From: Elusimicrobiota bacterium
GTDB taxonomy: Bacteria; Elusimicrobiota; Elusimicrobia; F11
DNA length: 64,000 nt
Assembly (NCBI GenBank): GCA_044221725.1
Contig: JBGAON010000001.1
Location: forward strand, 480,001 to 544,000
Direction: 5' to 3'
Shown here: piece by piece, positions 1 through 64,000 of the stretch
Numbering within the stretch: the stretch's first letter is position 1
Layout of the letters: every line of letters starts with the position of its first letter
Made by a program: the position numbers and the translations under genes
Notes under the pieces: generated by a model
What the model was told of the DNA's origin: nothing
Databases searched by the model: none
The model's input: the letters and a program-made list of their open reading frames with translations, nothing else

Positions 1-2
1 AA

Positions 3-185
3 ATTCTCCAAAAAGTTATCATGTGGGCCGCCGAAAAACGCGCACGCGTTATCGCGCTTGATGTGGACACTGCGAACGAAGCGGCCGTGCGGCTTTACAC
101 GAAATTAGGGTTTGAAATTGTGCAGCGCCGAAAATCGTCGTATCCCAAAGGAGAAGACGCGTTTGTGATGAGGAAAAAAATATGA
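3..185 (+). CDS. RimI-like GNAT acetyltransferase, C-terminal part (truncated by window edge)
   Basis: Manual translation ...IALDVDTANEAAVRLYTKLGFEIVQRRKSSYPKGEDAFVMRKKI* matches the GNAT/RimI C-terminal motif N-x-x-A-x-x-LY-x-K-x-GF...Y...EDA-x-x-M. Confidence 0.75.
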   Translation: MLQKVIMWAAEKRARVIALDVDTANEAAVRLYTKLGFEIVQRRKSSYPKGEDAFVMRKKI

Positions 186-2455
186 GGTCGTTCAAGGAAA
201 CGTCATTCCCGCGAAAGCGGGAATCCAGTTTTCAAAGCTTTTTCAAAAGATTGTTTACGGCCTGGATTCCCACTTTCGCGGGAATGACGTTCGTTACACT
301 TTGCGCTATTCACTGCAGTTCGGCAACGGTTTTTGGGGCGCAGACGGGCCAGTCGGGTGCCGCGTACCAATCTTATTTGAAAGCGTTGTTGCTCGAGAGC
401 CAGGGGAATTTTGCGGCGGCGAATTCTGAAATTGAAAAAGCTCTGACCGTCGCGCCCGAAAGCGCGTTCTTGCACCGAACGGCGGCCGAACTCGCATTGC
501 GGCTTGGCCAAGTGAACCGCGCGAGCGACGAAATTGAGCGAGCGATCGAACTGGATCCGAAAGACGTTCGTGCGCTGATTGTTGCGGGTCAAATTCAATG
601 GGCGCTTGGAGATTCCGAAAAGGCCGAGGCACGCCTGCGCCGTGCGCTGGCGATCAACCCCGATGAGTCCGAGGCGCTGATCAGCTTGGCCGGCACCATC
701 ACACCGAAAAATCCGAAAGAAGCGATTAAGCTTTACAAAGATTTCCTTGTGCGTCATCCGAACGAAGCCGAAATTCAAGAACGGCTCGCGCAGCTTTACC
801 AGGCCACGAACGATTTCAGCAACGCGAAGAAAACATGGGAAGAGGTGCTCGAGAACAATCCGAGTTCGGTGCGCGCGCATTTGGCGTTGGCACAGCTCGC
901 TGAAATAAATTTCGATACCGCCACCGCCATTTCTCATTACGAAGGGGTGTTGGTTCAAGATCCGACGAACTTGCCATTGTTGTTGCGTGTCGGAGAATTG
1001 CGTTACCGGAACAACGATATGGCAAAGGCAAGCGAGGCGTTCACGAAAGCGCAAACGGTTTCGCCGTCGAGTCCCGCCGCCAATTTCTGGCTCGCGCTTC
1101 TTGCTGAAAATCGTGGTGATTGGCCCGAAGCCATTCGGTTATTAAAGAATGTTCCGGAAGGCACGCGCGAGACCGGCGTGATGCTGCGGCTGTCTTATTA
1201 TTATTCGCAAAACGGCCAATACAAAGAAGCGGTGAACGTTCTCAAGCGTTTGTCCGATAGCGATCCGTCCAATATCGATTTCCTAAATTATTTGGCGATT
1301 GCGTACGAGCAAGACAAACAGTTATCGAACGCCGAGGTTACGCTTAAAAAAATCATCGCTCTCGACCCGAACGATCCCGAAGCGCACTTTCATTTGGGTA
1401 CGTTGTACGACCGCACAAACCGTTTCTCGAAAGCCGAGGAAGAATTGAAGACCGCAATTCGACTGAAGCCCGATTTTCATATGGCGCTTAATTACCTTGG
1501 TTACAGCTACGGGGATCGCAATGTTCATTTGGACGAGGCCGAGAAACTTGTGAATGACGCGATTGCATTCGATCCACACAACCCCGCGTATCTGGATTCG
1601 ATGGGATGGATTTATTTCCGACAAGGCAAGTTGGACAAAGCGAAAGATTTCCTTCACGAAGCGTCGAGCCAAGTGAACGACTCGGTGATATGGGACCACT
1701 TCGGCGATTTGCAGATGGCGAGCGGTCAGCCCGTGGATGCCGTAATGTCGTGGGACGAGGCGCTGAGACTCAATCCCAAAGAAAAGGCGATTCAAGCGAA
1801 GATGGAAAAAGCAATGGCCCGAATCTCGAAAGCGGACAAGGTGGATTTGTTCGTTCGTCGCTCGCTCGCGAACTACGGAGATTTGGAGTCGATTCAGGGG
1901 CTATCGGAAATAACGGTTTGCCAGTCGAAGCCATGCTTTCGATCGAAAGCACAATTCGGCTACGAGCGCGGTGCCGATATCAAACTCGAAATTCCGGGTC
2001 CGCTGTCGGGTCCCGTGCTGTTGCTCACGAAAAAACACGGTCAAGCCGCAAAATACGGAGCGCTTCATCCGCAATTCCAAACGGTCGAGAAGGATGTGGT
2101 GCGCGCGTTTGACCGCCTCGAAAGTTTGCTTTCGGCCGAAGTGTTTAAGCAATACGATTTGAAAGAACTCGAACAGAATTCCGTTTTGAAGGGCAACGAG
2201 CTGTCGGCGTCGGCGAAAAATTTTCGTATCACATTCAATGCAAAAACCGGTGTCGTAAAAACGCTGGAATGGAACGACGATGATGGCCAGGAAACGCTTT
2301 CGATCGGAGCGGGCACAACGCCGCAATCGGCCTCGCTCGCAAAGACGATGGAATGGAAACGTGCGGCCACAAATTTTTTGATTCGAATTGAATTCCTGAA
2401 TCCCGTTGTTGCGACGAGCACCGCTTCCGACGAAACCGCCTCTTCGCGTCCTTGA
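182..2455 (+). CDS. Exported TPR-repeat protein with a C-terminal non-TPR (LolB/LolA-fold-like) domain
   Basis: Many TPRs including ALNYLGYSY and AYLDSMGWIYF motifs typical of the TPR gene upstream of lolB-ispE; ATGA overlap with the upstream gene. Confidence 0.8.
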   Translation: MRSFKETSFPRKRESSFQSFFKRLFTAWIPTFAGMTFVTLCAIHCSSATVFGAQTGQSGAAYQSYLKALLLESQGNFAAANSEIEKALTVAPESAFLHRTAAELALRLGQVNRASDEIERAIELDPKDVRALIVAGQIQWALGDSEKAEARLRRALAINPDESEALISLAGTITPKNPKEAIKLYKDFLVRHPNEAEIQERLAQLYQATNDFSNAKKTWEEVLENNPSSVRAHLALAQLAEINFDTATAISHYEGVLVQDPTNLPLLLRVGELRYRNNDMAKASEAFTKAQTVSPSSPAANFWLALLAENRGDWPEAIRLLKNVPEGTRETGVMLRLSYYYSQNGQYKEAVNVLKRLSDSDPSNIDFLNYLAIAYEQDKQLSNAEVTLKKIIALDPNDPEAHFHLGTLYDRTNRFSKAEEELKTAIRLKPDFHMALNYLGYSYGDRNVHLDEAEKLVNDAIAFDPHNPAYLDSMGWIYFRQGKLDKAKDFLHEASSQVNDSVIWDHFGDLQMASGQPVDAVMSWDEALRLNPKEKAIQAKMEKAMARISKADKVDLFVRRSLANYGDLESIQGLSEITVCQSKPCFRSKAQFGYERGADIKLEIPGPLSGPVLLLTKKHGQAAKYGALHPQFQTVEKDVVRAFDRLESLLSAEVFKQYDLKELEQNSVLKGNELSASAKNFRITFNAKTGVVKTLEWNDDDGQETLSIGAGTTPQSASLAKTMEWKRAATNFLIRIEFLNPVVATSTASDETASSRP
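199..291. repeat. Palindromic REP/RPE-like element (family A) inserted in frame in the TPR gene 5' end
   Basis: AACGTCATTCCCGCGAAAGCGGGAATCCAG...CTGGATTCCCACTTTCGCGGGAATGACGTT; translates as SFPRKRESS...WIPTFAGMT. Confidence 0.9.
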
Positions 2456-3333
2456 TTCTTCGCGCGCACGCCAAAGTTAACCTTCATTTGGATATCGGCC
2501 CGCGCCGTACGGACGGATATCACGACTTGGAAACCGTTTTCCAGGAAATATCGCTGCACGACACGCTGCGGTTTTCCGCTCATCCAAGCGAAATAATTTT
2601 GAGTTTGTCTCGAAACGCATCCGCACTTCCCACCACTTCCGATAATCTTGTTGTCCGCGCGCTCGAGATGCTCCGCAGAAAGCTCCGCGTGAAACGCGGC
2701 ATACGCGTGCATCTCACGAAGGAAATTCCAATGGGCGCCGGTTTGGGAGGGGGTTCGTCGGACGCGGCCGCCGCTTTGTGGGGCGGTTGGCTGCTTTGGA
2801 ACGCGCGCTCGGCAAAACGGCCGAGCAAAGTCCCCGCGGTTCTATTGTCGTGCGCTAAAAAACTGGGCGCCGATGTTCCATTCTTTTTGCAGGGCGGACT
2901 CGCTTACGCCACCGGCATTGGAGAAAAGCTGACGCCGCTCGCACCGCAGCCGAAGCGGTGGATGGTCCTCGTCTACCCGCGGGTGCACGTGGCCACGCCA
3001 CTCGCCTACAAGTTACTGGATGAATCCCGGGCGGGCCCTCGCCCTAACCCTCTCCCTAAAGGGAGAGGGAATAAGATCACCTCTCCCTTTAGGGAGAGGT
3101 CGGCCGAAGGCCGGGTGAGGGAATTCAACTCCTTCGAACCCACCATCCTCAAAAAATTCCCCGAAATCGCGCGCGCCAAGAACGCATTGCTCAATGCCGG
3201 CTGCACCGGCGTGATGATGTCCGGCTCCGGATCCACGGTCTTCGGGTTTGCGAAATCCAAATCCGCCGCGCAAAAGGTTGTTGCACGACTCCGTCGTAAA
3301 CCGTGGGATTCGTTCGTGGTTCATACTCGTTAG
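2452..3333 (+). CDS. ispE: 4-diphosphocytidyl-2-C-methyl-D-erythritol kinase
   Basis: AKVNLHL, DGYHDLET, GHMP motif IPMGAGLGGGSSDAA, LGADVPFF, MSGSGSTVF. Confidence 0.97.
   Translation: MILRAHAKVNLHLDIGPRRTDGYHDLETVFQEISLHDTLRFSAHPSEIILSLSRNASALPTTSDNLVVRALEMLRRKLRVKRGIRVHLTKEIPMGAGLGGGSSDAAAALWGGWLLWNARSAKRPSKVPAVLLSCAKKLGADVPFFLQGGLAYATGIGEKLTPLAPQPKRWMVLVYPRVHVATPLAYKLLDESRAGPRPNPLPKGRGNKITSPFRERSAEGRVREFNSFEPTILKKFPEIARAKNALLNAGCTGVMMSGSGSTVFGFAKSKSAAQKVVARLRRKPWDSFVVHTR
3036..3121. repeat. Palindromic element (family B) in frame within ispE
   Basis: CCCTCGCCCTAACCCTCTCCCTAAAGGGAGAGGG...CCTCTCCCTTTAGGGAGAGG...CCGGGTGAGGG; translates as PRPNPLPKGRG...SPFRERSAEGRVR. Confidence 0.85.
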
Positions 3334-3356
3334 TTTTTGTAGGATCCGTCCCTCAT

Positions 3357-3428
3357 TGGGGCGTCGCCAAGCGGTAAGGCACGGGCCTTTGGAGCCCGCA
3401 TTCGAAGGTTCGAATCCTTCCGCCCCAG
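3357..3428 (+). tRNA. tRNA-Gln(UUG), CCA not encoded
   Basis: Acceptor stem TGGGGCG/CGCCCCA, anticodon arm CGGGC-CT-TTG-GA-GCCCG, T-arm GAAGG-TTCGAAT-CCTTC; conserved position after ispE. Confidence 0.97.
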
Positions 3429-3532
3429 TTTCGTGGTTTATATCTGGCAGATGCTTTACGGTTCATACCGCGCGAGCGCAGTTTTTGTGAATTAATGTAA
3501 GATCGCAACTCGATTTGTTTAATCCTGCTCTT

Positions 3533-4921
3533 ATGAAATCCATTTCCGTCCTCATTCTCGCCGCTGGCAAAGGCACGCGTATGAAATCGGACCTTCCCAA
3601 AGTTTTGCACAAAGTGGGAGGCGTGCCGATGGTGGAACGCGTGGTTCGCACCGTTCAGGCGTTTCGTCCCAGCAGTGTCTGCGTTGTGGTGGGACACGGC
3701 GGCGAGCGCGTAAAAGAGTCGCTTTTAAAAAATTTCCCGAACGTGAAGTTTGCTCAGCAGAAGGTGCAAGACGGCTCGGGCGGTGCGGTTCGTCAGGCTC
3801 TGGCGTGGCTTCGCTCGCAAAACGGACACGTCATTGTCGCCTGCGGAGACGCGCCACTCATCACCGCGCAAAGTTTCAAAGAGCTGATTGCCACGCACTC
3901 GAAGGAAAAAAACCTCGCCACGGTGCTCACCACAAAAATGCTCAATCCCTACGGATACGGGCGCATCGTGCGGGCTCGCGACGGTTCCGTCATGAAGATT
4001 GTCGAGCATTTGGACGCAACGCCGCAGGAGCTTGAGATTAACGAGATTAATACCGGAACCTATTGCTTCGATGCGAAGGCGTTAGCGAATGTTCTTCCGA
4101 AACTCACGAATGCGAATTCCAAAAAAGAATATTACCTGACCGACACTCTGGAGCTTTTGCGAATCCGCGGCGGTCGTATCGGCGGACTCATTTGCGTGGA
4201 TCCGGACGAAACGATGGGCATTAATAGTCGCGTCGAGCTCTCGAAAGCGAACGCGGCGCTTTACCGTCAGAAAGCGGAGTCGCTCATGGCCTCGGGTGTG
4301 ACCATTATTGATCCGGCCACCACCTATATCGCGGATTCGGTCAAAATCGGGGCGGACACCGTGATCTGGCCGCAAACCTTTTTGCTGGGAGACACGAAGA
4401 TCGGGTCTCGTTGCAAGATCGGTCCATGGGCGTATCTGCAAGATACAGTCATTGAAAATGACGTGATTTTTCAAGCCAGTTTTTCCGAGAAGTCGGTTAT
4501 CCGCTCGGGCGCGCGCGTCGGGCCGTACTCGCGCGTTCGGCCGAACAGCGAAATCGGCAAAAATGCTCATCTCGGCAATTTTTCCGAGGTCAAGAACACC
4601 AAAATGGGCGAGGGGGCGAAGGCCAACCACCTCAGTTATTTGGGGGATGCCAAAATTGGAAAAAATGTTAATATCGGCGCCGGTTCAATTACCTGCAACT
4701 ACGACGGCGTCCACAAGCATCCCACCCTGATTCAGGATAACGCCTTCATCGGTTCCAATGTGAATTTAATTGCTCCCGTGCGCGTTGGTGCGCACGCGGT
4801 TATCGGAGCGGGCTCGAGCATCTCACAAGATGTTCCGGCTTGGTCATTGGCGGTGGAACGTTCGGCGCGCGTGGTAAAGAAAGATTGGGCCAAAAGCCGG
4901 ATGAAGAAAGGAAAGAAATAA
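3533..4921 (+). CDS. glmU: Bifunctional UDP-GlcNAc pyrophosphorylase / GlcN-1-P acetyltransferase
   Basis: ILAAGKGTRMKSDLPKVLH, GYGRIVR, EYYLTD, hexapeptide repeats, HLSYLGDA, TCNYDG; start placed at ATG 3533. Confidence 0.97.
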   Translation: MKSISVLILAAGKGTRMKSDLPKVLHKVGGVPMVERVVRTVQAFRPSSVCVVVGHGGERVKESLLKNFPNVKFAQQKVQDGSGGAVRQALAWLRSQNGHVIVACGDAPLITAQSFKELIATHSKEKNLATVLTTKMLNPYGYGRIVRARDGSVMKIVEHLDATPQELEINEINTGTYCFDAKALANVLPKLTNANSKKEYYLTDTLELLRIRGGRIGGLICVDPDETMGINSRVELSKANAALYRQKAESLMASGVTIIDPATTYIADSVKIGADTVIWPQTFLLGDTKIGSRCKIGPWAYLQDTVIENDVIFQASFSEKSVIRSGARVGPYSRVRPNSEIGKNAHLGNFSEVKNTKMGEGAKANHLSYLGDAKIGKNVNIGAGSITCNYDGVHKHPTLIQDNAFIGSNVNLIAPVRVGAHAVIGAGSSISQDVPAWSLAVERSARVVKKDWAKSRMKKGKK

Positions 4922-5854
4922 GTGACACCAATGAAACTTTTTGCGGGGAACGCAAACCCCGCGCTGGCCCGGGCCGTAGCGAAACAGTTGAAGATTCCAT
5001 TGGGAAAAGCGCACGTGGGGCGTTTCCCGGATGCGGAAATTGAAATAAAGATTTTGGAAAACGTTCGTGGTACCGATTGCTTCATTTTGCAGCCCACGAG
5101 CGAGCCGGCCAACGACAATTTGATGGAGCTCCTCCTTATTATGGATGCGCTCAAGCGTGCCAGTGCGAACCGTATCACGCCGGTCATTCCGTATTTTGGA
5201 TACGGTCGGCAGGACAGAAAGGCGCAGCCGCGCGTACCGATTTCGTCGAAGCTCGTTTCCAATTTGATTGTAACGGCCGGTGCCGACCGCGTTTTGACCA
5301 TGGATTTGCACGCGGGGCAGATTCAAGGGTTTTTCGATATTCCGGTGGATCACATTTACACGAACCCGGTGTTCATTAATTACTTTAAGCACAAAAGAAT
5401 GAAGGACGTGGTTGTTGTTTCACCCGATGCTGGTGGTGTGGAACGCGCAAGAGCGTTTGCGAAACGGCTGGAATACGATTTGGCGATCATCGACAAACGT
5501 CGCACCTCGCCCACCGATGCCGACATATTACATGTGGTCGGTGACGTGCGCGGCAAAGTGGCGCTCATCGTCGACGATTTGGTGGACACGGCCGGCACGT
5601 TGGCCAAAGCAGCAAAGGCGCTTATTAGTTCGGGTGCCACAAAAGTTTACGCGGCGTGTGCGCATGGCGTGCTCGCTGGTCCGGCGCTTGAGCGTTTGGA
5701 AAATGCGCCGCTCGAAGAATTGGTGATCACGGACACGATCGCGCTGAACGGAAAGAAGCTTAGCAAGATCAAAGTTTTAACGGTGGCTCCGCTGTTGGCG
5801 GAAGCGATCAAAAGAATACACGAAGAGCGCACGGTCAGTGCGTTGTTTGTCTAG
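4922..5854 (+). CDS. prs: Ribose-phosphate pyrophosphokinase
   Basis: PYFGYGRQDRK, DLHAGQIQGFF, VSPDAGGVERA, VDDLVDTAGT. Confidence 0.98.
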   Translation: MTPMKLFAGNANPALARAVAKQLKIPLGKAHVGRFPDAEIEIKILENVRGTDCFILQPTSEPANDNLMELLLIMDALKRASANRITPVIPYFGYGRQDRKAQPRVPISSKLVSNLIVTAGADRVLTMDLHAGQIQGFFDIPVDHIYTNPVFINYFKHKRMKDVVVVSPDAGGVERARAFAKRLEYDLAIIDKRRTSPTDADILHVVGDVRGKVALIVDDLVDTAGTLAKAAKALISSGATKVYAACAHGVLAGPALERLENAPLEELVITDTIALNGKKLSKIKVLTVAPLLAEAIKRIHEERTVSALFV

Positions 5855-5868
5855 AGAGGGAGAATGTC

Positions 5869-6609
5869 ATGCAGAGAGTTGAATTAGAAGTAAAGCCCCG
5901 CAATTTGGGCGATAACAAGAAACGGAACTTGAACCAACTTCGGGCCGAAGGCTGGGTGCCGGGGACCCTCTATGGAAACGGAAAGCCGGAGGAAATTGCG
6001 GTGGACAGCCGCATTTTCTCGAAAGCCATTCATACGAAAGCCGGAATGAACGCGCTCTTTAACGTGAAGTTTGGTTCGGAAACAAGCTTGGCCGTCGTGA
6101 AAGAAGTTCAGCGCCACATCTTGAAACACAATCCGATTCATGTGGACTTCAAGCGCATCAACATGAAGGAAAAATTGTCGGTGAACGTTCCGACGCACAC
6201 GGTCGGCGAAGCCCCCGGCGTTAAGAATTCCGGCGGTATTCTCGAACACATCACGCGCGAAATTCGCGTTAAGTGCTTGCCGGACGATATTCCGGTGTCA
6301 ATCGATATCGATGTGACGAAGCTCGAACTTGGCCATGGCGTGAAAGTGAAAGACTTGCCGGTCTTGAACGGTGTTGAATTTTTGACGAACGCGGAAACGA
6401 TTATCGTGAACGTTGTTGCTCCGAAGGTTGAAGAAGAGAAGGCGCCGGCGGCGGACGCAGCGGCAGCAGCGGGAGCGCAGCCCGAAGTTATCGCGAAGGG
6501 CAAGAAAGAGGAAGAAGGTGCGGCTCCGGCAGCGGGTGCGGCGAAACCGGCGGCGGGTGCTCCAGCAGCGAAAGCAGCGGCTCCAGCGAAAGAGGAAAAG
6601 AAAAAATAA
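5869..6609 (+). CDS. rplY: 50S ribosomal protein L25/Ctc with Ala/Pro/Lys-rich tail
   Basis: LRAEGWVPGTLYG, KEVQRH, HVDF, GEAPGVKNSGG; prs-rplY-pth synteny. Confidence 0.95.
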   Translation: MQRVELEVKPRNLGDNKKRNLNQLRAEGWVPGTLYGNGKPEEIAVDSRIFSKAIHTKAGMNALFNVKFGSETSLAVVKEVQRHILKHNPIHVDFKRINMKEKLSVNVPTHTVGEAPGVKNSGGILEHITREIRVKCLPDDIPVSIDIDVTKLELGHGVKVKDLPVLNGVEFLTNAETIIVNVVAPKVEEEKAPAADAAAAAGAQPEVIAKGKKEEEGAAPAAGAAKPAAGAPAAKAAAPAKEEKKK

Positions 6610-6616
6610 TGTTTTG

Positions 6617-6690
6617 TCGTCATCCTGGAATGTCTCAATCCAGGGCCCATTTGAAAATGGATCCTGGCTTAAAGCATGCCAGGATGACGA
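6617..6690. repeat. Palindromic element (family A variant) between rplY and pth
   Basis: TCGTCATCCTGG...CCAGGATGACGA terminal inverted repeat with inner CCAGGGCCCAT/ATGGATCCTGG arms. Confidence 0.8.
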
Positions 6691-6705
6691 ATTAGACGAA
6701 TTGAA

Positions 6706-7263
6706 ATGCTTCGCCTTGTCGTTGGGCTCGGGAATCCAACTCCAGCCTACAACCACACGCGGCACAATGTGGGTCGGGAGTTCATAGAGTTTCTCGCGGA
6801 AGAAGCCAAAGAAAGTTTCAAAAAAAGTCGGCAGGCGGAAACATTCCGTCTGCCGATTTTTGTTGGTGCGAAGCTTTTGTGCTTCATGAACGAATCCGGC
6901 GGGCCGATCAAGAAACTCATGGAAACCGAACAAGCAAAGCCCGACGAGATCCTCGTGGTCGTGGACGATTTCATGATTCCGTTCGGAACGTTGCGGTTGC
7001 GGCCCGGTGGTTCCTCGGGCGGTCACAACGGGCTCAATTCGACGATTGATCATTTGGGTACGGACCAATTTCCGCGGTTGCGCGTTGGCGTGGGCCCGGT
7101 CCCCGCGGGACAAGACCCGGCCGATTTTGTTTTAAGGAAGTTCACACGCGATGAGCAAACACAATTGCCCAAAATCTACGCGGCCGCCAAACAGGGAATC
7201 GATGTGCTCGTGACGGACGGCGTTCAAAAAGCTATGAACGCAATGAACAAATCTTACGTATGA
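6706..7263 (+). CDS. pth: Peptidyl-tRNA hydrolase
   Basis: VGLGNP, TRHNVG, FMNESG, GGHNG, RLRVGVG. Confidence 0.96.
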   Translation: MLRLVVGLGNPTPAYNHTRHNVGREFIEFLAEEAKESFKKSRQAETFRLPIFVGAKLLCFMNESGGPIKKLMETEQAKPDEILVVVDDFMIPFGTLRLRPGGSSGGHNGLNSTIDHLGTDQFPRLRVGVGPVPAGQDPADFVLRKFTRDEQTQLPKIYAAAKQGIDVLVTDGVQKAMNAMNKSYV

Positions 7264-10200
7264 CGACGAAAACAGCGCCCTTTGTCCATTTGCACAACCA
7301 CTCCGAGTACAGTTTGCTCGATGGCGCCGCGCGTCTCACCGACGACAAAGGAAAACCTTCCGAATTTATTCAAACGATGGCCAAGATGGGCTACACGGCG
7401 CTCGCGCTCACCGATCATGGCAATCTTTTCGGTGCAATTGAGTTCTACAAGGTCTGCAAAGAAGTTGGCATCAAACCGATCATCGGGATGGAAGCCTATT
7501 TGGCTCCGAGTTCGCGGTTCGACAAAGAAGCGCGTCTTGGCGAGGCGGCGTATCATTTGACGTTGCTCGCGTACACGCGCGAAGGCTACGAGAATCTCAT
7601 GAAGCTTTCGTCGACGGCCTATCTCGAGGGATTCCACTACAAGCCGCGCGTCGACAAAGACATCTTGGCCAAGCACGCGAAAGGCATTATGGGTTTCTCC
7701 GGTTGTTTGAAAGGCGAAATTCCCGTCGCGCTTCGCGCTGGAAACTTTGAAGCCGCCAAAAGTTTGGTGGAGCAATACAAAGGGATTTTTGGTCCGGCGC
7801 ATTTCTATTTGGAAGTCATGGATCACGGACTCGAGATGCAGAAAGAACTTCTGCCGAAACTCATGGAGCTCAGCAAGGCCACCGGTACGCCGCTCGTGGC
7901 CACGAACGATTGTCATTATTTCAAACGCGATGACCATGTCGCGCACGACGTTGTGCTTTGTATTGGCACCGGGAAGAAAATCACCGACGAGAAACGCATG
8001 AAGTACGGCGCGCCCGAGTTTTATTACAAGCCGCCCGAGGACATGATGAAGAAGTTTAAAGATCTTCCGGACGCTCTCTCCGCCACGCTCGCCATTGCCG
8101 AGCAGTGCGAAATGAAAATTGATTTCGATCAGCTGCTTCTTCCGCGTTACGAGGTTCCGGTCGGTGACACGCCCGAATCTTATTTGAAGCGGCTCTGCTT
8201 GGAAGGGCTCACCCGTCGCAAGGGTCATATTCCGGACAATTATCGTCAGCGGCTCGAAATGGAACTCGGTGTCATTAACAAGATGGGTTTCGCGCCGTAC
8301 TTTTTAATTGTGTGGGATTTCATTCACTTCGCGCGCCAAAACGGTATCCCGGTTGGTCCAGGCCGTGGCAGCGGCGCCGGAAGTCTGGTGGCCTACAGCC
8401 TGGCGATCACGTCGATTGATCCGATTGAAAATGGACTTCTTTTCGAACGGTTCTTGAACCCGGACCGTCGCTCGATGCCCGACCTTGATATCGATTTCTC
8501 CGACGATGGTCGCGACCAAGTGATTCAGTACGTGCGCAAAAAATACGGTGAAAATTGCGTGGCGCAAATTATTACGTTCGGTTCCATGCTCGCGCGCGGT
8601 GTTGTGCGTGATGTGGGTCGCGTGCTCGAGATGCCGCTTCCAGAGGTGGACAAAATCGCCGGGCTCATTCCGCGCGAGCTCGGTATCACCATTGACGCAG
8701 CGATGCAAAGCGTCCCCGAGCTGAAACAGCTTTACAAAACGAACGCCGAGGTGACGCGGCTCATCGATCTCGCAAAAAAACTTGAAGGGCTGAAGCGCCA
8801 TACCGGCGTGCACGCGGCCGGCACCGTGATATCACCGACGGACATCACGGCCTTCACTCCGCTCTCGAAAAACAACAAAGACATCGTGACGACGCAATTC
8901 GACGGTGAAACGCTCGGTAAGCTTGGTCTTCTTAAAGTTGACTTTCTCGGTTTGCGCACGCTGACCGTCATTCGCGATGCGCTGAACTTGATTCACAAAC
9001 GCCACGGGCCGGCGTTTGATCTTGACAAAATTCCTGTTGATGACAAGGCAACCTACAGTTTGTTGTGCCGGGCCGACGTGTCGGGTGTGTTCCAGTTGGA
9101 ATCGGGCGGAATGCGGGATTTGTTGCGGAAACTAAAGCCCGCGAGCTTGTCGGATATCACGGCGCTCATCTCGCTCTTCCGACCGGGCCCGATGGGTTCT
9201 GGTATGTTGGACGAATTCGTTGCGCGCAAAAACGATCCGTCGAAAATCAAATTCGACCATCCGCTCATGAAGCCGATCTTGGAAGAAACGTACGGTATCA
9301 TGGTTTATCAGGAGCAAGTCATGCGCATATCGCAAGCGCTCGCCGGTTTCACGCCCGGCGAAGCTGACGGTTTGCGCAAAGCGATGGGAAAAAAGATCAA
9401 AGAAGAACTCGAGAAGCAGCGCGGCAAATTTATTGATGGTGCGGCGAAGAACAACATCAAAGAGAAACTCGCGAACGATATTTTTGACCTGATGGTGCAC
9501 TTCGGAGGTTACGGCTTCAACAAAAGCCACGCGTCCGCCTACGGCCTCATTTCGTATCAGACCGCGTACTTGAAAGCGAATTTCCCAGTCGAATACATGG
9601 CGGCGTTGTGCACGAACGAAATTGGGCGTTCCACAATGGCGTCCAAGGAAGAAGAGTCCAAGCTGGTTGGATATTTAAGCGATTGCCGCGATATGAACAT
9701 CGAAGTGTTGCCGCCCGATGTGCAAATTTCCGAAGCCACATTCACCGTTGAAAGTGCTGTGAACGCAACAAAGCCGCTGCTTCGATTTGGTTTGCTTGCG
9801 ATTAAAAACGTCGGCACGGGCGCTGTTGAATCGATTGTGAAAGCGCGCGGCGACGGGCGTTTCGAATCGCTGCAAGATTTTTGTTCGCGCATCGACACGC
9901 GGCTCGCGAACAAGCGCGTTGTGGAATCGCTGATCAAAGCCGGCGCGGTCGACCATATGTTGAATCTTCCGCCACGCCAAGCGAGGCCACGTCTCATCGA
10001 AGGGGTCGATGCCGCTCTTTCCGCAAGCGCGAAGCTGAAACAAGATGCTGACTTTGCCGAGCAATCGTTGTTCGGCGAAATCGAAATTAAATCGATGACA
10101 AAAGTGCCATCGATTCAAATGAACTCCACGGCCGAATGGACCCAGGAAGCGCTGCTGCAAAATGAGAAAGAAGTGTTGGGGCTTTATTTGTCGGGGCATC

Positions 10201-10850
10201 CTCTCACTCGTTTTCGTGATGAAATGGCCAGTTACACGACCTGTACCATGGGCAAATTGCCGGATTCGGGAACCGTTCGCGTCGCCGGCCACGTTCTCTC
10301 CGTGCGCCGCATGACGACCAAAAAAGGGCACTTGATGGCGCGCTTTGTGCTTGAGGACTTGGAGGGCGAGTTGGAAATAACGATTTTCCCGAAAGGACTT
10401 ACGCCAGAGGTAAACGCGCTGTTGGCGCCAGGCGCCATGCTCGTCGTGAAAGGACAGGTGGAGACGCGCGAGGGGGGTGACACCGGTGGCGGTCGTCAGC
10501 TGTTGGCCGAGGAAGTAATTTCGTTTTTGTCGGCACGCGACCGGTTCGTTCGATTGCTAAACGTCACGGTGAAAGAAGATGCCGACGACGCGTTGTTTAA
10601 CCAGCTGAAAGAACTTTTTGGTAAATATCCGGGACTTTGCCGCGTGAACATTGTTATGCCGTCATCGGAAGGCGACACGGTCATCGAAACACGCACCGGC
10701 ATCAAACCGTCCGATGCGTTTATTGCGGAATTGGAAAAGATCGTTGGGCCCGATTGCTGGTCCTTCGGGAAAAAGGTAGGAAGCGCTCCGGCGCCCGATA
10801 AAAGATCATCCTCGCGGAACGTCAAAGAACTTTCTGGTGCTTCCGCCTAA
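7260..10850 (+). CDS. dnaE: DNA polymerase III alpha subunit
   Basis: PHP HLHNHSEYSLLDG, GPGRGSGAGSLV, PDLDIDF, KVDFLGL, YGFNKSH, C-terminal OB fold. Confidence 0.98.
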   Translation: MTTKTAPFVHLHNHSEYSLLDGAARLTDDKGKPSEFIQTMAKMGYTALALTDHGNLFGAIEFYKVCKEVGIKPIIGMEAYLAPSSRFDKEARLGEAAYHLTLLAYTREGYENLMKLSSTAYLEGFHYKPRVDKDILAKHAKGIMGFSGCLKGEIPVALRAGNFEAAKSLVEQYKGIFGPAHFYLEVMDHGLEMQKELLPKLMELSKATGTPLVATNDCHYFKRDDHVAHDVVLCIGTGKKITDEKRMKYGAPEFYYKPPEDMMKKFKDLPDALSATLAIAEQCEMKIDFDQLLLPRYEVPVGDTPESYLKRLCLEGLTRRKGHIPDNYRQRLEMELGVINKMGFAPYFLIVWDFIHFARQNGIPVGPGRGSGAGSLVAYSLAITSIDPIENGLLFERFLNPDRRSMPDLDIDFSDDGRDQVIQYVRKKYGENCVAQIITFGSMLARGVVRDVGRVLEMPLPEVDKIAGLIPRELGITIDAAMQSVPELKQLYKTNAEVTRLIDLAKKLEGLKRHTGVHAAGTVISPTDITAFTPLSKNNKDIVTTQFDGETLGKLGLLKVDFLGLRTLTVIRDALNLIHKRHGPAFDLDKIPVDDKATYSLLCRADVSGVFQLESGGMRDLLRKLKPASLSDITALISLFRPGPMGSGMLDEFVARKNDPSKIKFDHPLMKPILEETYGIMVYQEQVMRISQALAGFTPGEADGLRKAMGKKIKEELEKQRGKFIDGAAKNNIKEKLANDIFDLMVHFGGYGFNKSHASAYGLISYQTAYLKANFPVEYMAALCTNEIGRSTMASKEEESKLVGYLSDCRDMNIEVLPPDVQISEATFTVESAVNATKPLLRFGLLAIKNVGTGAVESIVKARGDGRFESLQDFCSRIDTRLANKRVVESLIKAGAVDHMLNLPPRQARPRLIEGVDAALSASAKLKQDADFAEQSLFGEIEIKSMTKVPSIQMNSTAEWTQEALLQNEKEVLGLYLSGHPLTRFRDEMASYTTCTMGKLPDSGTVRVAGHVLSVRRMTTKKGHLMARFVLEDLEGELEITIFPKGLTPEVNALLAPGAMLVVKGQVETREGGDTGGGRQLLAEEVISFLSARDRFVRLLNVTVKEDADDALFNQLKELFGKYPGLCRVNIVMPSSEGDTVIETRTGIKPSDAFIAELEKIVGPDCWSFGKKVGSAPAPDKRSSSRNVKELSGASA

Positions 10851-10863
10851 AAAAGGAGAATTC

Positions 10864-11223
10864 GTGGCCGATATTTTGGTTGCTGACGACGAAGAAGTGC
10901 TTCTCGAGTTGATCCGTTTTAGTTTGGCTTCGGCTGGACACAGCGTGACCGCCGTGAAGAACGGGAAAATGGCAGTGGATGAATCGCGCAAGAAGAAGTT
11001 CGATCTTATTGTGATGGATGTGATGATGCCGGTGTTGGACGGATATCATGCGGCGTCCGAAATAAATCAAGATCCGAAGGCACCGCCGATTTTGCTTTTA
11101 ACGTCGCGCGACTACGATCAAGACCAAGCTGCTATCAAAGGCTCCGGCGTATCGGCGTTTCTGTCGAAGCCGTTCGAGGTCAATGAACTTTTGGAGACGA
11201 TCGCTACACTGGTAAAAAAATGA
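10864..11223 (+). CDS. Single-domain response regulator (CheY-like)
   Basis: ILVADDE, DLIVMDVMMP, LLTS, KPF; GTG start after AAAGGAG. Confidence 0.9.
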   Translation: MADILVADDEEVLLELIRFSLASAGHSVTAVKNGKMAVDESRKKKFDLIVMDVMMPVLDGYHAASEINQDPKAPPILLLTSRDYDQDQAAIKGSGVSAFLSKPFEVNELLETIATLVKK

Positions 11224-11954
11224 AGTTTTTAAAGCAATTTTCATTTGTCGCTGCACTTTCCCTCGGTGGTTCGATTATCCATGGCCGCGAAGCGGTAAAG
11301 ACGAGCGAGAGCACATCGGTCGAGTTGATTGATACACCGACGCCCGATGCGGTTGACCATTACGGATATTATGTGTCGTTTCGTTTCGGGAAGGACGGTA
11401 ATCTCCAGAACAAAACGATTTTTGGCGTTTTCCCGCGCCTGAATCTCGGTTTTGGTTTGGATGGTGAGCGCATTTTGGGCACCGGCGACGCGCGTTTGAA
11501 CAAGCCCACGATCAATTTGAAATTGCGCGCGTTCGATGGAAAAGGCCTCCTCCCCGCGGTGGCATTGGGGTACGATGGCCAGGGCTATCATTACAACAAG
11601 ACCGAAGACGAATATGAGCAGCGCCAAAAAGGTTTTTATTTGGTCGGCGGCTGGCATCCGTTTACACCCGATTTGAGCTGGACGCTCGGCATGGACGTGT
11701 TTGATTTCGACACCGGAAATTCGGTCCGCGGTTTTACCGGATTGACCTACACGTACCAGAAATTAGTTGGTTTTATGTTTGAATACGACAACTTTGATGA
11801 TTATAAGGATCGACGCTTAAATTTTGGAGCAAAGGTATACATAACGCCGGTATTTACGGTAGATTTGGTCGGTCGCGACGTTCCTAAGACATTTCGAAGC
11901 GACGAACGCGAAACCGAGCGCGTTATTCGACTGACCTATACCGGATCGTTTTAA
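11220..11954 (+). CDS. Predicted outer-membrane beta-barrel protein (YjbH-like)
   Basis: Signal peptide, LIDTPT N-terminal motif, amphipathic beta-strands, C-terminal Phe. Confidence 0.55.
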   Translation: MKFLKQFSFVAALSLGGSIIHGREAVKTSESTSVELIDTPTPDAVDHYGYYVSFRFGKDGNLQNKTIFGVFPRLNLGFGLDGERILGTGDARLNKPTINLKLRAFDGKGLLPAVALGYDGQGYHYNKTEDEYEQRQKGFYLVGGWHPFTPDLSWTLGMDVFDFDTGNSVRGFTGLTYTYQKLVGFMFEYDNFDDYKDRRLNFGAKVYITPVFTVDLVGRDVPKTFRSDERETERVIRLTYTGSF

Positions 11955-11957
11955 ATT

Positions 11958-12869
11958 GTGACAATGGCCCTCTTAATGGAAGAAAAGCCTCAAACATCTC
12001 AAACCTCTCCACTGCTCACGCCGTGGCAACGGGTTCAGCTCGCGCGCAACCCAAAGCGTCCCTATTTTGGCGACTACATCCCACGGCTGTTTGACGATTT
12101 TATGGAGCTTCATGGCGACCGCGCGTTTGCGGACGACGCTGCGCTCATGGGCGGTCTCGCGAAAATCGATGGGCAGTCCGTTGTGGTTATTGGCCATAAG
12201 AAAGGCCGCACGCTGCAAGAATCGCTCGAACAAAATTTCGGAATGCCGCACCCCGAAGGGTATCGAAAGGCGTTGCGGCTCATGAAACTTGCCGAGCAAT
12301 TTCATTTGCCGGTTTTGGCGTTCGTCGACACGTCGGGTGCTTATCCCGGAATTGGCGCCGAGGAGCGCGGACAAGCCGAAGCAATTGCCCGCAACTTGCG
12401 GGAAATGGCGGCGCTTAAAGTGCCGATCATCGTGACAGTGATTGGAGAAGGCGGATCGGGCGGGGCGCTCGCTATTGCTGTTGGCGACACGATTTTGATG
12501 CTCGAGAACGCGTGGTATTCGGTGATCTCTCCCGAAGGCTGTGCGGCCATTCTTTTTCATGACGCGTCCAAAGCCGAAGTGGCGGCCAAGGCGCTTAAAA
12601 TTACCGCCGAAGACTTGAAGAAGCTCGGCGTCATCGACGAGATTATTACCGAGCCGGCCGGTGGCGCGCACAACGATCCCGATGGCACCGCCGCGAACCT
12701 TAAACAAGCAATTCTTAAGTCGTTGAAGTCACTTTGTAATGTTCCTACCGAAAAACTTCTGAAAGACAGATTCGAAAAATTTCGTAAGATCGGCGCCTGG
12801 CAAGAGAGCAAAGCCGCTTCAACCGCGGTACCTTCCTCACCCCGCCAAACAAAAAAGAAAAAAACCTGA
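11958..12869 (+). CDS. accA: Acetyl-CoA carboxylase carboxyltransferase alpha
   Basis: [54 protein letters not shown]. Confidence 0.97.
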
Positions 12870-12881
12870 AGTAATTCAGAA

Positions 12882-12910
12882 TCGTCTCCCCCGCGTAGGC
12901 GAGGGTCCAG
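12882..12910. repeat. Single arm of a family A element between accA and fbaB
   Basis: CGTCTCCCCCGCGTAGGCGAGGGTCCAG resembles CGTCATTCCCGCGAAAGCGGGAATCCAG at 201. Confidence 0.65.
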
Positions 12911-12948
12911 ACACACAAATACTTCATTACATATTAAGGAGAAAGATA

Positions 12949-13998
12949 ATGTCGTTAGATATTGAAGCGCTATTGGGAAAAGAAGCCAAATCGCTGTTGG
13001 AACACAAAGCGAAGATCCCAAAAGAATCCTTGCACCTGCCGACGCCCGATTACGTAAGCCAGATGTATGGCTTGTCCGACCGTCCGACGCCGGTTCTAAA
13101 GAACCTCCAAGCGCTTTTTGATAATGGGCGCCTTCGTGGCACCGGATATCTTTCGATCTTGCCTGTCGATCAAGGCATCGAACACTCTGCGGCCGCGTCG
13201 TTTGCTCCAAATCCGATGTACTTCGATCCAGAAAATATCGTGAAGCTCGCCATCGAAGGCGGTGCGAACGCGGTGGCATCGACGCTGGGCGTGCTTGGTT
13301 CCGTTGCCCGCAAATACGCGCACAAAATTCCGTTTATCTTAAAAATCAATCACAACGAAATCCTGTCGTATCCGAACACATTCGACCAAACAATGTACGG
13401 TAGCGTGAAGCAGGCGTACGATATGGGCGCGGTTGCGATTGGCGCCACGATTTATTTTGGTTCCGCCGAATCCCGTCGTCAAATTTGGGAAGTGAGCCAA
13501 GCGTTTCAACACGCGCACGAGCTCGGTATGACAACAATCCTTTGGTGCTACACGCGCAACAACGCGTTCAAAACCAAAGAGAAAGACTATCACGTGTCGG
13601 CGGATTTGACGGGCCAAGCGAATCATCTCGGTGTCACCATCGAAGCCGATATCATCAAGCAGAAACTTCCGGAGAACAACGGCGGCTACACAGCGCTCAA
13701 CTTCGGAAAAACGCACAAAAAAGTTTACACCGATCTCACAACCGATCACCCGATCGATCTTACGCGTTATCAGGTGCTCAATTGCTATTCGGGCCGAGCG
13801 GGTCTTATTAACTCGGGCGGTGCTTCGGGCGACAACGATTTCGCCGAAGCCGTGAAAACCGCGATCATCAACAAGCGTGCGGGCGGCATGGGTCTCATCT
13901 CGGGCCGCAAAGCGTTCCAGCGTCCGATGGCCGAAGGTGTGAAGCTCTTGAACACGATCCAGGACGTTTATCTGTCGAAGCAAGTTACCATCGCTTAA
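12949..13998 (+). CDS. fbaB: Class I fructose-bisphosphate aldolase (DhnA type)
   Basis: [43 protein letters not shown]. Confidence 0.96.
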
Positions 13999-13999
13999 C

Positions 14000-15031
14000 A
14001 TGGCACAGAAAATCGGAATTCTCACAGGCGGCGGAGACTGCCCGGGTTTAAACCCAGCAATTCGCGGTGCCGTGATGCGTGGTTTGGATCACGGTTTTGA
14101 GTTCGTTGGTCTTCTTGAAGGTTGGAGAGGCTTGGTCGAAGGAAATTCGCGGCCATTGTCACTCGAAGACGTTCAAGATATTGCGAAGTTGGGCGGAACC
14201 ATTCTTAAAACATCGCGCACAAACCCGTTCAAGAAAGAAGGCGCCGTTGAAAAGTGCCTCGCGAATTTCAAGAAATTGAAGTTGGATGCGCTGATCGCGA
14301 TGGGGGGCGAAGACACGCTCGGTGTGGCCACAAAACTTTTCGAACAGCACAAGGTAAATGTCGTCGGTGTTCCAAAAACGATGGACAATGATTTGTCGTC
14401 GACCGACTTTACGTTTGGTTTTGATACGGCCACCGCGATTGCCGTTGATGCGGCCGAGCGACTGAAGGACACCGGAGCGAGCCACTCGCGCATTATGGTC
14501 CTTGAAGTGATGGGGCGTCACGCCGGTTGGGTGGCGCTTTACACGGGTCTTGCATCCGCTGCCGATTGGATTTTGTTACCCGAAGAAGAACCGCAGATCG
14601 ACAGGATGTGCGAGCATTTGAAGAAAGCGCACGCGCGCAAAGGCGTGGCGCTCGTGGTCGCTTCCGAAGGAACCGAACTTCCGCAGTACAAGAATGTAAA
14701 ACAACAGCTCGATCAGTTCGGTCACATGTTGCTTAAAGATCGTGGCGTGGGAGACGACCTCGCGAAATTGATTGAAGAGAAAACAAAGATTGAAACTCGT
14801 TCGGCGACCATTGGTCACATTCAACGGGGAGGAGCGCCGTCGCTCTTCGATCGAATTCTTGGTCTTCGCGTCGGAGCGGCCGCCGCTGACCTGATTGCGA
14901 AGAAAGATTTTGGAAAGATGGTGGCGTTGCGCGGCACCGACGTTGTACCCGTTCCGCTTAAAGAAGCCACGGGCACGCTGAAAGTTGTGACATCCGAGTG
15001 GCTCAAGCTTGCTGAGGTCTTTTGGAAATAG
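14000..15031 (+). CDS. pfkA: 6-phosphofructokinase (PfkA family, possibly PPi-dependent)
   Basis: TGGGDCPGLN, GGEDT, PKTMDND, EVMGRHAGW, GHIQRGG. Confidence 0.93.
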   Translation: MAQKIGILTGGGDCPGLNPAIRGAVMRGLDHGFEFVGLLEGWRGLVEGNSRPLSLEDVQDIAKLGGTILKTSRTNPFKKEGAVEKCLANFKKLKLDALIAMGGEDTLGVATKLFEQHKVNVVGVPKTMDNDLSSTDFTFGFDTATAIAVDAAERLKDTGASHSRIMVLEVMGRHAGWVALYTGLASAADWILLPEEEPQIDRMCEHLKKAHARKGVALVVASEGTELPQYKNVKQQLDQFGHMLLKDRGVGDDLAKLIEEKTKIETRSATIGHIQRGGAPSLFDRILGLRVGAAAADLIAKKDFGKMVALRGTDVVPVPLKEATGTLKVVTSEWLKLAEVFWK

Positions 15032-15043
15032 GAGTATCTTTGC

Positions 15044-15334
15044 ATGGGTGAACCCATTCGCCATCCCGATCAAGAGAGAGTTAAAAACCTCGTAGAAAAA
15101 ATTCTTAAGAATCGAAGGAAAACGGCCGATTGGAGCGTGCAGATGATGGAGTACGAATTCTTGCGCGGCATGTATCGTGTTCGCCTTTCGCTTGAAGAGA
15201 ATACCGTTGTTGCGAATCTTCCCGCCGAACTTATCGATGAAACCGTTCATGGGGACAATCAATCGCGGCGTCGAATCCAGCACGCGCTGCGTGATGCGGT
15301 GAAAAGTTTCTATGACCTCCAAGACGAGGATTAA
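15044..15334 (+). CDS. Hypothetical protein
   Basis: 96-aa ORF with an AGGAG RBS, filling the gap in the operon. Confidence 0.7.
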   Translation: MGEPIRHPDQERVKNLVEKILKNRRKTADWSVQMMEYEFLRGMYRVRLSLEENTVVANLPAELIDETVHGDNQSRRRIQHALRDAVKSFYDLQDED

Positions 15335-15745
15335 GTGGCTGTTTCCCATGAATTTGAATTCCGCATTGCTTACGCCGATACCGATCGGATGGGCGTCGTT
15401 TATTACGCGAATTATCTGACGCTGTTTGAGCGCGGTCGAACCGAACTCATGCGCAACATGGGATTTCGCTACCGTGACCTCGAAGACAAATTGAAAGTGT
15501 TCCTGCCGGTCTCCGAAGCCAATTGCCGCTATCTTCACCCCGCGAAATACGATGATCTCATTCGTGTGATTACGCGCGTGGAAAAAATGGGTGGCGCATC
15601 GATTGATTTCACGTACGAAATCATCGATGTTGAAACGAAAACAAAAATTGCCGAAGGATTTACGCGGCACCCGTTTGTGAATGAAAAATGGAAACCGGTG
15701 CGCGTTCCAGCCGATATAAGGTCCAAGTTCTCGCCAGTCAATTAA
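15335..15745 (+). CDS. Acyl-CoA thioesterase (YbgC/FadM hotdog fold)
   Basis: RIAYADTDRMGVVYYANYL..FERGRTE. Confidence 0.92.
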   Translation: MAVSHEFEFRIAYADTDRMGVVYYANYLTLFERGRTELMRNMGFRYRDLEDKLKVFLPVSEANCRYLHPAKYDDLIRVITRVEKMGGASIDFTYEIIDVETKTKIAEGFTRHPFVNEKWKPVRVPADIRSKFSPVN

Positions 15746-15755
15746 CGGCGTCTTT

Positions 15756-17546
15756 GTGAGCCCGCAGAAAGCCAAATCCGTCTCGGAAGGTTCTCCATCT
15801 TTTAACGCCTGGGACGTTGCGATCGGTCTTATCGCGTGTGCAATTGTTTTTGTTTTTCCTCTGTTCCCCGATGAAAAGTTGGTTCGATTAAAACTCGAGG
15901 CGCTTGAAATCGGTATTTTTATTTTTGCGCTCGTCGTTGGACTCAGGACGATCGTTGAATCTCTTCCCTCGATCAAAACATGGCCCGCTACGATTTACGC
16001 CATCCTCTCGTGGGTTCTCGTGACGGCGATTTTCGTGAGCACCGCAAAAGAAAAATCACAAGCGATCGTCGAGTGGCGTCGCGTGTTGTTGGCCGCCACC
16101 GCGTTTATAAGTTTTTCGTTCGCCGCGCTTTCCGCTGATTGGAAGAGACGATTTCTGCTCACGTGGATTTTTTCCGGAACGCTCGCCGCCGTTTACGGGT
16201 TGCTGCAATTTACTGGCGGTGTTGGACCCATCGGTGTTCCTCAAATGGCACGAATTATGAGCACGTTTGGAAATTCGATTTTCTTCGCGGCTTTCTTGTC
16301 GCTCACTATTTTCGTTGTGTTCGCGGCAATATCGAGCGAGCGTGTCGACGAGGTTCGCTGGCTTCTGTGCGGGACCGTGATGATTCTCGTTGTGGCTTTT
16401 TATCACGCTCAGTCGCGGGCCGGCTGGCTTGCTTTCGGTGTTGCATTTCTCGTTGGAATTCTCGCGAAGTTCGGGCGGCGAAAAATACCACCGGCTGTTT
16501 GGCTTGTGGTTTTTTTTACGATGGGCGTGTTTTATTTTAAAACGGAAAAAATTTGGAAGCGGGATCAAGCGCATTTGCTGATTTGGCGGGACACGGTGCG
16601 GATGTGGAAAGATCATCCGGTGGCCGGCGTGGGGCTGGGCGCGTTTCACACCAATTTCCCGAAATACGCGCAGTCGGATCTGGTATCAAAATGGCCGCCC
16701 GGTCAATTTATCGTAAACGAAGCGCACAACGAATACCTGCAAACATTAGCGGAGGCCGGAATTATCGGACTTTGTGCGTTTCTTATTATTCCGATTTTGT
16801 TTTTTATTTCTGAGCGGCCGTGGAATTGGCTCACCATTGGCGTGCTCGGATCTTTCTTACAGAACTTCTTTTCGGTTGACATGCGGTTCGGCGTGTCGCT
16901 TGCAAACACATTTATGTTGATGGGGTTGGTGTCCTCGCAAGAACCGGAACAGCGAGCGGCGTCGAAGAAATTAAATTTATCAATCCCGCGCGTCCTGCTC
17001 GCCGCGGCTTGGATAGTTTTCCTGGTCGGGGTTGTCTGGCCGCGCCTTATGCGTCCGTATCGCGCGCAGAAAGAAGTCGCTGCCTCATCGGATTTTTTCG
17101 ATCAGCGGTTGCTCGATCCAACAAAAACCGTGGAGGATTTGGAACGTCTCGCGGAAACGTACCCGAACGAACCGGCGGTGTTCGAACGTTTGGCGTATGT
17201 GTATGCGAAGCAAATAAAAATGCCCGACAATCGAATCGATTTACCGATGACCACAAAAGCGATCGCAACATACGAGCGACTCATCGAACTCGATCCGCGT
17301 CGTATGGGGGCGTACAACAACCTCGCAAACATTTATTACACAATCGGTCGCGTTCCGAACGCGATCCAAACGTGGCAACGCGCGCTCGCAGTGAATCCGG
17401 ATTTCACGGATATTCATTTGAATTTGGGGAAGGTTTTGTTCGTGCAGGGAAAACTCAAAGAGGCGGCGGAGCATTTCGAGAGCGTGCTTAAGAAGGATCC
17501 CTCCAATGCGGAGGCAATCGTATATATGAAGAGGATGGTCGAGTGA
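15756..17546 (+). CDS. O-antigen ligase (Wzy_C) family membrane protein with C-terminal TPRs
   Basis: Multiple TM helices, STFGN, SRAGW, GVGLGAF, AHNEYLQ..AE.GIIG, followed by TPRs. Confidence 0.85.
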   Translation: MSPQKAKSVSEGSPSFNAWDVAIGLIACAIVFVFPLFPDEKLVRLKLEALEIGIFIFALVVGLRTIVESLPSIKTWPATIYAILSWVLVTAIFVSTAKEKSQAIVEWRRVLLAATAFISFSFAALSADWKRRFLLTWIFSGTLAAVYGLLQFTGGVGPIGVPQMARIMSTFGNSIFFAAFLSLTIFVVFAAISSERVDEVRWLLCGTVMILVVAFYHAQSRAGWLAFGVAFLVGILAKFGRRKIPPAVWLVVFFTMGVFYFKTEKIWKRDQAHLLIWRDTVRMWKDHPVAGVGLGAFHTNFPKYAQSDLVSKWPPGQFIVNEAHNEYLQTLAEAGIIGLCAFLIIPILFFISERPWNWLTIGVLGSFLQNFFSVDMRFGVSLANTFMLMGLVSSQEPEQRAASKKLNLSIPRVLLAAAWIVFLVGVVWPRLMRPYRAQKEVAASSDFFDQRLLDPTKTVEDLERLAETYPNEPAVFERLAYVYAKQIKMPDNRIDLPMTTKAIATYERLIELDPRRMGAYNNLANIYYTIGRVPNAIQTWQRALAVNPDFTDIHLNLGKVLFVQGKLKEAAEHFESVLKKDPSNAEAIVYMKRMVE

Positions 17547-17561
17547 GTGTTTTGACTTTGA

Positions 17562-17652
17562 AATCGTCGCTCCCGCGCAGGCGGGAACCCGGGTACAGTT
17601 AGACGATGCAATTCACGGTGTCTGGGCCCGCGCCTGCGCGGGAACGACGATT
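17562..17652. repeat. Palindromic element (family A) spanning the rlmD start
   Basis: AATCGTCGCTCCCGCGCAGGCG...CGCCTGCGCGGGAACGACGATT; 22-bp inverted repeat with one mismatch. Confidence 0.88.
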
Positions 17653-18904
17653 GCCCTTGTGTCCCCACTTCGGGTTTTGCGGTGGGTGTTCGAAGCAAAA
17701 TCTTCCGTATGAGGAGCAACTGCAAGCGAAGGAGCAGTCCGTTCGGAAATTGCTCGCGGGACTGGCCGTGCAGAATTTTCATTCGATTCTTGCTTCTCCG
17801 GATATTTATTTTTATCGGAACAAGATGGAATTCTCGTTTGGGAATGAGAAGGATCTCGCGATTCTCGGACGGGACCCTCACCCTGAGAGCCGCGTGCATC
17901 TTGGTCTCCATCCCAAAGGGCGGTTTGCGCTTGTGACGCCGACGCCGGAGTGTCAGTTGTTATCGGAGAGAAGTCAGCTGATATGCCGTGCGGTTGAAGA
18001 ATGGGCGAGCGATCATCAAGTTTCTGTTTATGTTCGAAAGAATGGAAAGGGCGATTTGCGGCATCTCGTGATCCGAGAAGGAAAAAATACCGGCGATTGT
18101 TTGGTGAACCTCGTATCGAAATCCACCACGCCGCATGTCGATGCCCTTGCCGAAAGATTGCGAGCCCTTCCTATTTCCACTTTCATTTGGACCGCTTACG
18201 ATGGATTGTCGGACGTCGCGGGTGGTGAAGGCGGCAAGGTTTATTGGGGCAACGGTGTCATCCACGAAAAGATTGGTGGGACGTTGTTTCGTGTCAACGC
18301 AAACTCGTTCATGCAAACGAACACGCGTGCCGCTGAGATATTGGTTCAATTGTTGAGGTTGTGGGTTTCGTCATCCCGGCACGCTTTTGGCCGGGATCCA
18401 GGTGTTTCTGAGGAAAACCTGGGCCCCGTACCGTTGAATCGGGACGGCCAAAAGATTGCCGGGGCGACACTATTGGATCTCTACTGCGGCGCCGGAACGA
18501 TTGGTTTGAGCTTGGCGAATTTGTTTGAGCGCGTAATAGGGATTGAAATAAATCGCCAGGCTATTCACGACGCGAACGAAAACCTGCGCGCCAACAATGT
18601 TGGAGACGTGAAGTTTCTAGAGGGGAAAGCGGAGGACGCGGCTGCCTTTTTGTCTGCCGACGAGATTCGCTCGGCGACCATTGTGGTGGATCCGCCGCGG
18701 CCGGGTCTCCATCCGAAACTTGTCGACACGTTGCTTCTGTGGAAAGCGCAGCGACTCTTTTATGTGTCGTGCAATCCGGAATCGTTGGCACGCGATTTGC
18801 AGCGGTTGAGCGCGGCTTATGAGGTTGCGCACGTGCAGCCGCTCGATTTTTTTCCGCATACCGATCACGTTGAAACGGCCGTTCAGCTTCGTTTAAAGGC
18901 CTGA
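17606..18904 (+). CDS. rlmD: 23S rRNA m5U methyltransferase (RlmD/TrmA family), lacking the N-terminal TRAM domain
   Basis: CPHFGFCGGC Fe-S motif, YRNKMEF, SFMQTN, DLYCGAGTIG, VDPPRPG, YVSCNP, FFPHTDHVE. Confidence 0.88.
   Translation: MQFTVSGPAPARERRLPLCPHFGFCGGCSKQNLPYEEQLQAKEQSVRKLLAGLAVQNFHSILASPDIYFYRNKMEFSFGNEKDLAILGRDPHPESRVHLGLHPKGRFALVTPTPECQLLSERSQLICRAVEEWASDHQVSVYVRKNGKGDLRHLVIREGKNTGDCLVNLVSKSTTPHVDALAERLRALPISTFIWTAYDGLSDVAGGEGGKVYWGNGVIHEKIGGTLFRVNANSFMQTNTRAAEILVQLLRLWVSSSRHAFGRDPGVSEENLGPVPLNRDGQKIAGATLLDLYCGAGTIGLSLANLFERVIGIEINRQAIHDANENLRANNVGDVKFLEGKAEDAAAFLSADEIRSATIVVDPPRPGLHPKLVDTLLLWKAQRLFYVSCNPESLARDLQRLSAAYEVAHVQPLDFFPHTDHVETAVQLRLKA
18370..18468. repeat. Palindromic element (family A variant) in frame inside rlmD, with an 18-nt nested insertion
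   Basis: GTCATCCCGGCACGCTTTTGGCCGGGATCCAGG...CCTGGGCCCC[18 nt]GGCCAAAAGATTGCCGGGGCGAC; 99 nt. Confidence 0.85.
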
Positions 18905-18939
18905 ACCGGAGATATGTTATTCTCGACGAAAATTCCTCT

Positions 18940-21237
18940 ATGACACTGCCCGTTCTCGACACTCTCAACCAACCGCAACGCGAAGCCGCCGAACATATTG
19001 ATGGTCCGCTGTTAATTCTCGCGGGCGCCGGTTCTGGCAAAACGCGCGTGATTGTGTGCCGCGTCGCCAATCTCATTTATCACGGTGTTGCGCCCTGGAA
19101 TATTCTCGCGGTGACGTTCACAAACAAAGCCGCGGCCGAGATGCGCCAACGCGTTAACACAATTGTTCCGGGTCAAGGCGCTGCTGTGTGGGTTTCGACC
19201 TTTCATGCGTTTTGTGCGAAATTTTTGCGCATTGAAGCGAAACATATCGGACTCGACCCGAATTTCGTTATTTACGACGACAACGATCAAATGGCGATCA
19301 TCAAAGAGATTCTTAAAGAGATGATGCTCACCGAAAAAGAATGCGCCCCCCGCCAAGTCTTGTCGGCCATCTCGCGCGCGAAAGACGACATGTTGGATGC
19401 TGGTTCTTACATGATCCACGCGCAAACGCACGGGGATCCGTTCCGCGAACGCGTCGCGCGCATCTATGAGGTTTATTCCCGCAAACTGAAAGAGTCGATG
19501 GCGCTCGACTTCGGTGATCTGGTCATGAAAACCGTCGAAGCGTTTCGCGATGTGGAAGTCATTCGAGCGAAATACCAGACGCGGTTTCGCTACATTATGG
19601 TGGACGAATACCAAGACACAAATCACGCGCAGTACTTGCTCACGAAATATCTGGCCGGGTCCACGAAAAATATTTGCGTCGTGGGCGACGATGATCAATC
19701 CATTTATTCGTGGCGCGGCGCTACGATTCGGAACATTTTGGAGTTTGAACGCGATTATCCCGGAGCGAAAGTCGTCAAGCTTGAGCAGAACTATCGTTCA
19801 TCGTCGAAGATTATCGATGTGGCCACGCGGCTCATTCAGAACAACAAACGCCGGAAATCGAAAACCATGTGGACCGACAACGAGCCCGGCGAGGATGTGA
19901 GCTTTGTTGAAATGGCGAACGAGCAGGAAGAAGCGCGTTACGTGATGGATGAAGTGTCACTGTTGCGCGCGAAAGGGATGGAGCTTAAAGACATGGCTGT
20001 GTTCTATCGCACGAACGCACAGTCGCGTGTGTTTGAAGATGCGTTGCGGCGTCTCGCGGTGCCGTACACGATTGTCGGTGCGCTGCGGTTCTATGAACGC
20101 GCCGAAATCAAAGACGCGCTCGCGTATTTGCGCGTCGTTGTGAATCCGAAAGATTCGTTGAGCGCCAAGCGCGTTGTGAATCTGCCGGCGCGCGGCCTCG
20201 GGAAGAATTCGCTGGGTCTTTTGGAACAATACGCGGCATCGCAAGGAATTTCGCTGTGGGAATCTTTCCAGCGGTCCCACGCGGTGTCTGGTATTTCGCC
20301 GTCGGCGCGCAACGGCGTCAAAAGTTTTGTGGAGCTAATTGAAAAGTTTCAAGCAATGGCCAAGGACGCGTCAGCATCGACGATTGTGCGGCGTATGCTA
20401 GAGGAATCCGGCTATTGGGACAAATGGGCCAGCGAATCGGATGACGACCCCGAAGCCGCCGAGCGCCTCGATAACTTGCAGGAACTCATCAACGCCGCCA
20501 AAGATTTCGAAGAACGCGTGAAGGGCGGAGCGGGGGAGAATGAGTCCGAGTTTGCGAAAGATAACGGTACCTCCCCCAGCGAGGAGGGGAATGTCGCTTT
20601 GGATCTTTCGCTGGCGCGCTTCCTCCAAGAAGTTTCCTTGATGACCGATTTGGACGACTGGCAGCAGCAGGGCGGTTCGCTGACGCTAATGACGGTTCAC
20701 TTGGCAAAAGGTCTCGAATTCCCGGCGGTGTTTGTGACGGGACTCGAAGAAGGTTTGTTTCCCATCGGCGACGCCGCGTTTGACCAAGACGAGCTCGAGG
20801 AAGAGCGGCGGCTCGCTTACGTCGCGATGACACGCGCGCGCAAAAAACTTTTTCTCACATCGGCGGCGAGCCGGAGAATTTTTGGAACACCACGGATGAA
20901 TATTCCTTCACGCTTCATTGAGGAAGCCGGGGTGGCGTCTGTTCGGCCGAAGCGCCAAAGCTTCTCGTTTGAATCGCAAGCGCCGTCGATGAGCGATGAG
21001 GATTACAATCAATCGCATCCGTCGTCGGACGATATGAATCAAGAGGTTCCCGTCACGACGCCACCGACCCCCGTTCGGCGTATGCCAAAGATCGGGCAGC
21101 GCGTCGGGCATCCGGATTTTGGACAAGGGAAAGTTGTGGACGTAGAGGGTTCCGGTGATCATGCGAAAGCCACCATTTTGTTCAACAGCGGGATGAAGAA
21201 AAAACTTTTGTTAAAGTACGCACCGCTCAACTATTGA
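18940..21237 (+). CDS. pcrA: ATP-dependent DNA helicase PcrA/UvrD
   Basis: AGAGSGKT, VDEYQDTN, VGDDDQSIYSWRGA, LEQNYRS, KGLEF, EEERRLAYVAMTRA, C-terminal Tudor-like domain. Confidence 0.95.
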   Translation: MTLPVLDTLNQPQREAAEHIDGPLLILAGAGSGKTRVIVCRVANLIYHGVAPWNILAVTFTNKAAAEMRQRVNTIVPGQGAAVWVSTFHAFCAKFLRIEAKHIGLDPNFVIYDDNDQMAIIKEILKEMMLTEKECAPRQVLSAISRAKDDMLDAGSYMIHAQTHGDPFRERVARIYEVYSRKLKESMALDFGDLVMKTVEAFRDVEVIRAKYQTRFRYIMVDEYQDTNHAQYLLTKYLAGSTKNICVVGDDDQSIYSWRGATIRNILEFERDYPGAKVVKLEQNYRSSSKIIDVATRLIQNNKRRKSKTMWTDNEPGEDVSFVEMANEQEEARYVMDEVSLLRAKGMELKDMAVFYRTNAQSRVFEDALRRLAVPYTIVGALRFYERAEIKDALAYLRVVVNPKDSLSAKRVVNLPARGLGKNSLGLLEQYAASQGISLWESFQRSHAVSGISPSARNGVKSFVELIEKFQAMAKDASASTIVRRMLEESGYWDKWASESDDDPEAAERLDNLQELINAAKDFEERVKGGAGENESEFAKDNGTSPSEEGNVALDLSLARFLQEVSLMTDLDDWQQQGGSLTLMTVHLAKGLEFPAVFVTGLEEGLFPIGDAAFDQDELEEERRLAYVAMTRARKKLFLTSAASRRIFGTPRMNIPSRFIEEAGVASVRPKRQSFSFESQAPSMSDEDYNQSHPSSDDMNQEVPVTTPPTPVRRMPKIGQRVGHPDFGQGKVVDVEGSGDHAKATILFNSGMKKKLLLKYAPLNY

Positions 21238-21310
21238 TATCAAAACATAATGAATCTGGGCGCGCCGCTCGAATTTTAACGTCGCCCTGCCAGGATGACG
21301 ACGAATAACT

Positions 21311-21607
21311 ATGACCGATTCCAACATTACCATCAAAGACGTTCAACACGTGGCCACGCTGGCGCGGCTCGCGATGTCCGAAGAGGAGCTCGCGAAATAT
21401 CAGAGCCAGCTCGAGCGCATTCTTGGGCATATTGCGCAATTGAAAGGTATTAACACCGATGGCGTTCCACCGACCGCGCATCCCTATGAAACCACAACCG
21501 TGTGGCGCGAGGATATCGCGAAACCGTTTGCCGATTTGGAAGCGCTGTTCAAAAACGCGCCCGAGATGGAAGAGACGTTCTACCGAGTGAAGAAGGTCAT
21601 TGAGTAA
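21311..21607 (+). CDS. gatC: Asp/Glu-tRNA amidotransferase subunit C
   Basis: VQHVATLARL, DTxGV-like segment, WRED, NAP; directly upstream of gatA. Confidence 0.93.
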   Translation: MTDSNITIKDVQHVATLARLAMSEEELAKYQSQLERILGHIAQLKGINTDGVPPTAHPYETTTVWREDIAKPFADLEALFKNAPEMEETFYRVKKVIE

Positions 21608-23068
21608 ATGGAACTCCAAGCACTTTCCGCAACAGAAATTTCTGCCGGCGTCTCGTCAAAAAAGTTTTCCGCCACCGATGTGGTTAATGCCTCGTTGGCG
21701 GCTATCAAAAAGTCCAACGGTGAATTGAACGCGTATTTGAGCGTCGCGGAGTCCGCCGCGCTTGAAGCCGCCAACGCCGTCGACGAGAAAGTGAAATCCG
21801 GGAAGCCCGCCGGCCGTTTGGCGGGCGTGCCGATCGCCATCAAAGACAACATGATGGTGAAAGGCCAGCCAGTTACCTGCGCATCAAAAATTCTTGGAAA
21901 TTACGTGGCACCGTACAACGCGCACGTGATCGAGCGTTTGGTTGCCGAAGGCGCGATCATGATTGGCAAAACAAATTTGGACGAGTTCGCGATGGGATCA
22001 TCAACCGAAAACTCGGCGTTTGGTCCATCGCGCAATCCGTGGGACACCTCCCGCATTCCCGGCGGTTCCTCCGGCGGAAGTGCGGTGGCCGTGGCGACGC
22101 GGACCGTGCCGATCGCGCTTGGAAGTGACACCGGAGGATCGATTCGTCAGCCCGCGTCCTTGTGTGGAATTCTTGGAATGAAACCCACGTACGGCCGGGT
22201 GTCGCGTTACGGCGTGGTTGCATTTGCGTCGTCGCTCGATCAGATTGGACCTTTCACGCATACGCCCGACGATATGGCGCTCACGATGTCAATCATCAGC
22301 GGCAAGGACGAGCGAGATTCAACGTCGGTGGACAAAGCCGTGCCCGATTTTTCTGCAGAGATGAAAAAACCGATTCATGGTTTGCGCGTTGGAATCCCAA
22401 GAGAATATTTCGTCGAAGGAATGGACGCCGACGTAAAGAAAGCCGTTCTCGAAGCGGCCCAAGTTTTAAGGAAGCTCGGCGCCGACGTAAAAGATATTTC
22501 GCTGCCAAACTCCGACCACGCGCTCGCGGTCTATTACATTCTTGCGCCGAGCGAAGCGAGCTCGAACCTCGCGCGCTTCGACGGTATGCGTTACGGATTC
22601 CGAAACCCAAACGCGGCGAATCTTATCGAGCAATACGGGCTTAATCGGCACGATGGTTTTGGTGCGGAGGTGAAGCGCCGCATCATGATCGGAACCTACG
22701 CACTCTCCTCTGGATACTACGATGCGTTCTACGCAAAGGCACAAAAAGTGCGCACGCTCATCAAACGCGATTTCGATCAAGCGTTCGCGAACGTCGACGT
22801 GATTCTTACTCCCGTTTCGCCAACCCCGGCCTTTAAGATTGGCGAGAAATCCGACGATCCGCTCACCATGTATTTGTCGGACATTTGCACAATCCCGTGC
22901 AACCTGGCCGGCATTCCCGGTATCTCAGTTCCGTGCGGTTTTACGAGCGGAAATCTACCGATCGGCGTACAGTTCTACGCAAATCTTTTCCAAGACAGTC
23001 TGCTGCTACAAGTTACGAACGCCTACCTCTGCGAAACCCTCTGGCATAAAAAAGCCCCAAAAAATTAA
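21608..23068 (+). CDS. gatA: Asp/Glu-tRNA amidotransferase subunit A
   Basis: GKTNLDEFAMGSS, PGGSSGGS, GSDTGGSIRQPAS, SSNLARFDG, EVKRRIMIGTY. Confidence 0.97.
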   Translation: MELQALSATEISAGVSSKKFSATDVVNASLAAIKKSNGELNAYLSVAESAALEAANAVDEKVKSGKPAGRLAGVPIAIKDNMMVKGQPVTCASKILGNYVAPYNAHVIERLVAEGAIMIGKTNLDEFAMGSSTENSAFGPSRNPWDTSRIPGGSSGGSAVAVATRTVPIALGSDTGGSIRQPASLCGILGMKPTYGRVSRYGVVAFASSLDQIGPFTHTPDDMALTMSIISGKDERDSTSVDKAVPDFSAEMKKPIHGLRVGIPREYFVEGMDADVKKAVLEAAQVLRKLGADVKDISLPNSDHALAVYYILAPSEASSNLARFDGMRYGFRNPNAANLIEQYGLNRHDGFGAEVKRRIMIGTYALSSGYYDAFYAKAQKVRTLIKRDFDQAFANVDVILTPVSPTPAFKIGEKSDDPLTMYLSDICTIPCNLAGIPGISVPCGFTSGNLPIGVQFYANLFQDSLLLQVTNAYLCETLWHKKAPKN

Positions 23069-23156
23069 TCCGTTCACAACTCCGTTACGTAATTTTAACG
23101 GGAGCTTAATGCCGATTTGATTGAATCTTCGACGATAAACGTCGTCAGGAATTCGA

Positions 23157-26100
23157 TTGAAAAACCGGCTAGCCCCTCAGAAAATCATCGCGCTATTTTT
23201 GTGTACCGTGCTGTTTGCGACGCACGTGGCGTTCGCCCACTTGCCCGAGACGTCTTTGTGGTCCGAACGACGCACCGGGTCGTCGCCCTGGAATGCCGCT
23301 ATTGAGGGCCCACGTTCCGTTGGGACCCTATGTCCTGACGTGAGCCGTTCCCGAATGAATGGTTTGTTCGTGGGCGCGATGGATTTATCGTCGCTCAATC
23401 CCTTTGTTACGGTTCGCAAAGTACTCAAACCCGCCGGCCACTCGAAATCGGTTGTGTTGCACATTCAAGATATTCACGGGAACCAAGAAGCCCAACTCAA
23501 TATCAGCAGAGCGCTCCAGAAACTAAACGAACAGAAAAAGATTGATATGGTCGCGCTCGAAGGTGCCTACCGAATATTTGATTTGTCGGTATTCCGTCAG
23601 TTCCCACGTCCGAACACCATTCGGGCGGTGGCAAATTACCTTTTGCGCGAAAAAAGAATATCCGGGCCCATTCACGCGATGATGACGTCTCCGGTCGTCG
23701 GCGTTTCTGTTATTGGCGTCGATGACGCAAACCACTACGCCGCCAATGTTCAAGCCGTGCGCGATGCGAGTTCACAGAAAGACAATGTTCAGCACGTTCA
23801 ATCCGTGCAACGCATCAAACTTGATTCCGAGAAGCGCAAATTGTTCAACGCGGCACTTTTGGATTTCGATCGCGCCGTCGAAGCGTATCGTTCGGAAAAA
23901 CTGCCGTTCGCCTCGTATGTGAAGTTGTTGGCCACGGGCCGATCGGACGTGTCGCCGGCGGTTCGTGATTATCTTGAGGTTCTGCGCATCGAAGCGAATA
24001 TCAATTTTTCACAAGTCGAAATAGAAAGAGATCTTTTGGTTGCGCAGATTGTTTCTCGGAATCGCGTGATCGCGGAACAGCTTCACAAAATGGCGTTCGC
24101 GTTTCGTGCGCAACAGATCGATCACGAGGCTTTTTATCTTTGGTTGAGAGACGCGGCCCGAAAATCCCACGTTCCAATCGAGAACTTTTTGGTCTTTAAA
24201 GAATATCTGCGCTACGTTCTATTGTCCGATCGCATTGACGTGGAAGCGGTTTTAGCGGAGGCGCGTCAACTCGAGCAACAGAGATTCCGCTGGCTCGTAA
24301 AAACAGCGGATGAACGAAGGTTGGTCGACGCGTCGAAAAGATTGTACTTGGAGTCTAAGCTCGTCGATTTTTCTTTAACCAAAAGAGAGTGGGAAGAGTA
24401 CGAGGAATTAATACCCCACCCTGCCCTCCCCACTGATAAGGCGTGGGGAGGAAAACTTTTTTTCACTAACCCTAAAACCTCGGGGGGGGTGCTCCCTCTC
24501 CATGTCTCCTCAATGGGGAGGGTAGGGTGGGGTATAGACGCTGTAAACCTTTCCCCTTTCGAACAGTTTTATCGGCAAGCGGAGCTCCGTGATGGGGCGA
24601 TGGCGAATAATTTTTTGAACGCCCAACGTTCAATAAACAATCTTCCACGAACAACGAGCGTTCTTATCACTGGCGGTTTTCATTCCTCCGGTATCGATGA
24701 CGCGCTTACAAAGGCAGGTTGCACCGTTGTCTCGATCGTTCCTCGCGTCACAAGCGCGGATGCGTCAAAAGCCTCGGCCTACTTAAGCGTTTTTGCTCAA
24801 GAAAAATCTCCGCTTGAAAAACTTTTTGAGGGACAAAAATTATTTCTCGCCAACGATCCGATGGCGCCTCTGATCCAATTTGTAGAAGCGCCGGTCGAGG
24901 TTGCCCTTTTTGAGGCGGCCAATGCGTTGTCAGCCGGGACCGAGACGATGTTGCCTTTGCCCGCTGATGCAACATTGAAAATTGATCGCGCCGGTGTGGG
25001 CTCGGCTCAGGGGGTGCTGACGCGTGGCGTAAGTGTGGTTCCGGTTGAGCTACGCGCCAACCCAAATGAAATTCTCGAAATGACCGACCGGTCCGTTAGC
25101 CCTTCGGTCGCGCGGCGGGCGATTGGTGGCGTGCGACGATTTTTTCACTGGTTGTTACGGAAATGCGGATTCGTTTATGCCGATGAAAACGCCGAGTGGA
25201 CCTCGAATCTCCATCTCTACGAGGCGGGTCAATTGCTGCTTCAAAGGGGTGCCGTCGGCGATGTAAGAGGTTCTTCAAACAATGTCGGTTTTGTTGGAAT
25301 GATGCCATTCAATCCGTTTGCGGTGTGGTACGAGGAGGCCTCGGAGCGTGCGGAGCAGGGCCATAGAGTGTGGCTTCCGTACGTAATCGCCGCGATGGGC
25401 GGCGTGTTCGAAGAATTGGTGATCCGAAATCTTCTTCAATTCGGAATTCTTGAAGCGTGTTTCGGCATGAGTGCGTGGTGGTCTGCGTTCGTTTACGCAT
25501 CGCTCTTTGCGACGGTTCTGCATTCGAAAATATACACAGCGGAAAGCCCCACGGCCGTTGGTGTAAATTATCTTCTCGGGTGGCAGCGTTGGATTTTGTT
25601 CGCGCTCGCGGTCGGATTGGGTTCGACCGGAGACCTTGAGGTCATCACCTTGGGTCACGCATTTTTTAATCCTCTCATGAGGTACATCGGTGGTCCGCTC
25701 GGCATGATGACAGAGCCGAACAATAAGAAAAGAGCAAAACCGTTTGATCCAGATGCATCAATTCTTTACACGATGCATCTGTTCAACCATTTGGACTCCG
25801 AATATCGAAAGCTCTGGAACGCGCCGGAGCCGGAGATGAAAAATCCGATGTACGCCCGTCCGGGCCAAAGACTTTTTGTGAAAGAAAATCTTTCCGTGGC
25901 CGAACGAACACAAATCGACGATCTTGTCGACACGCTAATGAAAGGTCAGCGCGGAGTGCCGGGTGCGAAACCTTTCCGCTACATGACGACGGCCGAGCAC
26001 CTTTTGATTGGCAAAGCTTTGCGCTCGAATTTGCGGGGGGAAGGCGCTGCAAGCAACAACCTCACCGAACCGCAACGGGAATTTTTGAGAAATTTGCTGG

Positions 26101-29100
26101 TGATGTGGAATATGGCGAATTTCTGGACGTTAACCCGGAAAATTCCCGCGAGGTCACGCAACGAAGTATTTCAAAACGTGCTCCTCTATGTGTTGAGACG
26201 CATTATTTACAAATACGACTATCACAAGGGCCTCAATTTCAATACGTTGGCGGGCTGGGCGGCGACGCAAGAAGTGTCGGTCCATTACCGCGAGAAGCAC
26301 AAACTGGCGGTTACAAAGCGTGTCACCGCCAAAGACCCCGACGCATTTTGGGAAATGCAGCCTGAAAGGGAAAAACGCAGCGATGATGGTCTTATCGAAA
26401 AGTTGCTCAAGGTTTTGGGCCGCCTCTCTCCCAAAGAAGAGAAAGCTCTGCGGTTGCGTTACGGGTTGATGAACACCAAGAAGGGTAAAAGTTTCGCTGA
26501 GCTCGCCGCCACGCTGAACATGACCGTGTGGGCCGTTCAAGATTTCGTTGATGTGGCCTACGCGCATTTGGAACGCGAATTTGCGCGTTTGGAAGATTTC
26601 CGTTTTCGACACACGGATGAAAATATTGTGCGCGATTTATCGCCGCTCGAGCACCGTGTGCTGAAATTGGCCTATCAAAGCCATGCTGTCTTTGACGATG
26701 CGGATATCGCCACTCTCCTCAATTCAAAAATCAGATCCAATCGGCCGAAGCTCACGCCCCTGCAAGTCAAAAAAATTCGAAAACGGGTGGAGTATCGTAT
26801 TCTGCACGGAAGGTTTCCTCCAAATCCTTTCGGCCCACCGCATTCGGTGTTTCACAACATGATGATGTTGCTTGGGGTGCCGTCGTCGCATATGTTGAAG
26901 ATTGTTGCGTTGTTTTCAATTCCACTGGAATCCGGGATCATTTTTCTGGGTTTGTTCGCGTTCGAGCATTCCTTTTGGTTGCAGCTGTTGTACATGATCG
27001 GCGCGGGTGTGCTTGATTTTTGCATCGGATATCTTGGATACAAAACCAGTGGTTCTTCTCTGCCAATAACGAGGCTGTTAATTGCGCATCATTTTTTTGT
27101 GATCGCGATGTATCTCTGTGGTTGGCGATTGTTGGCAAGGTCGGAACACGACGTTCTCATTTTTACCGTGATTGCGTCGATTCACATGCTGATTGATGCG
27201 GTAATTCTTTGGTGGCAGAACATCAGAAACTGGTTTTCGAGCGAGCCACGGCTTACGGATGATCCGGGTACCGCTGAGTTTCATATGGACGCGATGCGCG
27301 ACCGGGATCGCGTCGTCATCAATGGTCTGCCCGACAACCATCCGGTTGTAAGGAACCAGAGGAACTACGAAGGCAAGGAATTCATTTCCGAGCATAGAAT
27401 GAATCAGAACGTGGAATCGTTGCCGGAAGGGGACCTGGAGAAGCAAGAATGGTTGACCGCCAAAATTCCGCTGCAGAAACAAGCGGCAGCACAGTTTAAA
27501 AAGGTAGTGGATGCGATTCCCTCGGTTGTACCGATTGTCTATTCCGAATTGGCTCGAAATTTCAGTGAAGCGCGCGCGACGGAAGCGTTTGCCCGGAAGG
27601 CCGCGGAAATCCAAAAGCGGTTGTTGGAAGATGTGGCGGTCGTGGGTGTTTTCACGGAGCGGCGGCTGATGATTCCGCAGCTTTATCCATCGCGCTACCG
27701 GTTTGGGCGGTTGCGCATGAGCCGTGATCAGAGCGTGCTGTATGTTCCCATGCAGCTGTTTGCGGAAATGCGCTCGCCCGTTGAGATCGAACATTTTGCG
27801 TTTAGTTTTATTTTCGGACTCGAATGGCTGGACAAATACAAACGTGTCAAAGCGGAGGGCAAGGACAGTCGGCGGATCCATCTCGCGATGCACAAGCTCG
27901 AGGAAAGATGGAACGCCAAAGAAAAGAATTTCGTGAACATCCGTTTTCGGCTTCGGCATTTCGTGGACTATCTGAATTATCAATTCGATTATGTCCGTTC
28001 CTATTTCAAGATTGGAGCCGAATTCCGGCAACTCGAAGCGAAATACGCCGATATCACAAAAGAGCTCGAACAGGTGGTGTCGAGGAAAAAATTCCGTACG
28101 GTTGCTCATGGGGGAATGGACATCAATCGTGATTTAACAGCGGTTCGATTCTTCGAAAATCGGTCCACGATCTCCCGGGCTCAAAGTGACGTCGAACGGC
28201 TTGTTGATAAAGCCGAGCTGGTGGGCCTATTCGAAATTGCGCGTAAGATGATCTTGTTCGGCAACTATCTGTACATTTGTGAGACCGGAATTAATCCCGC
28301 TTTGCGAACTGTCCCGAACATTCGTTTGCTCGCACGAACACGAGGATACCGGCAGCTTATTCGCCTGCTGCGCGCTCTGAAGGACCGGCATATTCCGTTC
28401 GAATTGGGACATCGCGGTTGGCTTTCTTTTGTTTTGCCGGGCCCTCGTGACATAACGTACGTGCCAATCGGCTGGGGTGAAGTTGAAATGCTTTTGGCAA
28501 GCACCGAGAAACTTTTGAAATCCATTTTCGAACGTCAAATGGAAATTATTCACAAGCGCAGCAACTACGACATTATTGCGGCGAACTGGGAAATTGTTCA
28601 AGCGGCGCTCAAAGAGGTCCGTGAGATGTGCAAACAAGCCATCGAGGCGCACGATGCGCTTGAGGCGAATTTGCACCGCGTTGCGAATGCGCTTCTATGG
28701 ATCGCGGGTCAACTTAAGCCCAACGAGACGCCGCGAATCAGCGATCTGAAACGTCTTCGGCTGAGCGTGGACAACGTTGCGTTGGATATTCCGCTGAAAG
28801 ATTGGTTTCCGTTTCTTACGGAAAAGGAGTTTGTTTCGGTATTAAGGGACGAAAAAGCGCGCACAAATTTTCGGTTGCCTTCCGAAAAACAGGTCAAAGA
28901 ACTGATCCGCCTGTTTCGCTTTCTTGGTACGCCCAATCTCGAGCTTAAGAACCTGATCGGAGACGTGGTGCTGGTGGTGAAAGACGAGCGCGACGTGCAG
29001 ACCGTGATCGACAACTTCGATGATCTGAACAGCGCACAACTGGATTCTCTGACGATCATTGCACGGAACAAGAAAGTTAAAAATTTATTGGAGCGGCGTT

Positions 29101-30077
29101 TTCTTGAAACCGGGATTCGTGATCAAGAAATTATTCAAGCGGATCCATCTCTTTTCTCAATCCAGAGTCCGAGCCCCGAAGAACGGATTAATATTGCGCT
29201 GGTTCCGAAATATTTTGAAGGCACGCCGGTGAACATTAATCGTATGACGCTCGTGTTTTTCTCCAGTACAAAAATGCGCTTCGCCGAAATTTCCGATAAG
29301 GACGAATTGAACTTCGCACGCATGGCCATGTTTTTTCCTGCTGCCGATTCTGAGCGTTTGGGGCAACGGGATCACGGGCCGTTTTTTAAGGTGATGGAAA
29401 TTTCGCAAGAAAGAGCGCTGCAACAAGTGGTGCAAATCATCAGCAAGCCAAAAACGAAGGAACACCCGCGACTGGGTCTCATGTGGTTCATGCCGTCGAC
29501 GTGGGGGTATGCGATCGCATCGCACGAAGCGAGAGCCGGAAGAATGCCCGTGGCGATTTCCTACGCTTTTGCCGCGTTCGGTGGTCTCATGGAAGAAATT
29601 TTAATTCGGCGAACCGTTCAGACGCTCGTTTTTCATGTTCCTTTTGGAACGCCGGATGTTTTTGTGTTCGCTGTTGTCTACGCGCTTCTTTTTGCGGTTG
29701 TTTTTCATCAATGGGTTGTTGATGAACAAACCGGCCAATTTCGGCGCGCCACCTTCGAGGAAAAGTCTTACTTTTTTCTCTTGGCGCTTACGATTGGGCT
29801 CTTCGGCGGGGCTGCCAGCAGTTTTGAAGCAATGGGATGGCTGCACGCGTTGATTAACGCGCTGATTGCCTCTTCGTCCCCGTCACGCAACACCGAATTA
29901 ACCGGTACGCCACTCAACCTTGGTGTCAAATATATTGACGCACGTCATCCGACGCCGCAGCCGCCGTTCGATCGCGCGCAGCGCGAGAGGGAAATTGCGC
30001 GCCGTGCGTTTGTCCCTGAATCACGCCGATATTTTCAGAATTATCGTCCGCGGCTCGCAGCCCTGCGCTCAAGCTAA
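23157..30077 (+). CDS. Giant 2306-aa multi-domain membrane protein: signal peptide, Tiki/TraB/ChaN-like domain, CPBP-like modules, sigma-70-like domain, unknown helical region
   Basis: Uninterrupted ORF; motifs QDIH/LEG/RDGAM/GGFH; EELVIR-FATVLH-HAFFN and EEILIR-FAVVFH-HALIN; KYDYHKGLNFNTLAGW and LSPKEEKALRLRYGL. Confidence 0.85.
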   Translation: MKNRLAPQKIIALFLCTVLFATHVAFAHLPETSLWSERRTGSSPWNAAIEGPRSVGTLCPDVSRSRMNGLFVGAMDLSSLNPFVTVRKVLKPAGHSKSVVLHIQDIHGNQEAQLNISRALQKLNEQKKIDMVALEGAYRIFDLSVFRQFPRPNTIRAVANYLLREKRISGPIHAMMTSPVVGVSVIGVDDANHYAANVQAVRDASSQKDNVQHVQSVQRIKLDSEKRKLFNAALLDFDRAVEAYRSEKLPFASYVKLLATGRSDVSPAVRDYLEVLRIEANINFSQVEIERDLLVAQIVSRNRVIAEQLHKMAFAFRAQQIDHEAFYLWLRDAARKSHVPIENFLVFKEYLRYVLLSDRIDVEAVLAEARQLEQQRFRWLVKTADERRLVDASKRLYLESKLVDFSLTKREWEEYEELIPHPALPTDKAWGGKLFFTNPKTSGGVLPLHVSSMGRVGWGIDAVNLSPFEQFYRQAELRDGAMANNFLNAQRSINNLPRTTSVLITGGFHSSGIDDALTKAGCTVVSIVPRVTSADASKASAYLSVFAQEKSPLEKLFEGQKLFLANDPMAPLIQFVEAPVEVALFEAANALSAGTETMLPLPADATLKIDRAGVGSAQGVLTRGVSVVPVELRANPNEILEMTDRSVSPSVARRAIGGVRRFFHWLLRKCGFVYADENAEWTSNLHLYEAGQLLLQRGAVGDVRGSSNNVGFVGMMPFNPFAVWYEEASERAEQGHRVWLPYVIAAMGGVFEELVIRNLLQFGILEACFGMSAWWSAFVYASLFATVLHSKIYTAESPTAVGVNYLLGWQRWILFALAVGLGSTGDLEVITLGHAFFNPLMRYIGGPLGMMTEPNNKKRAKPFDPDASILYTMHLFNHLDSEYRKLWNAPEPEMKNPMYARPGQRLFVKENLSVAERTQIDDLVDTLMKGQRGVPGAKPFRYMTTAEHLLIGKALRSNLRGEGAASNNLTEPQREFLRNLLVMWNMANFWTLTRKIPARSRNEVFQNVLLYVLRRIIYKYDYHKGLNFNTLAGWAATQEVSVHYREKHKLAVTKRVTAKDPDAFWEMQPEREKRSDDGLIEKLLKVLGRLSPKEEKALRLRYGLMNTKKGKSFAELAATLNMTVWAVQDFVDVAYAHLEREFARLEDFRFRHTDENIVRDLSPLEHRVLKLAYQSHAVFDDADIATLLNSKIRSNRPKLTPLQVKKIRKRVEYRILHGRFPPNPFGPPHSVFHNMMMLLGVPSSHMLKIVALFSIPLESGIIFLGLFAFEHSFWLQLLYMIGAGVLDFCIGYLGYKTSGSSLPITRLLIAHHFFVIAMYLCGWRLLARSEHDVLIFTVIASIHMLIDAVILWWQNIRNWFSSEPRLTDDPGTAEFHMDAMRDRDRVVINGLPDNHPVVRNQRNYEGKEFISEHRMNQNVESLPEGDLEKQEWLTAKIPLQKQAAAQFKKVVDAIPSVVPIVYSELARNFSEARATEAFARKAAEIQKRLLEDVAVVGVFTERRLMIPQLYPSRYRFGRLRMSRDQSVLYVPMQLFAEMRSPVEIEHFAFSFIFGLEWLDKYKRVKAEGKDSRRIHLAMHKLEERWNAKEKNFVNIRFRLRHFVDYLNYQFDYVRSYFKIGAEFRQLEAKYADITKELEQVVSRKKFRTVAHGGMDINRDLTAVRFFENRSTISRAQSDVERLVDKAELVGLFEIARKMILFGNYLYICETGINPALRTVPNIRLLARTRGYRQLIRLLRALKDRHIPFELGHRGWLSFVLPGPRDITYVPIGWGEVEMLLASTEKLLKSIFERQMEIIHKRSNYDIIAANWEIVQAALKEVREMCKQAIEAHDALEANLHRVANALLWIAGQLKPNETPRISDLKRLRLSVDNVALDIPLKDWFPFLTEKEFVSVLRDEKARTNFRLPSEKQVKELIRLFRFLGTPNLELKNLIGDVVLVVKDERDVQTVIDNFDDLNSAQLDSLTIIARNKKVKNLLERRFLETGIRDQEIIQADPSLFSIQSPSPEERINIALVPKYFEGTPVNINRMTLVFFSSTKMRFAEISDKDELNFARMAMFFPAADSERLGQRDHGPFFKVMEISQERALQQVVQIISKPKTKEHPRLGLMWFMPSTWGYAIASHEARAGRMPVAISYAFAAFGGLMEEILIRRTVQTLVFHVPFGTPDVFVFAVVYALLFAVVFHQWVVDEQTGQFRRATFEEKSYFFLLALTIGLFGGAASSFEAMGWLHALINALIASSSPSRNTELTGTPLNLGVKYIDARHPTPQPPFDRAQREREIARRAFVPESRRYFQNYRPRLAALRSS
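24411..24535. repeat. Palindromic element (family B) in frame in the giant gene
   Basis: ATACCCCACCCTGCCCTCCCCA...TGGGGAGGGTAGGGTGGGGTAT; 22-bp inverted repeat with one mismatch; translates as IPHPALP...MGRVGWGI. Confidence 0.88.
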
Positions 30078-30136
30078 ATCGGGCCAATTTTCATCCGCCT
30101 CTGGCGATCGTGTGCAATTCAGCGCATCATTGATTC

Positions 30137-31171
30137 ATGAATTGCCCGTCCTGTCAGTTCAACAACGTCGACGACGTCCGCTATTGTGGCCATTGCCGCA
30201 TGAGTTTCTCGTCACTCAATATTGCGTTCTCCCATGTGAAAGGTCATCTCGCTTGGATTTTTCGCCGCGCGAACGCCGGTTTTCTTTCGGGGATGGTGGC
30301 CTGGTTTTTTATTCCGGCGCTCAGTCGTGTGATCTCAAAGGAGGCAACGACCGCACTTCACTTCGGGATACAAGGTCTGCTCGGCGGTGCGTTTTTTGGA
30401 ACCGTGGACGGAATGGTGGAGGAATCCTCGCCAAAAACATTTCGGGGGGGACTTTTGGGCGCGGTTGGGGGCGCCATCGGTGGAATTGTGTTTGGTTACT
30501 ACAGTCCGCGCATGACGCCCGAACAAACCGGCTGGGGACTTTTTGCGTTCTGGGCCACGGCGGGCCTGGCCATTGGAATGGTAAGCGCTTTGTGGGAACG
30601 AAGTTTCAAAAAGATTTCCGCGGGCGCTTTGAGCGGGCTCGTGGGCGGTGGCGTGGGCGGTGCGCTCGGATACGCCGTGTACGCGTATCTGATTCAAGAA
30701 TTTAATCCGGAAGGCTGGCTGATTCGCCGACTTTGTGAAGGTTTTTCGGGCGGAATCATCGGCGTCACCATGTGGTTCTCGATTGCTGTGGCCGAGCGTT
30801 TTGTGATTTTCAAACGGCGCATTATCGAAGGAAAAAGCCACAAGCATTGCGATCACTGCGAGGCGCAGAACCCGCTCAATACGTGGTACTGCGGAAAATG
30901 TGGCAGCGTGCTGCAGCAATCGGCGCCGCCCGCGGCGCTCAACCTTTCACCGTTTCAAACGTTGGACCGCCTGCGTGGATTTTTCCGTTTCATGACCCGG
31001 CTTGCCGCAACGACAAGCGTCATCGCGGGGCTGGTCGTGTTCGTGGTCTTCCTGCCGGTCAACAAGATGCTCGCGTTTGTGGCGCTTGTTTTGGTCGTAA
31101 TGGCTTGCTTCTCGCTGTTGTTAACCTTCTCAGCGATCGCGGAAGGGATTCAGATATACATTAAGAAATAG
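30137..31171 (+). CDS. Gly-rich multi-pass membrane protein with two zinc ribbons
   Basis: N-terminal CPSC..N...YCGHC, internal CDHC..N...YCGKCG, Gly-rich TM helices between them. Confidence 0.8.
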   Translation: MNCPSCQFNNVDDVRYCGHCRMSFSSLNIAFSHVKGHLAWIFRRANAGFLSGMVAWFFIPALSRVISKEATTALHFGIQGLLGGAFFGTVDGMVEESSPKTFRGGLLGAVGGAIGGIVFGYYSPRMTPEQTGWGLFAFWATAGLAIGMVSALWERSFKKISAGALSGLVGGGVGGALGYAVYAYLIQEFNPEGWLIRRLCEGFSGGIIGVTMWFSIAVAERFVIFKRRIIEGKSHKHCDHCEAQNPLNTWYCGKCGSVLQQSAPPAALNLSPFQTLDRLRGFFRFMTRLAATTSVIAGLVVFVVFLPVNKMLAFVALVLVVMACFSLLLTFSAIAEGIQIYIKK

Positions 31172-31192
31172 CCCGGCCGTCATGGCGACGAA

Positions 31193-32362
31193 TTAGAGCT
31201 TGAGTTTCTTCAGGTTTTCTTCGGTCGGTTCGAACGGTTTGTTGAGGCACTTCTTCGCGGAATCCCACGATCCCCAGCGGCGCAGCTGCTTCAAGACGCT
31301 GTTGTAGTTCTTCACGGCATCGTCGCGTTTACCGAGCGCATCGTAACAATAGCCGCGATACAAATGCGACCACGTGAAGAACGGATCTTTCACCGTGCCG
31401 GCCGCGATTCCCGTATCAAATTGTTTAATGGCCGCATCCCAATTTTTTGATTTGAATTCCGTGACGCCGAGCGCAAAGCGGGACTGAACCGCAAATTCCT
31501 TTTTGTACGTCCCGTTGTCCACCTTCGCCTGCAAATCCGTGGCTTCGGCGCGAATTTTTCCCACGTCTTGGTGGTTGTACAGCGCAATGAAATGCATCAT
31601 GTGGATAAACGGACTCAGCGGGAATTCATTGCGAAGTTCGAGCAGAATCTCGAGCGCTTTATCCGGTTTGTTCTCTGGATTCGAATATATTTCCGCCAAA
31701 AAAAGTTTCGATGGAGTGCGTGAATAGGTGCCTTCGTACGCCGCCGTGGTGAGTTCTTTGAGGCCCACTTGCTTGTCGTTATTGGAACCGAGAAACGCCA
31801 GCACACGAACGACCGCCGGCAACGTTGCAACATAGTAGTCGAATATTCCGAGTCCCATGTTCGCGTCGGTCATTTGTGGATTTATCTTCAGCGCTTTGCG
31901 CAAATACTTGATCGCCTTTTTCCCGGTGAAATAGGCAGACATCCATTCCTGATTTGTCGCCTGCCAGCGTCCGAGCAAACCGCTCACGCCGCCCAATGTC
32001 AAATATCCTTCGCCGGTTGGGTCGCCTTTATCGATCTTTTCTTTCGAGAGCCGAATGCATTCGTTGCCAGCGTCCAGGAATGCTTTGCTTTCTTGGGGAT
32101 CCGTCTCGAGAACGTAAACGGACAATCGCCACCAGTGCACAGATGCTTTTCCGAAAGCAACCATCGGGTGTTCGGCCGCGTACGGCTTTAGCGTGTCAAA
32201 AATTTTGTCGGCTTCTTCGAATTCCAGGTTGTAAAGATGTTTCAGGCCGTCTTGGATGGATTTGTCCAATTCATCGGACGTCTTGAAAGGATTGGCGGCA
32301 TAAACCGACGTGTTGGAGAAGAAAAGCGTGAATCCGAGAAGCAGTGCAAATATTTTTTTCAT
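31193..32362 (-). CDS. Exported TPR-like protein
   Basis: Signal peptide MKKIFALLLG...YA; helical TPR-like repeats; DANMGLGIFDYY. Confidence 0.75.
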   Translation of the reverse strand: MKKIFALLLGFTLFFSNTSVYAANPFKTSDELDKSIQDGLKHLYNLEFEEADKIFDTLKPYAAEHPMVAFGKASVHWWRLSVYVLETDPQESKAFLDAGNECIRLSKEKIDKGDPTGEGYLTLGGVSGLLGRWQATNQEWMSAYFTGKKAIKYLRKALKINPQMTDANMGLGIFDYYVATLPAVVRVLAFLGSNNDKQVGLKELTTAAYEGTYSRTPSKLFLAEIYSNPENKPDKALEILLELRNEFPLSPFIHMMHFIALYNHQDVGKIRAEATDLQAKVDNGTYKKEFAVQSRFALGVTEFKSKNWDAAIKQFDTGIAAGTVKDPFFTWSHLYRGYCYDALGKRDDAVKNYNSVLKQLRRWGSWDSAKKCLNKPFEPTEENLKKLKL

Positions 32363-32368
32363 TCGTAA

Positions 32369-33160
32369 TTATTTTATGACAAGCCAGCCGACGATAAAAG
32401 CGGCAAGCGCAAGTCGATAGACGACAAACGGCGTAAAAGATTTTTTTCGCACATAAGTTAATAGAACGTGAATGGCTGCAAGCCCGGACAAAAGTGACAG
32501 CAGCATTGCTGTAAGAATAGCGGGATCACTGATATTGTGCACGAGGTATTTACTTTTTAATAATCCGGCGCCGAACGTGATGGGAATCGCCAGAAAAAAT
32601 GAGAACCGCACGGCCGCCTCGCGTTCGAGTCCGAACAAAAGCCCCATCGTGATGGTGACGCCCGATCGGGATACGCCCGGAATAATGGCAAACCCTTGCG
32701 CGACTCCGATGGCAAGCGCTTTGCCCCAAGACAAGTTTCCAAGGGAGGTGTCTTTCTTGCCCCACCGATCGGCCGCCCATAAACAGAGTCCCATCGCCGA
32801 CAACGTGATGACCAGCAACTTTGGCGACCGGAAAATCGTTTCGGCCTGTTTCTCGAATAAAAATCCGAAAATCGCGCCCGGAATTGTGGCCAGCGCGATC
32901 TTCCAGGGCAGCAGGTGTTCGCAGGTGCGTGCGCCTTGCAGCGACTCCATGAATTTCTGGATCAGCGAAATGACGTCTGCGCGAAAATAAATGACGACGG
33001 CCAACAGCGTTCCCCAGTGCAACGCCACGTCAAAAGCGAGTCCTGGATCGTCCCAGCCCGTAAAGAAAGGAAGAAGCGTTAGATGCGCTGAGCTGGAAAC
33101 CGGAAGATATTCCGTGAGACCTTGAATTAGACCGTACACCGCTGCTTGGAGGAGGTTCAT
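32369..33160 (-). CDS. uppP: Undecaprenyl-diphosphatase (BacA)
   Basis: QGLTEYLPVSSSAH, LHWGT, PGVSRSGVTI, RFSFFLAIP. Confidence 0.96.
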   Translation of the reverse strand: MNLLQAAVYGLIQGLTEYLPVSSSAHLTLLPFFTGWDDPGLAFDVALHWGTLLAVVIYFRADVISLIQKFMESLQGARTCEHLLPWKIALATIPGAIFGFLFEKQAETIFRSPKLLVITLSAMGLCLWAADRWGKKDTSLGNLSWGKALAIGVAQGFAIIPGVSRSGVTITMGLLFGLEREAAVRFSFFLAIPITFGAGLLKSKYLVHNISDPAILTAMLLSLLSGLAAIHVLLTYVRKKSFTPFVVYRLALAAFIVGWLVIK

Positions 33161-33233
33161 GGACGGATACTAGTACAAAACAGAAAATGCATCTTGTTGG
33201 CGCTGCGATTCGCTGTTAAGCTGGTGACGAAAA

Positions 33234-34163
33234 ATGAATCTTTCAAAGAAAGTAATTTCGAGCGTCGAAAAAGTTTTGTTGGGAAAACCCGAAGCGGTTC
33301 GACTTGCGGTCGCGTGTTTCTTGGCCGAAGGGCATTTGTTGATCGATGACATTCCTGGCGTTGGAAAAACAACTCTCGCGCTGGCGCTCGCGAAATCCGT
33401 CGGCTGTTCGTTTCAACGCATCCAATTCACGAGCGACATGTTGCCGTCGGACCTTATGGGTGTGTCGATTTTCAATCAGCAAAACCAAAGTTTTGATTTT
33501 AAGCCGGGCCCGCTGTTTCACCACGTTGTTCTCGCCGACGAAATAAATCGGGCTTCTCCGAAGACGCAAAGCGCGCTGCTCGAATCGATGCAAGAGCGCC
33601 AAGTTTCCATCGATCGAGAGACGTACAATTTGCCACGACCGTTTTTTGTGGTGGCGACCCAAAATCCGCACGAGCATCACGGCACGTTCCCACTGCCGGA
33701 ATCGCAACTCGATCGTTTCATGATGCGGCTCAATCTGGGTTACCCGAGCGAAGCCTCGGAAACGGCGATTTTGCGCGGCGATAGCATTGTGCCGCATGTG
33801 AGTTTGCTCGAATCGGTTACCGATGCGGCCAGTGTCGTTGCCGAGGTCGATCGCGTGCGCAAAGTTACCGTCGATGAAAGTTTGGATCGTTACATGGTTC
33901 AGGTGGCCCAAGCAACACGAAGTTCGTCCGCCATTGAACTCGCGCTAAGCCCGCGGGGCACGCTCGCGCTCAGACGCTGCGCCCAAGCGCTCGCGGTGAC
34001 GGACAACCGCACCTACGTCATTCCCGACGACATTAAACTCGCGAGTGTTCCGGTCATTTCCCACCGGCTGCGGCTTCGCGGCGGAAATTTTAACGGCAGC
34101 ACCTCGGTTGCCGCTCAGCACGTGGTCAAAGAAATTGTGGACCATGTTCCAATTCCTATCTAA
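33234..34163 (+). CDS. MoxR family AAA+ ATPase
   Basis: GHLLIDDIPGVGKT, RIQFTSDMLPSD, LADEINRASPKTQSALLE, FPLPESQLDRF. Confidence 0.95.
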   Translation: MNLSKKVISSVEKVLLGKPEAVRLAVACFLAEGHLLIDDIPGVGKTTLALALAKSVGCSFQRIQFTSDMLPSDLMGVSIFNQQNQSFDFKPGPLFHHVVLADEINRASPKTQSALLESMQERQVSIDRETYNLPRPFFVVATQNPHEHHGTFPLPESQLDRFMMRLNLGYPSEASETAILRGDSIVPHVSLLESVTDAASVVAEVDRVRKVTVDESLDRYMVQVAQATRSSSAIELALSPRGTLALRRCAQALAVTDNRTYVIPDDIKLASVPVISHRLRLRGGNFNGSTSVAAQHVVKEIVDHVPIPI

Positions 34164-35202
34164 GTTCCAATCCAAACGCCCCTTTAAACTCACCGGCGCC
34201 GGTTGGGTTTTCATTCTCTACACAATTGGTGTCGGTGCGGGCGCCATCAACACCGGTAACAATCTGTTGTATCTGGTGTTCGGTGTTTTTTTGGGCCTTA
34301 TGTTGGCGTCCGGATTTTTATCGGACTTAAGTCTCTGGGCCGTGGACGTCTCTTACACGCTTCCGCACGCGGCCGCGGCCGGCGAACCCATGTCGATATT
34401 GCTGGCGGTTGAAAACACGAAGCGACGCGTCCCATCCATCTCGGTGATCGTGACGATCGAAGGGAAGCTGCGCGGAAAGATTGTGCGGCTGCGGCGTTAC
34501 GTTCCTTATATTGCCGCGCGTGGTCTCGTGCAGACGCGCTTTGAATGGAGTCCGCCGGAGCGCGGACAATTTGAATTGCATCAGGTGCGTTTGTCCACAC
34601 GGTATCCGTTCGGACTTCTCGAGAAATGGTGGCGACTTCGCATGGAATACCACGGCGAAGAACGGGTGTTTGTGACGCCGAATATTTTCCCGGTAAATAT
34701 TGCGCAACTCCCGATTCGATCCTCTGGAAACGAGCGTGAAGATGAAACTCGGATGCGCGGAGAGAGCGCCACGCTGCTTGGACTACGTTCGTACGCGCAC
34801 GGCGATAATCCCCGGCGCATTCACTGGCGAGCCACCGCGAAACGGGCGCCCACGTCGGTGGCAGGTTCCGAATGGTTGGTTCGTGAAATGGGTCAGGAGC
34901 AAAAAGAGGAAATTGTGTTTCGCTCGCCGGAATTGCACCAGGTGAGGAACGTGGCCGATGAAGCGGTGGAGCGCTTTGTTGCGTTTTTTGCGTCGGCCGT
35001 ACGGGCGTCGCGCGCGGCCGGTTACGACGTGGCGATTGCGCTTGGTGGGCACCGCGTGCTGGACGAGGCGCAATTTTTCGCCACGTGGAACCCGCGTCAG
35101 AAAGCCGATGCTCAAAAAATTCTTGTCGAAGCGGAACTCTTACGATCCGGTGCGCGGGCCGTCGATGTTTGGGAGGCGTATCACGTCCAAAACGCTCGTT
35201 AG
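34144..35202 (+). CDS. DUF58 family protein
   Basis: GAINTGNNLLYL, TRYPFGL, LRSY..GDNPRRIHWRATAK; follows MoxR; start placed at ATG 34144. Confidence 0.88.
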   Translation: MFQFLSKFQSKRPFKLTGAGWVFILYTIGVGAGAINTGNNLLYLVFGVFLGLMLASGFLSDLSLWAVDVSYTLPHAAAAGEPMSILLAVENTKRRVPSISVIVTIEGKLRGKIVRLRRYVPYIAARGLVQTRFEWSPPERGQFELHQVRLSTRYPFGLLEKWWRLRMEYHGEERVFVTPNIFPVNIAQLPIRSSGNEREDETRMRGESATLLGLRSYAHGDNPRRIHWRATAKRAPTSVAGSEWLVREMGQEQKEEIVFRSPELHQVRNVADEAVERFVAFFASAVRASRAAGYDVAIALGGHRVLDEAQFFATWNPRQKADAQKILVEAELLRSGARAVDVWEAYHVQNAR

Positions 35203-37315
35203 ATCCGTTTGGTTGCTTGCGCTTATCAGTGTGCTGTCTGTTGTTGTGACGCGCGAATGTCAACCGCTTTTCATTGGCGTTTTCACCGTATTTTTTGTGA
35301 TTGGTGTGAAAATCGAAAAGTTCTCGCGGCTCGCGAACATGTTTGGCACGCTGCAACCGTATCTCGCTGCGGTGTTCTTTGCGGTGAGCGTCGTGGATTT
35401 CTTTTTCTTATCCAATTCGTTTCTTTTAACGGTGGCGCATTTTTTGCTGAGCATCCAGGGGCTGCGATTGCTGGCGCTCCGAACGAACCGTGAATGCCTT
35501 GGAAGTTTGCTGTTGTCGTCGCTCACAATGTTGTCCGCGTCGACGCTATCGGTCGAATGGACTTTTTTCGTTTTCTTGTTCGGTTTCCTGCTTGTCCTAA
35601 TTTGGACGTTGATACTTTTGACGGTAATCGAGGAAAGCAAAGCCGATGACTCGATGAACGGTGCTGGCCTGGTTGAAGAAACGTTTGTTTGGCGCCAGGT
35701 GACGCCCGTGTTGCGGGCGGCTTCGCTGTGCGCGTTCCTGCTCGCCATGCTGTGCTGCAGCGTCGTGTTTTTGGTTTTTCCCCGCTTTAATTTCCAAGGA
35801 TTCCGCGGGCAATTTTTGCAGCCGGTCCACAAAACCGGGTTCTCCTCGCAAGTTGATCTCGCTGGATCGGGCCGCATTTTTTCCGACGAATCGGTCGTGA
35901 TGCGCGTTGAGATTGATCGCAAAGACCAGCCGCTCTGGACCGGCTATTTGCGCGGACGTACGCTCGACACGTACGCAAGTCCGCTGTGGAAGAAGAGTCC
36001 GGACACGTCGCGCCGCATCTATCGCGCGGCGCGAAACGCGATTGCGTTGTCCGTTCGCAACACGGTTTTTCCAAACGTGCTGCATCAGCGGATTTACCTG
36101 GAGTCGATGGATTCGTCGCTTCTTTTTATGCACGCGGCTCCCGCCTCTGTTTCGATCGAGCGTCCCTTTCTCGAGGAATTTCCCGATGGTTCCGTTCAGA
36201 GAAACACCGGTGATACATGGCGCGTCAAGTACGAAGCGAACTCCATCGTCTCTTTGCTGGATCCGCTGACATTCGAGGCCGACGCCGCGAAGGTGACGCG
36301 GTCGGCGCGTGGTTTCGATTCGGAAGAGATTTCGCGAAATCTCATGGAAGTTCCGAGCGATCAAAAAGGGCGCCTGCGTTCGCTTGCGAACAGAATAATT
36401 GGGAACACGGTATTAGCGCTGGGCCGTGCTCGAAAAATCAACGCGTATCTGCGCACGCGTTACGCGTACACGCTCGACATTCCTGCGAAGGATCCAAAAA
36501 AAGATCCGGTCGCGACGTTCTTGTTTGAGACAAAGAAGGGGAACTGCGAATATTTTGCGTCGGCCATGTGTCTTCTGTTGCGGGCCGAAAAGATTCCGGC
36601 GCGCATGGTGACCGGTTTTCTGTCGCGCGAATGGAACGCCCACGGTTCCTATTACGTGGTTCGTTCGAAACACGCGCACGCCTGGGTGGAAGCGTATATT
36701 GAACCGTACGGGTGGGTGGGTTTTGATCCGTCACCGAGGGTGACGGAGACTCTGTCGCCGGGCAGCGCGCTTATCCGGCGATGGAGCGAATGGACCGACG
36801 AAATGAATTTGAAATGGAACCGCTATATTCTCAGTTATGACTTCGAGCGCCAGGTGGAAATTGTAAAAAGCGTTTCGAACGAGTCGGGAAAAATTTCCTT
36901 TCAGCTGAGCGGTTTCGCTGCGGTCTTCCGCAACATGTCTCACTTGTTTCGGCCCGGTTCCACGAAAGGCCGCTTCGCAAACGGCAGCGCCGTCGCCACT
37001 GGGTACGCCGCAACAATTTTGGTTTTGGCGATCGGCATGTTTGTTGTTTCGGTCATCGCGTTTTTCCGGCGTCGTTCGGACGAGCATGTGTGGTTTTATC
37101 GTGCGTTTCTGCGGCGGTTGGAAACCCGCATCGGAAAGAAGTCCGACACACAAACACTTCAAGAATTTGTGTTGGCCGGTCGGGAAAAACTGGGATTGGC
37201 CGAGGGAAGTGCGTTTTTCTTAATGAACGAGTACCACCGGCTTCGCTTTGGCGGTGGTGCCGGCTCCCAGCCTATCGACCGCCGCGTATTGCGCGAAAAA
37301 CTGCGCGAAATTTAG
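35165..37315 (+). CDS. TgpA-like membrane transglutaminase-family protein (DUF3488 plus transglutaminase core)
   Basis: N-terminal TM block, FLVFPR, TGFS, catalytic-triad motifs GNCEYFASA, HAWVE, FDPSP; start placed at ATG 35165. Confidence 0.9.
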   Translation: MFGRRITSKTLVRSVWLLALISVLSVVVTRECQPLFIGVFTVFFVIGVKIEKFSRLANMFGTLQPYLAAVFFAVSVVDFFFLSNSFLLTVAHFLLSIQGLRLLALRTNRECLGSLLLSSLTMLSASTLSVEWTFFVFLFGFLLVLIWTLILLTVIEESKADDSMNGAGLVEETFVWRQVTPVLRAASLCAFLLAMLCCSVVFLVFPRFNFQGFRGQFLQPVHKTGFSSQVDLAGSGRIFSDESVVMRVEIDRKDQPLWTGYLRGRTLDTYASPLWKKSPDTSRRIYRAARNAIALSVRNTVFPNVLHQRIYLESMDSSLLFMHAAPASVSIERPFLEEFPDGSVQRNTGDTWRVKYEANSIVSLLDPLTFEADAAKVTRSARGFDSEEISRNLMEVPSDQKGRLRSLANRIIGNTVLALGRARKINAYLRTRYAYTLDIPAKDPKKDPVATFLFETKKGNCEYFASAMCLLLRAEKIPARMVTGFLSREWNAHGSYYVVRSKHAHAWVEAYIEPYGWVGFDPSPRVTETLSPGSALIRRWSEWTDEMNLKWNRYILSYDFERQVEIVKSVSNESGKISFQLSGFAAVFRNMSHLFRPGSTKGRFANGSAVATGYAATILVLAIGMFVVSVIAFFRRRSDEHVWFYRAFLRRLETRIGKKSDTQTLQEFVLAGREKLGLAEGSAFFLMNEYHRLRFGGGAGSQPIDRRVLREKLREI

Positions 37316-37342
37316 CCGAGGTGCTCTAGCCGGGTTTTTTCT

Positions 37343-37604
37343 TATGTATGTATGTGTATGTTTGTATGTTGTATGGGGTCAAGTCGCGACATCCGACATT
37401 TAAAATATATCGGCCCTCAGGCTTGCCATGTTTTGCAAATGTCGTGTGTATCGGCCCTCAGGCTTGCCATGTTTTGCAAATGTCGTGTGTATGGGGTCAA
37501 GTCGCGACATCCGACATTTAAAATATATCGGCACTCAGGCTTGCCATGTTTTGCAAATGTCGGATGTCGCGACTTGGCCCCTTTTTCTTGACCCCTTTTT
37601 CTTT
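37343..37604. mobile_element. MITE/REP-like non-autonomous element with iterated partial copies and microsatellite-like flanks
   Basis: Complete unit 37493-37581 bounded by 27-bp inverted repeats (GGGGTCAAGTCGCGACATCCGACATTT / AAATGTCGGATGTCGCGACTTGGCCCC); partial copies at 37375-37444 and 37449-37485. Confidence 0.75.
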
Positions 37605-38024
37605 TTATTGACACTCATCGATGACGCTATTCAATTCGATAATTGTTTGACCGAGTTCGGTTTGATCGCCACGGAATTGGAAAGAAAGTTTGTTTCCTTT
37701 CTCGATGTTGTCGATGGCTTCTCCTTTAGCGGAATAATGGCCATGACCGTCCATTTCAACTTTCAATTGGATTTGTCTTTCCATAATCTGAGAAAGCTCG
37801 GCCGTTCCTTTTAGATCTCGATGTATGGCCACAAGTTGTTCTCGAAATTGAATGAGATCTTCAAACGGTATAGCGGTACGATAATCACCGACAAACCCAC
37901 CGATCGCAATGTGAATATTTGCCTCGACGGATTTGTACGCAAAGTTCTTGTCCTTTTTTGGAAAGGACAACACGGTAACCGTTAACTGCTCGTTGGGACT
38001 GCTGCCAATTGACCATGCTTTCAT
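37605..38024 (-). CDS. Small hypothetical protein resembling WapI-family immunity proteins
   Basis: AGGAG RBS; pattern GGFxG...L..F...L....L.G.A...D.HGH...NKL.F.F..DQT.L recalled from WapI-like proteins. Confidence 0.5.
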   Translation of the reverse strand: MKAWSIGSSPNEQLTVTVLSFPKKDKNFAYKSVEANIHIAIGGFVGDYRTAIPFEDLIQFREQLVAIHRDLKGTAELSQIMERQIQLKVEMDGHGHYSAKGEAIDNIEKGNKLSFQFRGDQTELGQTIIELNSVIDECQ

Positions 38025-38205
38025 TCGAGTTTGTCTCCTATCGAAACGCTAACAAATCTTTTGCCATAGAACATTGTTAGAAATCCTAGTCGCCCACAAC
38101 AGGATGGCCGGAGAGCGCCAGATATTCAACATGGGAATGGAAAAACGGCGCGGGGCCTGCGGCTTCCCTGGTCCGTCGACGGTGTGCTAAGCTCGGCCAC
38201 CCCTC

Positions 38206-38853
38206 ATGAATCTGCTTAATCGGCTGGAACGATCCTTCGGTTGGATGGCCATTGGTCACCTTCCTATTTATATAGTAACCGCGCAGGCGCTGTTGTACGT
38301 TTGGGCCACGCTCAATCCCGAAGCAACCCACCTATTGATGCTCGATCCTTATGCGGTTCGAAACGGCGAAATTTGGCGGCTGTTGACGTTTTTGTTCATG
38401 ATTCCGTTTCAGAACGTGATCTTCACGTTCTTCTATCTGTATTTCCAATATTTGTGCGGCACGGCGCTCGAAGAAGAATGGGGAAGTTTCCCGCTCACCA
38501 TTTTTTATCTCGTCGGCGCTCTGGGCGCGATTGCCGCGTCATTTTTGGTTGGGGGGAACACGCAAGGCGCTTTTTACTTCAACGAAACCATTTTCCTCGC
38601 GTTTGCGGCGCTTTATCCGAACTTTACGATTCTGCTTTTCTTCTTCATACCGCTCAAAGTGAAATGGATTGCGTGGTTCACGTGGATCCATATATTGTTT
38701 GGGCTGTACGGAGCGCCTCTTGTCTGGAAGCTCGCGGTGTTTATTTCGCTTGCCAACTATTTCCTGTTCTTCTCGAAGAGACATTTTAACCAGGTCCGTG
38801 ATGTGATTCAGCGTTATCGGCACCGCCAGCGCTACAAGGATTTTAATAACTGA
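38206..38853 (+). CDS. Rhomboid-superfamily-like membrane protein, no evident catalytic GxS
   Basis: GEIWRLLTFLF, GTALEEEWG, FFFIPLKVKW; about 6 TM helices. Confidence 0.65.
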   Translation: MNLLNRLERSFGWMAIGHLPIYIVTAQALLYVWATLNPEATHLLMLDPYAVRNGEIWRLLTFLFMIPFQNVIFTFFYLYFQYLCGTALEEEWGSFPLTIFYLVGALGAIAASFLVGGNTQGAFYFNETIFLAFAALYPNFTILLFFFIPLKVKWIAWFTWIHILFGLYGAPLVWKLAVFISLANYFLFFSKRHFNQVRDVIQRYRHRQRYKDFNN

Positions 38854-41408
38854 TGGAAACCTCAACGGTCCCTTCCTCCCCAGCCGCTCCAAGCGCCAAA
38901 GCGGCGACGCCGGTGATGCAGCAGTACCTTTCTATTAAGCAGCGCTACGCGGATGAGATTGTGTTTTTCCGGCTCGGCGATTTTTACGAGATGTTTTTTG
39001 AGGATGCCGTGAAGGCCGCGCCCATTTTGGAAGTGGCGCTCACGCAGCGGCAAACGGTTCCCATGTGCGGTATTCCGCACCACGCGATGACGAGTTATCT
39101 TTCGAAGTTGATCAAGGCCGGCATCAGCGTGGCGATTGCCGAGCAGCTTCAGGATCCGAAGCAAACGAAGGGCATGGTCAAGCGCGATGTGGTGCGTGTG
39201 GTGACCCCCGGCACGCTGGTCGAAGATGAACTGTTGCCGTCGCGCGCGAACAATTTTTTGTTGGCGATCACGGTTTCTCCATCCGGAAAAAACACGTGGG
39301 CGCTGGCGGCCGCCGATGTTTCGACGGGCCGCCAATGGGTGGGGGAACTCGACAACGATTTTCATTGGAACACGCTCAAGGCGCACGTGGCGTCTCTGAA
39401 CCCCAGCGAGATTCTTCTCATCGGTGACGCTAATAAATTGCCGTCTTATTTCGCGGGGAATGCCGTTGTTCGCTATCAACCAACGCCGCTCGCCGAACCG
39501 TCGCTCAAGGGCCAAGTTCTCTCGGCCATCCGAAATTATTTGGAGCGGGATCATTCCGAAGCTGTCAAAAGTTTGCGAGCCGCCGAACCTTTGCCGATGT
39601 CGGCCGGACAAACGCTGTTCTTGGATGAAACCGCGATTCGTCATTTGGAGCTCGTTCAATCGGCCGATCCGGGCGCCGTGATTTCCGGAAAAGCGGGGCC
39701 GACCCTCATCTCCGTGCTTGATCAATGCGCTACGCCGCTTGGAAGTCGGCTGCTGCGCTGGTGGCTGCTGCATCCGTCGCTCGATAAAAGAGTAATTCGG
39801 GACCGGCATGATCAGGTCGAAGACCTGGTGGAAGACTCGCTGCTAAGGACCGATGTTCGGAATTTGTTGACCGGTGTCGCCGATCTCGAACGTATTTCCG
39901 TTCGCACGCAAGCGGGCACCGTGTCGCCGCGCGATTTGGAAGCGCTGCGTCAAAGTTTGGCGCGTGCGCCGCAACTGGTCGCTGCGCTTTCTAAGATTCC
40001 GGCGTTTGATTCGTTTGCGGCGCAGCTCTTGGTTCCGTCGGAACTCACGGAAATTCTTTCGATGCAACTCGCGGAGAGCCCCTCGGCGAAACTCGTGGAT
40101 GGCGGAGTGATTCGCGAAGGTTTTAACGCCGAGCTTGATGAGCTGCGGGGCCTTCGGCGCAGCGGGAAAAAGTGGATCGCAGAGATGGAAGCGGCCGAGC
40201 GCGAAAAAACCGGCATCGGATCGCTTAAAGTCGGATACAACGACATCTTTGGCTATTTCATCGAAGTGTCGAAATCGAATTTGTCGAAAGTGCCCGCCGA
40301 TTGGATTCGCAAGCAGACCATGGCGAACGGCGAACGTTACATCACGCCCGCGCTCAAAGAACAGGAAGAGAAAATTTTGGGAGCCGAAGAAAAGATTCGC
40401 GTGCTCGAAACAAATCTGTACGCGGAACTTGTGCATCAGGTCGGCGCGTTCGGTCCCACGCTGGCGACATTGTCGGAAGCGATCGCGCACATCGATGCCG
40501 TTCTCTCGCTCGCTGATGTGGCGGTCGCGCACAATTTTGTTCGACCGAAAATTTCTGACGCAAACGAACTCGTCATCAAAAACGGCGAACACCCGATCAT
40601 CGCGAAGCAAATTGGTCGCGACCGTTTTATTCCGAACGATTTGTCGCTGTCCGCCGATTCCAATCGAATCGCGGTGATCACCGGCCCAAACATGGCCGGT
40701 AAGTCCACCTATCTTCGGCAGAATGCTCTTATCGTGATTCTCGCACAGATGGGATCGTTCGTTCCGGCCAAGAGCGCCGAGATAGGTTTGGTTGACAAAA
40801 TTTTTACGCGCATCGGCGCGTCGGATCGGCTCACGCAAGGACAATCGACGTTCATGGTGGAGATGCAAGAAGTCGCAACGCTGCTCCGCAACGCGACGGA
40901 CCGGAGTTTGCTGATCCTCGACGAAGTCGGTCGCGGCACGTCGACGTACGACGGCGTCTCGATCGCGTGGGCGGTGATTGAATTCCTTTCCCGTTCCGGC
41001 CCGCGAACGTTGTTCGCCACGCACTATTTCGAACTCACACAACTGGAAGGAAGATTGCCCGGTGTCTTCAACGCGCACGCGACGGCCAAGGAATGGCCTG
41101 GCCCGGACGGTCGCAAGCAAGTGGTTTTCCTGTACCAGATTCTTTCCGGCGCGGCCGACCGCTCCTACGGAATTCATGTGGCCGAAATGGCGGGGCTGCC
41201 GGACGATTGCATTCGGCGCTCGCGCGAAATTCTTAAACAACTTGAATCGGGCGATCACAAACTTCAAAACAAACCGGTGGCGGCCTCGAGTCAGCTCGAG
41301 TTGTTTGACTCGCATCCGGTCGTCGAGGAATTGCGGGCGTTACGTGTGGACACCATGACACCGCTTGAAGCTCTCAATACATTGAATCGTCTGAAGGGGA
41401 AACTATGA
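38853..41408 (+). CDS. mutS: DNA mismatch repair protein MutS
   Basis: TPVMQQY, FRLGDFYEMF, TGPNMAGKSTY, STFMVEM, DEVGRGTST, SYGIHVA, QLELF clamp motif. Confidence 0.98.
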   Translation: METSTVPSSPAAPSAKAATPVMQQYLSIKQRYADEIVFFRLGDFYEMFFEDAVKAAPILEVALTQRQTVPMCGIPHHAMTSYLSKLIKAGISVAIAEQLQDPKQTKGMVKRDVVRVVTPGTLVEDELLPSRANNFLLAITVSPSGKNTWALAAADVSTGRQWVGELDNDFHWNTLKAHVASLNPSEILLIGDANKLPSYFAGNAVVRYQPTPLAEPSLKGQVLSAIRNYLERDHSEAVKSLRAAEPLPMSAGQTLFLDETAIRHLELVQSADPGAVISGKAGPTLISVLDQCATPLGSRLLRWWLLHPSLDKRVIRDRHDQVEDLVEDSLLRTDVRNLLTGVADLERISVRTQAGTVSPRDLEALRQSLARAPQLVAALSKIPAFDSFAAQLLVPSELTEILSMQLAESPSAKLVDGGVIREGFNAELDELRGLRRSGKKWIAEMEAAEREKTGIGSLKVGYNDIFGYFIEVSKSNLSKVPADWIRKQTMANGERYITPALKEQEEKILGAEEKIRVLETNLYAELVHQVGAFGPTLATLSEAIAHIDAVLSLADVAVAHNFVRPKISDANELVIKNGEHPIIAKQIGRDRFIPNDLSLSADSNRIAVITGPNMAGKSTYLRQNALIVILAQMGSFVPAKSAEIGLVDKIFTRIGASDRLTQGQSTFMVEMQEVATLLRNATDRSLLILDEVGRGTSTYDGVSIAWAVIEFLSRSGPRTLFATHYFELTQLEGRLPGVFNAHATAKEWPGPDGRKQVVFLYQILSGAADRSYGIHVAEMAGLPDDCIRRSREILKQLESGDHKLQNKPVAASSQLELFDSHPVVEELRALRVDTMTPLEALNTLNRLKGKL

Positions 41409-41410
41409 TT

Positions 41411-41478
41411 CGTCGTTCCCGCGGAAGCGAGAATCTAGGCACCTATGGTGGCTGGGCCCCCGTCTTCGCGGGGCGACG
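41411..41478. repeat. Degenerate family A palindromic element between mutS and mutL
   Basis: CGTCGTTCCCGCGGAAGCGAGAATCTAG...CTGGGCCCCCGTCTTCGCGGGGCGACG. Confidence 0.8.
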
Positions 41479-41491
41479 CTGAAGCAATTTT

Positions 41492-43312
41492 ATGGCGCCA
41501 CAAGTTAAGCAACTATCCGAGGATTTGATCGCGCGCATCGCGGCCGGTGAAGTGGTGGAGCGGCCGGCTTCGGTCATCAAAGAGCTTGTCGAAAACAGTT
41601 TGGACGCGGGCTCCACGCACATCGCGGTTGTGATTGAAGGCGCGGGCCGAACGTTGATTCACGTGTCCGATAACGGCTGCGGAATGTCGAAGGAAGATGC
41701 GTTGCTCGCGTTGCGGCGGCACGCGACATCAAAAATCTCGAAGTTCGAAGATTTGGAAGCGCTCAATACCTTTGGGTTTCGGGGCGAAGCGTTGCCGAGC
41801 ATTGCGGCGGTATCGAAGCTCACGCTCACCACGCGCACCGCCGATGCGTCATCGGGTTGGGAATTCGTGATTGAAGGGGGAAAGCTCATCAGCGAAAAGC
41901 CGATCGCGCGCGAGCCGGGCACGACGATCGATGTGCGCGACATCTTCTTTAATACACCAGCGCGATTTAAATTTTTGAAATCCGATCCGACCGAGCGCGC
42001 CCAATGTTTGCGCGTCATGGAAGAAATGATTTTCTCGAGCACACACGTTACGTTCGAGTTGCAAACGGAGAAAGAAAAGCCGATTGTCTTCCGGGCGAAC
42101 AAGGAAAACGACGAGCGCCAGAAACCCGACGTCGTTAAGACGCGGCTTACCGAGGCCTGGGGGGCGCGGTGGGCCCGCAGTCTTCTGCCGGTCTTCAAGG
42201 CGGACAATCATTTCCGCGTGGCGGGTGTGGTCAGCAATCAAAGCGCGCATCAAACAACAACGCGGTATCAATTTCTCTACATCAATGGTCGCCCGGTTCA
42301 GAACCGCCGGCTTTCGCGCGCGATCTATGATGCGTACCAAGGTCAATTGCCGTCGTTGCGTCATCCTGCGTGGGCCTTGTTTCTGGACCTTGATCCCGCA
42401 ACAATCGATGTGAATGTTCATCCATCCAAGCGGGAAGTAAAAATTACGCACGAGTCCGAACTGTATGGATTTTTAAATTCGGCAATCAAAGCCGCGTTGC
42501 GAGGGGAATCCGCGCCAATGATTGAGCGCCGTGTCGCAAGTTTTCTTGCAGCGCCCGCGCCGAGTGTGCCCCTGGAACGACGTGCACCGCCTTCTTCGAC
42601 GCCATGGAACGTGGTCGTTCAGTCAAACACAAACCAGGTGTATAAGCCGCTTTCGTCGGTCGGGTCGTCGGCCGAGTCCGTCGATCCTTTGCCGGGGCTC
42701 GGAACATCGGAACCGCACGCCGATATTTCGGATTTGCGCGACCCGGAGCTCGTTGTTCTCGGACAAATTCGCAAAACGTATATCGTGGCTCAAACGCGCA
42801 ACGGACTTTTAATTGTGGATCAGCACGCGGCCGCAGAATGCGCCGCGTACGAACGATTGATGTTTAATCTCAAAGCCGAAAAGCGCCCCGTACAAATGTT
42901 GCTTGTGCCGTTCACGTGGGAAGTGGCCATGTCTCTTTTGCCGCAGGTGCAAGAAAATTTGGACGTGCTCGCGCGCATGGGTTTTGTGATTGAACCGTTT
43001 GGTGGTTCCACGTTTGTAATTAAAGGTGTGCCCGCACAGCTCCGCGAGAAATTTGATGTGCATTCGCTGATGGACGGTTTGAGCGATGAATTGGAGTCGC
43101 ACCACCGCGCGCGCGATTTGGATCATCGCCTTGCGGCGATGGCCGCGTGCAAAAGCTCGGTCAAAGCCGGTGACCCGCTCGACAATCAAGCGTGCGCCGC
43201 GATCATCAATCAACTCACTGTCTGCAATTCCCCGTTCACGTGCCCGCACGGACGTCCGACCGTGATCCGCACACCCTACACCGAACTCGACCGCCGCTTC
43301 CGCCGCGCCTAA
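41492..43312 (+). CDS. mutL: DNA mismatch repair protein MutL
   Basis: IAAGEVVERPASVIKELVENSLDAG, GFRGEAL, DVNVHPSK, endonuclease motifs DQHAAAE and CPHGRP. Confidence 0.97.
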   Translation: MAPQVKQLSEDLIARIAAGEVVERPASVIKELVENSLDAGSTHIAVVIEGAGRTLIHVSDNGCGMSKEDALLALRRHATSKISKFEDLEALNTFGFRGEALPSIAAVSKLTLTTRTADASSGWEFVIEGGKLISEKPIAREPGTTIDVRDIFFNTPARFKFLKSDPTERAQCLRVMEEMIFSSTHVTFELQTEKEKPIVFRANKENDERQKPDVVKTRLTEAWGARWARSLLPVFKADNHFRVAGVVSNQSAHQTTTRYQFLYINGRPVQNRRLSRAIYDAYQGQLPSLRHPAWALFLDLDPATIDVNVHPSKREVKITHESELYGFLNSAIKAALRGESAPMIERRVASFLAAPAPSVPLERRAPPSSTPWNVVVQSNTNQVYKPLSSVGSSAESVDPLPGLGTSEPHADISDLRDPELVVLGQIRKTYIVAQTRNGLLIVDQHAAAECAAYERLMFNLKAEKRPVQMLLVPFTWEVAMSLLPQVQENLDVLARMGFVIEPFGGSTFVIKGVPAQLREKFDVHSLMDGLSDELESHHRARDLDHRLAAMAACKSSVKAGDPLDNQACAAIINQLTVCNSPFTCPHGRPTVIRTPYTELDRRFRRA

Positions 43313-43337
43313 ATATTAGTTGGACCAATGATCCGGC

Positions 43338-44276
43338 CTAATGCTGGGCCAGCGCTGCTTCCCACCCGTCCACAACGTAGTCGATTATCGATTTCTTTTG
43401 AATTAGTTCGTTGATGTCCAATTCCGGATAACAATGTTGAATCCATTGCCGTTGGCGTTCGTTTGCGGAACCGAGGATGTTTGAATGGTCCACAAAAAAG
43501 GTTTCGATGTCTTGTTTGCTTAAACGGTACGGCTCTTTAAAAAACGTTGGGGCGGGGAGCTCGAGCGTGAAGAGACGATGGGATGTGTTTTTCGGTCCGT
43601 CGCTTAGTACCGTCGGCCAATGAATGTATCGCGCGATCGCTGGATTTCCCTGCACGCTTCGATTAAACGAGAGCTGTCCCATCGGCTGAAATTCCAATAA
43701 CTTATAGAAACCGTCGTGCTTCGGGTGGCAACATTCGACGACCAAATCTTTGTCGGTATTTAAACGAATGTAGTCCACCATTACGCGAATCAAGTGCAGA
43801 TTCATAATCAAACGTTCCGATTGTGACATCATTAATTCTCTCGACGTGACCTTTTCGCGATCGGTGGCAAACATCGACATTTCGACAGGTTTATGTCCTT
43901 TGTACCTTAGCTCATCGAGATCGAATCGAAACATGGAATCCATCGGCAACCCCAAGGGGCTGTCTTGAACGAGCGTCATTGTGGCAAGAACTCCGAAACG
44001 GCGGTGAAACGCGATAAAAGTGATCGTCGTCGGAAGAATTTGGAACAGTGAGAGTTTCCATCGATTGGCGTTCCGTTTAATATAGCCCGATTCCAAATAC
44101 TCCTGATAGACAAGTTCCGATGCCTGCAGCAATTCTTCTCGCGTTTGGACGGGACGAAATTCTATCTCGGGAAAATAGGTCGCGGCCGAGTTTGCAACCG
44201 AGCCGGGTATCTCGGGCCCATGTTTTAGATACCGCTTTGCATCAAACCGCCTGCCGATGAGAAATTTTTCGATCAC
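43338..44276 (-). CDS. N-acyl amino acid synthase (FeeM-like GNAT) domain protein
   Basis: A.ELVYQEYL..GY, TMTLVQDS.LGLP.D..F, E.S.FA, HPKH..FY..L.F; start placed at GTG 44276 behind GAGGT. Confidence 0.7.
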   Translation of the reverse strand: MIEKFLIGRRFDAKRYLKHGPEIPGSVANSAATYFPEIEFRPVQTREELLQASELVYQEYLESGYIKRNANRWKLSLFQILPTTITFIAFHRRFGVLATMTLVQDSPLGLPMDSMFRFDLDELRYKGHKPVEMSMFATDREKVTSRELMMSQSERLIMNLHLIRVMVDYIRLNTDKDLVVECCHPKHDGFYKLLEFQPMGQLSFNRSVQGNPAIARYIHWPTVLSDGPKNTSHRLFTLELPAPTFFKEPYRLSKQDIETFFVDHSNILGSANERQRQWIQHCYPELDINELIQKKSIIDYVVDGWEAALAQH

Positions 44277-44394
44277 TGGAGAAACCTCGCTTTTGGATTC
44301 ATTCTTCTCTAAAGGGTTGCCTTGGATGGCTGACGTGCGCGTCCAGATATGTCTCAAAATCGTCGCAAATACGGAATCCCGCAGAGGAAACGCA

Positions 44395-45081
44395 TTGACA
44401 AAACAACGCATTTTCATCATCGATGACGAATCGGCGCTGTTAAAAGCCGTCGTTAAATCGCTCGAAAATGATGGTTTTATTGCTCTGATGGATCTGAGCC
44501 CCATCCGTGCCCTTCAGCGAATCAAGGCGGACCCGCCGGACCTCGTAGTCCTGGATATTTGCATGGACGAAATGAATGGACTCGACGTCTGTCGCGATCT
44601 GAAAAATGATCCGCGGACAAACGATTTGCCGATCATTATGGCCAGCGTAAAGTCGGAAGAAGCCGATATTGTCCTCGGCCTTGAGATGGGGGCCGACGAC
44701 TACATCCGTAAACCGCTTTTGGGGCGTGAGCTCGCTTCCCGCATTAAAGCGGTTCTTCGCCGAAAAAGTCCCCTGCTGGCCAGCCAAGAAATCAAAGCGG
44801 GGCCCTTGCGAATCGATCATCGCGCATACAAAGCCTTTATCGATGGCAAAGAGCTTTCGCTAACACCGAAGCAATTCGAGGTTTTGGCGTTTCTCGTGAG
44901 AAACGAAGGCCGTGTTTTGACGCGGGGAACCATTTCGAGCAACGTGTGGGGAGTGGACTTGTCGGGCACGTCGCGGGCGGTTGATAACGCGGTTGATCAA
45001 GTGCGGCGAAAATTGGGTCCCTATCGCGTTTGGATCAAGGGTTTAAAAGGTGTGGGTTACCGCTTTGAAACGGAAGCCTAA
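44395..45081 (+). CDS. OmpR/PhoB-family response regulator
   Basis: IIDDE, LD, GLEMGADDYIRKP, winged helix LTPKQFEVL...GVGYRF; TTG start behind AGAGGA. Confidence 0.92.
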   Translation: MTKQRIFIIDDESALLKAVVKSLENDGFIALMDLSPIRALQRIKADPPDLVVLDICMDEMNGLDVCRDLKNDPRTNDLPIIMASVKSEEADIVLGLEMGADDYIRKPLLGRELASRIKAVLRRKSPLLASQEIKAGPLRIDHRAYKAFIDGKELSLTPKQFEVLAFLVRNEGRVLTRGTISSNVWGVDLSGTSRAVDNAVDQVRRKLGPYRVWIKGLKGVGYRFETEA

Positions 45082-46418
45082 GCGACCAGAGGGAACCGAA
45101 TTCGAAAAATAGATCCGCCGCCCGGATTGTCTTCGATCCAAATGTTTCCGTTCTGACTTTCCATCAGTTCCTTCGAGATAAACAAACCAAGCCCGGTTCC
45201 TTTAACCGCCTTCGAGTTTGATTGGCTTCGGAAATATTTTTTGAAAACCTTTTCTTTATCCTCGTCAATGATTCCGGGGCCCGTGTCGCGCACGATCACT
45301 TCCGCTGCTGTTTTATTTTTACTCACCTCGATCGAGACACTGCCCTTTTGGGTGTATTTCAATGCGTTTGAAATGAGATTAACGAGAACGTGCAAAACTT
45401 TTTCTCGGTCCGCCCACGCAACAACGCTCGGTTCGGCCGCTTTCAATATCGCGGGGACGCCTTTTTCCTGACCGATCGGAGCGCAAATGTTGCGCGCTTC
45501 TTCGCAACACTCAACAAGATCCACTTCCGAGAAATCAAATTCTTCTTTGTGGGCCTCCAATTTCGATGCCGTTAAAAGGTCATCAATCAGACGCTCGAGT
45601 CGTCCAGAATTGTTTTGCGCGGCGATGAGCGGTTCCATTTGGGTCGCGGAGAGGGCGCCGTACAAGCCGTTCATGAGCACCGTGTGCATGCTTCGAATTC
45701 CCGCCAAAGGAGACCGAAGTTCATGCGTGATTCTCGAGAAGAACGATCGTTTCATTTCATCGAGCTCGCGCAGCTTCGCTATGGTGTCGTTCAATTGAAC
45801 AGCGAGCTGGCCAATTTCGTCGCTTCTGGGTTCCGCGGGGATTGGGTCGAGTTTCCCGGAGGAAACACGCTTCATTCCTTGAACGATGGCATCAATCGGG
45901 CGCGCGAGGCTCTTCGCGAGCAGGTGAGCGCCGATGAGACCGACAAGCATAACGATCAGCGCCACCAGCGCGGCGCGCTTCATCGCGTTTCTCGCCTCGT
46001 GCCACAGGAATTGATTGACCTCTGTTGGTCGGAACAAAAGATGAGACTTTCCGATGATTTGTTGCCCCACGCGAACATCTTCCTGGAGGTCGAGGGTGGA
46101 CGTGTTGGCCGTCCATTGTTTGTTGATCCGTGACGGTGACGAATCGAGCCGAATGATGCCGCCGTTATCAACGAACGACGCGCTTTCAAATCCTCGTTCT
46201 TGTTTCAAAGTGGAAACAAAATTCAGAAAAATGAGATCGCTTTGGTACAGCGCTTCTTCGGAAGCCCGCGCCAATCGAATCGATAAGTTTCGCTGCGATT
46301 GGTGAAGTTCGGCCCGAAGCGTGCGGATTTCGATGAAAGTCATAAACGAGCTTACGGTCAAAATTCCGATAAGAAGAAGAGAGCTAATCCAGATGAAAAA
46401 TCGGGTCCTTAATTTCAT
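45078..46418 (-). CDS. Membrane sensor histidine kinase (TM-sensor-TM-HAMP-HisKA-HATPase)
   Basis: DEIGQLA HAMP, THELRSPL, NLISNALKYT, DTGPGI, GTGLGL; ATG 46418 overlaps the upstream stop. Confidence 0.93.
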   Translation of the reverse strand: MKLRTRFFIWISSLLLIGILTVSSFMTFIEIRTLRAELHQSQRNLSIRLARASEEALYQSDLIFLNFVSTLKQERGFESASFVDNGGIIRLDSSPSRINKQWTANTSTLDLQEDVRVGQQIIGKSHLLFRPTEVNQFLWHEARNAMKRAALVALIVMLVGLIGAHLLAKSLARPIDAIVQGMKRVSSGKLDPIPAEPRSDEIGQLAVQLNDTIAKLRELDEMKRSFFSRITHELRSPLAGIRSMHTVLMNGLYGALSATQMEPLIAAQNNSGRLERLIDDLLTASKLEAHKEEFDFSEVDLVECCEEARNICAPIGQEKGVPAILKAAEPSVVAWADREKVLHVLVNLISNALKYTQKGSVSIEVSKNKTAAEVIVRDTGPGIIDEDKEKVFKKYFRSQSNSKAVKGTGLGLFISKELMESQNGNIWIEDNPGGGSIFRIRFPLVA

Positions 46419-48220
46419 CGTTCTATGAACACCTTCTTCTTGAAGGTCTGGGTGCCGCTTGTAGTGGTGATTTTGATAAGCGCATAGTAAACGCCGGGTG
46501 TTACGCCTCTCGCATCCCATTCCGAAAATTGTTGCAGGCCCGCGGCCTTGTCCTCGCTCAATTCCTTTGTTAGTTGCCCAATTTCATCGATAATTCGGAT
46601 GTCGATTGTCCCTGCGTTGTCCATGTCATACATGAACCGCACAGTGTCTTTCGCTGGTTGCGGGTAAATGAGCAGTCCGTCGGCGGTTGAATCGGTTGAA
46701 CTGAAAGTTTGCGATTGCGTATTTCTGACCGAAACGCCCAAATCGAGTGTCTGTGAAACATCCCATGTCACATCGTCTTGCGTCAAAGCAAATTGGCATG
46801 TCGCGCTCGTGCGAGGATGCTTGGATGCCGTGATGCAGACGATATACCTGTCTCCGTCTCTGACATCGAGAACATATCCCGTTGGAGTGCTCCAATAAAT
46901 GCCGTCCTCGGATGGCACGAGATCCGTGAGCTTTGCGAGGGGCTGCAACAATCGGGAATCGTAGAGAAACAATGTTGCGGACGCGATGTCCGTTCTGTTT
47001 TGGGCGGACCCGAGATTGCGAAATCGTAAATTCCGAGCGCGTTCCTGGTCGTTGACCTCAACCGAGAAATCGAGGACCGGCTGATTTGCTTCACCAGGAT
47101 TTAATTTGGCGTTAAGGGGGCCATTGGTGGTGGCGCTTATTATGCCTTCCTTCAAGATCAATAAGCGTCCCGAAACCACAATCGAGAGATCCTTGAACGT
47201 GATATACGACCCCGGCGAGGCCTGGAACCGATTTGCGTCCGGAAGGTTGAGATCGGCTACGGCCCAACTCTGCGAACCGTTAACGGTTGTGGGCGGCGTT
47301 GTTTGAGCGCACGGGAGGGCCGTTGGTGAGAAGGCATACAACCGATTGTTCAAAGTGGCGAGTTGTGGAATGGGCAGCGCATTGCCGCCACTCGGAACAA
47401 TCGAAAAAGAAAATGCGCTTGTGCCGTCGGTGATCATGGACCCCCCAACGCTGCTCCAATAGAGCCATCCGTTCGACTCTGCCAGGTTCATGTATCCGGC
47501 ACGAAAGGATGTATTTTGCAGGTTCTGATCGGTGGCTATGATTTTTGTCCAATTAACGAGGTCCGGTGATTTCCAAACTCCGAACCGTTGAACGAGAGGT
47601 GCTGTCGAGATTGTTTGCGCTGTCATCAGATAAAGATCGGATTTGTACGCGCGAAACCGAGGCGATTCAAGCGGATTGCCCGGGATGTTTATCGAAACCG
47701 AGGTCCAGTGAGGCGTCGCTGTTTCATCGAATCTCCATAGGTCGCCGCGATACCCCACAGCGTACAGCGAGTCGTTGAATGAAAACACATCTCTCCAGCT
47801 GTCGGTCAGTCCACCCACTGTTAACGGAAATTCTGAGCTGTCCATGCGCGTCCATTGATTTCCGTCTGATGTTCGGTACACCCGGCGATCGTTGTTCGGC
47901 GGAGTGCTGGAATCGTCAATGAACGCGTAAAGGAATCCACCAAAGGCTTTCAACATGGTTGGATTACCGGCTTGTTGCGCAACCACAACGGTTGTCCAGG
48001 TAACCCCATCGATGGATTTTTTTACTGTGGTTCGGGTCAGCGAATCGGGCGATGAGATGCCAGCGTAGATGGCGTTCGAAAAGGTTTCTATTGTCGTTGG
48101 ATAACCATCCGGATAGCCAAAGTCTTTGGTCGTCCAGTGAGTTGCAGCGCCTGCCTTCAAAGACATTCCAACGCAGAGCGTCGCTAATAATATTCGCCGA
48201 AACTTTAAGAGCGCACTCAT
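46415..48220 (-). CDS. Secreted beta-propeller-like protein with a T9SS type-A/FlgD-like C-terminal domain
   Basis: Signal peptide; SxDGxxW repeats; C-terminal IYPQPAKD...WD...PGVYY...KKVFIER; ATG 48220 overlaps the upstream stop. Confidence 0.75.
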   Translation of the reverse strand: MSALLKFRRILLATLCVGMSLKAGAATHWTTKDFGYPDGYPTTIETFSNAIYAGISSPDSLTRTTVKKSIDGVTWTTVVVAQQAGNPTMLKAFGGFLYAFIDDSSTPPNNDRRVYRTSDGNQWTRMDSSEFPLTVGGLTDSWRDVFSFNDSLYAVGYRGDLWRFDETATPHWTSVSINIPGNPLESPRFRAYKSDLYLMTAQTISTAPLVQRFGVWKSPDLVNWTKIIATDQNLQNTSFRAGYMNLAESNGWLYWSSVGGSMITDGTSAFSFSIVPSGGNALPIPQLATLNNRLYAFSPTALPCAQTTPPTTVNGSQSWAVADLNLPDANRFQASPGSYITFKDLSIVVSGRLLILKEGIISATTNGPLNAKLNPGEANQPVLDFSVEVNDQERARNLRFRNLGSAQNRTDIASATLFLYDSRLLQPLAKLTDLVPSEDGIYWSTPTGYVLDVRDGDRYIVCITASKHPRTSATCQFALTQDDVTWDVSQTLDLGVSVRNTQSQTFSSTDSTADGLLIYPQPAKDTVRFMYDMDNAGTIDIRIIDEIGQLTKELSEDKAAGLQQFSEWDARGVTPGVYYALIKITTTSGTQTFKKKVFIER

Positions 48221-49782
48221 TTGGACTTGTCTCCCTGCCCGGCCATTTCCGCTTCGACCCGTTTCAAATTGTTCTGAATTCGAATATTGCTGGGGTCCAG
48301 TCGCGCAGCTTCCTTCCACAGTTCCCATGCACGTGAGAGTTGCCCCACGATGTAAGCGTTTAAGGCGTCGGCATTCAGTTCATCCACCTTTTGAAGTGTG
48401 GCGGAATCGGCCGTTTTTGTTAGGTGTTGTTTTTCTTTTGCGGCGCGGAGCCCAGCAATCGCATCGCTGTTGCCGGCGTCCAGTTGAAGAATTTTCTCCC
48501 AGGTGCGGATGGCTCGATCAATTTCACCCATCGCGTAAAGCGTGTAAGCCTGTTGCTGCAGTTGATCGAGGCGACCGATTTCATGGTTCTTATCTTTGCG
48601 TTTGGAAACATTCGTCTGCGCTTCCTTTTGTGATTGGCGCCGAAGTTTGTCCGCGATCGCGTGGCGGGTTTCGTTCATTTTTTTCTGGCACTCGTCGCAT
48701 GCGGGGTCCCATGCGGCAGCGGAGGTGAAATACTGTTCCGCCGTTTCCAGATGATTGTTTTTCAGCTCCTGTTGGCCCCGCTGGAAATTTTCCGAGGCTT
48801 TGGCTTTCATTCGGTCGTTTATCGTCGCATCGAGATTTCTCGCGGCATTTTCTCGTTCCTGATGGGTTAATCCAAACGACGTTGTTAAAGCAAAGCGATG
48901 TTCATCTCCAAAATCGCCGAGAGGTATCCATGCGTAATCAATTTTCCAGCCTTTCACCTTAACACCGGCGCCGAAGGAAAAACCGGCGATGACATCGTGG
49001 CGGTCTTTGCTTGAGTCAAAGCCGCCGCGCAGGTGAAATGAGGATTGGGTCCATTCGAGTCCTGTTCGGGAAGCAAGCGCTGATTTTGAGGATTTTTCCA
49101 ACTCCGAATAGAGCGCGAGAGAACTGCGCGCTTTCGCTAAAAGATTTAGGCCCACTCCAATGACGCCGGAGACCGGTAACGGGCCGTTGTCGGATGATGG
49201 GCCAAGGTTCCGAATCGCGATGCCAATATTTGTTTTAGGAAGTATGTCACGCAGAAGAATGCCGCCATCGGCGGCAAAGCTCGTGGTAGTTCTTTCGTAT
49301 CGTTGGTTGGTCCAAGACTTAAGAGAAAATCCCACGCCCGTGTGGTTGATTTGTCGTGACCATCCGATATCCGTACGAAATGTGCGGTACTGAAAATTGC
49401 CGAGACCGGTCACCGGGTCTCCCGCATCGTCGATGCCAGTCCGTTTTCCGGTTCCGTAATCAATGAATTGAAACGAACCGAACAATTTGTCTTCACCGGA
49501 GCGAATACCGCCGCCGATCGAAGTTCGTTTTGTGTCGAACAGCGCCTGATCGTATGAAAGAGCAAGTTCCGGAATTTCGAGACCGCTCGTTGCAGCGGGG
49601 TTTGAAAAAAGCGAAGAAACTCCTCCTTCTTTTGCTGCTTGAGAGCCACCCAGCGCAGCCATTTCCACCGACGGGGATCGTTTCAAAAACACATTCGCTT
49701 CGCGGCCTCCATTCGCGGACGCGCGTGCCGTGAAAATCAGAACGAAACACAAAACGTAATTGATGAGCTCGGAATTTCGCAT
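48217..49782 (-). CDS. PorV/PorQ-like beta-barrel fused to C-terminal TPRs
   Basis: FL...S....ALGG, SLFSNPA, DYG, FAADGG, RNLG, DYAWIPLGDFG.EHRFAL, then TPRs. Confidence 0.75.
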   Translation of the reverse strand: MRNSELINYVLCFVLIFTARASANGGREANVFLKRSPSVEMAALGGSQAAKEGGVSSLFSNPAATSGLEIPELALSYDQALFDTKRTSIGGGIRSGEDKLFGSFQFIDYGTGKRTGIDDAGDPVTGLGNFQYRTFRTDIGWSRQINHTGVGFSLKSWTNQRYERTTTSFAADGGILLRDILPKTNIGIAIRNLGPSSDNGPLPVSGVIGVGLNLLAKARSSLALYSELEKSSKSALASRTGLEWTQSSFHLRGGFDSSKDRHDVIAGFSFGAGVKVKGWKIDYAWIPLGDFGDEHRFALTTSFGLTHQERENAARNLDATINDRMKAKASENFQRGQQELKNNHLETAEQYFTSAAAWDPACDECQKKMNETRHAIADKLRRQSQKEAQTNVSKRKDKNHEIGRLDQLQQQAYTLYAMGEIDRAIRTWEKILQLDAGNSDAIAGLRAAKEKQHLTKTADSATLQKVDELNADALNAYIVGQLSRAWELWKEAARLDPSNIRIQNNLKRVEAEMAGQGDKSK

Positions 49783-49945
49783 GGTTGTTGGCAACGATGG
49801 CTATAGGAAGCGTAATCCCGCTCGGAACAGCGATCAACGCTTTATTTAAGAAATGGTTATTGATTTAATTCAAAAATCGCATTGAATATTCTTCCGGAAC
49901 TCGTCAAGTAACAGAATCGTTCAAAAACTGTCGTCGGGAGGGAAA

Positions 49946-50782
49946 ATGGCCAAGCAAAGCAGTGCTGAGTCTGTTTCATCCGATGTGTATTCGGCCGATT
50001 ATTATTTGCAACGGTGTGGGGGCGTCGAATTCTTCCACCTGTACAAAGATGAGATTTTAAAGCCCGCTATTCAGTTGGCGGTGAAACGCGCGGAATTGGA
50101 AGTCGGCATGAAAATACTTGATGTCGGCTGCGGGCGTGGTGAGTTGGTGGCGCATCTTTCGAAACGTGGGTTTGATGCGATGGGCGTCGATTATTCGGCG
50201 GACGCTATACGCCTCGCGAACGAATATTTTCCCGGAGCGCGGTTTCTGTGTGGGGATCTTCGTGAGCTGAACTTCGACGATGCTTCGTTTGACAGAATCT
50301 TTTTCCTCGGCGTTATCGAGCACTTAACCGATGAGCAGATTGCACAAGCGCTGAATGAGTTTCGCCGATTGTTAAAACCAGGCGGCATGGTGATCATGAC
50401 CACCTGCACAAATTCCCTTTATTACAAGACGTGGACGTACGACTTACGGCGAGGGTTCGTAAAATTTGCCGAGCGGATAGGCATTCGGCTCAAACCGCCA
50501 TCGCCACCGCGAACGGAAGAAGACGTCGCGATGCACGTGAACGAAAAAAATGTTTTTTCATTAAAGCGTCATTTCACGGAAGACGCTTGGTTCGTAAACG
50601 TGGAACCGCGTTTGAATTCCAAGCTTTGCTACGACGAAATATACGGCGACGTTTCGCGGGCAAATTTTCCGCTGAAGCGTGCTTCTGTTGCGCGGCAATT
50701 TTTGTACAAAGCGATGATGATTGTTCCTTTGCTTGGACTTCTCATTACACGATTCAATATGGTTATTCTGCGATTGAGGTAA
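49946..50782 (+). CDS. Class I SAM-dependent methyltransferase
   Basis: ILDVGCGRG, GVDYS, SFD, VIEHL, RLLKPGG. Confidence 0.9.
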   Translation: MAKQSSAESVSSDVYSADYYLQRCGGVEFFHLYKDEILKPAIQLAVKRAELEVGMKILDVGCGRGELVAHLSKRGFDAMGVDYSADAIRLANEYFPGARFLCGDLRELNFDDASFDRIFFLGVIEHLTDEQIAQALNEFRRLLKPGGMVIMTTCTNSLYYKTWTYDLRRGFVKFAERIGIRLKPPSPPRTEEDVAMHVNEKNVFSLKRHFTEDAWFVNVEPRLNSKLCYDEIYGDVSRANFPLKRASVARQFLYKAMMIVPLLGLLITRFNMVILRLR

Positions 50783-50846
50783 ACTAAAAATGGGATCTTC
50801 GACAGGTGTCGCGACGGATATCGTCGAGCGAGTTAAATCAAAATAA

Positions 50847-51512
50847 GTGATTTCCAAATTACCGCGGTGGGTGTGGATTGGTGCCGGCGTTCTCGCGTTC
50901 ATTGCCGGTCTTATTAATGTGGTCGGACTCCTCGGGTTCGAACACGAAACCGTCACGCATCTCACCGGAAATACTTCTCGACTCGCCGAGGCCATTGCAA
51001 ATTTGAACATTGGAGCCATCCATCATCTTTTCTGTTTGATTGGCGCGTTTGTGGCGGGCACCGTGATCAGTGGATTTGTGATCAAAGACAGTGCGTTGCA
51101 GCTCGATCACAATTACAGCGTGGTGTTGATGCTGGAATCATTGTTTCTGTTTGTTTCGGTGCCGCTCATGCGGCATTCCTACGCGTTTGGCATGTACACA
51201 GCCGCGTGCGCGTGCGGTCTGCAAAACGCGATGATGACCACCTACAGCGGCGCCGTCGTGCGCACGACGCACGTGTCCGGCATGTTCACCGATCTTGGAA
51301 TTTCGTTGGGCCATTTGATGCGTGGTTTGCCGATCAATCGACGGCGGCTGGCGTTGTGCTTGGTCGTCATCGCGGGTTTTTTAGCGGGCGGAATTTTTGG
51401 AACGTTGATTTTTCACAAGTACGATTACGGAGCGCTTTATTTCCCAGCGGTTCTCACCATCGTTATTTCGTTGACCTATCAGCTGTACCGACGCCGACAA
51501 AGCGCCGCATAA
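50847..51512 (+). CDS. YoaK/DUF1275 family membrane protein
   Basis: AGLINVVG, THLTGN, CGLQNA, RTTHVSGMFTDLG. Confidence 0.9.
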   Translation: MISKLPRWVWIGAGVLAFIAGLINVVGLLGFEHETVTHLTGNTSRLAEAIANLNIGAIHHLFCLIGAFVAGTVISGFVIKDSALQLDHNYSVVLMLESLFLFVSVPLMRHSYAFGMYTAACACGLQNAMMTTYSGAVVRTTHVSGMFTDLGISLGHLMRGLPINRRRLALCLVVIAGFLAGGIFGTLIFHKYDYGALYFPAVLTIVISLTYQLYRRRQSAA

Positions 51513-51530
51513 AAAAGCCATCCGCCGCGT

Positions 51531-51917
51531 CTACCCCATTACTTTGTTTAAGCAGTCGCTGTACCGGCTTCCAACATTTTTTATTCTTTCCGACAACAAC
51601 AGAATCTGTTCTTCGATATCGGGAATAACATCCGTGGCACCAATTTCTATGAGATAGGAGCGCTGCTCTTGTAATTTGCTTAGTTCGCCTTTAAGCCGCC
51701 AGTAAAGGTCGCGCAAATTGTCGCAATCGCCGTTGGGTGCCGGAGGTGTTGCCGGAGGAGGCGGCGCGGGTGGTGCGGGTGGCCAGTTGCCGGGAGCGAT
51801 GTTTAAATCTGGTGCGATTCTTTGAGTTCCGTCTACTTCGGTCATTTCTGCTTTTGACACTGAAGCTCCGGCGATAAGCGCCACTGCCATCAAAACCATG
51901 CTGTATTTTTTCTTCAT
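51531..51917 (-). CDS. Small secreted protein with a Pro-rich linker and C-terminal helical hairpin
   Basis: GGAG RBS; signal peptide MKKKYSMVLMAVALIAGASVSKA; PPAPPAPPPPATPPAP; two Cys flanking a helical segment. Confidence 0.7.
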   Translation of the reverse strand: MKKKYSMVLMAVALIAGASVSKAEMTEVDGTQRIAPDLNIAPGNWPPAPPAPPPPATPPAPNGDCDNLRDLYWRLKGELSKLQEQRSYLIEIGATDVIPDIEEQILLLSERIKNVGSRYSDCLNKVMG

Positions 51918-52049
51918 ATCTATCTCCAATTGATCGTTATTGCCGGATTTCGAGAGGGAAATATTTGAGCGGCAACCATCCATAGATATGCAACGACTCG
52001 GCCGGGTTAGGGTGGGGTAATAATAGGAAGGACGGCTAGATAACTGCGG

Positions 52050-52511
52050 TTACGCCGCTTTCTTCCATTCGTAGGTGTCGTCGTCGGCGTCGTATTGACG
52101 GCAGACCTTTTTCACAAATTGCGGGTCGATACCGAAGGCTTTTTGGATTTTTGTTAGCAGGAAAGCTTCTTCTTGGCCCAGTCCGTCCGAGCAGGCCAAC
52201 GCGGCAACCAGCTGAAAGCATTGTTTTTGTAAGTTTGCGTTTAGCGTTTTCTTTGCGACCGCCAAAAGTGATTGAACGCCCTGTTCGGTTAGCATTCCAT
52301 TTTCGCAGGGGAGAGTGTCGTACATTCGCTCGGTAACGTTCCCAAGCACGCGATTGAATTTCGTGGCGTCATACGTCTTGAACACATCGAGCTTTTTCGC
52401 TTCCGTGAGAAGGAAATCATGCTCGGAAAAATTTCCGACACTGTCAGCAGCGATCATTACCGATGCAAGCGCGCAAATGGCTTCCGCTGGTTCTTTGAAT
52501 TCTATGGACAT
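52050..52511 (-). CDS. TerB-like protein
   Basis: GGAGG RBS before ATG 52511; MIAAD...SE and ALACSDGL..EE...L..I motifs. Confidence 0.7.
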   Translation of the reverse strand: MSIEFKEPAEAICALASVMIAADSVGNFSEHDFLLTEAKKLDVFKTYDATKFNRVLGNVTERMYDTLPCENGMLTEQGVQSLLAVAKKTLNANLQKQCFQLVAALACSDGLGQEEAFLLTKIQKAFGIDPQFVKKVCRQYDADDDTYEWKKAA

Positions 52512-52656
52512 GATTCCTCCCGGGGGGCTGGTTAATATTCCTATGTTTAACCAGAATCCCATCCCGTTTCCATAGATTCCTCTCGTTTGCGCACGAATTT
52601 CTTCGTGCGCTGCAACCGAACCGTTATTTCGATTCGATTCGTTGTGTAGGTTTGGA

Positions 52657-53013
52657 TTAACGTCCGCGACCGCGCAAAGAGTGGTCGTACACCGTAACTT
52701 GAGCTTCTTGAACAACCGGGTCCGCACCGCGCGTCAATTTCTTCATTTGAGCGTCCGCGGACTTGGCCGGTTTCTCATTCTTGGCGCGTTCCAAGAACGC
52801 GTGATCGGTGACGCCACGATACGCTTCGGGAATACGCTCTCTTTCTTTCAAATAGTTTTCAGTGATGTTCACCATGCGCGTGTTGTATTCGAGCATGATC
52901 GCGATTTTGTCCGCTTCTCCGACGTTCGCATTTGTTTCTTCGGCGTGAAGCGCCGTGGCGGCGATTAAGGGCAAGGCGGAAGCGACGAGCGTGCGCAGGA
53001 ATTTCTTGTTCAT
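52657..53013 (-). CDS. Small secreted hypothetical protein
   Basis: GAGGA RBS; signal peptide MNKKFLRTLVASALPLIAATALHA. Confidence 0.65.
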   Translation of the reverse strand: MNKKFLRTLVASALPLIAATALHAEETNANVGEADKIAIMLEYNTRMVNITENYLKERERIPEAYRGVTDHAFLERAKNEKPAKSADAQMKKLTRGADPVVQEAQVTVYDHSLRGRGR

Positions 53014-53101
53014 AAGTCCTCCTCTGGTGATTTTCGAGCGTTGATTCCGCATGTTCCATGCAACGCCATCGCCCGGGCAGGAACGGTGCATAACCAAAGC
53101 G

Positions 53102-54139
53102 ATGGTCCAGAGAATTGTGAACAACATCAATGGATTCGTTTTTCAGTACAAGCTACTTTCGGTGTTCGTTTCGATGGTGGCATTGTTTGATTTGAGCTTG
53201 GGTTTGAAACCGGTTCGTACCCAACTCATCGAATATTTTTTGCCACCCGTAGAATACGCCACGGTCCCAAGCGAGATCGAAACAACCATTCGCATTCCAA
53301 AACCCGAAGCCGTTCTGCCCCGTGTGCCGAAGGTCCCATCGGTCGTTAAACCGGTTGTTGCTACCGTGGTTGCTCCAAAAGAAACTTTTGCGCGAACGCC
53401 CGCAAAGGGGATTTCAAAACGGATTCATCACACAGTGCTAAAACCAGCGCCGAAGGCCAACTCACCGGTGGTGCCAATAAAAGAAGAGACCGTTTCCAGT
53501 GTTTTGCCGGCGCCAAAAGATTTATCGCGAACCGATTTTGCGGAACCCGCCCGCGTTCGGGTTTCTTCTAAAAACCTGCCGCCCGGCGTGAAGGTTAAGC
53601 AGCTGGAATTTTTGACGCGGGTCGTGTCACCAGGGGAAAAAATTTCCTTTAACTTTAAAGGGACCGGTTTCGATGTTCCGTTCCTACAAATGTTGCGGAT
53701 ATCGACAAGCAACGATGGCGTCGCGTTGAAAGATCTCACTTTGCTGAGTCCGACGGAAGCATCGGGCACCCTCACCGTGACGGCCGATGCGGCCAACGGA
53801 GTGTTCTATCCCGTGTTGGCCGTGCTGGGAACACCGGTATTTCAGTCGAAGGAGCCCTACGTCGTGCTCAAATCGGGCAAAGTGTTGTCCGCGACCGTGA
53901 TTGATTCGTCAAAAAAGAACGCCGGTAAGATTCGCATCGTTACAAATATTTCCGACGATATGTTGAAGCGTTTATCCGTGTTCCAGGTTTGCGACGGAAA
54001 AGAAACGAAACTCAAGCTTTCGGCAAAACTTCCCAATATTGTTGAAGCGCCGCTTCGACCGGAAACAATTAAGAGGCCGTATTATTTTTACGTAACCATC
54101 GATTCGCACGTCATCTGGAAGCTTCCTTCGCAATCGTAA
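53102..54139 (+). CDS. Membrane-anchored hypothetical protein with a Pro/Val-rich stalk and beta-rich C-terminal domain
   Basis: One N-terminal hydrophobic helix, low-complexity linker, beta-rich C-terminal half; start uncertain (53051 or 53102). Confidence 0.6.
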   Translation: MVQRIVNNINGFVFQYKLLSVFVSMVALFDLSLGLKPVRTQLIEYFLPPVEYATVPSEIETTIRIPKPEAVLPRVPKVPSVVKPVVATVVAPKETFARTPAKGISKRIHHTVLKPAPKANSPVVPIKEETVSSVLPAPKDLSRTDFAEPARVRVSSKNLPPGVKVKQLEFLTRVVSPGEKISFNFKGTGFDVPFLQMLRISTSNDGVALKDLTLLSPTEASGTLTVTADAANGVFYPVLAVLGTPVFQSKEPYVVLKSGKVLSATVIDSSKKNAGKIRIVTNISDDMLKRLSVFQVCDGKETKLKLSAKLPNIVEAPLRPETIKRPYYFYVTIDSHVIWKLPSQS

Positions 54140-54181
54140 CGCACTTCTTGTTCCGTTGAGATTCCACCTTATACTTGGAGC

Positions 54182-55354
54182 ATGCCAGACGCCTCGACCA
54201 AATCAGCCTCAACGAAACTGTTGCTGGTTTCAGACAACGCGAAAGACAGTCTCACGTTGCGGATGATGCTCGCCGACATCAAAGGGAAACCCTACGACAT
54301 TGTTGAAACAAAGACCGTGAAAGACGGGCTTCAGCTTTTGTCTTCTGTCGGTTTCGGCGCGGTGTTGTTGGACCTCACTATCAAAGGGAACAAAGGGGGC
54401 TTGGCCGCACTGGTGGAGATTGAGAAAGAGAATTCGGCGGTGCCGATTATTATTCTCGCGGGCCGTGAAGATCAAGCTGCCGCGATGGAAGCGGTCACGC
54501 GCGGCGCGCAAGACTATTTGATCAAGGGCCGCTTGGACGCGAACGTGCTGGCGCGCGTGATTCATTACGCGATGGAACGTCACCGCGTCATGCGTGAAAT
54601 GAAACAAAAGAATCAAGAGCTTGCGCGACTGAACGCACTCAAATCCGAATTTGTATCCACCGTGTCGCACGAACTGCGCACGCCGCTCACGGTCATCCTT
54701 TCGTCGTCGAATAACCTGCTCGACGGAGCCGTCGGCGCGTTAAGCGATGACCAAAAGAAATGGGTGAAAAAAATAAATGGCCACGCTCTCCGGCTCCACG
54801 AAATGATAAATGACATTCTCAATCTTTCGAAGTTGCAGTCCGGAAAGGCCGAAATGAATTGTTCCGCTCTCGATGTTGCGGAATTCGTTCGCGAAAAAGT
54901 AGATGGGCTTCTGACGCTTGCGCACGAACGGTCTCTGCGTTTGGGCGTATCGGTGCCGACGACATTGCGATTGCTTTGGGTCGACGCGGCTCGCCTCGAA
55001 CAGGTGCTCACGAATTTGATTGGAAACGCGATCAAGTACACTCCCACCGGAGGCAAGATTACCGTGTCCGTGACAGAAAATTCGGACGCCATGGAGTTCG
55101 CGGTTCAAGACACCGGTCCCGGCGTTGCGCCGGAGCATCGCAATATGATCTTCGAGCGATTTCGACAAATTCGGCAGAAAGATGACCCGGAAAAAGCCAC
55201 GCAAGGCATCGGCTTGGGTCTCGCTATCAGCAAAGAGATCGTCAACCATCACGGAGGAAAAATCTGGGTGGAGAGCGAACCGGGTCAAGGCAGTCGGTTT
55301 GTGTTCACAATCCCGTTTCGGCCGGACGAAGCTCGACCGGCGAAGGCGGCGTAA
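54182..55354 (+). CDS. Cytoplasmic hybrid kinase (REC-HisKA-HATPase)
   Basis: VLLDL...GAQDYLIKG receiver; SHELRTPL; NAIKYT; DTGPG; GIGLGL. Confidence 0.92.
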   Translation: MPDASTKSASTKLLLVSDNAKDSLTLRMMLADIKGKPYDIVETKTVKDGLQLLSSVGFGAVLLDLTIKGNKGGLAALVEIEKENSAVPIIILAGREDQAAAMEAVTRGAQDYLIKGRLDANVLARVIHYAMERHRVMREMKQKNQELARLNALKSEFVSTVSHELRTPLTVILSSSNNLLDGAVGALSDDQKKWVKKINGHALRLHEMINDILNLSKLQSGKAEMNCSALDVAEFVREKVDGLLTLAHERSLRLGVSVPTTLRLLWVDAARLEQVLTNLIGNAIKYTPTGGKITVSVTENSDAMEFAVQDTGPGVAPEHRNMIFERFRQIRQKDDPEKATQGIGLGLAISKEIVNHHGGKIWVESEPGQGSRFVFTIPFRPDEARPAKAA

Positions 55355-55355
55355 C

Positions 55356-55748
55356 GTGGGACTGTTCAAAGAATCAAAAAAGAGAATTCTCGTTGTGGAA
55401 GACGAGCCGGATATTTCCGATAGCATTCAATTGCGATTGGACATGGCGGGATTCGAGGTATGTCAGGCAAAGGATGGCCAGGAGGCTCTGCGAGTCGCAA
55501 AGTCCGAAAAACCGGACTTAATTCTGCTCGATATTATGATGCCGAAGATGGATGGTTACGAAGTCTGCCGCGTGCTGCGCAGTTCTGAAACAACCAAGCG
55601 CATACCCATTTTGATTTTGACAGCGCTTCAAATGGTCGGCGATGTCGACAAAGCCTTTGAAGTCGGCGCCAACGATTACTTAGGCAAGCCGTTCACGAAC
55701 GAGCGCTTGCTCGCAAAAGTTCAGAAACTGTTGTTCCCTTCGCTCTGA
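55356..55748 (+). CDS. Single-domain response regulator
   Basis: ILVVEDE, DLILLDIMMPKMDG, GANDYLGKPF; GTG start 55356. Confidence 0.92.
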   Translation: MGLFKESKKRILVVEDEPDISDSIQLRLDMAGFEVCQAKDGQEALRVAKSEKPDLILLDIMMPKMDGYEVCRVLRSSETTKRIPILILTALQMVGDVDKAFEVGANDYLGKPFTNERLLAKVQKLLFPSL

Positions 55749-55763
55749 TATAATTCCGGCCTC

Positions 55764-56294
55764 ATGCTCATCCTTTTTAAATTTTTCGGCGGTATTATTT
55801 CCACGCTCAACAGCGACGATTCTCCAAAACAACTCGGATGCGGTTTCGCGTATGGCGCATTGATCGGTCTTATCCCGCTCAAAGGGCTTTTGCCCCCGGT
55901 TCTCGGTTTTTTGTCCTTCCTTATTAATATCAATCTCGGGTTTGTGGCGCTGGCTGGCATGATCTTTAAGTTGCTTGGATTTCTTGTTGACCCGATTGCG
56001 AATCAAATCGGTTTTGTTTTGCTGACGAAGGTGCCGGCGCTGCACCCGTTCTGGACAAAGCTTTACAACATGCCGATCGTTCCTTACACGCGGTTCAATA
56101 ACACGATTGTGCTGGGAAGTGTGGTGCTGGGTCTGGTTCTATTGGTGCCCAACTATTTCCTTGGAAAACGTCTCGTCGGTTTGTACCGCGCACATTTCCG
56201 CGACAAAGTTGAACAATTCCGCATCATGAAGCTCATTAAGGCGAGCAAGTTTTATCAGTATTACGAAACGTACCGAGGAATCCGAGGCGGATGA
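55764..56294 (+). CDS. TIGR03546-family membrane protein
   Basis: LNS..SP.QL..G, PYTRFNNTIVLGS; paired with the following gene. Confidence 0.8.
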   Translation: MLILFKFFGGIISTLNSDDSPKQLGCGFAYGALIGLIPLKGLLPPVLGFLSFLININLGFVALAGMIFKLLGFLVDPIANQIGFVLLTKVPALHPFWTKLYNMPIVPYTRFNNTIVLGSVVLGLVLLVPNYFLGKRLVGLYRAHFRDKVEQFRIMKLIKASKFYQYYETYRGIRGG

Positions 56295-58186
56295 AACAAG
56301 TGTTTTCGTGGATTCGTTGGAAATACGTGGTTCCGCTTACAATTGCGCTGGCGGCCATTATTGTTTTCTTTGTGATATTTTTTGATCCGCTGCTCGCGCG
56401 TGGCATCGAAAAATTTGGCAGTCAAGCAAACGGCGCCAAAATCGATGTCACCGGACTAAAAACAAAATTGTTTGCGGGTCGCATCGCTATCGCGAACGTG
56501 CAGGTCGCGAACCCCGATCGCCCGATGGAAAATCGCGTCGAAGCGGGGCCTCTCGCCTTTCAAATCGATTTGTCGGAACTGATCGGCCGCCGCGTGATCA
56601 TTAACGATGCCACGTTAAAGGGTTTGACGTTCGACACAAAACGGAAGACGTCCGGCGCGTTACCAAAGCGTCTCGCGAACGCAGCCAACAAACAGGAAGA
56701 GCCGAGCGCCGCTCAAAAGCTCGCCGAAAAATACAAAGACCGATTCAAGCTCAATCTCGAAGGAATAAAGGACACTGCCAAAGAGCGCGTTGATTTTGAT
56801 GCGAAGGATTTGGCGATCACCAAGCAATCCGACGCGCTGAAGACGCGCGTGCAAACGTTGCCCGCCGAATGGCAGAAGCGCACGCAAGATTTGAACGTGG
56901 ACGCGCGTCTTAAAAAGGCCGAAGACGATCTGAAATCGATTCGTGAAACACCAACAAAAGGATCCGAAGCAATTACGGCCATCCCGGCGTCGCTAAAGAA
57001 ACTGGAAGGCGTAAAAAAAGATTTGGACGCGTTGAAGCACGATGTTGACGCCGCGAAAAACGACGTGCAGAACCAGTCGAAGGAATTGAAAGCGGGTGTT
57101 GCCGGTCTTGCCGATGCAAAAAAGAAAGACATGGACGACTTGATGGCGCGCTTCAATCTTGATTTTGCGAGCCCCGAGCGGATGGTGGAGGGAATTATTG
57201 GGCCGATGGTTCTCGAGCGGTTCCGAACCGTTTTTCATTATGTTCAACTCGCGCGAAAATACATGCCGTCGAAAAAGGTCAAAGAAGTGTTGCCGCCAAA
57301 GCCGCGCGCTTCCGGAATGGACATCGAATTCCCACATGCCGCTACGCCGCCGACCTTTTGGCTGCAGCAGGCGGCGCTCGAGGGGGCTTACGAGTCGGTT
57401 GCCGCATCGGGGGGAATGTCGAATTTGAGCACGGATCAGGCGCGCGTCGGCAAGCCATTCAAATTAAACTTCTCCGGGCAGCAAAATGCGCAGAAATACA
57501 GCGCGCAAGCGACGTTTGACCACGTGACCGACGTGAACAAAGACAGCGTCGTTTTGGAAGCGACCGGACTTGATATAAAGAAATTGGTTCCGTTAACGGA
57601 CAATGCTGGCGTCGATTTTTCGAACGGAGCGGCCCATGCCGATTTGGCGATAAATTTAATCGGCGACCAAAACATCGGTGGGCAACTCAACCTTGCGTTC
57701 ACGGGCATCACGTTCGATCGGGCTTCGTTGCTTCAAAAAGTTGGTGTGACCGATGCGCCGAATCTCACTGGCGGAGATAAACTAAAAGCGGATTTCATGC
57801 GAAACGTCGCGACCGCCGTGGAAGCGATGAAAAGCGTTTCTGTCACCGGGCAAATTACGGGCACCTGGAGCGATCCGAACTTGAAAATTACCTCGAACAT
57901 GGGGCCGGCGATTGCAGGGGCATTAAAAAATTCGGTTGGAAGTCTCGTCGCTGTTCAACGCCAACAACTCGAGGCAAAACTAAGCTCTGTTCTGGCCGAG
58001 CAACAGAAAAGTTTGAGCGCGAAAATTTCCGGCATCGACGCCGGGGCGAACGGCCAGCTCTCCGGTTATCAAAAGCAAATTGAACAAAAAATTGCGGAAG
58101 CGACCGGCATCAACCTTTCCGGCGGTAACGCCAGTCCTGTGCCGGGGGTAAAAGTGCCGGGCCTCGACAAACTGTTTAAAAAGTAA
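56291..58186 (+). CDS. TIGR03545-family (AsmA-like) protein
   Basis: IRWK N-terminal anchor, GAKID, QVANPD.PM.N, R.TSGAL, coiled coil, G.DIEF. Confidence 0.8.
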   Translation: MKQVFSWIRWKYVVPLTIALAAIIVFFVIFFDPLLARGIEKFGSQANGAKIDVTGLKTKLFAGRIAIANVQVANPDRPMENRVEAGPLAFQIDLSELIGRRVIINDATLKGLTFDTKRKTSGALPKRLANAANKQEEPSAAQKLAEKYKDRFKLNLEGIKDTAKERVDFDAKDLAITKQSDALKTRVQTLPAEWQKRTQDLNVDARLKKAEDDLKSIRETPTKGSEAITAIPASLKKLEGVKKDLDALKHDVDAAKNDVQNQSKELKAGVAGLADAKKKDMDDLMARFNLDFASPERMVEGIIGPMVLERFRTVFHYVQLARKYMPSKKVKEVLPPKPRASGMDIEFPHAATPPTFWLQQAALEGAYESVAASGGMSNLSTDQARVGKPFKLNFSGQQNAQKYSAQATFDHVTDVNKDSVVLEATGLDIKKLVPLTDNAGVDFSNGAAHADLAINLIGDQNIGGQLNLAFTGITFDRASLLQKVGVTDAPNLTGGDKLKADFMRNVATAVEAMKSVSVTGQITGTWSDPNLKITSNMGPAIAGALKNSVGSLVAVQRQQLEAKLSSVLAEQQKSLSAKISGIDAGANGQLSGYQKQIEQKIAEATGINLSGGNASPVPGVKVPGLDKLFKK

Positions 58187-58229
58187 ACCTCCCTGGTAAC
58201 ACCATGCTAAGGCCGGTATCCTTAGCTCT

Positions 58230-59420
58230 ATGGAAAAAGCAGCAGCGCCCGCCACCTTTCGTTCAAGCAGTTTGCCTCCCGCGCTTGCAAAGTTGCTTGA
58301 GAACGCGGTCATTAACCGAGCGGTGGAAGTGCTCATTGAACGTGAAGTAACGCACGCGCGCATTCGTCAGCGCATCCGCGGCGTGCTCATTACCGATAAT
58401 CGCAATGCTTTGAGCGCGCTCGACATGAACGAGATTTTTGAGTTTGTCGCGAAACTGGGAGAGCAAAAATCGGAAGACGGGCTTCGCTGGGCCGCTGGTC
58501 AGTTGACGCTATCGATTGCGAAAGACGAGTATTCGTGTCGCTTTTTGCTGAGCGAAACAAAGAACTTTGGTCTGTTAACCATCCATCTCACAAAGAACTC
58601 CGAAAAGGCATTTAATCCGACCGCGTGGGGAATGGGGCCCAATCAGGCAACGATTCTCGAGAATTTTCTCGCTCGTGCGCACGGATTGGTTCTTTTTTGT
58701 GGTACCGAAACCGACGATTTGGCATCGACACTGCAGGCGGTAACCAAACAACTGCTGACGCCCGATCGCCACGTGATAAATGTATCGGCACGCTCGCAGG
58801 CGTGGTTGTCGGCGGTTGAACAACTGGTATCCAATAACAACACCGATTCGTTTACCCGATATTTGAAATTGGCTTTTCGACATGAACCGGATCTCGTCAT
58901 TGCAAATCCGGTGGAGACAAAAGCACACGTGGACATCTGTTTGTCCGAAGCGGTTCGAGGCCGGTTGGTTTTCGCGCAACTCTTTGCCACGGACGCCGCC
59001 GACGCGTTGTTGCAATTTCTCGGCATGGGCGTTGAACCCTATCTCGTTGGTGCGGGCTTGCTTGGAATTGTGGCCCAGCGAACGCTGCGGCTCAACTGCC
59101 AATCGTGCCAAGACAAAGAGGTCGTTCCGCGAGACCGATTGAAAGAACTTAATATTCCGATTGGCATGCAGCCCGCCGCGTTTTTTCACGGAAAGGGCTG
59201 CGAAGCGTGCTTTAAAACCGGTTTCGATCGCGAGACGAGTATTTTTGAAGTGCTCGAGATGTCCGACGAGCTTCGGAACAAATTGCAGCGCGACATGAAA
59301 TCGGAAGCGCTGCGGCAAATCATCAAATCAAACGGTCTCATGACCCTTCGTCAAATGGCGCTTCACAAAGCTATTAACGGACAGACTTCGCTTAGCGAAG
59401 TGCTTCGCGTTACCACTTAG
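58230..59420 (+). CDS. GspE/PilB-like secretion ATPase homologue with degenerate catalytic motifs
   Basis: C-terminal half clearly PilB-like (MGVEPYLV, AQR, CxxC...GCxxC..TG, FEVL, TSLSEVLRVT) but Walker A reads GTETDDLAST. Confidence 0.8.
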   Translation: MEKAAAPATFRSSSLPPALAKLLENAVINRAVEVLIEREVTHARIRQRIRGVLITDNRNALSALDMNEIFEFVAKLGEQKSEDGLRWAAGQLTLSIAKDEYSCRFLLSETKNFGLLTIHLTKNSEKAFNPTAWGMGPNQATILENFLARAHGLVLFCGTETDDLASTLQAVTKQLLTPDRHVINVSARSQAWLSAVEQLVSNNNTDSFTRYLKLAFRHEPDLVIANPVETKAHVDICLSEAVRGRLVFAQLFATDAADALLQFLGMGVEPYLVGAGLLGIVAQRTLRLNCQSCQDKEVVPRDRLKELNIPIGMQPAAFFHGKGCEACFKTGFDRETSIFEVLEMSDELRNKLQRDMKSEALRQIIKSNGLMTLRQMALHKAINGQTSLSEVLRVTT

Positions 59421-59491
59421 CGGATATCCTTTATGATCCCGCCCTCCTCTCCCGACTGTACGATGTGGGAGGAAAATGGAAGAATCGGCGT

Positions 59492-60967
59492 GTGCTTAAA
59501 AACAAGCAACTGACGTTTTTCTTGCTGTTTTCTGCTGTCTTTCTCTCCGTTGGCACTCGCGCGAGTGCCGCCCCCTATTTTTCAAAAGAATCCGGAGTCC
59601 GCATCGCGAGCGGCACGCCGCAGGCAATTGTTTTTTCAACCGCGGGCGCGTACCGAATGTATGTGGTTCGTGATTTTCAAGTTCACACCGCGACGAGTTC
59701 CGATGGGCTTGTGTGGGGCGAAGAATCCGGAATTCGGTTGTCTTCAAATACGAATCCTTCGCTGGGCGTAAGCTCCATCACCGCTTTCTCGGTTCTGCCG
59801 CTCGCCTCCGGAGGCTTTCGATCGATCTATACCGCGCAAGATTCCTCCGGATCTTACCGCGTTTGTTCGGCCACGTCCTCGGATGGAATGTCGTGGGCGA
59901 ACGAACTGAGCACGCCGATTGTTGCCGGTTCGACCGGTGTGTTTATGGGTTCGCCGCGACTCCTCACGGTTCCGGGCGGCGACTGGCGACTGTATCTTGC
60001 GAGAAATACCGACGGTGGTTCAAATCCGATGAATCGCCAGGTGTACACGAGTTTATCGACGGACGAAGGCGTCACGTGGTCATCGCCGACCGTGGTTCTT
60101 GCGTCACAGGTGGGCGAGATTTGTGTCAGCACATTGACGAACGCAAAGGTGCGGATATTTTATTCGGCGCCGCTGACGTCGGACACCACGTACTCGCAGG
60201 TGTTGAGCGGATTATCGTCCAATAGCAGCGGCGATAGTTTTTCGGCGGAGTCCGGCGTGCGGCTTGCCACGGCTGCCGCGAGCGGCAGCATTTCTTTTCC
60301 GCTGGTCGTTCGTTCAACGGAAGCGTTCCGTTGGCGCATGTATTACGCATTCACGGCCGCTGGTTCGTCGACGCCACAGATTTTTAGCGCCCTCACGACC
60401 ACCTGCGACGTGCAATCGTTAACACCCAACGCCGTTAATCGAACGGATCCGGTCGCCGCCTTTACGATTAAGGGGGAAGTGTTTTCTCCGAACGCCACGG
60501 TCAAACTCATTCGCACGGGCCAGAGCGACATTGTCGGAACGTCCGTTTCGCGCACGGACGATCAGACCATTACCGCGACCTTTAACACGATGAATCAGGA
60601 TCTCGGTGCGTGGGCGCTTGTCGTGACAAACGAAGATGGCCTTGGCTCAACGCTCACGAACGCTTTGATAGTGACGTTTGCTGGAGGCGAAGTTGTGCTC
60701 ACGGACAATTTGCTTCGCCCGCTTTCGAACGCGCGCACGCGGATCGATATGAATATTTTTGAGATAGGCCGGTTGCACGTGGCTGTGTACACGTTGCAGG
60801 GGCGGTTGATTCGCACCGTTTTCGATCAAGACGGCACGATTGGAACGAACACAGCGTACTGGGACGGTCGCACCGATGACGGAGCGATTGTGGCCAGTGG
60901 TGTGTATGTTCTGAAAATTTCCGGACCAAAGCTTGATCAGATGGAAAAAGTGGTGGTGATTAAGTGA
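59492..60967 (+). CDS. Secreted BNR/Asp-box repeat protein with Ig-like and FlgD-like C-terminal domains
   Basis: Signal peptide; ATSSDGxxW twice and STDEGVTW; C-terminal YWDGRTDDGAIVASGVYVL; start uncertain (59465 or 59492). Confidence 0.8.
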   Translation: MLKNKQLTFFLLFSAVFLSVGTRASAAPYFSKESGVRIASGTPQAIVFSTAGAYRMYVVRDFQVHTATSSDGLVWGEESGIRLSSNTNPSLGVSSITAFSVLPLASGGFRSIYTAQDSSGSYRVCSATSSDGMSWANELSTPIVAGSTGVFMGSPRLLTVPGGDWRLYLARNTDGGSNPMNRQVYTSLSTDEGVTWSSPTVVLASQVGEICVSTLTNAKVRIFYSAPLTSDTTYSQVLSGLSSNSSGDSFSAESGVRLATAAASGSISFPLVVRSTEAFRWRMYYAFTAAGSSTPQIFSALTTTCDVQSLTPNAVNRTDPVAAFTIKGEVFSPNATVKLIRTGQSDIVGTSVSRTDDQTITATFNTMNQDLGAWALVVTNEDGLGSTLTNALIVTFAGGEVVLTDNLLRPLSNARTRIDMNIFEIGRLHVAVYTLQGRLIRTVFDQDGTIGTNTAYWDGRTDDGAIVASGVYVLKISGPKLDQMEKVVVIK

Positions 60968-61944
60968 GGCGCGTGTTTCTTGTAGCGGTGGGATCCTGCT
61001 TCGCTGCGTCCCACGTGTGGGCTGCCGCCGGGCTCACGTCCGGCGAAATTTTGCGTCGCACGCTGCCAGCGAAACCGGCGGGGTTTGGGGAAGCCTATGT
61101 CGGAATGTCGGGAGACATCGACAGCATTCAATTTAATCCGGGGGCCATGGCACGGCTTGAACATCCGTCCATTTCAACGACGTATCAGCATGGATTTGTC
61201 GAGGACAATTTCGGTTCACTTGAATATGCGCATCCGCTGCCGTTTGGAAGCGTGTACATGGGTGGCAGCTATTTCGATGCGGGCACGATCGACATCAATC
61301 AATCCGATGGAACTCAAGGAACGCGCCGCGCGGAGCAAGATATGCTGGGCGTGATTGGTGTGGCGGTTGGCAAAAATTTCCCGGTGTCGGCGGGGATTAA
61401 TGGGAAATTTTTTCGCTCGGATCTGGCGGAGACGGCGCAAGCAACCGGTTCGGCCTTGGACGCTGGTGTGCACTGGAGAACGCCTGTTTATGGTCTTGGT
61501 TTTGGTGCGGCCGTCCAGAATGTTGGTTCCGATCTACAATACGAGAACGCAGGAGATCCGCTTCCGCGAACATTCCGGTTTGGGATTTCGTATGTGATGG
61601 ACTTGCAAGAAATGAAAGTTCTTAAAACGTTCCCCTACACGTTTCATGTGCTCGTTGATGGTGTGAATACGAAGGACGAGCAAACCGGTGTTCATGCGGG
61701 ATTGGAAGTGGCGCGACGGCTCGCGATGTTTGACACCGAAGGCAGCGCGGCGTTGCGCGGCGGTTACCGGTCCGACGCGAAAAGCGGCGACGTGGGAATC
61801 GGCTTTGTTATCGGAAACTTCAGCATCGATTACGCTATTCACCTGATCAACGATTTGGATCCATCTCACCGTGTGACGCTCGGTTACCGGTTCCTGCCCA
61901 AAGCAAAAAAATCCTTGGAATCAAAAAGTTTAGGCGGCTTTTAG
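60964..61944 (+). CDS. PorV/PorQ-like outer-membrane protein
   Basis: GFGEAY, FNPG, ALDAG, VQNVG, PLP..FRFG, LRGGY, IDYA, HRVTLGYRF; GTGA coupling to the upstream gene. Confidence 0.78.
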   Translation: MRRVFLVAVGSCFAASHVWAAAGLTSGEILRRTLPAKPAGFGEAYVGMSGDIDSIQFNPGAMARLEHPSISTTYQHGFVEDNFGSLEYAHPLPFGSVYMGGSYFDAGTIDINQSDGTQGTRRAEQDMLGVIGVAVGKNFPVSAGINGKFFRSDLAETAQATGSALDAGVHWRTPVYGLGFGAAVQNVGSDLQYENAGDPLPRTFRFGISYVMDLQEMKVLKTFPYTFHVLVDGVNTKDEQTGVHAGLEVARRLAMFDTEGSAALRGGYRSDAKSGDVGIGFVIGNFSIDYAIHLINDLDPSHRVTLGYRFLPKAKKSLESKSLGGF

Positions 61945-63999
61945 CGCCGCCGTCTGCGATCGGAAGGATTTGCGGACTGTCGGTAAAATGTCCTGCGGAT
62001 TTGCCAAAAATTCGGTGATATCTTCTTTCGTCGGCACGTGCTGTTCAATATCCCAATCGTTCCATTCAAACCTGTAATTTTCATAGAGCAGATTCTTTCG
62101 AGCCATGCTGGATTTGGGCGTTATTTTCGGATCCGTGCTTGGTTCAAAATATTCCCACAGCCAGTAGTAAATGGAATCTTCAATAGAAACGTCGTTCTCC
62201 CATTGCTGAAGAGATCGATATCCGGCTTTCAGCATTCCTAAAGGATCAAGCCCGGGCGCCGCGATCTCAAGAATGTGGTGAATCGCCCGAGCCGCCTCAT
62301 GAGACTCGATGGATACATGGTTGTTGTATTGAACGGTGTGGTGGTGTTCCGCCGAGCGAACGGTTTGAAGAAAGGGCCCGACTTTAATCCCCAATAGGCG
62401 AGAGAGCCAGATGGTAAGCAAATCGGCCATTCGTTCGTGCAAGATTTCGAGAAGAAAAAGATCACTGGACAGACCAAAATAATAAAGAAAATTGTGGCCC
62501 ATCTCATGAGCAATGGTTTGCAGGAACAGAGTCCCAGGGTTGGGATCTTCTTCAAAGAACAATATTCCAAAATGAAAATTGGACATCGCCATTCTCGAAT
62601 TCGGGAAAATGCGCATCGTTTCTATACGTTTAAATATTGTGCGAATCAAAGCAGCGTCGTTCGCTCCCTGGTACGGTACCAACAAAATAAAAACGGCGGT
62701 CACTATCATCTTTGCTTCTTCATCAATGAGCAGCATATCGCCAAAAAAGTTTTCCGCCCACGTTGGGTCCTCGATTATTTTTCGTAGCTGCCGAAACGCT
62801 GGTTTTCGCAGCATCGTCAAGATTGGCCCATACTTTGCTTCGTCAAAATGAAATCGCACATAGATGAAAAACGCGTAAAGGCGCAGCGCATCCTCGTGTT
62901 GGCCATTCGAAAGTATTTTGAGAATGTGTTTCTCGTCGATTGAAGCGTCCCGCACAAACGCCAACGATCTCCTGAGCCGTACACTTTCATCGTCCCCGGC
63001 CAAATCCACAATGTGTTTTAAATTTCCCACGAGCCCCCATTCGAGGAAGACGGCCAGCGTCGCCCATGTTTCAAACTTTATTTCGGCGGGCGTGTCGGAT
63101 TGATCTGAAAGTTCGATCAAGTGGCTTGATATCCGCACGGCTACCGGACGAAGGTTGTCGTCGTTTGTCTCCATTACCCGCCGAGCAAGTTTGCGCAAAA
63201 CTGACAAATAGTACTGAAACAGTTCGAGTGGTGTGTTGGGTGTTGATTTGCTGAGCAACCACTGCGCAAATGGCCCAATGAGTTCCGGCCAATGTTCGGC
63301 TCGCGCTAAATTCGATATTCGCTCGACGGCCTCTCCGACGGCTTCGATCGTTGTCGAAGGGCTTTCGACATGATCCAGGATGTCGACGACCTCGCTTGGC
63401 GTCACCCCTTTGGCGATCGAACTCGCATCGGGCGTAGCGACCAGTGCTTGCGTCAAAGCCGTCCGAACATAATGATTCTTCGGTTTCTTGGATTTGTAGT
63501 TATCCACAATTCTGCGTGCCACCGCACCCGTACGGTCAGCCTTTGCAAGAAACGCAAGTGCATTGAGGGGCCGTTCTCGTTCAAACAGCGCTTCGTTGTA
63601 AAGTCGAAGCAGAATTTTCTTTGTTGATACCGATGCCGCTCGCGTTCGCTCAAGGTGCTTTGGGAAATTTTTTTGGAAGTAAAGCCGATTCGGGCGATTT
63701 CTCATTCTGTACAAGCCAGGAATCGCATCAAGATCTCTGATCTTTTCCGCCTCAATGTATATAGGGTCCGCCGATTGTTTCCGAATTTCCGTAAGAATCG
63801 TGTCGACGATTCTTACGGTTTCTTCGGGCGGAAACTCTTTGGCGACATGCGCAATTCTTTCGAGAGCGACCAACAGGTCCAATTTGGAATTGTAGGAGAG
63901 AACTGTTGGAATGCCGGTATAAACCTGGTCAAACAGAGACACGAGTATTCGTCTATTAAAAACGCCGAGCGAACCAAGGACGAGCTCGCTCTCGTTTGG
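61930..63999 (-). CDS. C-terminal part of a large protein with a helical-repeat region and a zincin HExxH motif (5' end outside the window)
   Basis: Frame stays open from 63942 to the window edge (PNESELVLGSLGVFNRRILV...); TIAHEMGHNF followed by LHERMADL. Confidence 0.75.
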   Translation of the reverse strand, partial: PNESELVLGSLGVFNRRILVSLFDQVYTGIPTVLSYNSKLDLLVALERIAHVAKEFPPEETVRIVDTILTEIRKQSADPIYIEAEKIRDLDAIPGLYRMRNRPNRLYFQKNFPKHLERTRAASVSTKKILLRLYNEALFERERPLNALAFLAKADRTGAVARRIVDNYKSKKPKNHYVRTALTQALVATPDASSIAKGVTPSEVVDILDHVESPSTTIEAVGEAVERISNLARAEHWPELIGPFAQWLLSKSTPNTPLELFQYYLSVLRKLARRVMETNDDNLRPVAVRISSHLIELSDQSDTPAEIKFETWATLAVFLEWGLVGNLKHIVDLAGDDESVRLRRSLAFVRDASIDEKHILKILSNGQHEDALRLYAFFIYVRFHFDEAKYGPILTMLRKPAFRQLRKIIEDPTWAENFFGDMLLIDEEAKMIVTAVFILLVPYQGANDAALIRTIFKRIETMRIFPNSRMAMSNFHFGILFFEEDPNPGTLFLQTIAHEMGHNFLYYFGLSSDLFLLEILHERMADLLTIWLSRLLGIKVGPFLQTVRSAEHHHTVQYNNHVSIESHEAARAIHHILEIAAPGLDPLGMLKAGYRSLQQWENDVSIEDSIYYWLWEYFEPSTDPKITPKSSMARKNLLYENYRFEWNDWDIEQHVPTKEDITEFLANPQDILPTVRKSFRSQTAALKAA

Positions 64000-64000
64000 T

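Follow-up and report, generated by a model that had tools for sequence, protein, structure and literature searches.

The idea that ribosomes can be relayed through a short intergenic ORF into the next gene is already in print for the MIRUs and for the attC sites. According to the portion of PMC12548453 drawn upon here, the mycobacterial MIRUs are short mobile repeats that insert at start codons and carry an ORF of their own coupled at -4 (Supply et al. 1997, cited therein), and this ORF is thought to soften the insertion. In most of the reporter studies treated there, spacings from -4 to +3 couple most efficiently, and coupling weakens outside that range. In the corresponding portion of PMC8876359, the short ORFs of attC hairpins are described as restoring downstream translation via termination-reinitiation. 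Like ORF-11 of attI1 (Jacquier et al. 2009, cited in PMC8876359), they unwind an intergenic hairpin in this manner, and they hand ribosomes on to a gene whose own initiation region is poor. Among the CGTC-tagged REPs (Di Nocera et al. 2013, PMC3733652) are dRS3 of Neisseria and RPE-4 and RPE-6 of Rickettsia. Their loops, in the parts of that paper on which we rely, measure 4 nt in family 1 and 5 nt in families 2-4, with other loops allowed in some species.

Described here is a junction between rplY and pth at which a CGTC-type repeat is crossed by a mini-ORF. It lies in a 64,000-nucleotide stretch of an Elusimicrobiota genome, hereafter the window. As in the REPs covered by the same parts of PMC3733652, the repeats of this genome have a CGTC end tag, an 8-bp stem and a CCA tail, form head-to-head dimers, are sited just past upstream stop codons, and occur in frame at protein N-termini. 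The loop of the focal subfamily, however, is 9 nt rather than 4-5 nt. Those parts of the paper describe no coupling ORFs through the repeats, and the five phyla that they list do not include Elusimicrobiota. With the MIRUs, as presented in the portion of PMC12548453 cited above, the junction shares a short mobile repeat and an ORF that would be coupled to the next gene, and a softening of the insertion is likewise what we propose. Unlike the MIRU ORF, the bridge is an optional feature that keeps to no fixed frame, and at the focal junction it is spaced +10 from the next gene; the repeat, moreover, belongs to another family and forms a strong palindrome. Instead of start-codon insertion with coupling at -4, the focal site displays the +10 spacing and no ancestral overlap. 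The comparison with the attC ORFs (PMC8876359, same portion) is close with respect to the proposed hairpin unwinding and to the delivery of ribosomes to a poorly initiating gene, here pth. The setting differs in that a dispersed REP dimer lies between housekeeping genes without integron or cassette context, and the attC relay is backed by experiments, the present one being predicted from sequence. The feature would work like the MIRUs and the attC ORFs, yet it is a member of neither. It is a real feature built on a known repeat, and its proposed mechanism is of a known kind, in a repeat family new to that mechanism; the statistical support is mixed. In the literature searched, which leaves out most subscription papers, nothing was listed on bridge ORFs through repeats of the CGTC type.

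The rplY-pth junction and its repeat

The features of the junction and of the three other dimer sites discussed below are listed in Table 1.

Table 1 Features of the rplY-pth junction and of three further dimer sites (window positions)
Feature	Position	Strand	Remark
rplY (bL25/Ctc), 246 aa	5869..6609	+	Pfam, NCBIfam
GAGGA within rplY	6592..6596	+	12 nt ahead of ATG 6609
Bridge mini-ORF, 28 codons	6609..6695	+	start not ancestral
TTG, possible relic start	6614..6616	+	4 nt past rplY stop
Head-to-head CGTC-tagged REP dimer, subfamily B, 72 nt	6618..6689	.	long imperfect hairpin
pth (peptidyl-tRNA hydrolase), 185 aa	6706..7263	+	ATG start; Pfam, NCBIfam
Overlapping ATG 182 and subfamily A dimer 201-289	182..289	+	in-frame N-terminus of 757-aa TPR gene
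Overlapping GTG, 19-codon ORF to 17602, dimer 17565-17649	17543..17649	+	
ATGA on mutS stop, 25-codon ORF, dimer 41411-41476	41405..41494	+	

The TAA stop of rplY occupies positions 6607-6609, and its last base is common with the ATG of the mini-ORF. A TAG closes the mini-ORF at 6695, leaving 10 nt to the pth ATG at 6706. A preliminary description of the window had reported both this 28-aa ORF, ending just short of pth, and the lack of an evident Shine-Dalgarno sequence for pth. The coordinates were confirmed, and no anti-Shine-Dalgarno pairing was found upstream of pth (0 kcal/mol). The distance between the GAGGA motif and the ATG at 6609 exceeds the usual Shine-Dalgarno spacing, and the start region of the mini-ORF is predicted to pair with the extended stem (unpaired probability 0.26). 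That the mini-ORF might be a known small protein or RNA family was rejected: its peptide matched nothing in Pfam or NCBIfam, and a search of Rfam at gathering scores returned only a tRNA in the window. By simple scans, no promoter-like site was seen in 5700-7300 and no intrinsic terminator was called at the hairpin. An assembly error was ruled out by a contig from an independent study that is identical across 6580-6802; a contig from an RNA run spans 6469-6668, and it cannot show transcription. A 7-nt tandem duplication (twice) at 6686-6704, 3' of the element, provides the stop codon of the mini-ORF, and duplicated element ends occur at other copies as well.

The hairpin is strong, with a folding energy of -49.5 kcal/mol for 6590-6730 (z -4.8). 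There are 62 dimers and 40 single units in the genome (102 loci), distributed among three subfamilies, and a first-pass scan of the shuffled 871-kb contig gave no matches. An unpaired CGTC tag (or TGTC or CCTC) is present at both ends of 6618-6689 and in most of the 62 dimers. Likewise, a stem of 8-9 bp starting with AT and a CCA tail can be read along the element; the left unit has two deviations at the base of its stem, and the right unit retains the AT start. The preliminary description had spoken of a family A element recurring at the other three window sites. The focal element belongs, in fact, to subfamily B, with the 9-nt loop, and the other three are members of subfamily A, in which the loop, as seen in 201-289, is 4 nt. 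Judged by these features the focal element fits the CGTC REP superfamily; no numbered family is assigned, the comparison having been made apart from the consensus figure of the paper. A longer, subfamily C dimer is located in frame inside rlmD (18369-18468), and elsewhere in the genome three further dimers are intragenic. In genome G001 (loci L141, L148, L159 and L166), tandem partial copies of the first 15-17 nt of the element precede in-frame dimers and are positioned in N-terminal leaders.

Origin of the overlapping starts

It had been noted in the preliminary description that a start codon overlaps the upstream stop at all four window dimers, and this is indeed the case. The outcome, however, is not the same at each. 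Site 182 is a fusion with the TPR gene rather than a mini-ORF. The ORF from 17543 dies in the dimer loop, 3 nt short of the ATG at 17606, which is in frame with rlmD. The ORF from 41405 stops at 41482, 9 nt before the mutL ATG at 41492, with which it is in frame. Full bridges are thus present only at 6609 and 41405. The GAGGA/GGGGA motif said to lie upstream each time is suitably placed at 182, 17543 and 41405 (7, 7 and 4 nt from the start) and poorly placed at 6609 (12 nt). The four-of-four count was a lucky sample, for genome-wide 16 of the 40 co-directional dimer junctions carry an ATG or GTG overlap.

In the two closest relatives the rplY stop is followed by 4 nt and a TTG start for pth, with no element; in a third relative the start is an ATG at +9. 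The TTG at 6614 occupies the pth start position of the two closest relatives, and it now opens a 57-codon frame that runs past the pth start out of frame. Across the class, 134 loci were examined, and omission of ten without an adjacent pth left 124 junctions; in only one of these does a start in frame with pth overlap the rplY stop. The relatives' TTG and ATG starts and this single in-frame overlap rule out the ATG at 6609 as the ancestral start. Comparison with these relatives shows that, as judged from the genomes compared, an insertion into a short spacer displaced the pth start. The bridge at rplY-pth is not ancestral, and not every insertion comes with one.

The other three window sites present a different picture. 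An ATGA precedes rlmD in 3/3 syntenic relatives, the TPR gene has an ATG overlap in 3/5 relatives and a TTG in a fourth, and mutL has an ATG overlap in 2/4 assessable relatives and a TTG in a third. From these comparisons, an ancestral overlap holds at 182 and 17543, and probably at 41405. An ATG overlap is found at 13/40 co-directional dimer junctions versus 18/340 convergent and 35/398 long-gap gene ends. In the reverse comparison, in which the overlap junctions of relatives were matched to the empty orthologous site in this genome, an in-frame overlap was observed in 9/12 versus 5/26 (p=0.0016, with 3 sites that also carry an element omitted). The suggestion that elements lie immediately within a coupled start of ancestral origin is thus borne out generally but not at 6609 itself. 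The proposed genome-wide enrichment is seen over the control gene ends, and the rate at dimers is near that of co-directional junctions as a whole, 27% of which have an ATG overlap. That elements are only tolerated with a bridge was too strong a statement: 24/40 junctions have no ATG or GTG overlap, and 8/16 overlap ORFs end inside the element.

These rates bear on a rival reading, to which we accord somewhat less than an even chance, namely that the mini-ORF is irrelevant. The overlap starts would then be relics of old coupling, footprints of the element end motif, or chance, and pth would initiate unaided on the A/U-rich stretch after the hairpin, the frames of a palindrome being often open. 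Indeed, 144/372 frames through dimers are open, 15% of the frames that lack a start (40/261) finish close to a start codon, and ATG/GTG overlaps are about as common at dimers (40%) as at co-directional junctions taken together (34%). The element ends themselves read ATGAC or GTGAC in 91/127 cases. Matching this, TGA stops ahead of non-fused dimers are followed by CG in 8/25 cases versus 70/736 (p=0.002), as if the element ends write the overlap at some stops. The rplY stops of two other genomes with a dimer between rplY and pth (G015 and, by sequence, G044) are among these cases. The focal TAATG, on the other hand, differs from the end motif, and although element ends could make the starts in G015 and G044, they could not make the open frames.

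Relay frames within and beyond the genus

A relay was defined as a frame that crosses the element and stops from -13 to +12 nt from the start of the next gene, and all three frames were considered at each junction. Genes were called by a self-trained model (2187 genes), such that the downstream starts are approximate. In this genome, 37 junctions were scored, 24 of whose dimers lie within 15 nt of the upstream stop. Sixteen have an ATG or GTG overlap, which leads to three fusions, five relays and eight ORFs that stop inside the element. The five relays among 13 non-fused overlap ORFs compare with 1.67 expected, and all five relay frames coincide with the start frame (p=0.004), in a set that takes in the two window cases that prompted the idea. 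Three of the relays stop on the exact ATGA of the next gene; an exact -4 spacing occurs at 3/37 junctions.

For the same genus, 95 of 97 dimers among the best-scoring matches were used, the two chosen because of this genome being left out. They provided 48 junctions with 14 overlaps and seven fusions, and relays were found in 2/7 cases by the strict rule and in 3/7 by the loose one (p=0.07). In other genera, 142 dimers gave 42 junctions, 16 overlaps and eight fusions. The strict test, fixed in advance, yielded 0/8 relays there, with four in other frames, and a looser, post-hoc rule yielded 1/8 (p=0.93); one genome in this set is 14% contaminated, and three of the cases are GTG ORFs of a single codon. 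Crossing of the hairpin alone was not clearly enriched (13/28 versus 84/261, p=0.10). Fisher comparisons with start-less frames gave p 0.002-0.03 but suffer from confounding: ATGA-coupled genes begin with ATGA, which ends any open -1 frame there. The within-junction three-frame test was relied on instead. Shine-Dalgarno sequences tend to be weaker at overlap junctions than at others (p=0.07, 16 versus 43, with some starts mis-called). Given the fusions in each set and the 0/8 relays elsewhere, the robust signal is therefore in-frame fusion, which is known, and the relay signal is limited to the genus. Taken together, the counts are suggestive of a relay at some junctions, the focal one included, with statistical support in this genus that was not replicated in other genera, and that failure favors the view of the mini-ORF as irrelevant.

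An out-of-frame ATG or GTG on the rplY stop is present at 6/124 rplY-pth junctions across the class, and these cover all three that bear a CGTC dimer (the focal genome, G000, together with G015 and G044). In this post-hoc comparison, such starts occur at 3/3 dimer-bearing junctions versus 3/121 others (p=6e-5, or 0.0013 without the focal genome). The ORFs in G000, G015 and G044 are 28, 28 and 41 codons long, respectively; all three run through the hairpin, ending +10, -4 and 0 nt from pth. Genomes G015 and G044 belong to one family, yet their elements look different, and their bridges likely arose independently. In G015 the element end supplies the pth start. At first look, the coupled frame was open across 6/8 long rplY-pth spacers. 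A general frame bias at this junction was rejected when 22 further long spacers were found to bridge 6, 7 and 6 times in the three frames, a second replication failure that counts toward an irrelevant mini-ORF; most long rplY-pth spacers have no start-bearing bridge. Locus L024 (G012) has a 25-codon ATGA-to-ATGA bridge between rplY and pth over a 70-nt spacer of low complexity that folds weakly.

Relays of the form overlap, element and ATGA occur in this genome at ruvA, carA and a radical-SAM-associated gene. At these junctions, which were selected on the result in this genome, relatives relay through different-looking palindromes by way of 39, 36 and 52 codons and spacings of -4, -4 and -13, and there are relatives with a single overlap at ruvA and at the radical-SAM-associated junction. 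Under a built-in, MIRU-like design, the element would home in on stop/start overlaps, bring along a coupling ORF, and either copy or furnish an ATGA on each side, so that the bridge would result from the insertion mechanism itself. Such a design would account for this arrangement and for the single overlaps, as well as for the ATGAC at element ends in 71/127 cases and the element-derived pth start in G015. It nonetheless seems improbable: no overlap was available for targeting at the focal site, 81/127 junctions are without an ATG or GTG overlap, none of the frames is consistently open across the elements, and dimers are also found between convergent genes. No empty-site allele was seen in the contigs of four runs, which are too patchy for this to show anything.

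Not all of the overlap ORFs reach the next gene. In this genome those before alaS, acpS, tsaC and recF die 45, 25, 70 and 38 nt short, respectively. The Shine-Dalgarno sequence is absent or weak at alaS, acpS and tsaC, and therefore such genes can manage without a relay; dead mini-ORFs ahead of essential genes are also what an irrelevant mini-ORF would predict. In G002 an element precedes tsaC and a 13-codon ORF dies, and in G003 a long insert precedes alaS with no overlap. The upstream partners at the junctions discussed are taken, from their translations, to be ruvC, purA, rodA, purH, gatB, argJ and dnaN; the name leuD was likewise assigned from the translation. Exact ATGA-to-ATGA mini-ORFs of 23-60 codons were also observed in this genome at junctions without a CGTC dimer (C2:130406, C3:309344, C4:508342, C5:139751 in minus-strand count, and C5:378463), and one of them crosses an apparent tRNA gene. 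At long-gap overlap junctions, 13/39 relay versus 88/567 start-less frames.

A proposed optional relay and other repeats of the window

The explanation that we favor is that of an optional relay. A CGTC-type REP dimer, as the comparison with relatives shows, entered the 4-nt spacer between rplY and pth and pushed the pth start, which lacks a Shine-Dalgarno sequence, about 90 nt downstream and behind a strong hairpin. Ribosomes finishing rplY may restart on the overlapping ATG at 6609, and in reading 28 codons of meaningless peptide they would unwind the hairpin. Upon stopping 10 nt before pth, they would then restart or expose its start codon. Junctions would survive such insertions in various ways, namely by in-frame fusion, by a Shine-Dalgarno sequence of their own, by a start supplied from the element end, or by the relay, and purifying selection would retain the relay at those junctions whose second gene relies on being coupled. 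The 3/3 bridges at dimer-bearing rplY-pth junctions and the 5/5 matches to the start frame in this genome argue for the relay. They are left unexplained if the mini-ORF is irrelevant, and the same goes for ruvA, carA and the radical-SAM-associated gene, where relays pass through other palindromes. Against the relay, the +10 spacing falls outside the range from -4 to +3, and the GAGGA motif is 12 nt off. On balance, the chances are roughly even that the bridge is an optional relay under purifying selection at some junctions, akin to the MIRU and attC ORFs. A stronger version, which is possible though doubtful, holds that a start-to-start relay is selected anew after each insertion at coupled junctions lacking a Shine-Dalgarno sequence, even without prior overlap; the relay would then have been gained three times independently at rplY-pth and, with unrelated palindromes, twice at ruvA, carA and the third junction.

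If true, the optional relay would account for the tolerance of strong palindromic repeats within essential-gene operons. It would also carry the MIRU/attC idea over to the CGTC repeats, which are widespread, and matched pairs of junctions with and without an element could serve to separate hairpin unwinding from reinitiation in translational coupling. If the bridge is a by-product, the junction represents an ordinary REP insertion. For annotators, ORFs of 20-40 codons and odd N-termini at such junctions derive from repeats.

Other repeats were noticed in the window. A second palindrome family, rich in CCCTC/CCCCAC and dispersed genome-wide, is represented at 24411-24535 and 3049-3099 and, elsewhere in the genome, near C4 position 199461; in one copy of this family, too, an ORF opened by an overlap has its stop in the ATGA of the following gene. 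An ORF of 2306 aa at 23157-30077, with no Pfam match, contains a single CGTC unit at 23281 together with the large palindrome at 24411-24535. Finally, a compound direct and inverted repeat with 80-nt units, unrelated to the CGTC family, is located between convergent genes at 37370-37581.

Follow-up and report, generated by a model that had tools for sequence, protein, structure and literature searches.

A diverged sigma-70-family module within a giant membrane protein from an uncultured member of the Elusimicrobiota

Control of a sigma factor by an intramembrane protease is exemplified by pro-sigma-K and SpoIVFB, where the substrate is a short pro-sequence. Sigma factors can also be fused to membrane helices in one polypeptide chain. 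Such fusions are described for the ECF group, i.e. IutY (ECF243), SCO4117 (ECF52), ECF48/53 and ECF36, the latter being extended at its N-terminus by 3-4 membrane helices, and membrane-bound fusions such as IutY are activated by regulated proteolysis (PMC8999054). PrsW has been described as a site-1 protease of the Rce1-like type that acts on an anti-sigma factor (PMC9263693). Giant proteins, finally, occur in Omnitrophota and related phyla, and, according to two preprints, they may cleave themselves; the words "sigma" and "transcription" do not occur in the main text of either (bioRxiv 10.1101/2023.11.21.568195, 10.64898/2026.06.07.730766), and our literature search found no paper on sigma modules in giant membrane proteins. 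Here we describe such a module in a 2306-residue protein. Similar modules recur in giant relatives and may be gene switches that are parked at the membrane.

The gene and its giant-protein family

The DNA stems from an uncultured Elusimicrobiota bacterium (assembly GCA_044221725.1, contig JBGAON010000001.1, positions 480,001-544,000); this stretch of 64,000 nucleotides is referred to as the window, and all coordinates are window positions. The ORF (23157..30077, stop codon included) lies on the forward strand, as do all features given below, encodes 2306 residues and starts with TTG, with an AGGA motif located 8-12 nt upstream. It is preceded by a four-box promoter of the giant-gene class (23073..23126), recognized by a fixed-register genome scan and from the sequence, whose boxes TTCAC, GTTAC, TTTAA and CTTAA start at 23073, 23084, 23094 and 23105, respectively, followed by a -10-like TTGAAT (23121-23126). 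With at least 17 of the 20 box letters required, the genome-wide scan yielded 27 matches vs none in the reversed genome, the site of the ORF itself having 17/20 letters, and this one promoter type is common to the ORF and 20 other head-bearing genes.

The N-terminus (aa 1-28, 23157..23240) resembles a signal peptide in hydropathy and sequence, i.e. three K/R residues precede a hydrophobic core (hydropathy peak 2.06, aa 10-28) and the motif AFA ahead of a His, and probably is a Sec signal. The following Tiki-like head domain (aa ~29-570, 23241..24866) is common to the giant-protein family; blastp matches it to 25 other ORFs of the source genome, and it is matched in 22 of 41 related genomes. 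The heads of three relatives show a weak match to Pfam PF04187 (E ~2e-4), the head of the 2306-aa ORF itself has no Pfam match. A soluble "mid" region (aa 1400-2090, 27354..29426) has no match in Pfam or NCBIfam and gave no lead in the Atlas; its first half is homologous to parts of giants in three related genomes (G003, G004 and G001). The protein ends with an arginine-rich tail (29877..30074).

A chimeric assembly, raised in the original prediction as a finding that would speak against it, or a chance similarity might be suspected, as none of the independent contigs extends over the full length of the gene, 57 letters at 26880 form a loose end in one RNA contig, and another contig contains an opposite-strand joint (24433/24514). 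However, short independent DNA and RNA contigs tile the gene: with the ORF divided into 30 bins, 25 and 26 bins are covered by the contigs from two independent studies of DNA, and 19 and 24 by those from RNA libraries. Moreover, both junctions of the sigma module are bridged by independent contigs (25661-25894, 25788-25938 and 26834-26984), with 0 to 5 differing letters in the junction-bridging contigs of other studies and RNA libraries. Together with the recurrence of the architecture in other genomes and the profile and fold evidence for the sigma module, this makes either explanation highly improbable. The gene is real and looks expressed, its product being a polytopic membrane protein of a "Tiki-headed" Elusimicrobiota giant family.

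The sigma module and its divergence

Residues ~938-1149 are a real, very diverged sigma-70-family module, composed of a region-1.2-like helix, sigma2 and sigma4, the latter two joined by a short linker, and lying between two membrane blocks as originally predicted. The prediction located the ORF and three motifs precisely, as K1019 of KYDY, L1090 of LSPKEE and L1161 of LSPLEH are indeed found at 26211, 26424 and 26637. Sigma2 with the preceding helix (aa 938-1059, 25968..26333; containing KYDYHKGLNFNTLAGWAATQEV) is defined by NCBIfam TIGR02937, PDB alignments, AlphaFold2 (AF2) and VIA, and the sigma4 helix-turn-helix (aa 1079-1149, 26391..26603) by Pfam, a dedicated r4 profile, AF2 and VIA. 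TIGR02937 matches aa 859-1220 with 44.6 bits (profile positions 15-160 of 165; cut-off 42.9 bits) and the module in a six-frame genome scan with 45 bits, also above the cut-off, vs 38.2 bits, below it, for the whole 2306-aa protein. In the proposed check against Pfam, Sigma70_r4 reaches 22.3 bits at sigma4, under its cut-off of 24.1, and Sigma70_r2 is not among the matches listed for the ORF. An r4 profile built without the module's own sequence scores sigma4 with 24.5 bits. A sequence search of the PDB gave 17 matches with E<=1, of which 16 are sigma factors that align through regions 2.2-2.3 and 4 in the correct order, and all four non-self matches among 1.84 billion representatives contain Pfam r2 and r4.

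The AF2 model has a pLDDT of 83-91 over the 1.2-like helix and sigma2, and of 88-97 over sigma4, and both domains superpose on solved sigma domains: sigma2 on a fragment of RpoS comprising regions 1.2 and 2 (VIA Z 10.4, rmsd 2.3 Å, 94 residues) and sigma4 on SigA region 4 (VIA Z 10.8, rmsd 2.2 Å, 69 residues). The 50 Foldseek matches listed (42 at E<=1e-3) are sigma factors in RNA polymerase complexes and two integrative models. One of these models is SigA-RpoC. As to the suggested likeness to region 1.2, the fold model favours it, whereas Pfam has no match there. In a tree the module clusters with RpoD and group-3-type sigmas, apart from the six ECFs of the source genome (100/100 support).

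The proposed duplication of region 4 failed all sequence tests made on aa 1150-1225: this segment has no Pfam match, gives no BLASTP alignment with the first region 4, and scores -3.4 bits over 15 residues with the dedicated r4 profile. AF2 models three helices at aa 1159-1219 (26631..26813; pLDDT 61-78), which may be a degenerate sigma4-like repeat.

The divergence of the module raises the question whether it still directs transcription. Its branch of 2.0 changes per column is long among the embedded modules (median 0.92; only G001:C31 is given as longer, 2.66), to which it is 12-26% identical, its profile scores are just at or under the thresholds, and no close homologue was found among the 1.84 billion representatives. 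Alignments confirm the absence of region 3, yet this region is kept in the closest relatives, G003:C112, G007:C71 and G007:C15. They also confirm the predicted WW to WA change. As compared to SigA, the region 2.3 motif has lost two aromatic residues, a tyrosine being replaced by leucine and the second tryptophan by alanine, so that the module may no longer act as sigma factor. It might rather be a decayed or repurposed domain, serving as scaffold, as docking site for a partner, or as decoy, with core polymerase or an anti-sigma-like partner retained at the membrane. Nevertheless, the fold of both domains is modelled confidently, the frame is intact with at least 99% identity in the DNA of other studies and in RNA libraries, and the class as a whole would seem functional, to judge from the better-preserved modules of paralogues and relatives. 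We thus regard a decayed module as possible, but rather unlikely.

The proposed search for further giants with sigma cargo was productive. Among 16 related genomes examined in detail, 10 have sigma matches within frames of at least 1000 aa, and in eight of these the matches exceed the cut-off. Several modules may be chained between membrane blocks, the maximum being three complete modules in one protein (G007:C31), and G007:C71 combines r2, r3 and five copies of r4. Paralogous and related giants pair sigma modules with protein kinase, receiver and phosphatase domains, e.g. a protein kinase domain in the source genome's own paralogue at C5, or a receiver domain next to two sigma modules in G001:C10, which suggests intracellular signalling.

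Membrane topology and possible release

The membrane block ahead of the module is a CPBP/Rce1-like, intramembrane protease-like domain with four membrane helices (aa 711-846, 25287..25694; motifs EELVIR, FATVLH and HAFFN). Its score with the Pfam Rce1-like profile (18.3 bits, E 0.003, profile positions 5-91 of 93) does not reach the cut-off of 22.4. Its AF2 model shows four long helices (pLDDT 75), and the top three hits among 48,161 chains in a structure search are SagB-SpdC, Rce1 and APH-1. A second such domain (aa 2106-2240, 29472..29876; EEILIR, FAVVFH and HALIN; 19.8 bits) is 31.6% identical to the first over 133 aligned residues, and these two are the only Rce1-like matches in the source genome. 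Ten aligned sequences agree without exception at the G, E, R, A, F and H positions, including, in the catalytic motifs, one Glu plus the Arg in EExxxR as well as Phe and His in FxxxH. The membrane block behind the module (aa ~1231-1356, 26847..27224; about four helices according to hydropathy) belongs to no known family and has a homologous block in G003:C112 (aa 545-709, E 6.5e-22). A CPBP-like domain lies directly ahead of the sigma module also in G003:C112 and G007:C71, the latter having a second one directly after it. The other sigma-bearing giants have a different membrane block, unrelated by profile comparison (probability 0.24%), so that the CPBP link is not general.

No clear helix is found between the head and the first CPBP domain (best hydropathy 1.17), and the four helices modelled for this domain are an even number; if the signal-like N-terminus leads to export of the head, the sigma module, too, would come to lie outside. 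As the three membrane blocks all seem to have even helix numbers, everything might be on the side of the head, and the whole chain past the signal peptide would be exported. The cargo would then be set free in the exterior or passed to another cell, either targeting the RNA polymerase found there or serving as decoy. For Omnitrophota giants, too, a large part of the cargo is placed outside by published topology predictions (bioRxiv 10.64898/2026.06.07.730766, 10.1101/2023.11.21.568195). For the protein studied here, in contrast, the distribution of K/R residues is opposite to that expected for an outside location: the short loops a/b and c/d, which would be cytoplasmic, contain none, as compared to four just after the first CPBP domain and seven shortly ahead of the second block, with 12 more in the tail (aa 2245-2306), all of which would be outside. 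The K/R pattern rather places the sigma flanks on the cytoplasmic side. Kinase, receiver and phosphatase modules, the companions of sigma modules in relatives, need cytoplasmic cofactors, and the genes adjoining the ORF are housekeeping genes, with no secretion or injection genes among them. Neither the "exported polyprotein" nor the "effector on another cell's polymerase" of the original prediction thus gained positive support, the domain combinations pointing to signalling within the cell, and we consider export very unlikely.

We favour, with a probability of roughly 0.4, a sigma module that is tethered on the cytoplasmic face and released by proteolysis. It would be idle because it is held at both ends, by linkers of ~90 (aa 847-937) and ~85 residues (aa 1150-1234), and cutting of these juxtamembrane linkers would set it free. 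First candidates for the cutting enzyme would be the CPBP domains of the same chain, followed by the cell's single S2P protease, and the freed module would then bind the cell's own core RNA polymerase and direct it to a presumed promoter target. Proteolytic release, as put forward originally, is plausible since protease-like CPBP domains flank the sigma region.

Alternatively, the module could be active while tethered, gathering RNA polymerase at the membrane together with certain promoters and perhaps coupling transcription of the giant genes to membrane insertion. Membrane-integrated regulators of the ToxR/CadC kind bring promoters to the membrane. The length of both linkers and the single promoter type of the head-bearing genes would suit such a mechanism, and the chained modules of other giants would need many cuts for their release. 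However, we know of no sigma factor that works with both of its ends anchored, and the ~15-20 residues from the end of sigma4 to the next membrane block in G007:C71 and G007:C31 would crowd the polymerase, making activity in the tethered state unlikely.

Relation to known membrane-linked sigma factors and giant proteins

As in the ECF fusions (PMC8999054), sigma2 and sigma4 are covalently joined to membrane helices, and regulated proteolysis, shown or proposed to free the cytoplasmic sigma part there, is proposed alike for release from the tether here. The ECF fusions, however, are tethered at one end and comprise a few hundred residues, whereas the present module is internal, anchored on both sides, and part of a chain with an exported-looking head and, unlike the fusions, with a candidate protease of its own. 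Moreover, they contain ECF sigmas, usually with an anti-sigma-like domain, whereas our module groups with RpoD and group-3-type sigmas and no such domain was detected in the ORF with Pfam and NCBIfam. In the PrsW/RsiW/SigW system of Bacillus subtilis (PMC9263693), a cut made at the membrane by an Rce1-like membrane-embedded metalloprotease regulates the sigma factor, as is proposed here, but the components are separate proteins and the anti-sigma factor is cut, whereas in the present protein one polypeptide unites the sigma module with two CPBP-like domains. Finally, the alternation of enzyme-like modules with membrane helices behind a signal peptide is shared with the giants of Omnitrophota and related phyla (bioRxiv 10.1101/2023.11.21.568195, 10.64898/2026.06.07.730766), from which the Elusimicrobiota giant family differs in being defined by a shared head domain and promoter.

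A sigma module inside a giant membrane protein

According to the textbook, sigma factors are small, free and exchangeable subunits. In the ORF at 23157..30077 (+; 2306 codons, TTG start, AGGA 8-12 nt upstream) the sigma module is not a free soluble subunit, as it occupies aa 938-1149 of 2306 and lies between membrane blocks. The host genome (2.82 Mb, 5 contigs, 93.9% complete) has open frames as long as 18,016 codons, and the neighbours of the ORF in the window are housekeeping genes, i.e. dnaE, accA, pfk, a UvrD-type helicase and an amidase directly upstream, and uppP, moxR and mutS downstream.

The original prediction that the chain contains sigma regions 2 and 4 is well founded, as a family profile above its cut-off, sequence matches in the PDB and a predicted fold that superimposes on solved domains all agree. 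TIGR02937 (NCBIfam, sigma-70 family) matches aa 859-1220 with 44.6 bits (cut-off 42.9; profile positions 15-160 of 165), and it reaches 45 bits, over the cut-off, in a six-frame scan of the genome and 38.2 bits, under it, on the whole protein; 23 other NCBIfam sigma models match aa 859-1220 more weakly. Pfam gives 22.3 bits for Sigma70_r4 (cut-off 24.1) and 15.2 bits for Sigma70_r4_2 and lists no match of Sigma70_r2 to the ORF, and custom profiles built without the ORF sequence score 14.4 bits for region 2 and 24.5 bits for region 4. Of the 17 matches that a sequence search of the PDB gave at E<=1, 16 are sigma factors, with region 2.2-2.3 and region 4 aligned in order, and one is a transposase. 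A word-index search for close homologues of the sigma block found only the ORF product itself, and an exhaustive search with aa 860-1400 against 1.84 billion representatives returned, besides the query, four weak matches (E 5e-6 to 5e-4), each of which carries Pfam regions 2 and 4. The module has both sigma2 (regions 2.1-2.4) and sigma4 (regions 4.1-4.2) of the sigma-70 family, and the landmarks K1019, L1090 and L1161, placed from the alignments, fall exactly where they had been predicted (26211, 26424 and 26637). Only ~20 residues, of low confidence, connect sigma2 and sigma4 in both the alignment and the AlphaFold2 model, i.e. region 3 is missing, as anticipated.

This alignment has 24 rows, namely the ORF block, 11 embedded modules of relatives, four database matches and eight free sigma factors of the genome, with locus L042 left out. 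Given these rows, AlphaFold2 returned a model with a mean pLDDT of 69.7, ranging from 83 to 91 over aa 969-1059 and from 88 to 97 over aa 1079-1149; as the input consisted of sigma factors only, the model is biased to the sigma fold. The 50 Foldseek rows listed for it (42 matches at E<=1e-3) consist of sigma subunits from RNA polymerase complexes together with two integrative models, SigA-RpoC being one of these. In the predicted structure sigma4 superimposes on SigA region 4 (Z 10.8, 2.2 A, 69 residues), and sigma2 together with a 1.2-like helix on a fragment of RpoS comprising regions 1.2 and 2 (Z 10.4, 2.3 A, 94 residues). The proposed likeness to region 1.2 is thus visible in the predicted fold, whereas by sequence it has no Pfam match. 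In a tree of the 24 rows, which has long branches and a small sample, all 12 embedded modules group with RpoD, one group-3-like sigma factor and the sequences P0003-P0006, and are split from the six ECFs of the genome with a support of 100/100. The tree thus does not assign the module of the ORF to the ECF (group 4) type; its own branch has a length of 2.0 and its placement is unresolved. Neither Pfam nor NCBIfam gave a match to an anti-sigma family at E<=10, a search that a diverged one would escape.

The second copy of region 4 that had been proposed for aa 1150-1225 did not hold up by sequence: the segment alone has no Pfam match, BLASTP finds no likeness to the first region 4, our own region 4 profile aligns 15 residues only at -3.4 bits, and phmmer against the 12 sigma-bearing giants yields nothing. 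AlphaFold2 predicts three helices here (pLDDT 61-78), and the fold searches barely cover the segment. It is possible that aa 1150-1225 are a degenerate sigma4-like repeat, a reading made more plausible only by the relatives G007:C71 and G009:C212, which hold five and six copies of region 4, respectively.

The aromatic residues of region 2.3, which open the -10 element, are not all conserved. Aligned to SigA chains, ...nfntlagwaatqev stands under ...kfstyatwwirqai, Tyr being replaced by Leu and the second Trp by Ala, which agrees with the change of WW to WA noted originally. Both this loss and the long branch would suit a module that has decayed or been repurposed; sigma2 and sigma4 are nevertheless both recognizable in the chain, and we consider decay or repurposing conceivable, if rather doubtful.

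That the module is an artefact is scarcely credible. The stretch 24900-27600 is present in 20 of the 22 sequencing runs listed, which come from eight studies, and when 22900-30300 is divided into 30 bins, contigs from two independent DNA runs fall into 25 and 26 of them and contigs from two RNA-library runs, which are no proof of transcription, into 19 and 24. The covering contigs are short (151-571 nt for the 32 pieces displayed), and identity is at least 99% in 64 of 70 pieces from the four runs, none of which has a single contig spanning the entire ORF. Pieces 25661-25894 and 25788-25938 bridge the junction between the first CPBP domain and the sigma module, and 26834-26984 bridges that between the sigma module and the second membrane block; as these contigs stem from other studies, the chimeric assembly that the original prediction had allowed for is not borne out. 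Oddities are a 57-letter loose end at 26880 in one RNA contig and an opposite-strand joint, 24433/24514, in one contig. Judged by the contigs, the ORF is not an assembly artefact.

Starting 60 nt downstream of the ORF, a gene at 30137-31171 (+) encodes 344 aa with two zinc-ribbon motifs (Pfam DZR, E 2.7e-6) and glycine-rich membrane segments. It may be co-transcribed with the ORF.

Protease-like flanks and the side of the membrane

The ORF contains two CPBP/Rce1-like domains, aa 711-846 and aa 2106-2240, that are 31.6% identical over 133 aligned residues and account for every Rce1-like match in the genome; the one S2P-type protease is encoded elsewhere. Pfam Rce1-like (PF02517) gives 18.3, 18.8 and 19.8 bits, all under the cut-off of 22.4, over profile positions 5-91 of 93, and 5 of 10 aligned homologues match PF02517 at E<=1 (best 1e-5). 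The three motifs read EELVIR, FATVLH and HAFFN in the first domain and EEILIR, FAVVFH and HALIN in the second. Ten CPBP sequences from giants of seven genomes agree without exception in the Arg and the first Glu of EExxxR and in the Phe and His of FxxxH, and HxxxN is kept in 7 of the 8 rows that reach this motif. In the AlphaFold2 model (pLDDT 75.1, pTM 0.68) a short charged helix precedes four long helices, i.e. the four-helix fold is present with the three motifs on separate helices; the curated profile cut-off is not reached. Against 48,161 chains the top three matches, with middling Z values, are SagB-SpdC (6u0o_A; Z 7.3, 2.5 A, 102 residues), Rce1 (4cad_C; Z 6.3) and gamma-secretase with APH-1 (8oqz_C; Z 5.9); SpdC, Rce1 and APH-1 presumably form one superfamily. 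Foldseek of the model against the PDB returned nothing at E<=1e-3, and the profile of alignment A2 had no match among PDB sequences.

Based on this anatomy we speculate that the sigma module is sequestered at the membrane and freed by proteolysis, a reading to which we assign a probability of roughly 40%. The module would be held at the membrane by the blocks on either side until cleavage releases it, and the CPBP domains of the same chain would be the first candidates for the protease. Alternatively, the module might work while tethered, which we regard as unlikely.

Two observations favour a cytoplasmic sigma module. Lys and Arg cluster in its flanks, with four right after the first CPBP domain and seven right before the second membrane block (12 are found in the tail), and are missing from the short loops a/b and c/d. 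Moreover, the companion domains in relatives, which are of kinase, receiver and phosphatase type, need ATP. Against a cytoplasmic module, the N-terminus of the ORF is Sec-signal-like, and parity would put the sigma module on the side of the head, as the first CPBP domain has four helices and the stretch that links it to the head shows no further convincing one. The parity would be fixed if a conserved membrane helix followed directly on the head; the alignment contains none, and the best hydropathy of the ORF there is 1.17. The same topology puzzle is reported in two preprints on giant proteins (bioRxiv 10.1101/2023.11.21.568195 and 10.64898/2026.06.07.730766). The original prediction had taken the module for exported cargo, which the signal-like N-terminus and the parity would accommodate and the distribution of charges and the ATP-dependent companions would not; we consider export very improbable.

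Sigma modules in related giants

Judged by profile matches, sigma modules are a recurrent cargo of giants. Among the 16 genomes with full match tables, to which this count refers (25 further relatives lie outside it), TIGR02937 matches lie within frames of at least 1000 aa in ten (G000, which is the genome studied here, G001, G003, G004 (weak), G005, G006 (weak), G007, G009, G010 and G037), eight of them over the cut-off, and G002, G008, G014, G020, G028 and G035 have none in such frames. The same genome encodes a second sigma-bearing giant on contig C5 (G000:C5:197498-203410; L028:499-6411, + strand), a paralogue of 1971 aa. Its sigma module is better kept (68.8 bits), with Pfam regions 2 (820-886) and 4 (921-971), and beyond it come a membrane block and, at 1233-1481, a Ser/Thr protein kinase domain. 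Other giants combine sigma with a receiver domain (G001:C10, two sigma modules) or a phosphatase-like domain (G003:C205), and G007:C71 has region 2, region 3 and five copies of region 4. G007:C31 (L030:2198-9610, - strand) contains three complete sigma modules and is named 'sigma-70 family RNA polymerase sigma factor' by NCBI. In this protein and in G001:C10 (L029:4717-12048, - strand) copies of a conserved membrane block, each ~150 residues long, alternate with the complete sigma modules. The block belongs to no known family, has invariant residues including two Glu and two His, and occurs in four copies in one protein.

The blocks between sigma modules in G007:C31, G001:C10 and the C5 paralogue were considered as CPBP-like and rejected (hhalign probability 0.24%, no match with an iterated profile, none in Pfam); the sigma giants other than the ORF, G003:C112 and G007:C71 have a different membrane block, which profile comparison finds unrelated to CPBP. 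In the ORF, in G003:C112 and in G007:C71 the sigma module comes immediately after a CPBP-like domain, and in G007:C71 another directly follows it. G003:C112 (L025:1-5919, - strand), the closest relative, is from the same genus and has a nearly identical signal peptide and a head 42% identical to that of the ORF. The second membrane block of the ORF (aa ~1231-1356) and the first half of its mid region recur there, and the order is head, second block, mid region, CPBP, sigma, which differs from that of the ORF. The modules thus appear to have been reshuffled in a single lineage. The mid region found only its own sequence in the homologue search, had no Atlas lead and matched neither Pfam nor NCBIfam. 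An 'NPF' motif considered as universal module junction is not general, and a search for related loci with alignment A4 gave four loci, of which the sole new giant, L060 (8.4 kb), has no sigma match to our own profiles.

Some further frames deserve mention. Repeats of region 4 only occur six times in a frame of 1158 aa (G009:C212:310-1680) and three times in one of 294 aa (G002:C5:221364-222122). G006:C49 (72822-73274 and 111525-111977) contains a frame of 12,118 aa twice, in opposite orientation and with identical scores, which could reflect either a duplication or mirroring in the assembly; the contamination of this genome is 14%. In G003:C122 a frame of at least 2068 aa (L032:3-6206:+) has a sigma-like region 4 / GerE helix-turn-helix at aa 697-761 and, at aa 877-1285, a SecA DEAD-like domain, a type that is reportedly common in Omnitrophota giants.

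The first ~570 residues of the ORF form a head that is shared by 25 other ORFs of the genome (blastp, E<=1e-3, 13,683 frames; E down to 7e-82) and is matched in 22 of 41 related genomes, including all genomes searched in three families (11/11, 4/4 and 3/3). Pfam PF04187 weakly matches the heads of three relatives and does not match that of the ORF. Of the 11 other sigma-bearing frames seven have the head, one has its end only, and three are cut by a contig end. Upstream of giant genes in the genome studied here lies a promoter of four boxes at offsets 0, 11, 21 and 32, two TTTAC-like and two CTTAA-like, with a TAnAAT-like hexamer 11 nt past the last box. At 17 or more of 20 letters in fixed register it has 27 sites in the genome and none in the reversed genome, and comparison of coordinates places 21 of these sites immediately upstream of head-bearing ORFs; others precede giants without this head (C5:215636, C5:256646). 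The ORF has both marks of the family, the N-terminal head after a signal-like segment and, upstream, the promoter, which scores 17/20 at 23073 (23073-23126 in the window) with the -10-like hexamer at the family position; the C5 paralogue scores 19/20. The embedded sigma modules might even be dedicated regulators of a regulon of giant genes: the exported head would sense a signal, the protease-like domains of the chain would cleave it, and the freed modules, in some cases with as many as five or six copies of sigma4, would read the four evenly spaced boxes, so that the giants switch themselves on from the membrane. This scenario is highly speculative and we give it little credence.

Relation to known sigma factors and proteases

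In the giant membrane proteins described here sigma factors are built into the chain as modules in series, adjoining protease-like domains, kinases and receivers. As a sigma factor is useful only where RNA polymerase exists, such modules bear on the side of the membrane on which the cargo resides, and they offer a testable handle both on the role of the giants of Elusimicrobiota and Omnitrophota and on whether cargo lies inside or outside the cell, making the sigma-bearing ORF a test case for what giants do. A full-text literature search combining Omnitrophota giants with 'sigma factor' returned no relevant paper, one for membrane-tethered sigma factors gave, by titles and abstracts, other subjects only, and the word 'sigma' occurs 0 times in the main text of both giant-protein preprints, the supplements of which may list such domains.

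IutY, SCO4117 and ECF36 are described as sigma fusions that are bound to the membrane and activated through regulated proteolysis (PMC8999054), and PrsW as an Rce1-like protease whose target is an anti-sigma factor (PMC9263693). If the CPBP domains of the chain bring about the release, the ORF would be a one-polypeptide version of the relay of sigma factor, anti-sigma factor and protease. It differs from these systems in that the module sits inside the chain with an anchor on either side, is of non-ECF type and shares this chain with the protease-like domains, and in that the host protein is a giant, the relatives of which chain several sigma modules in series.
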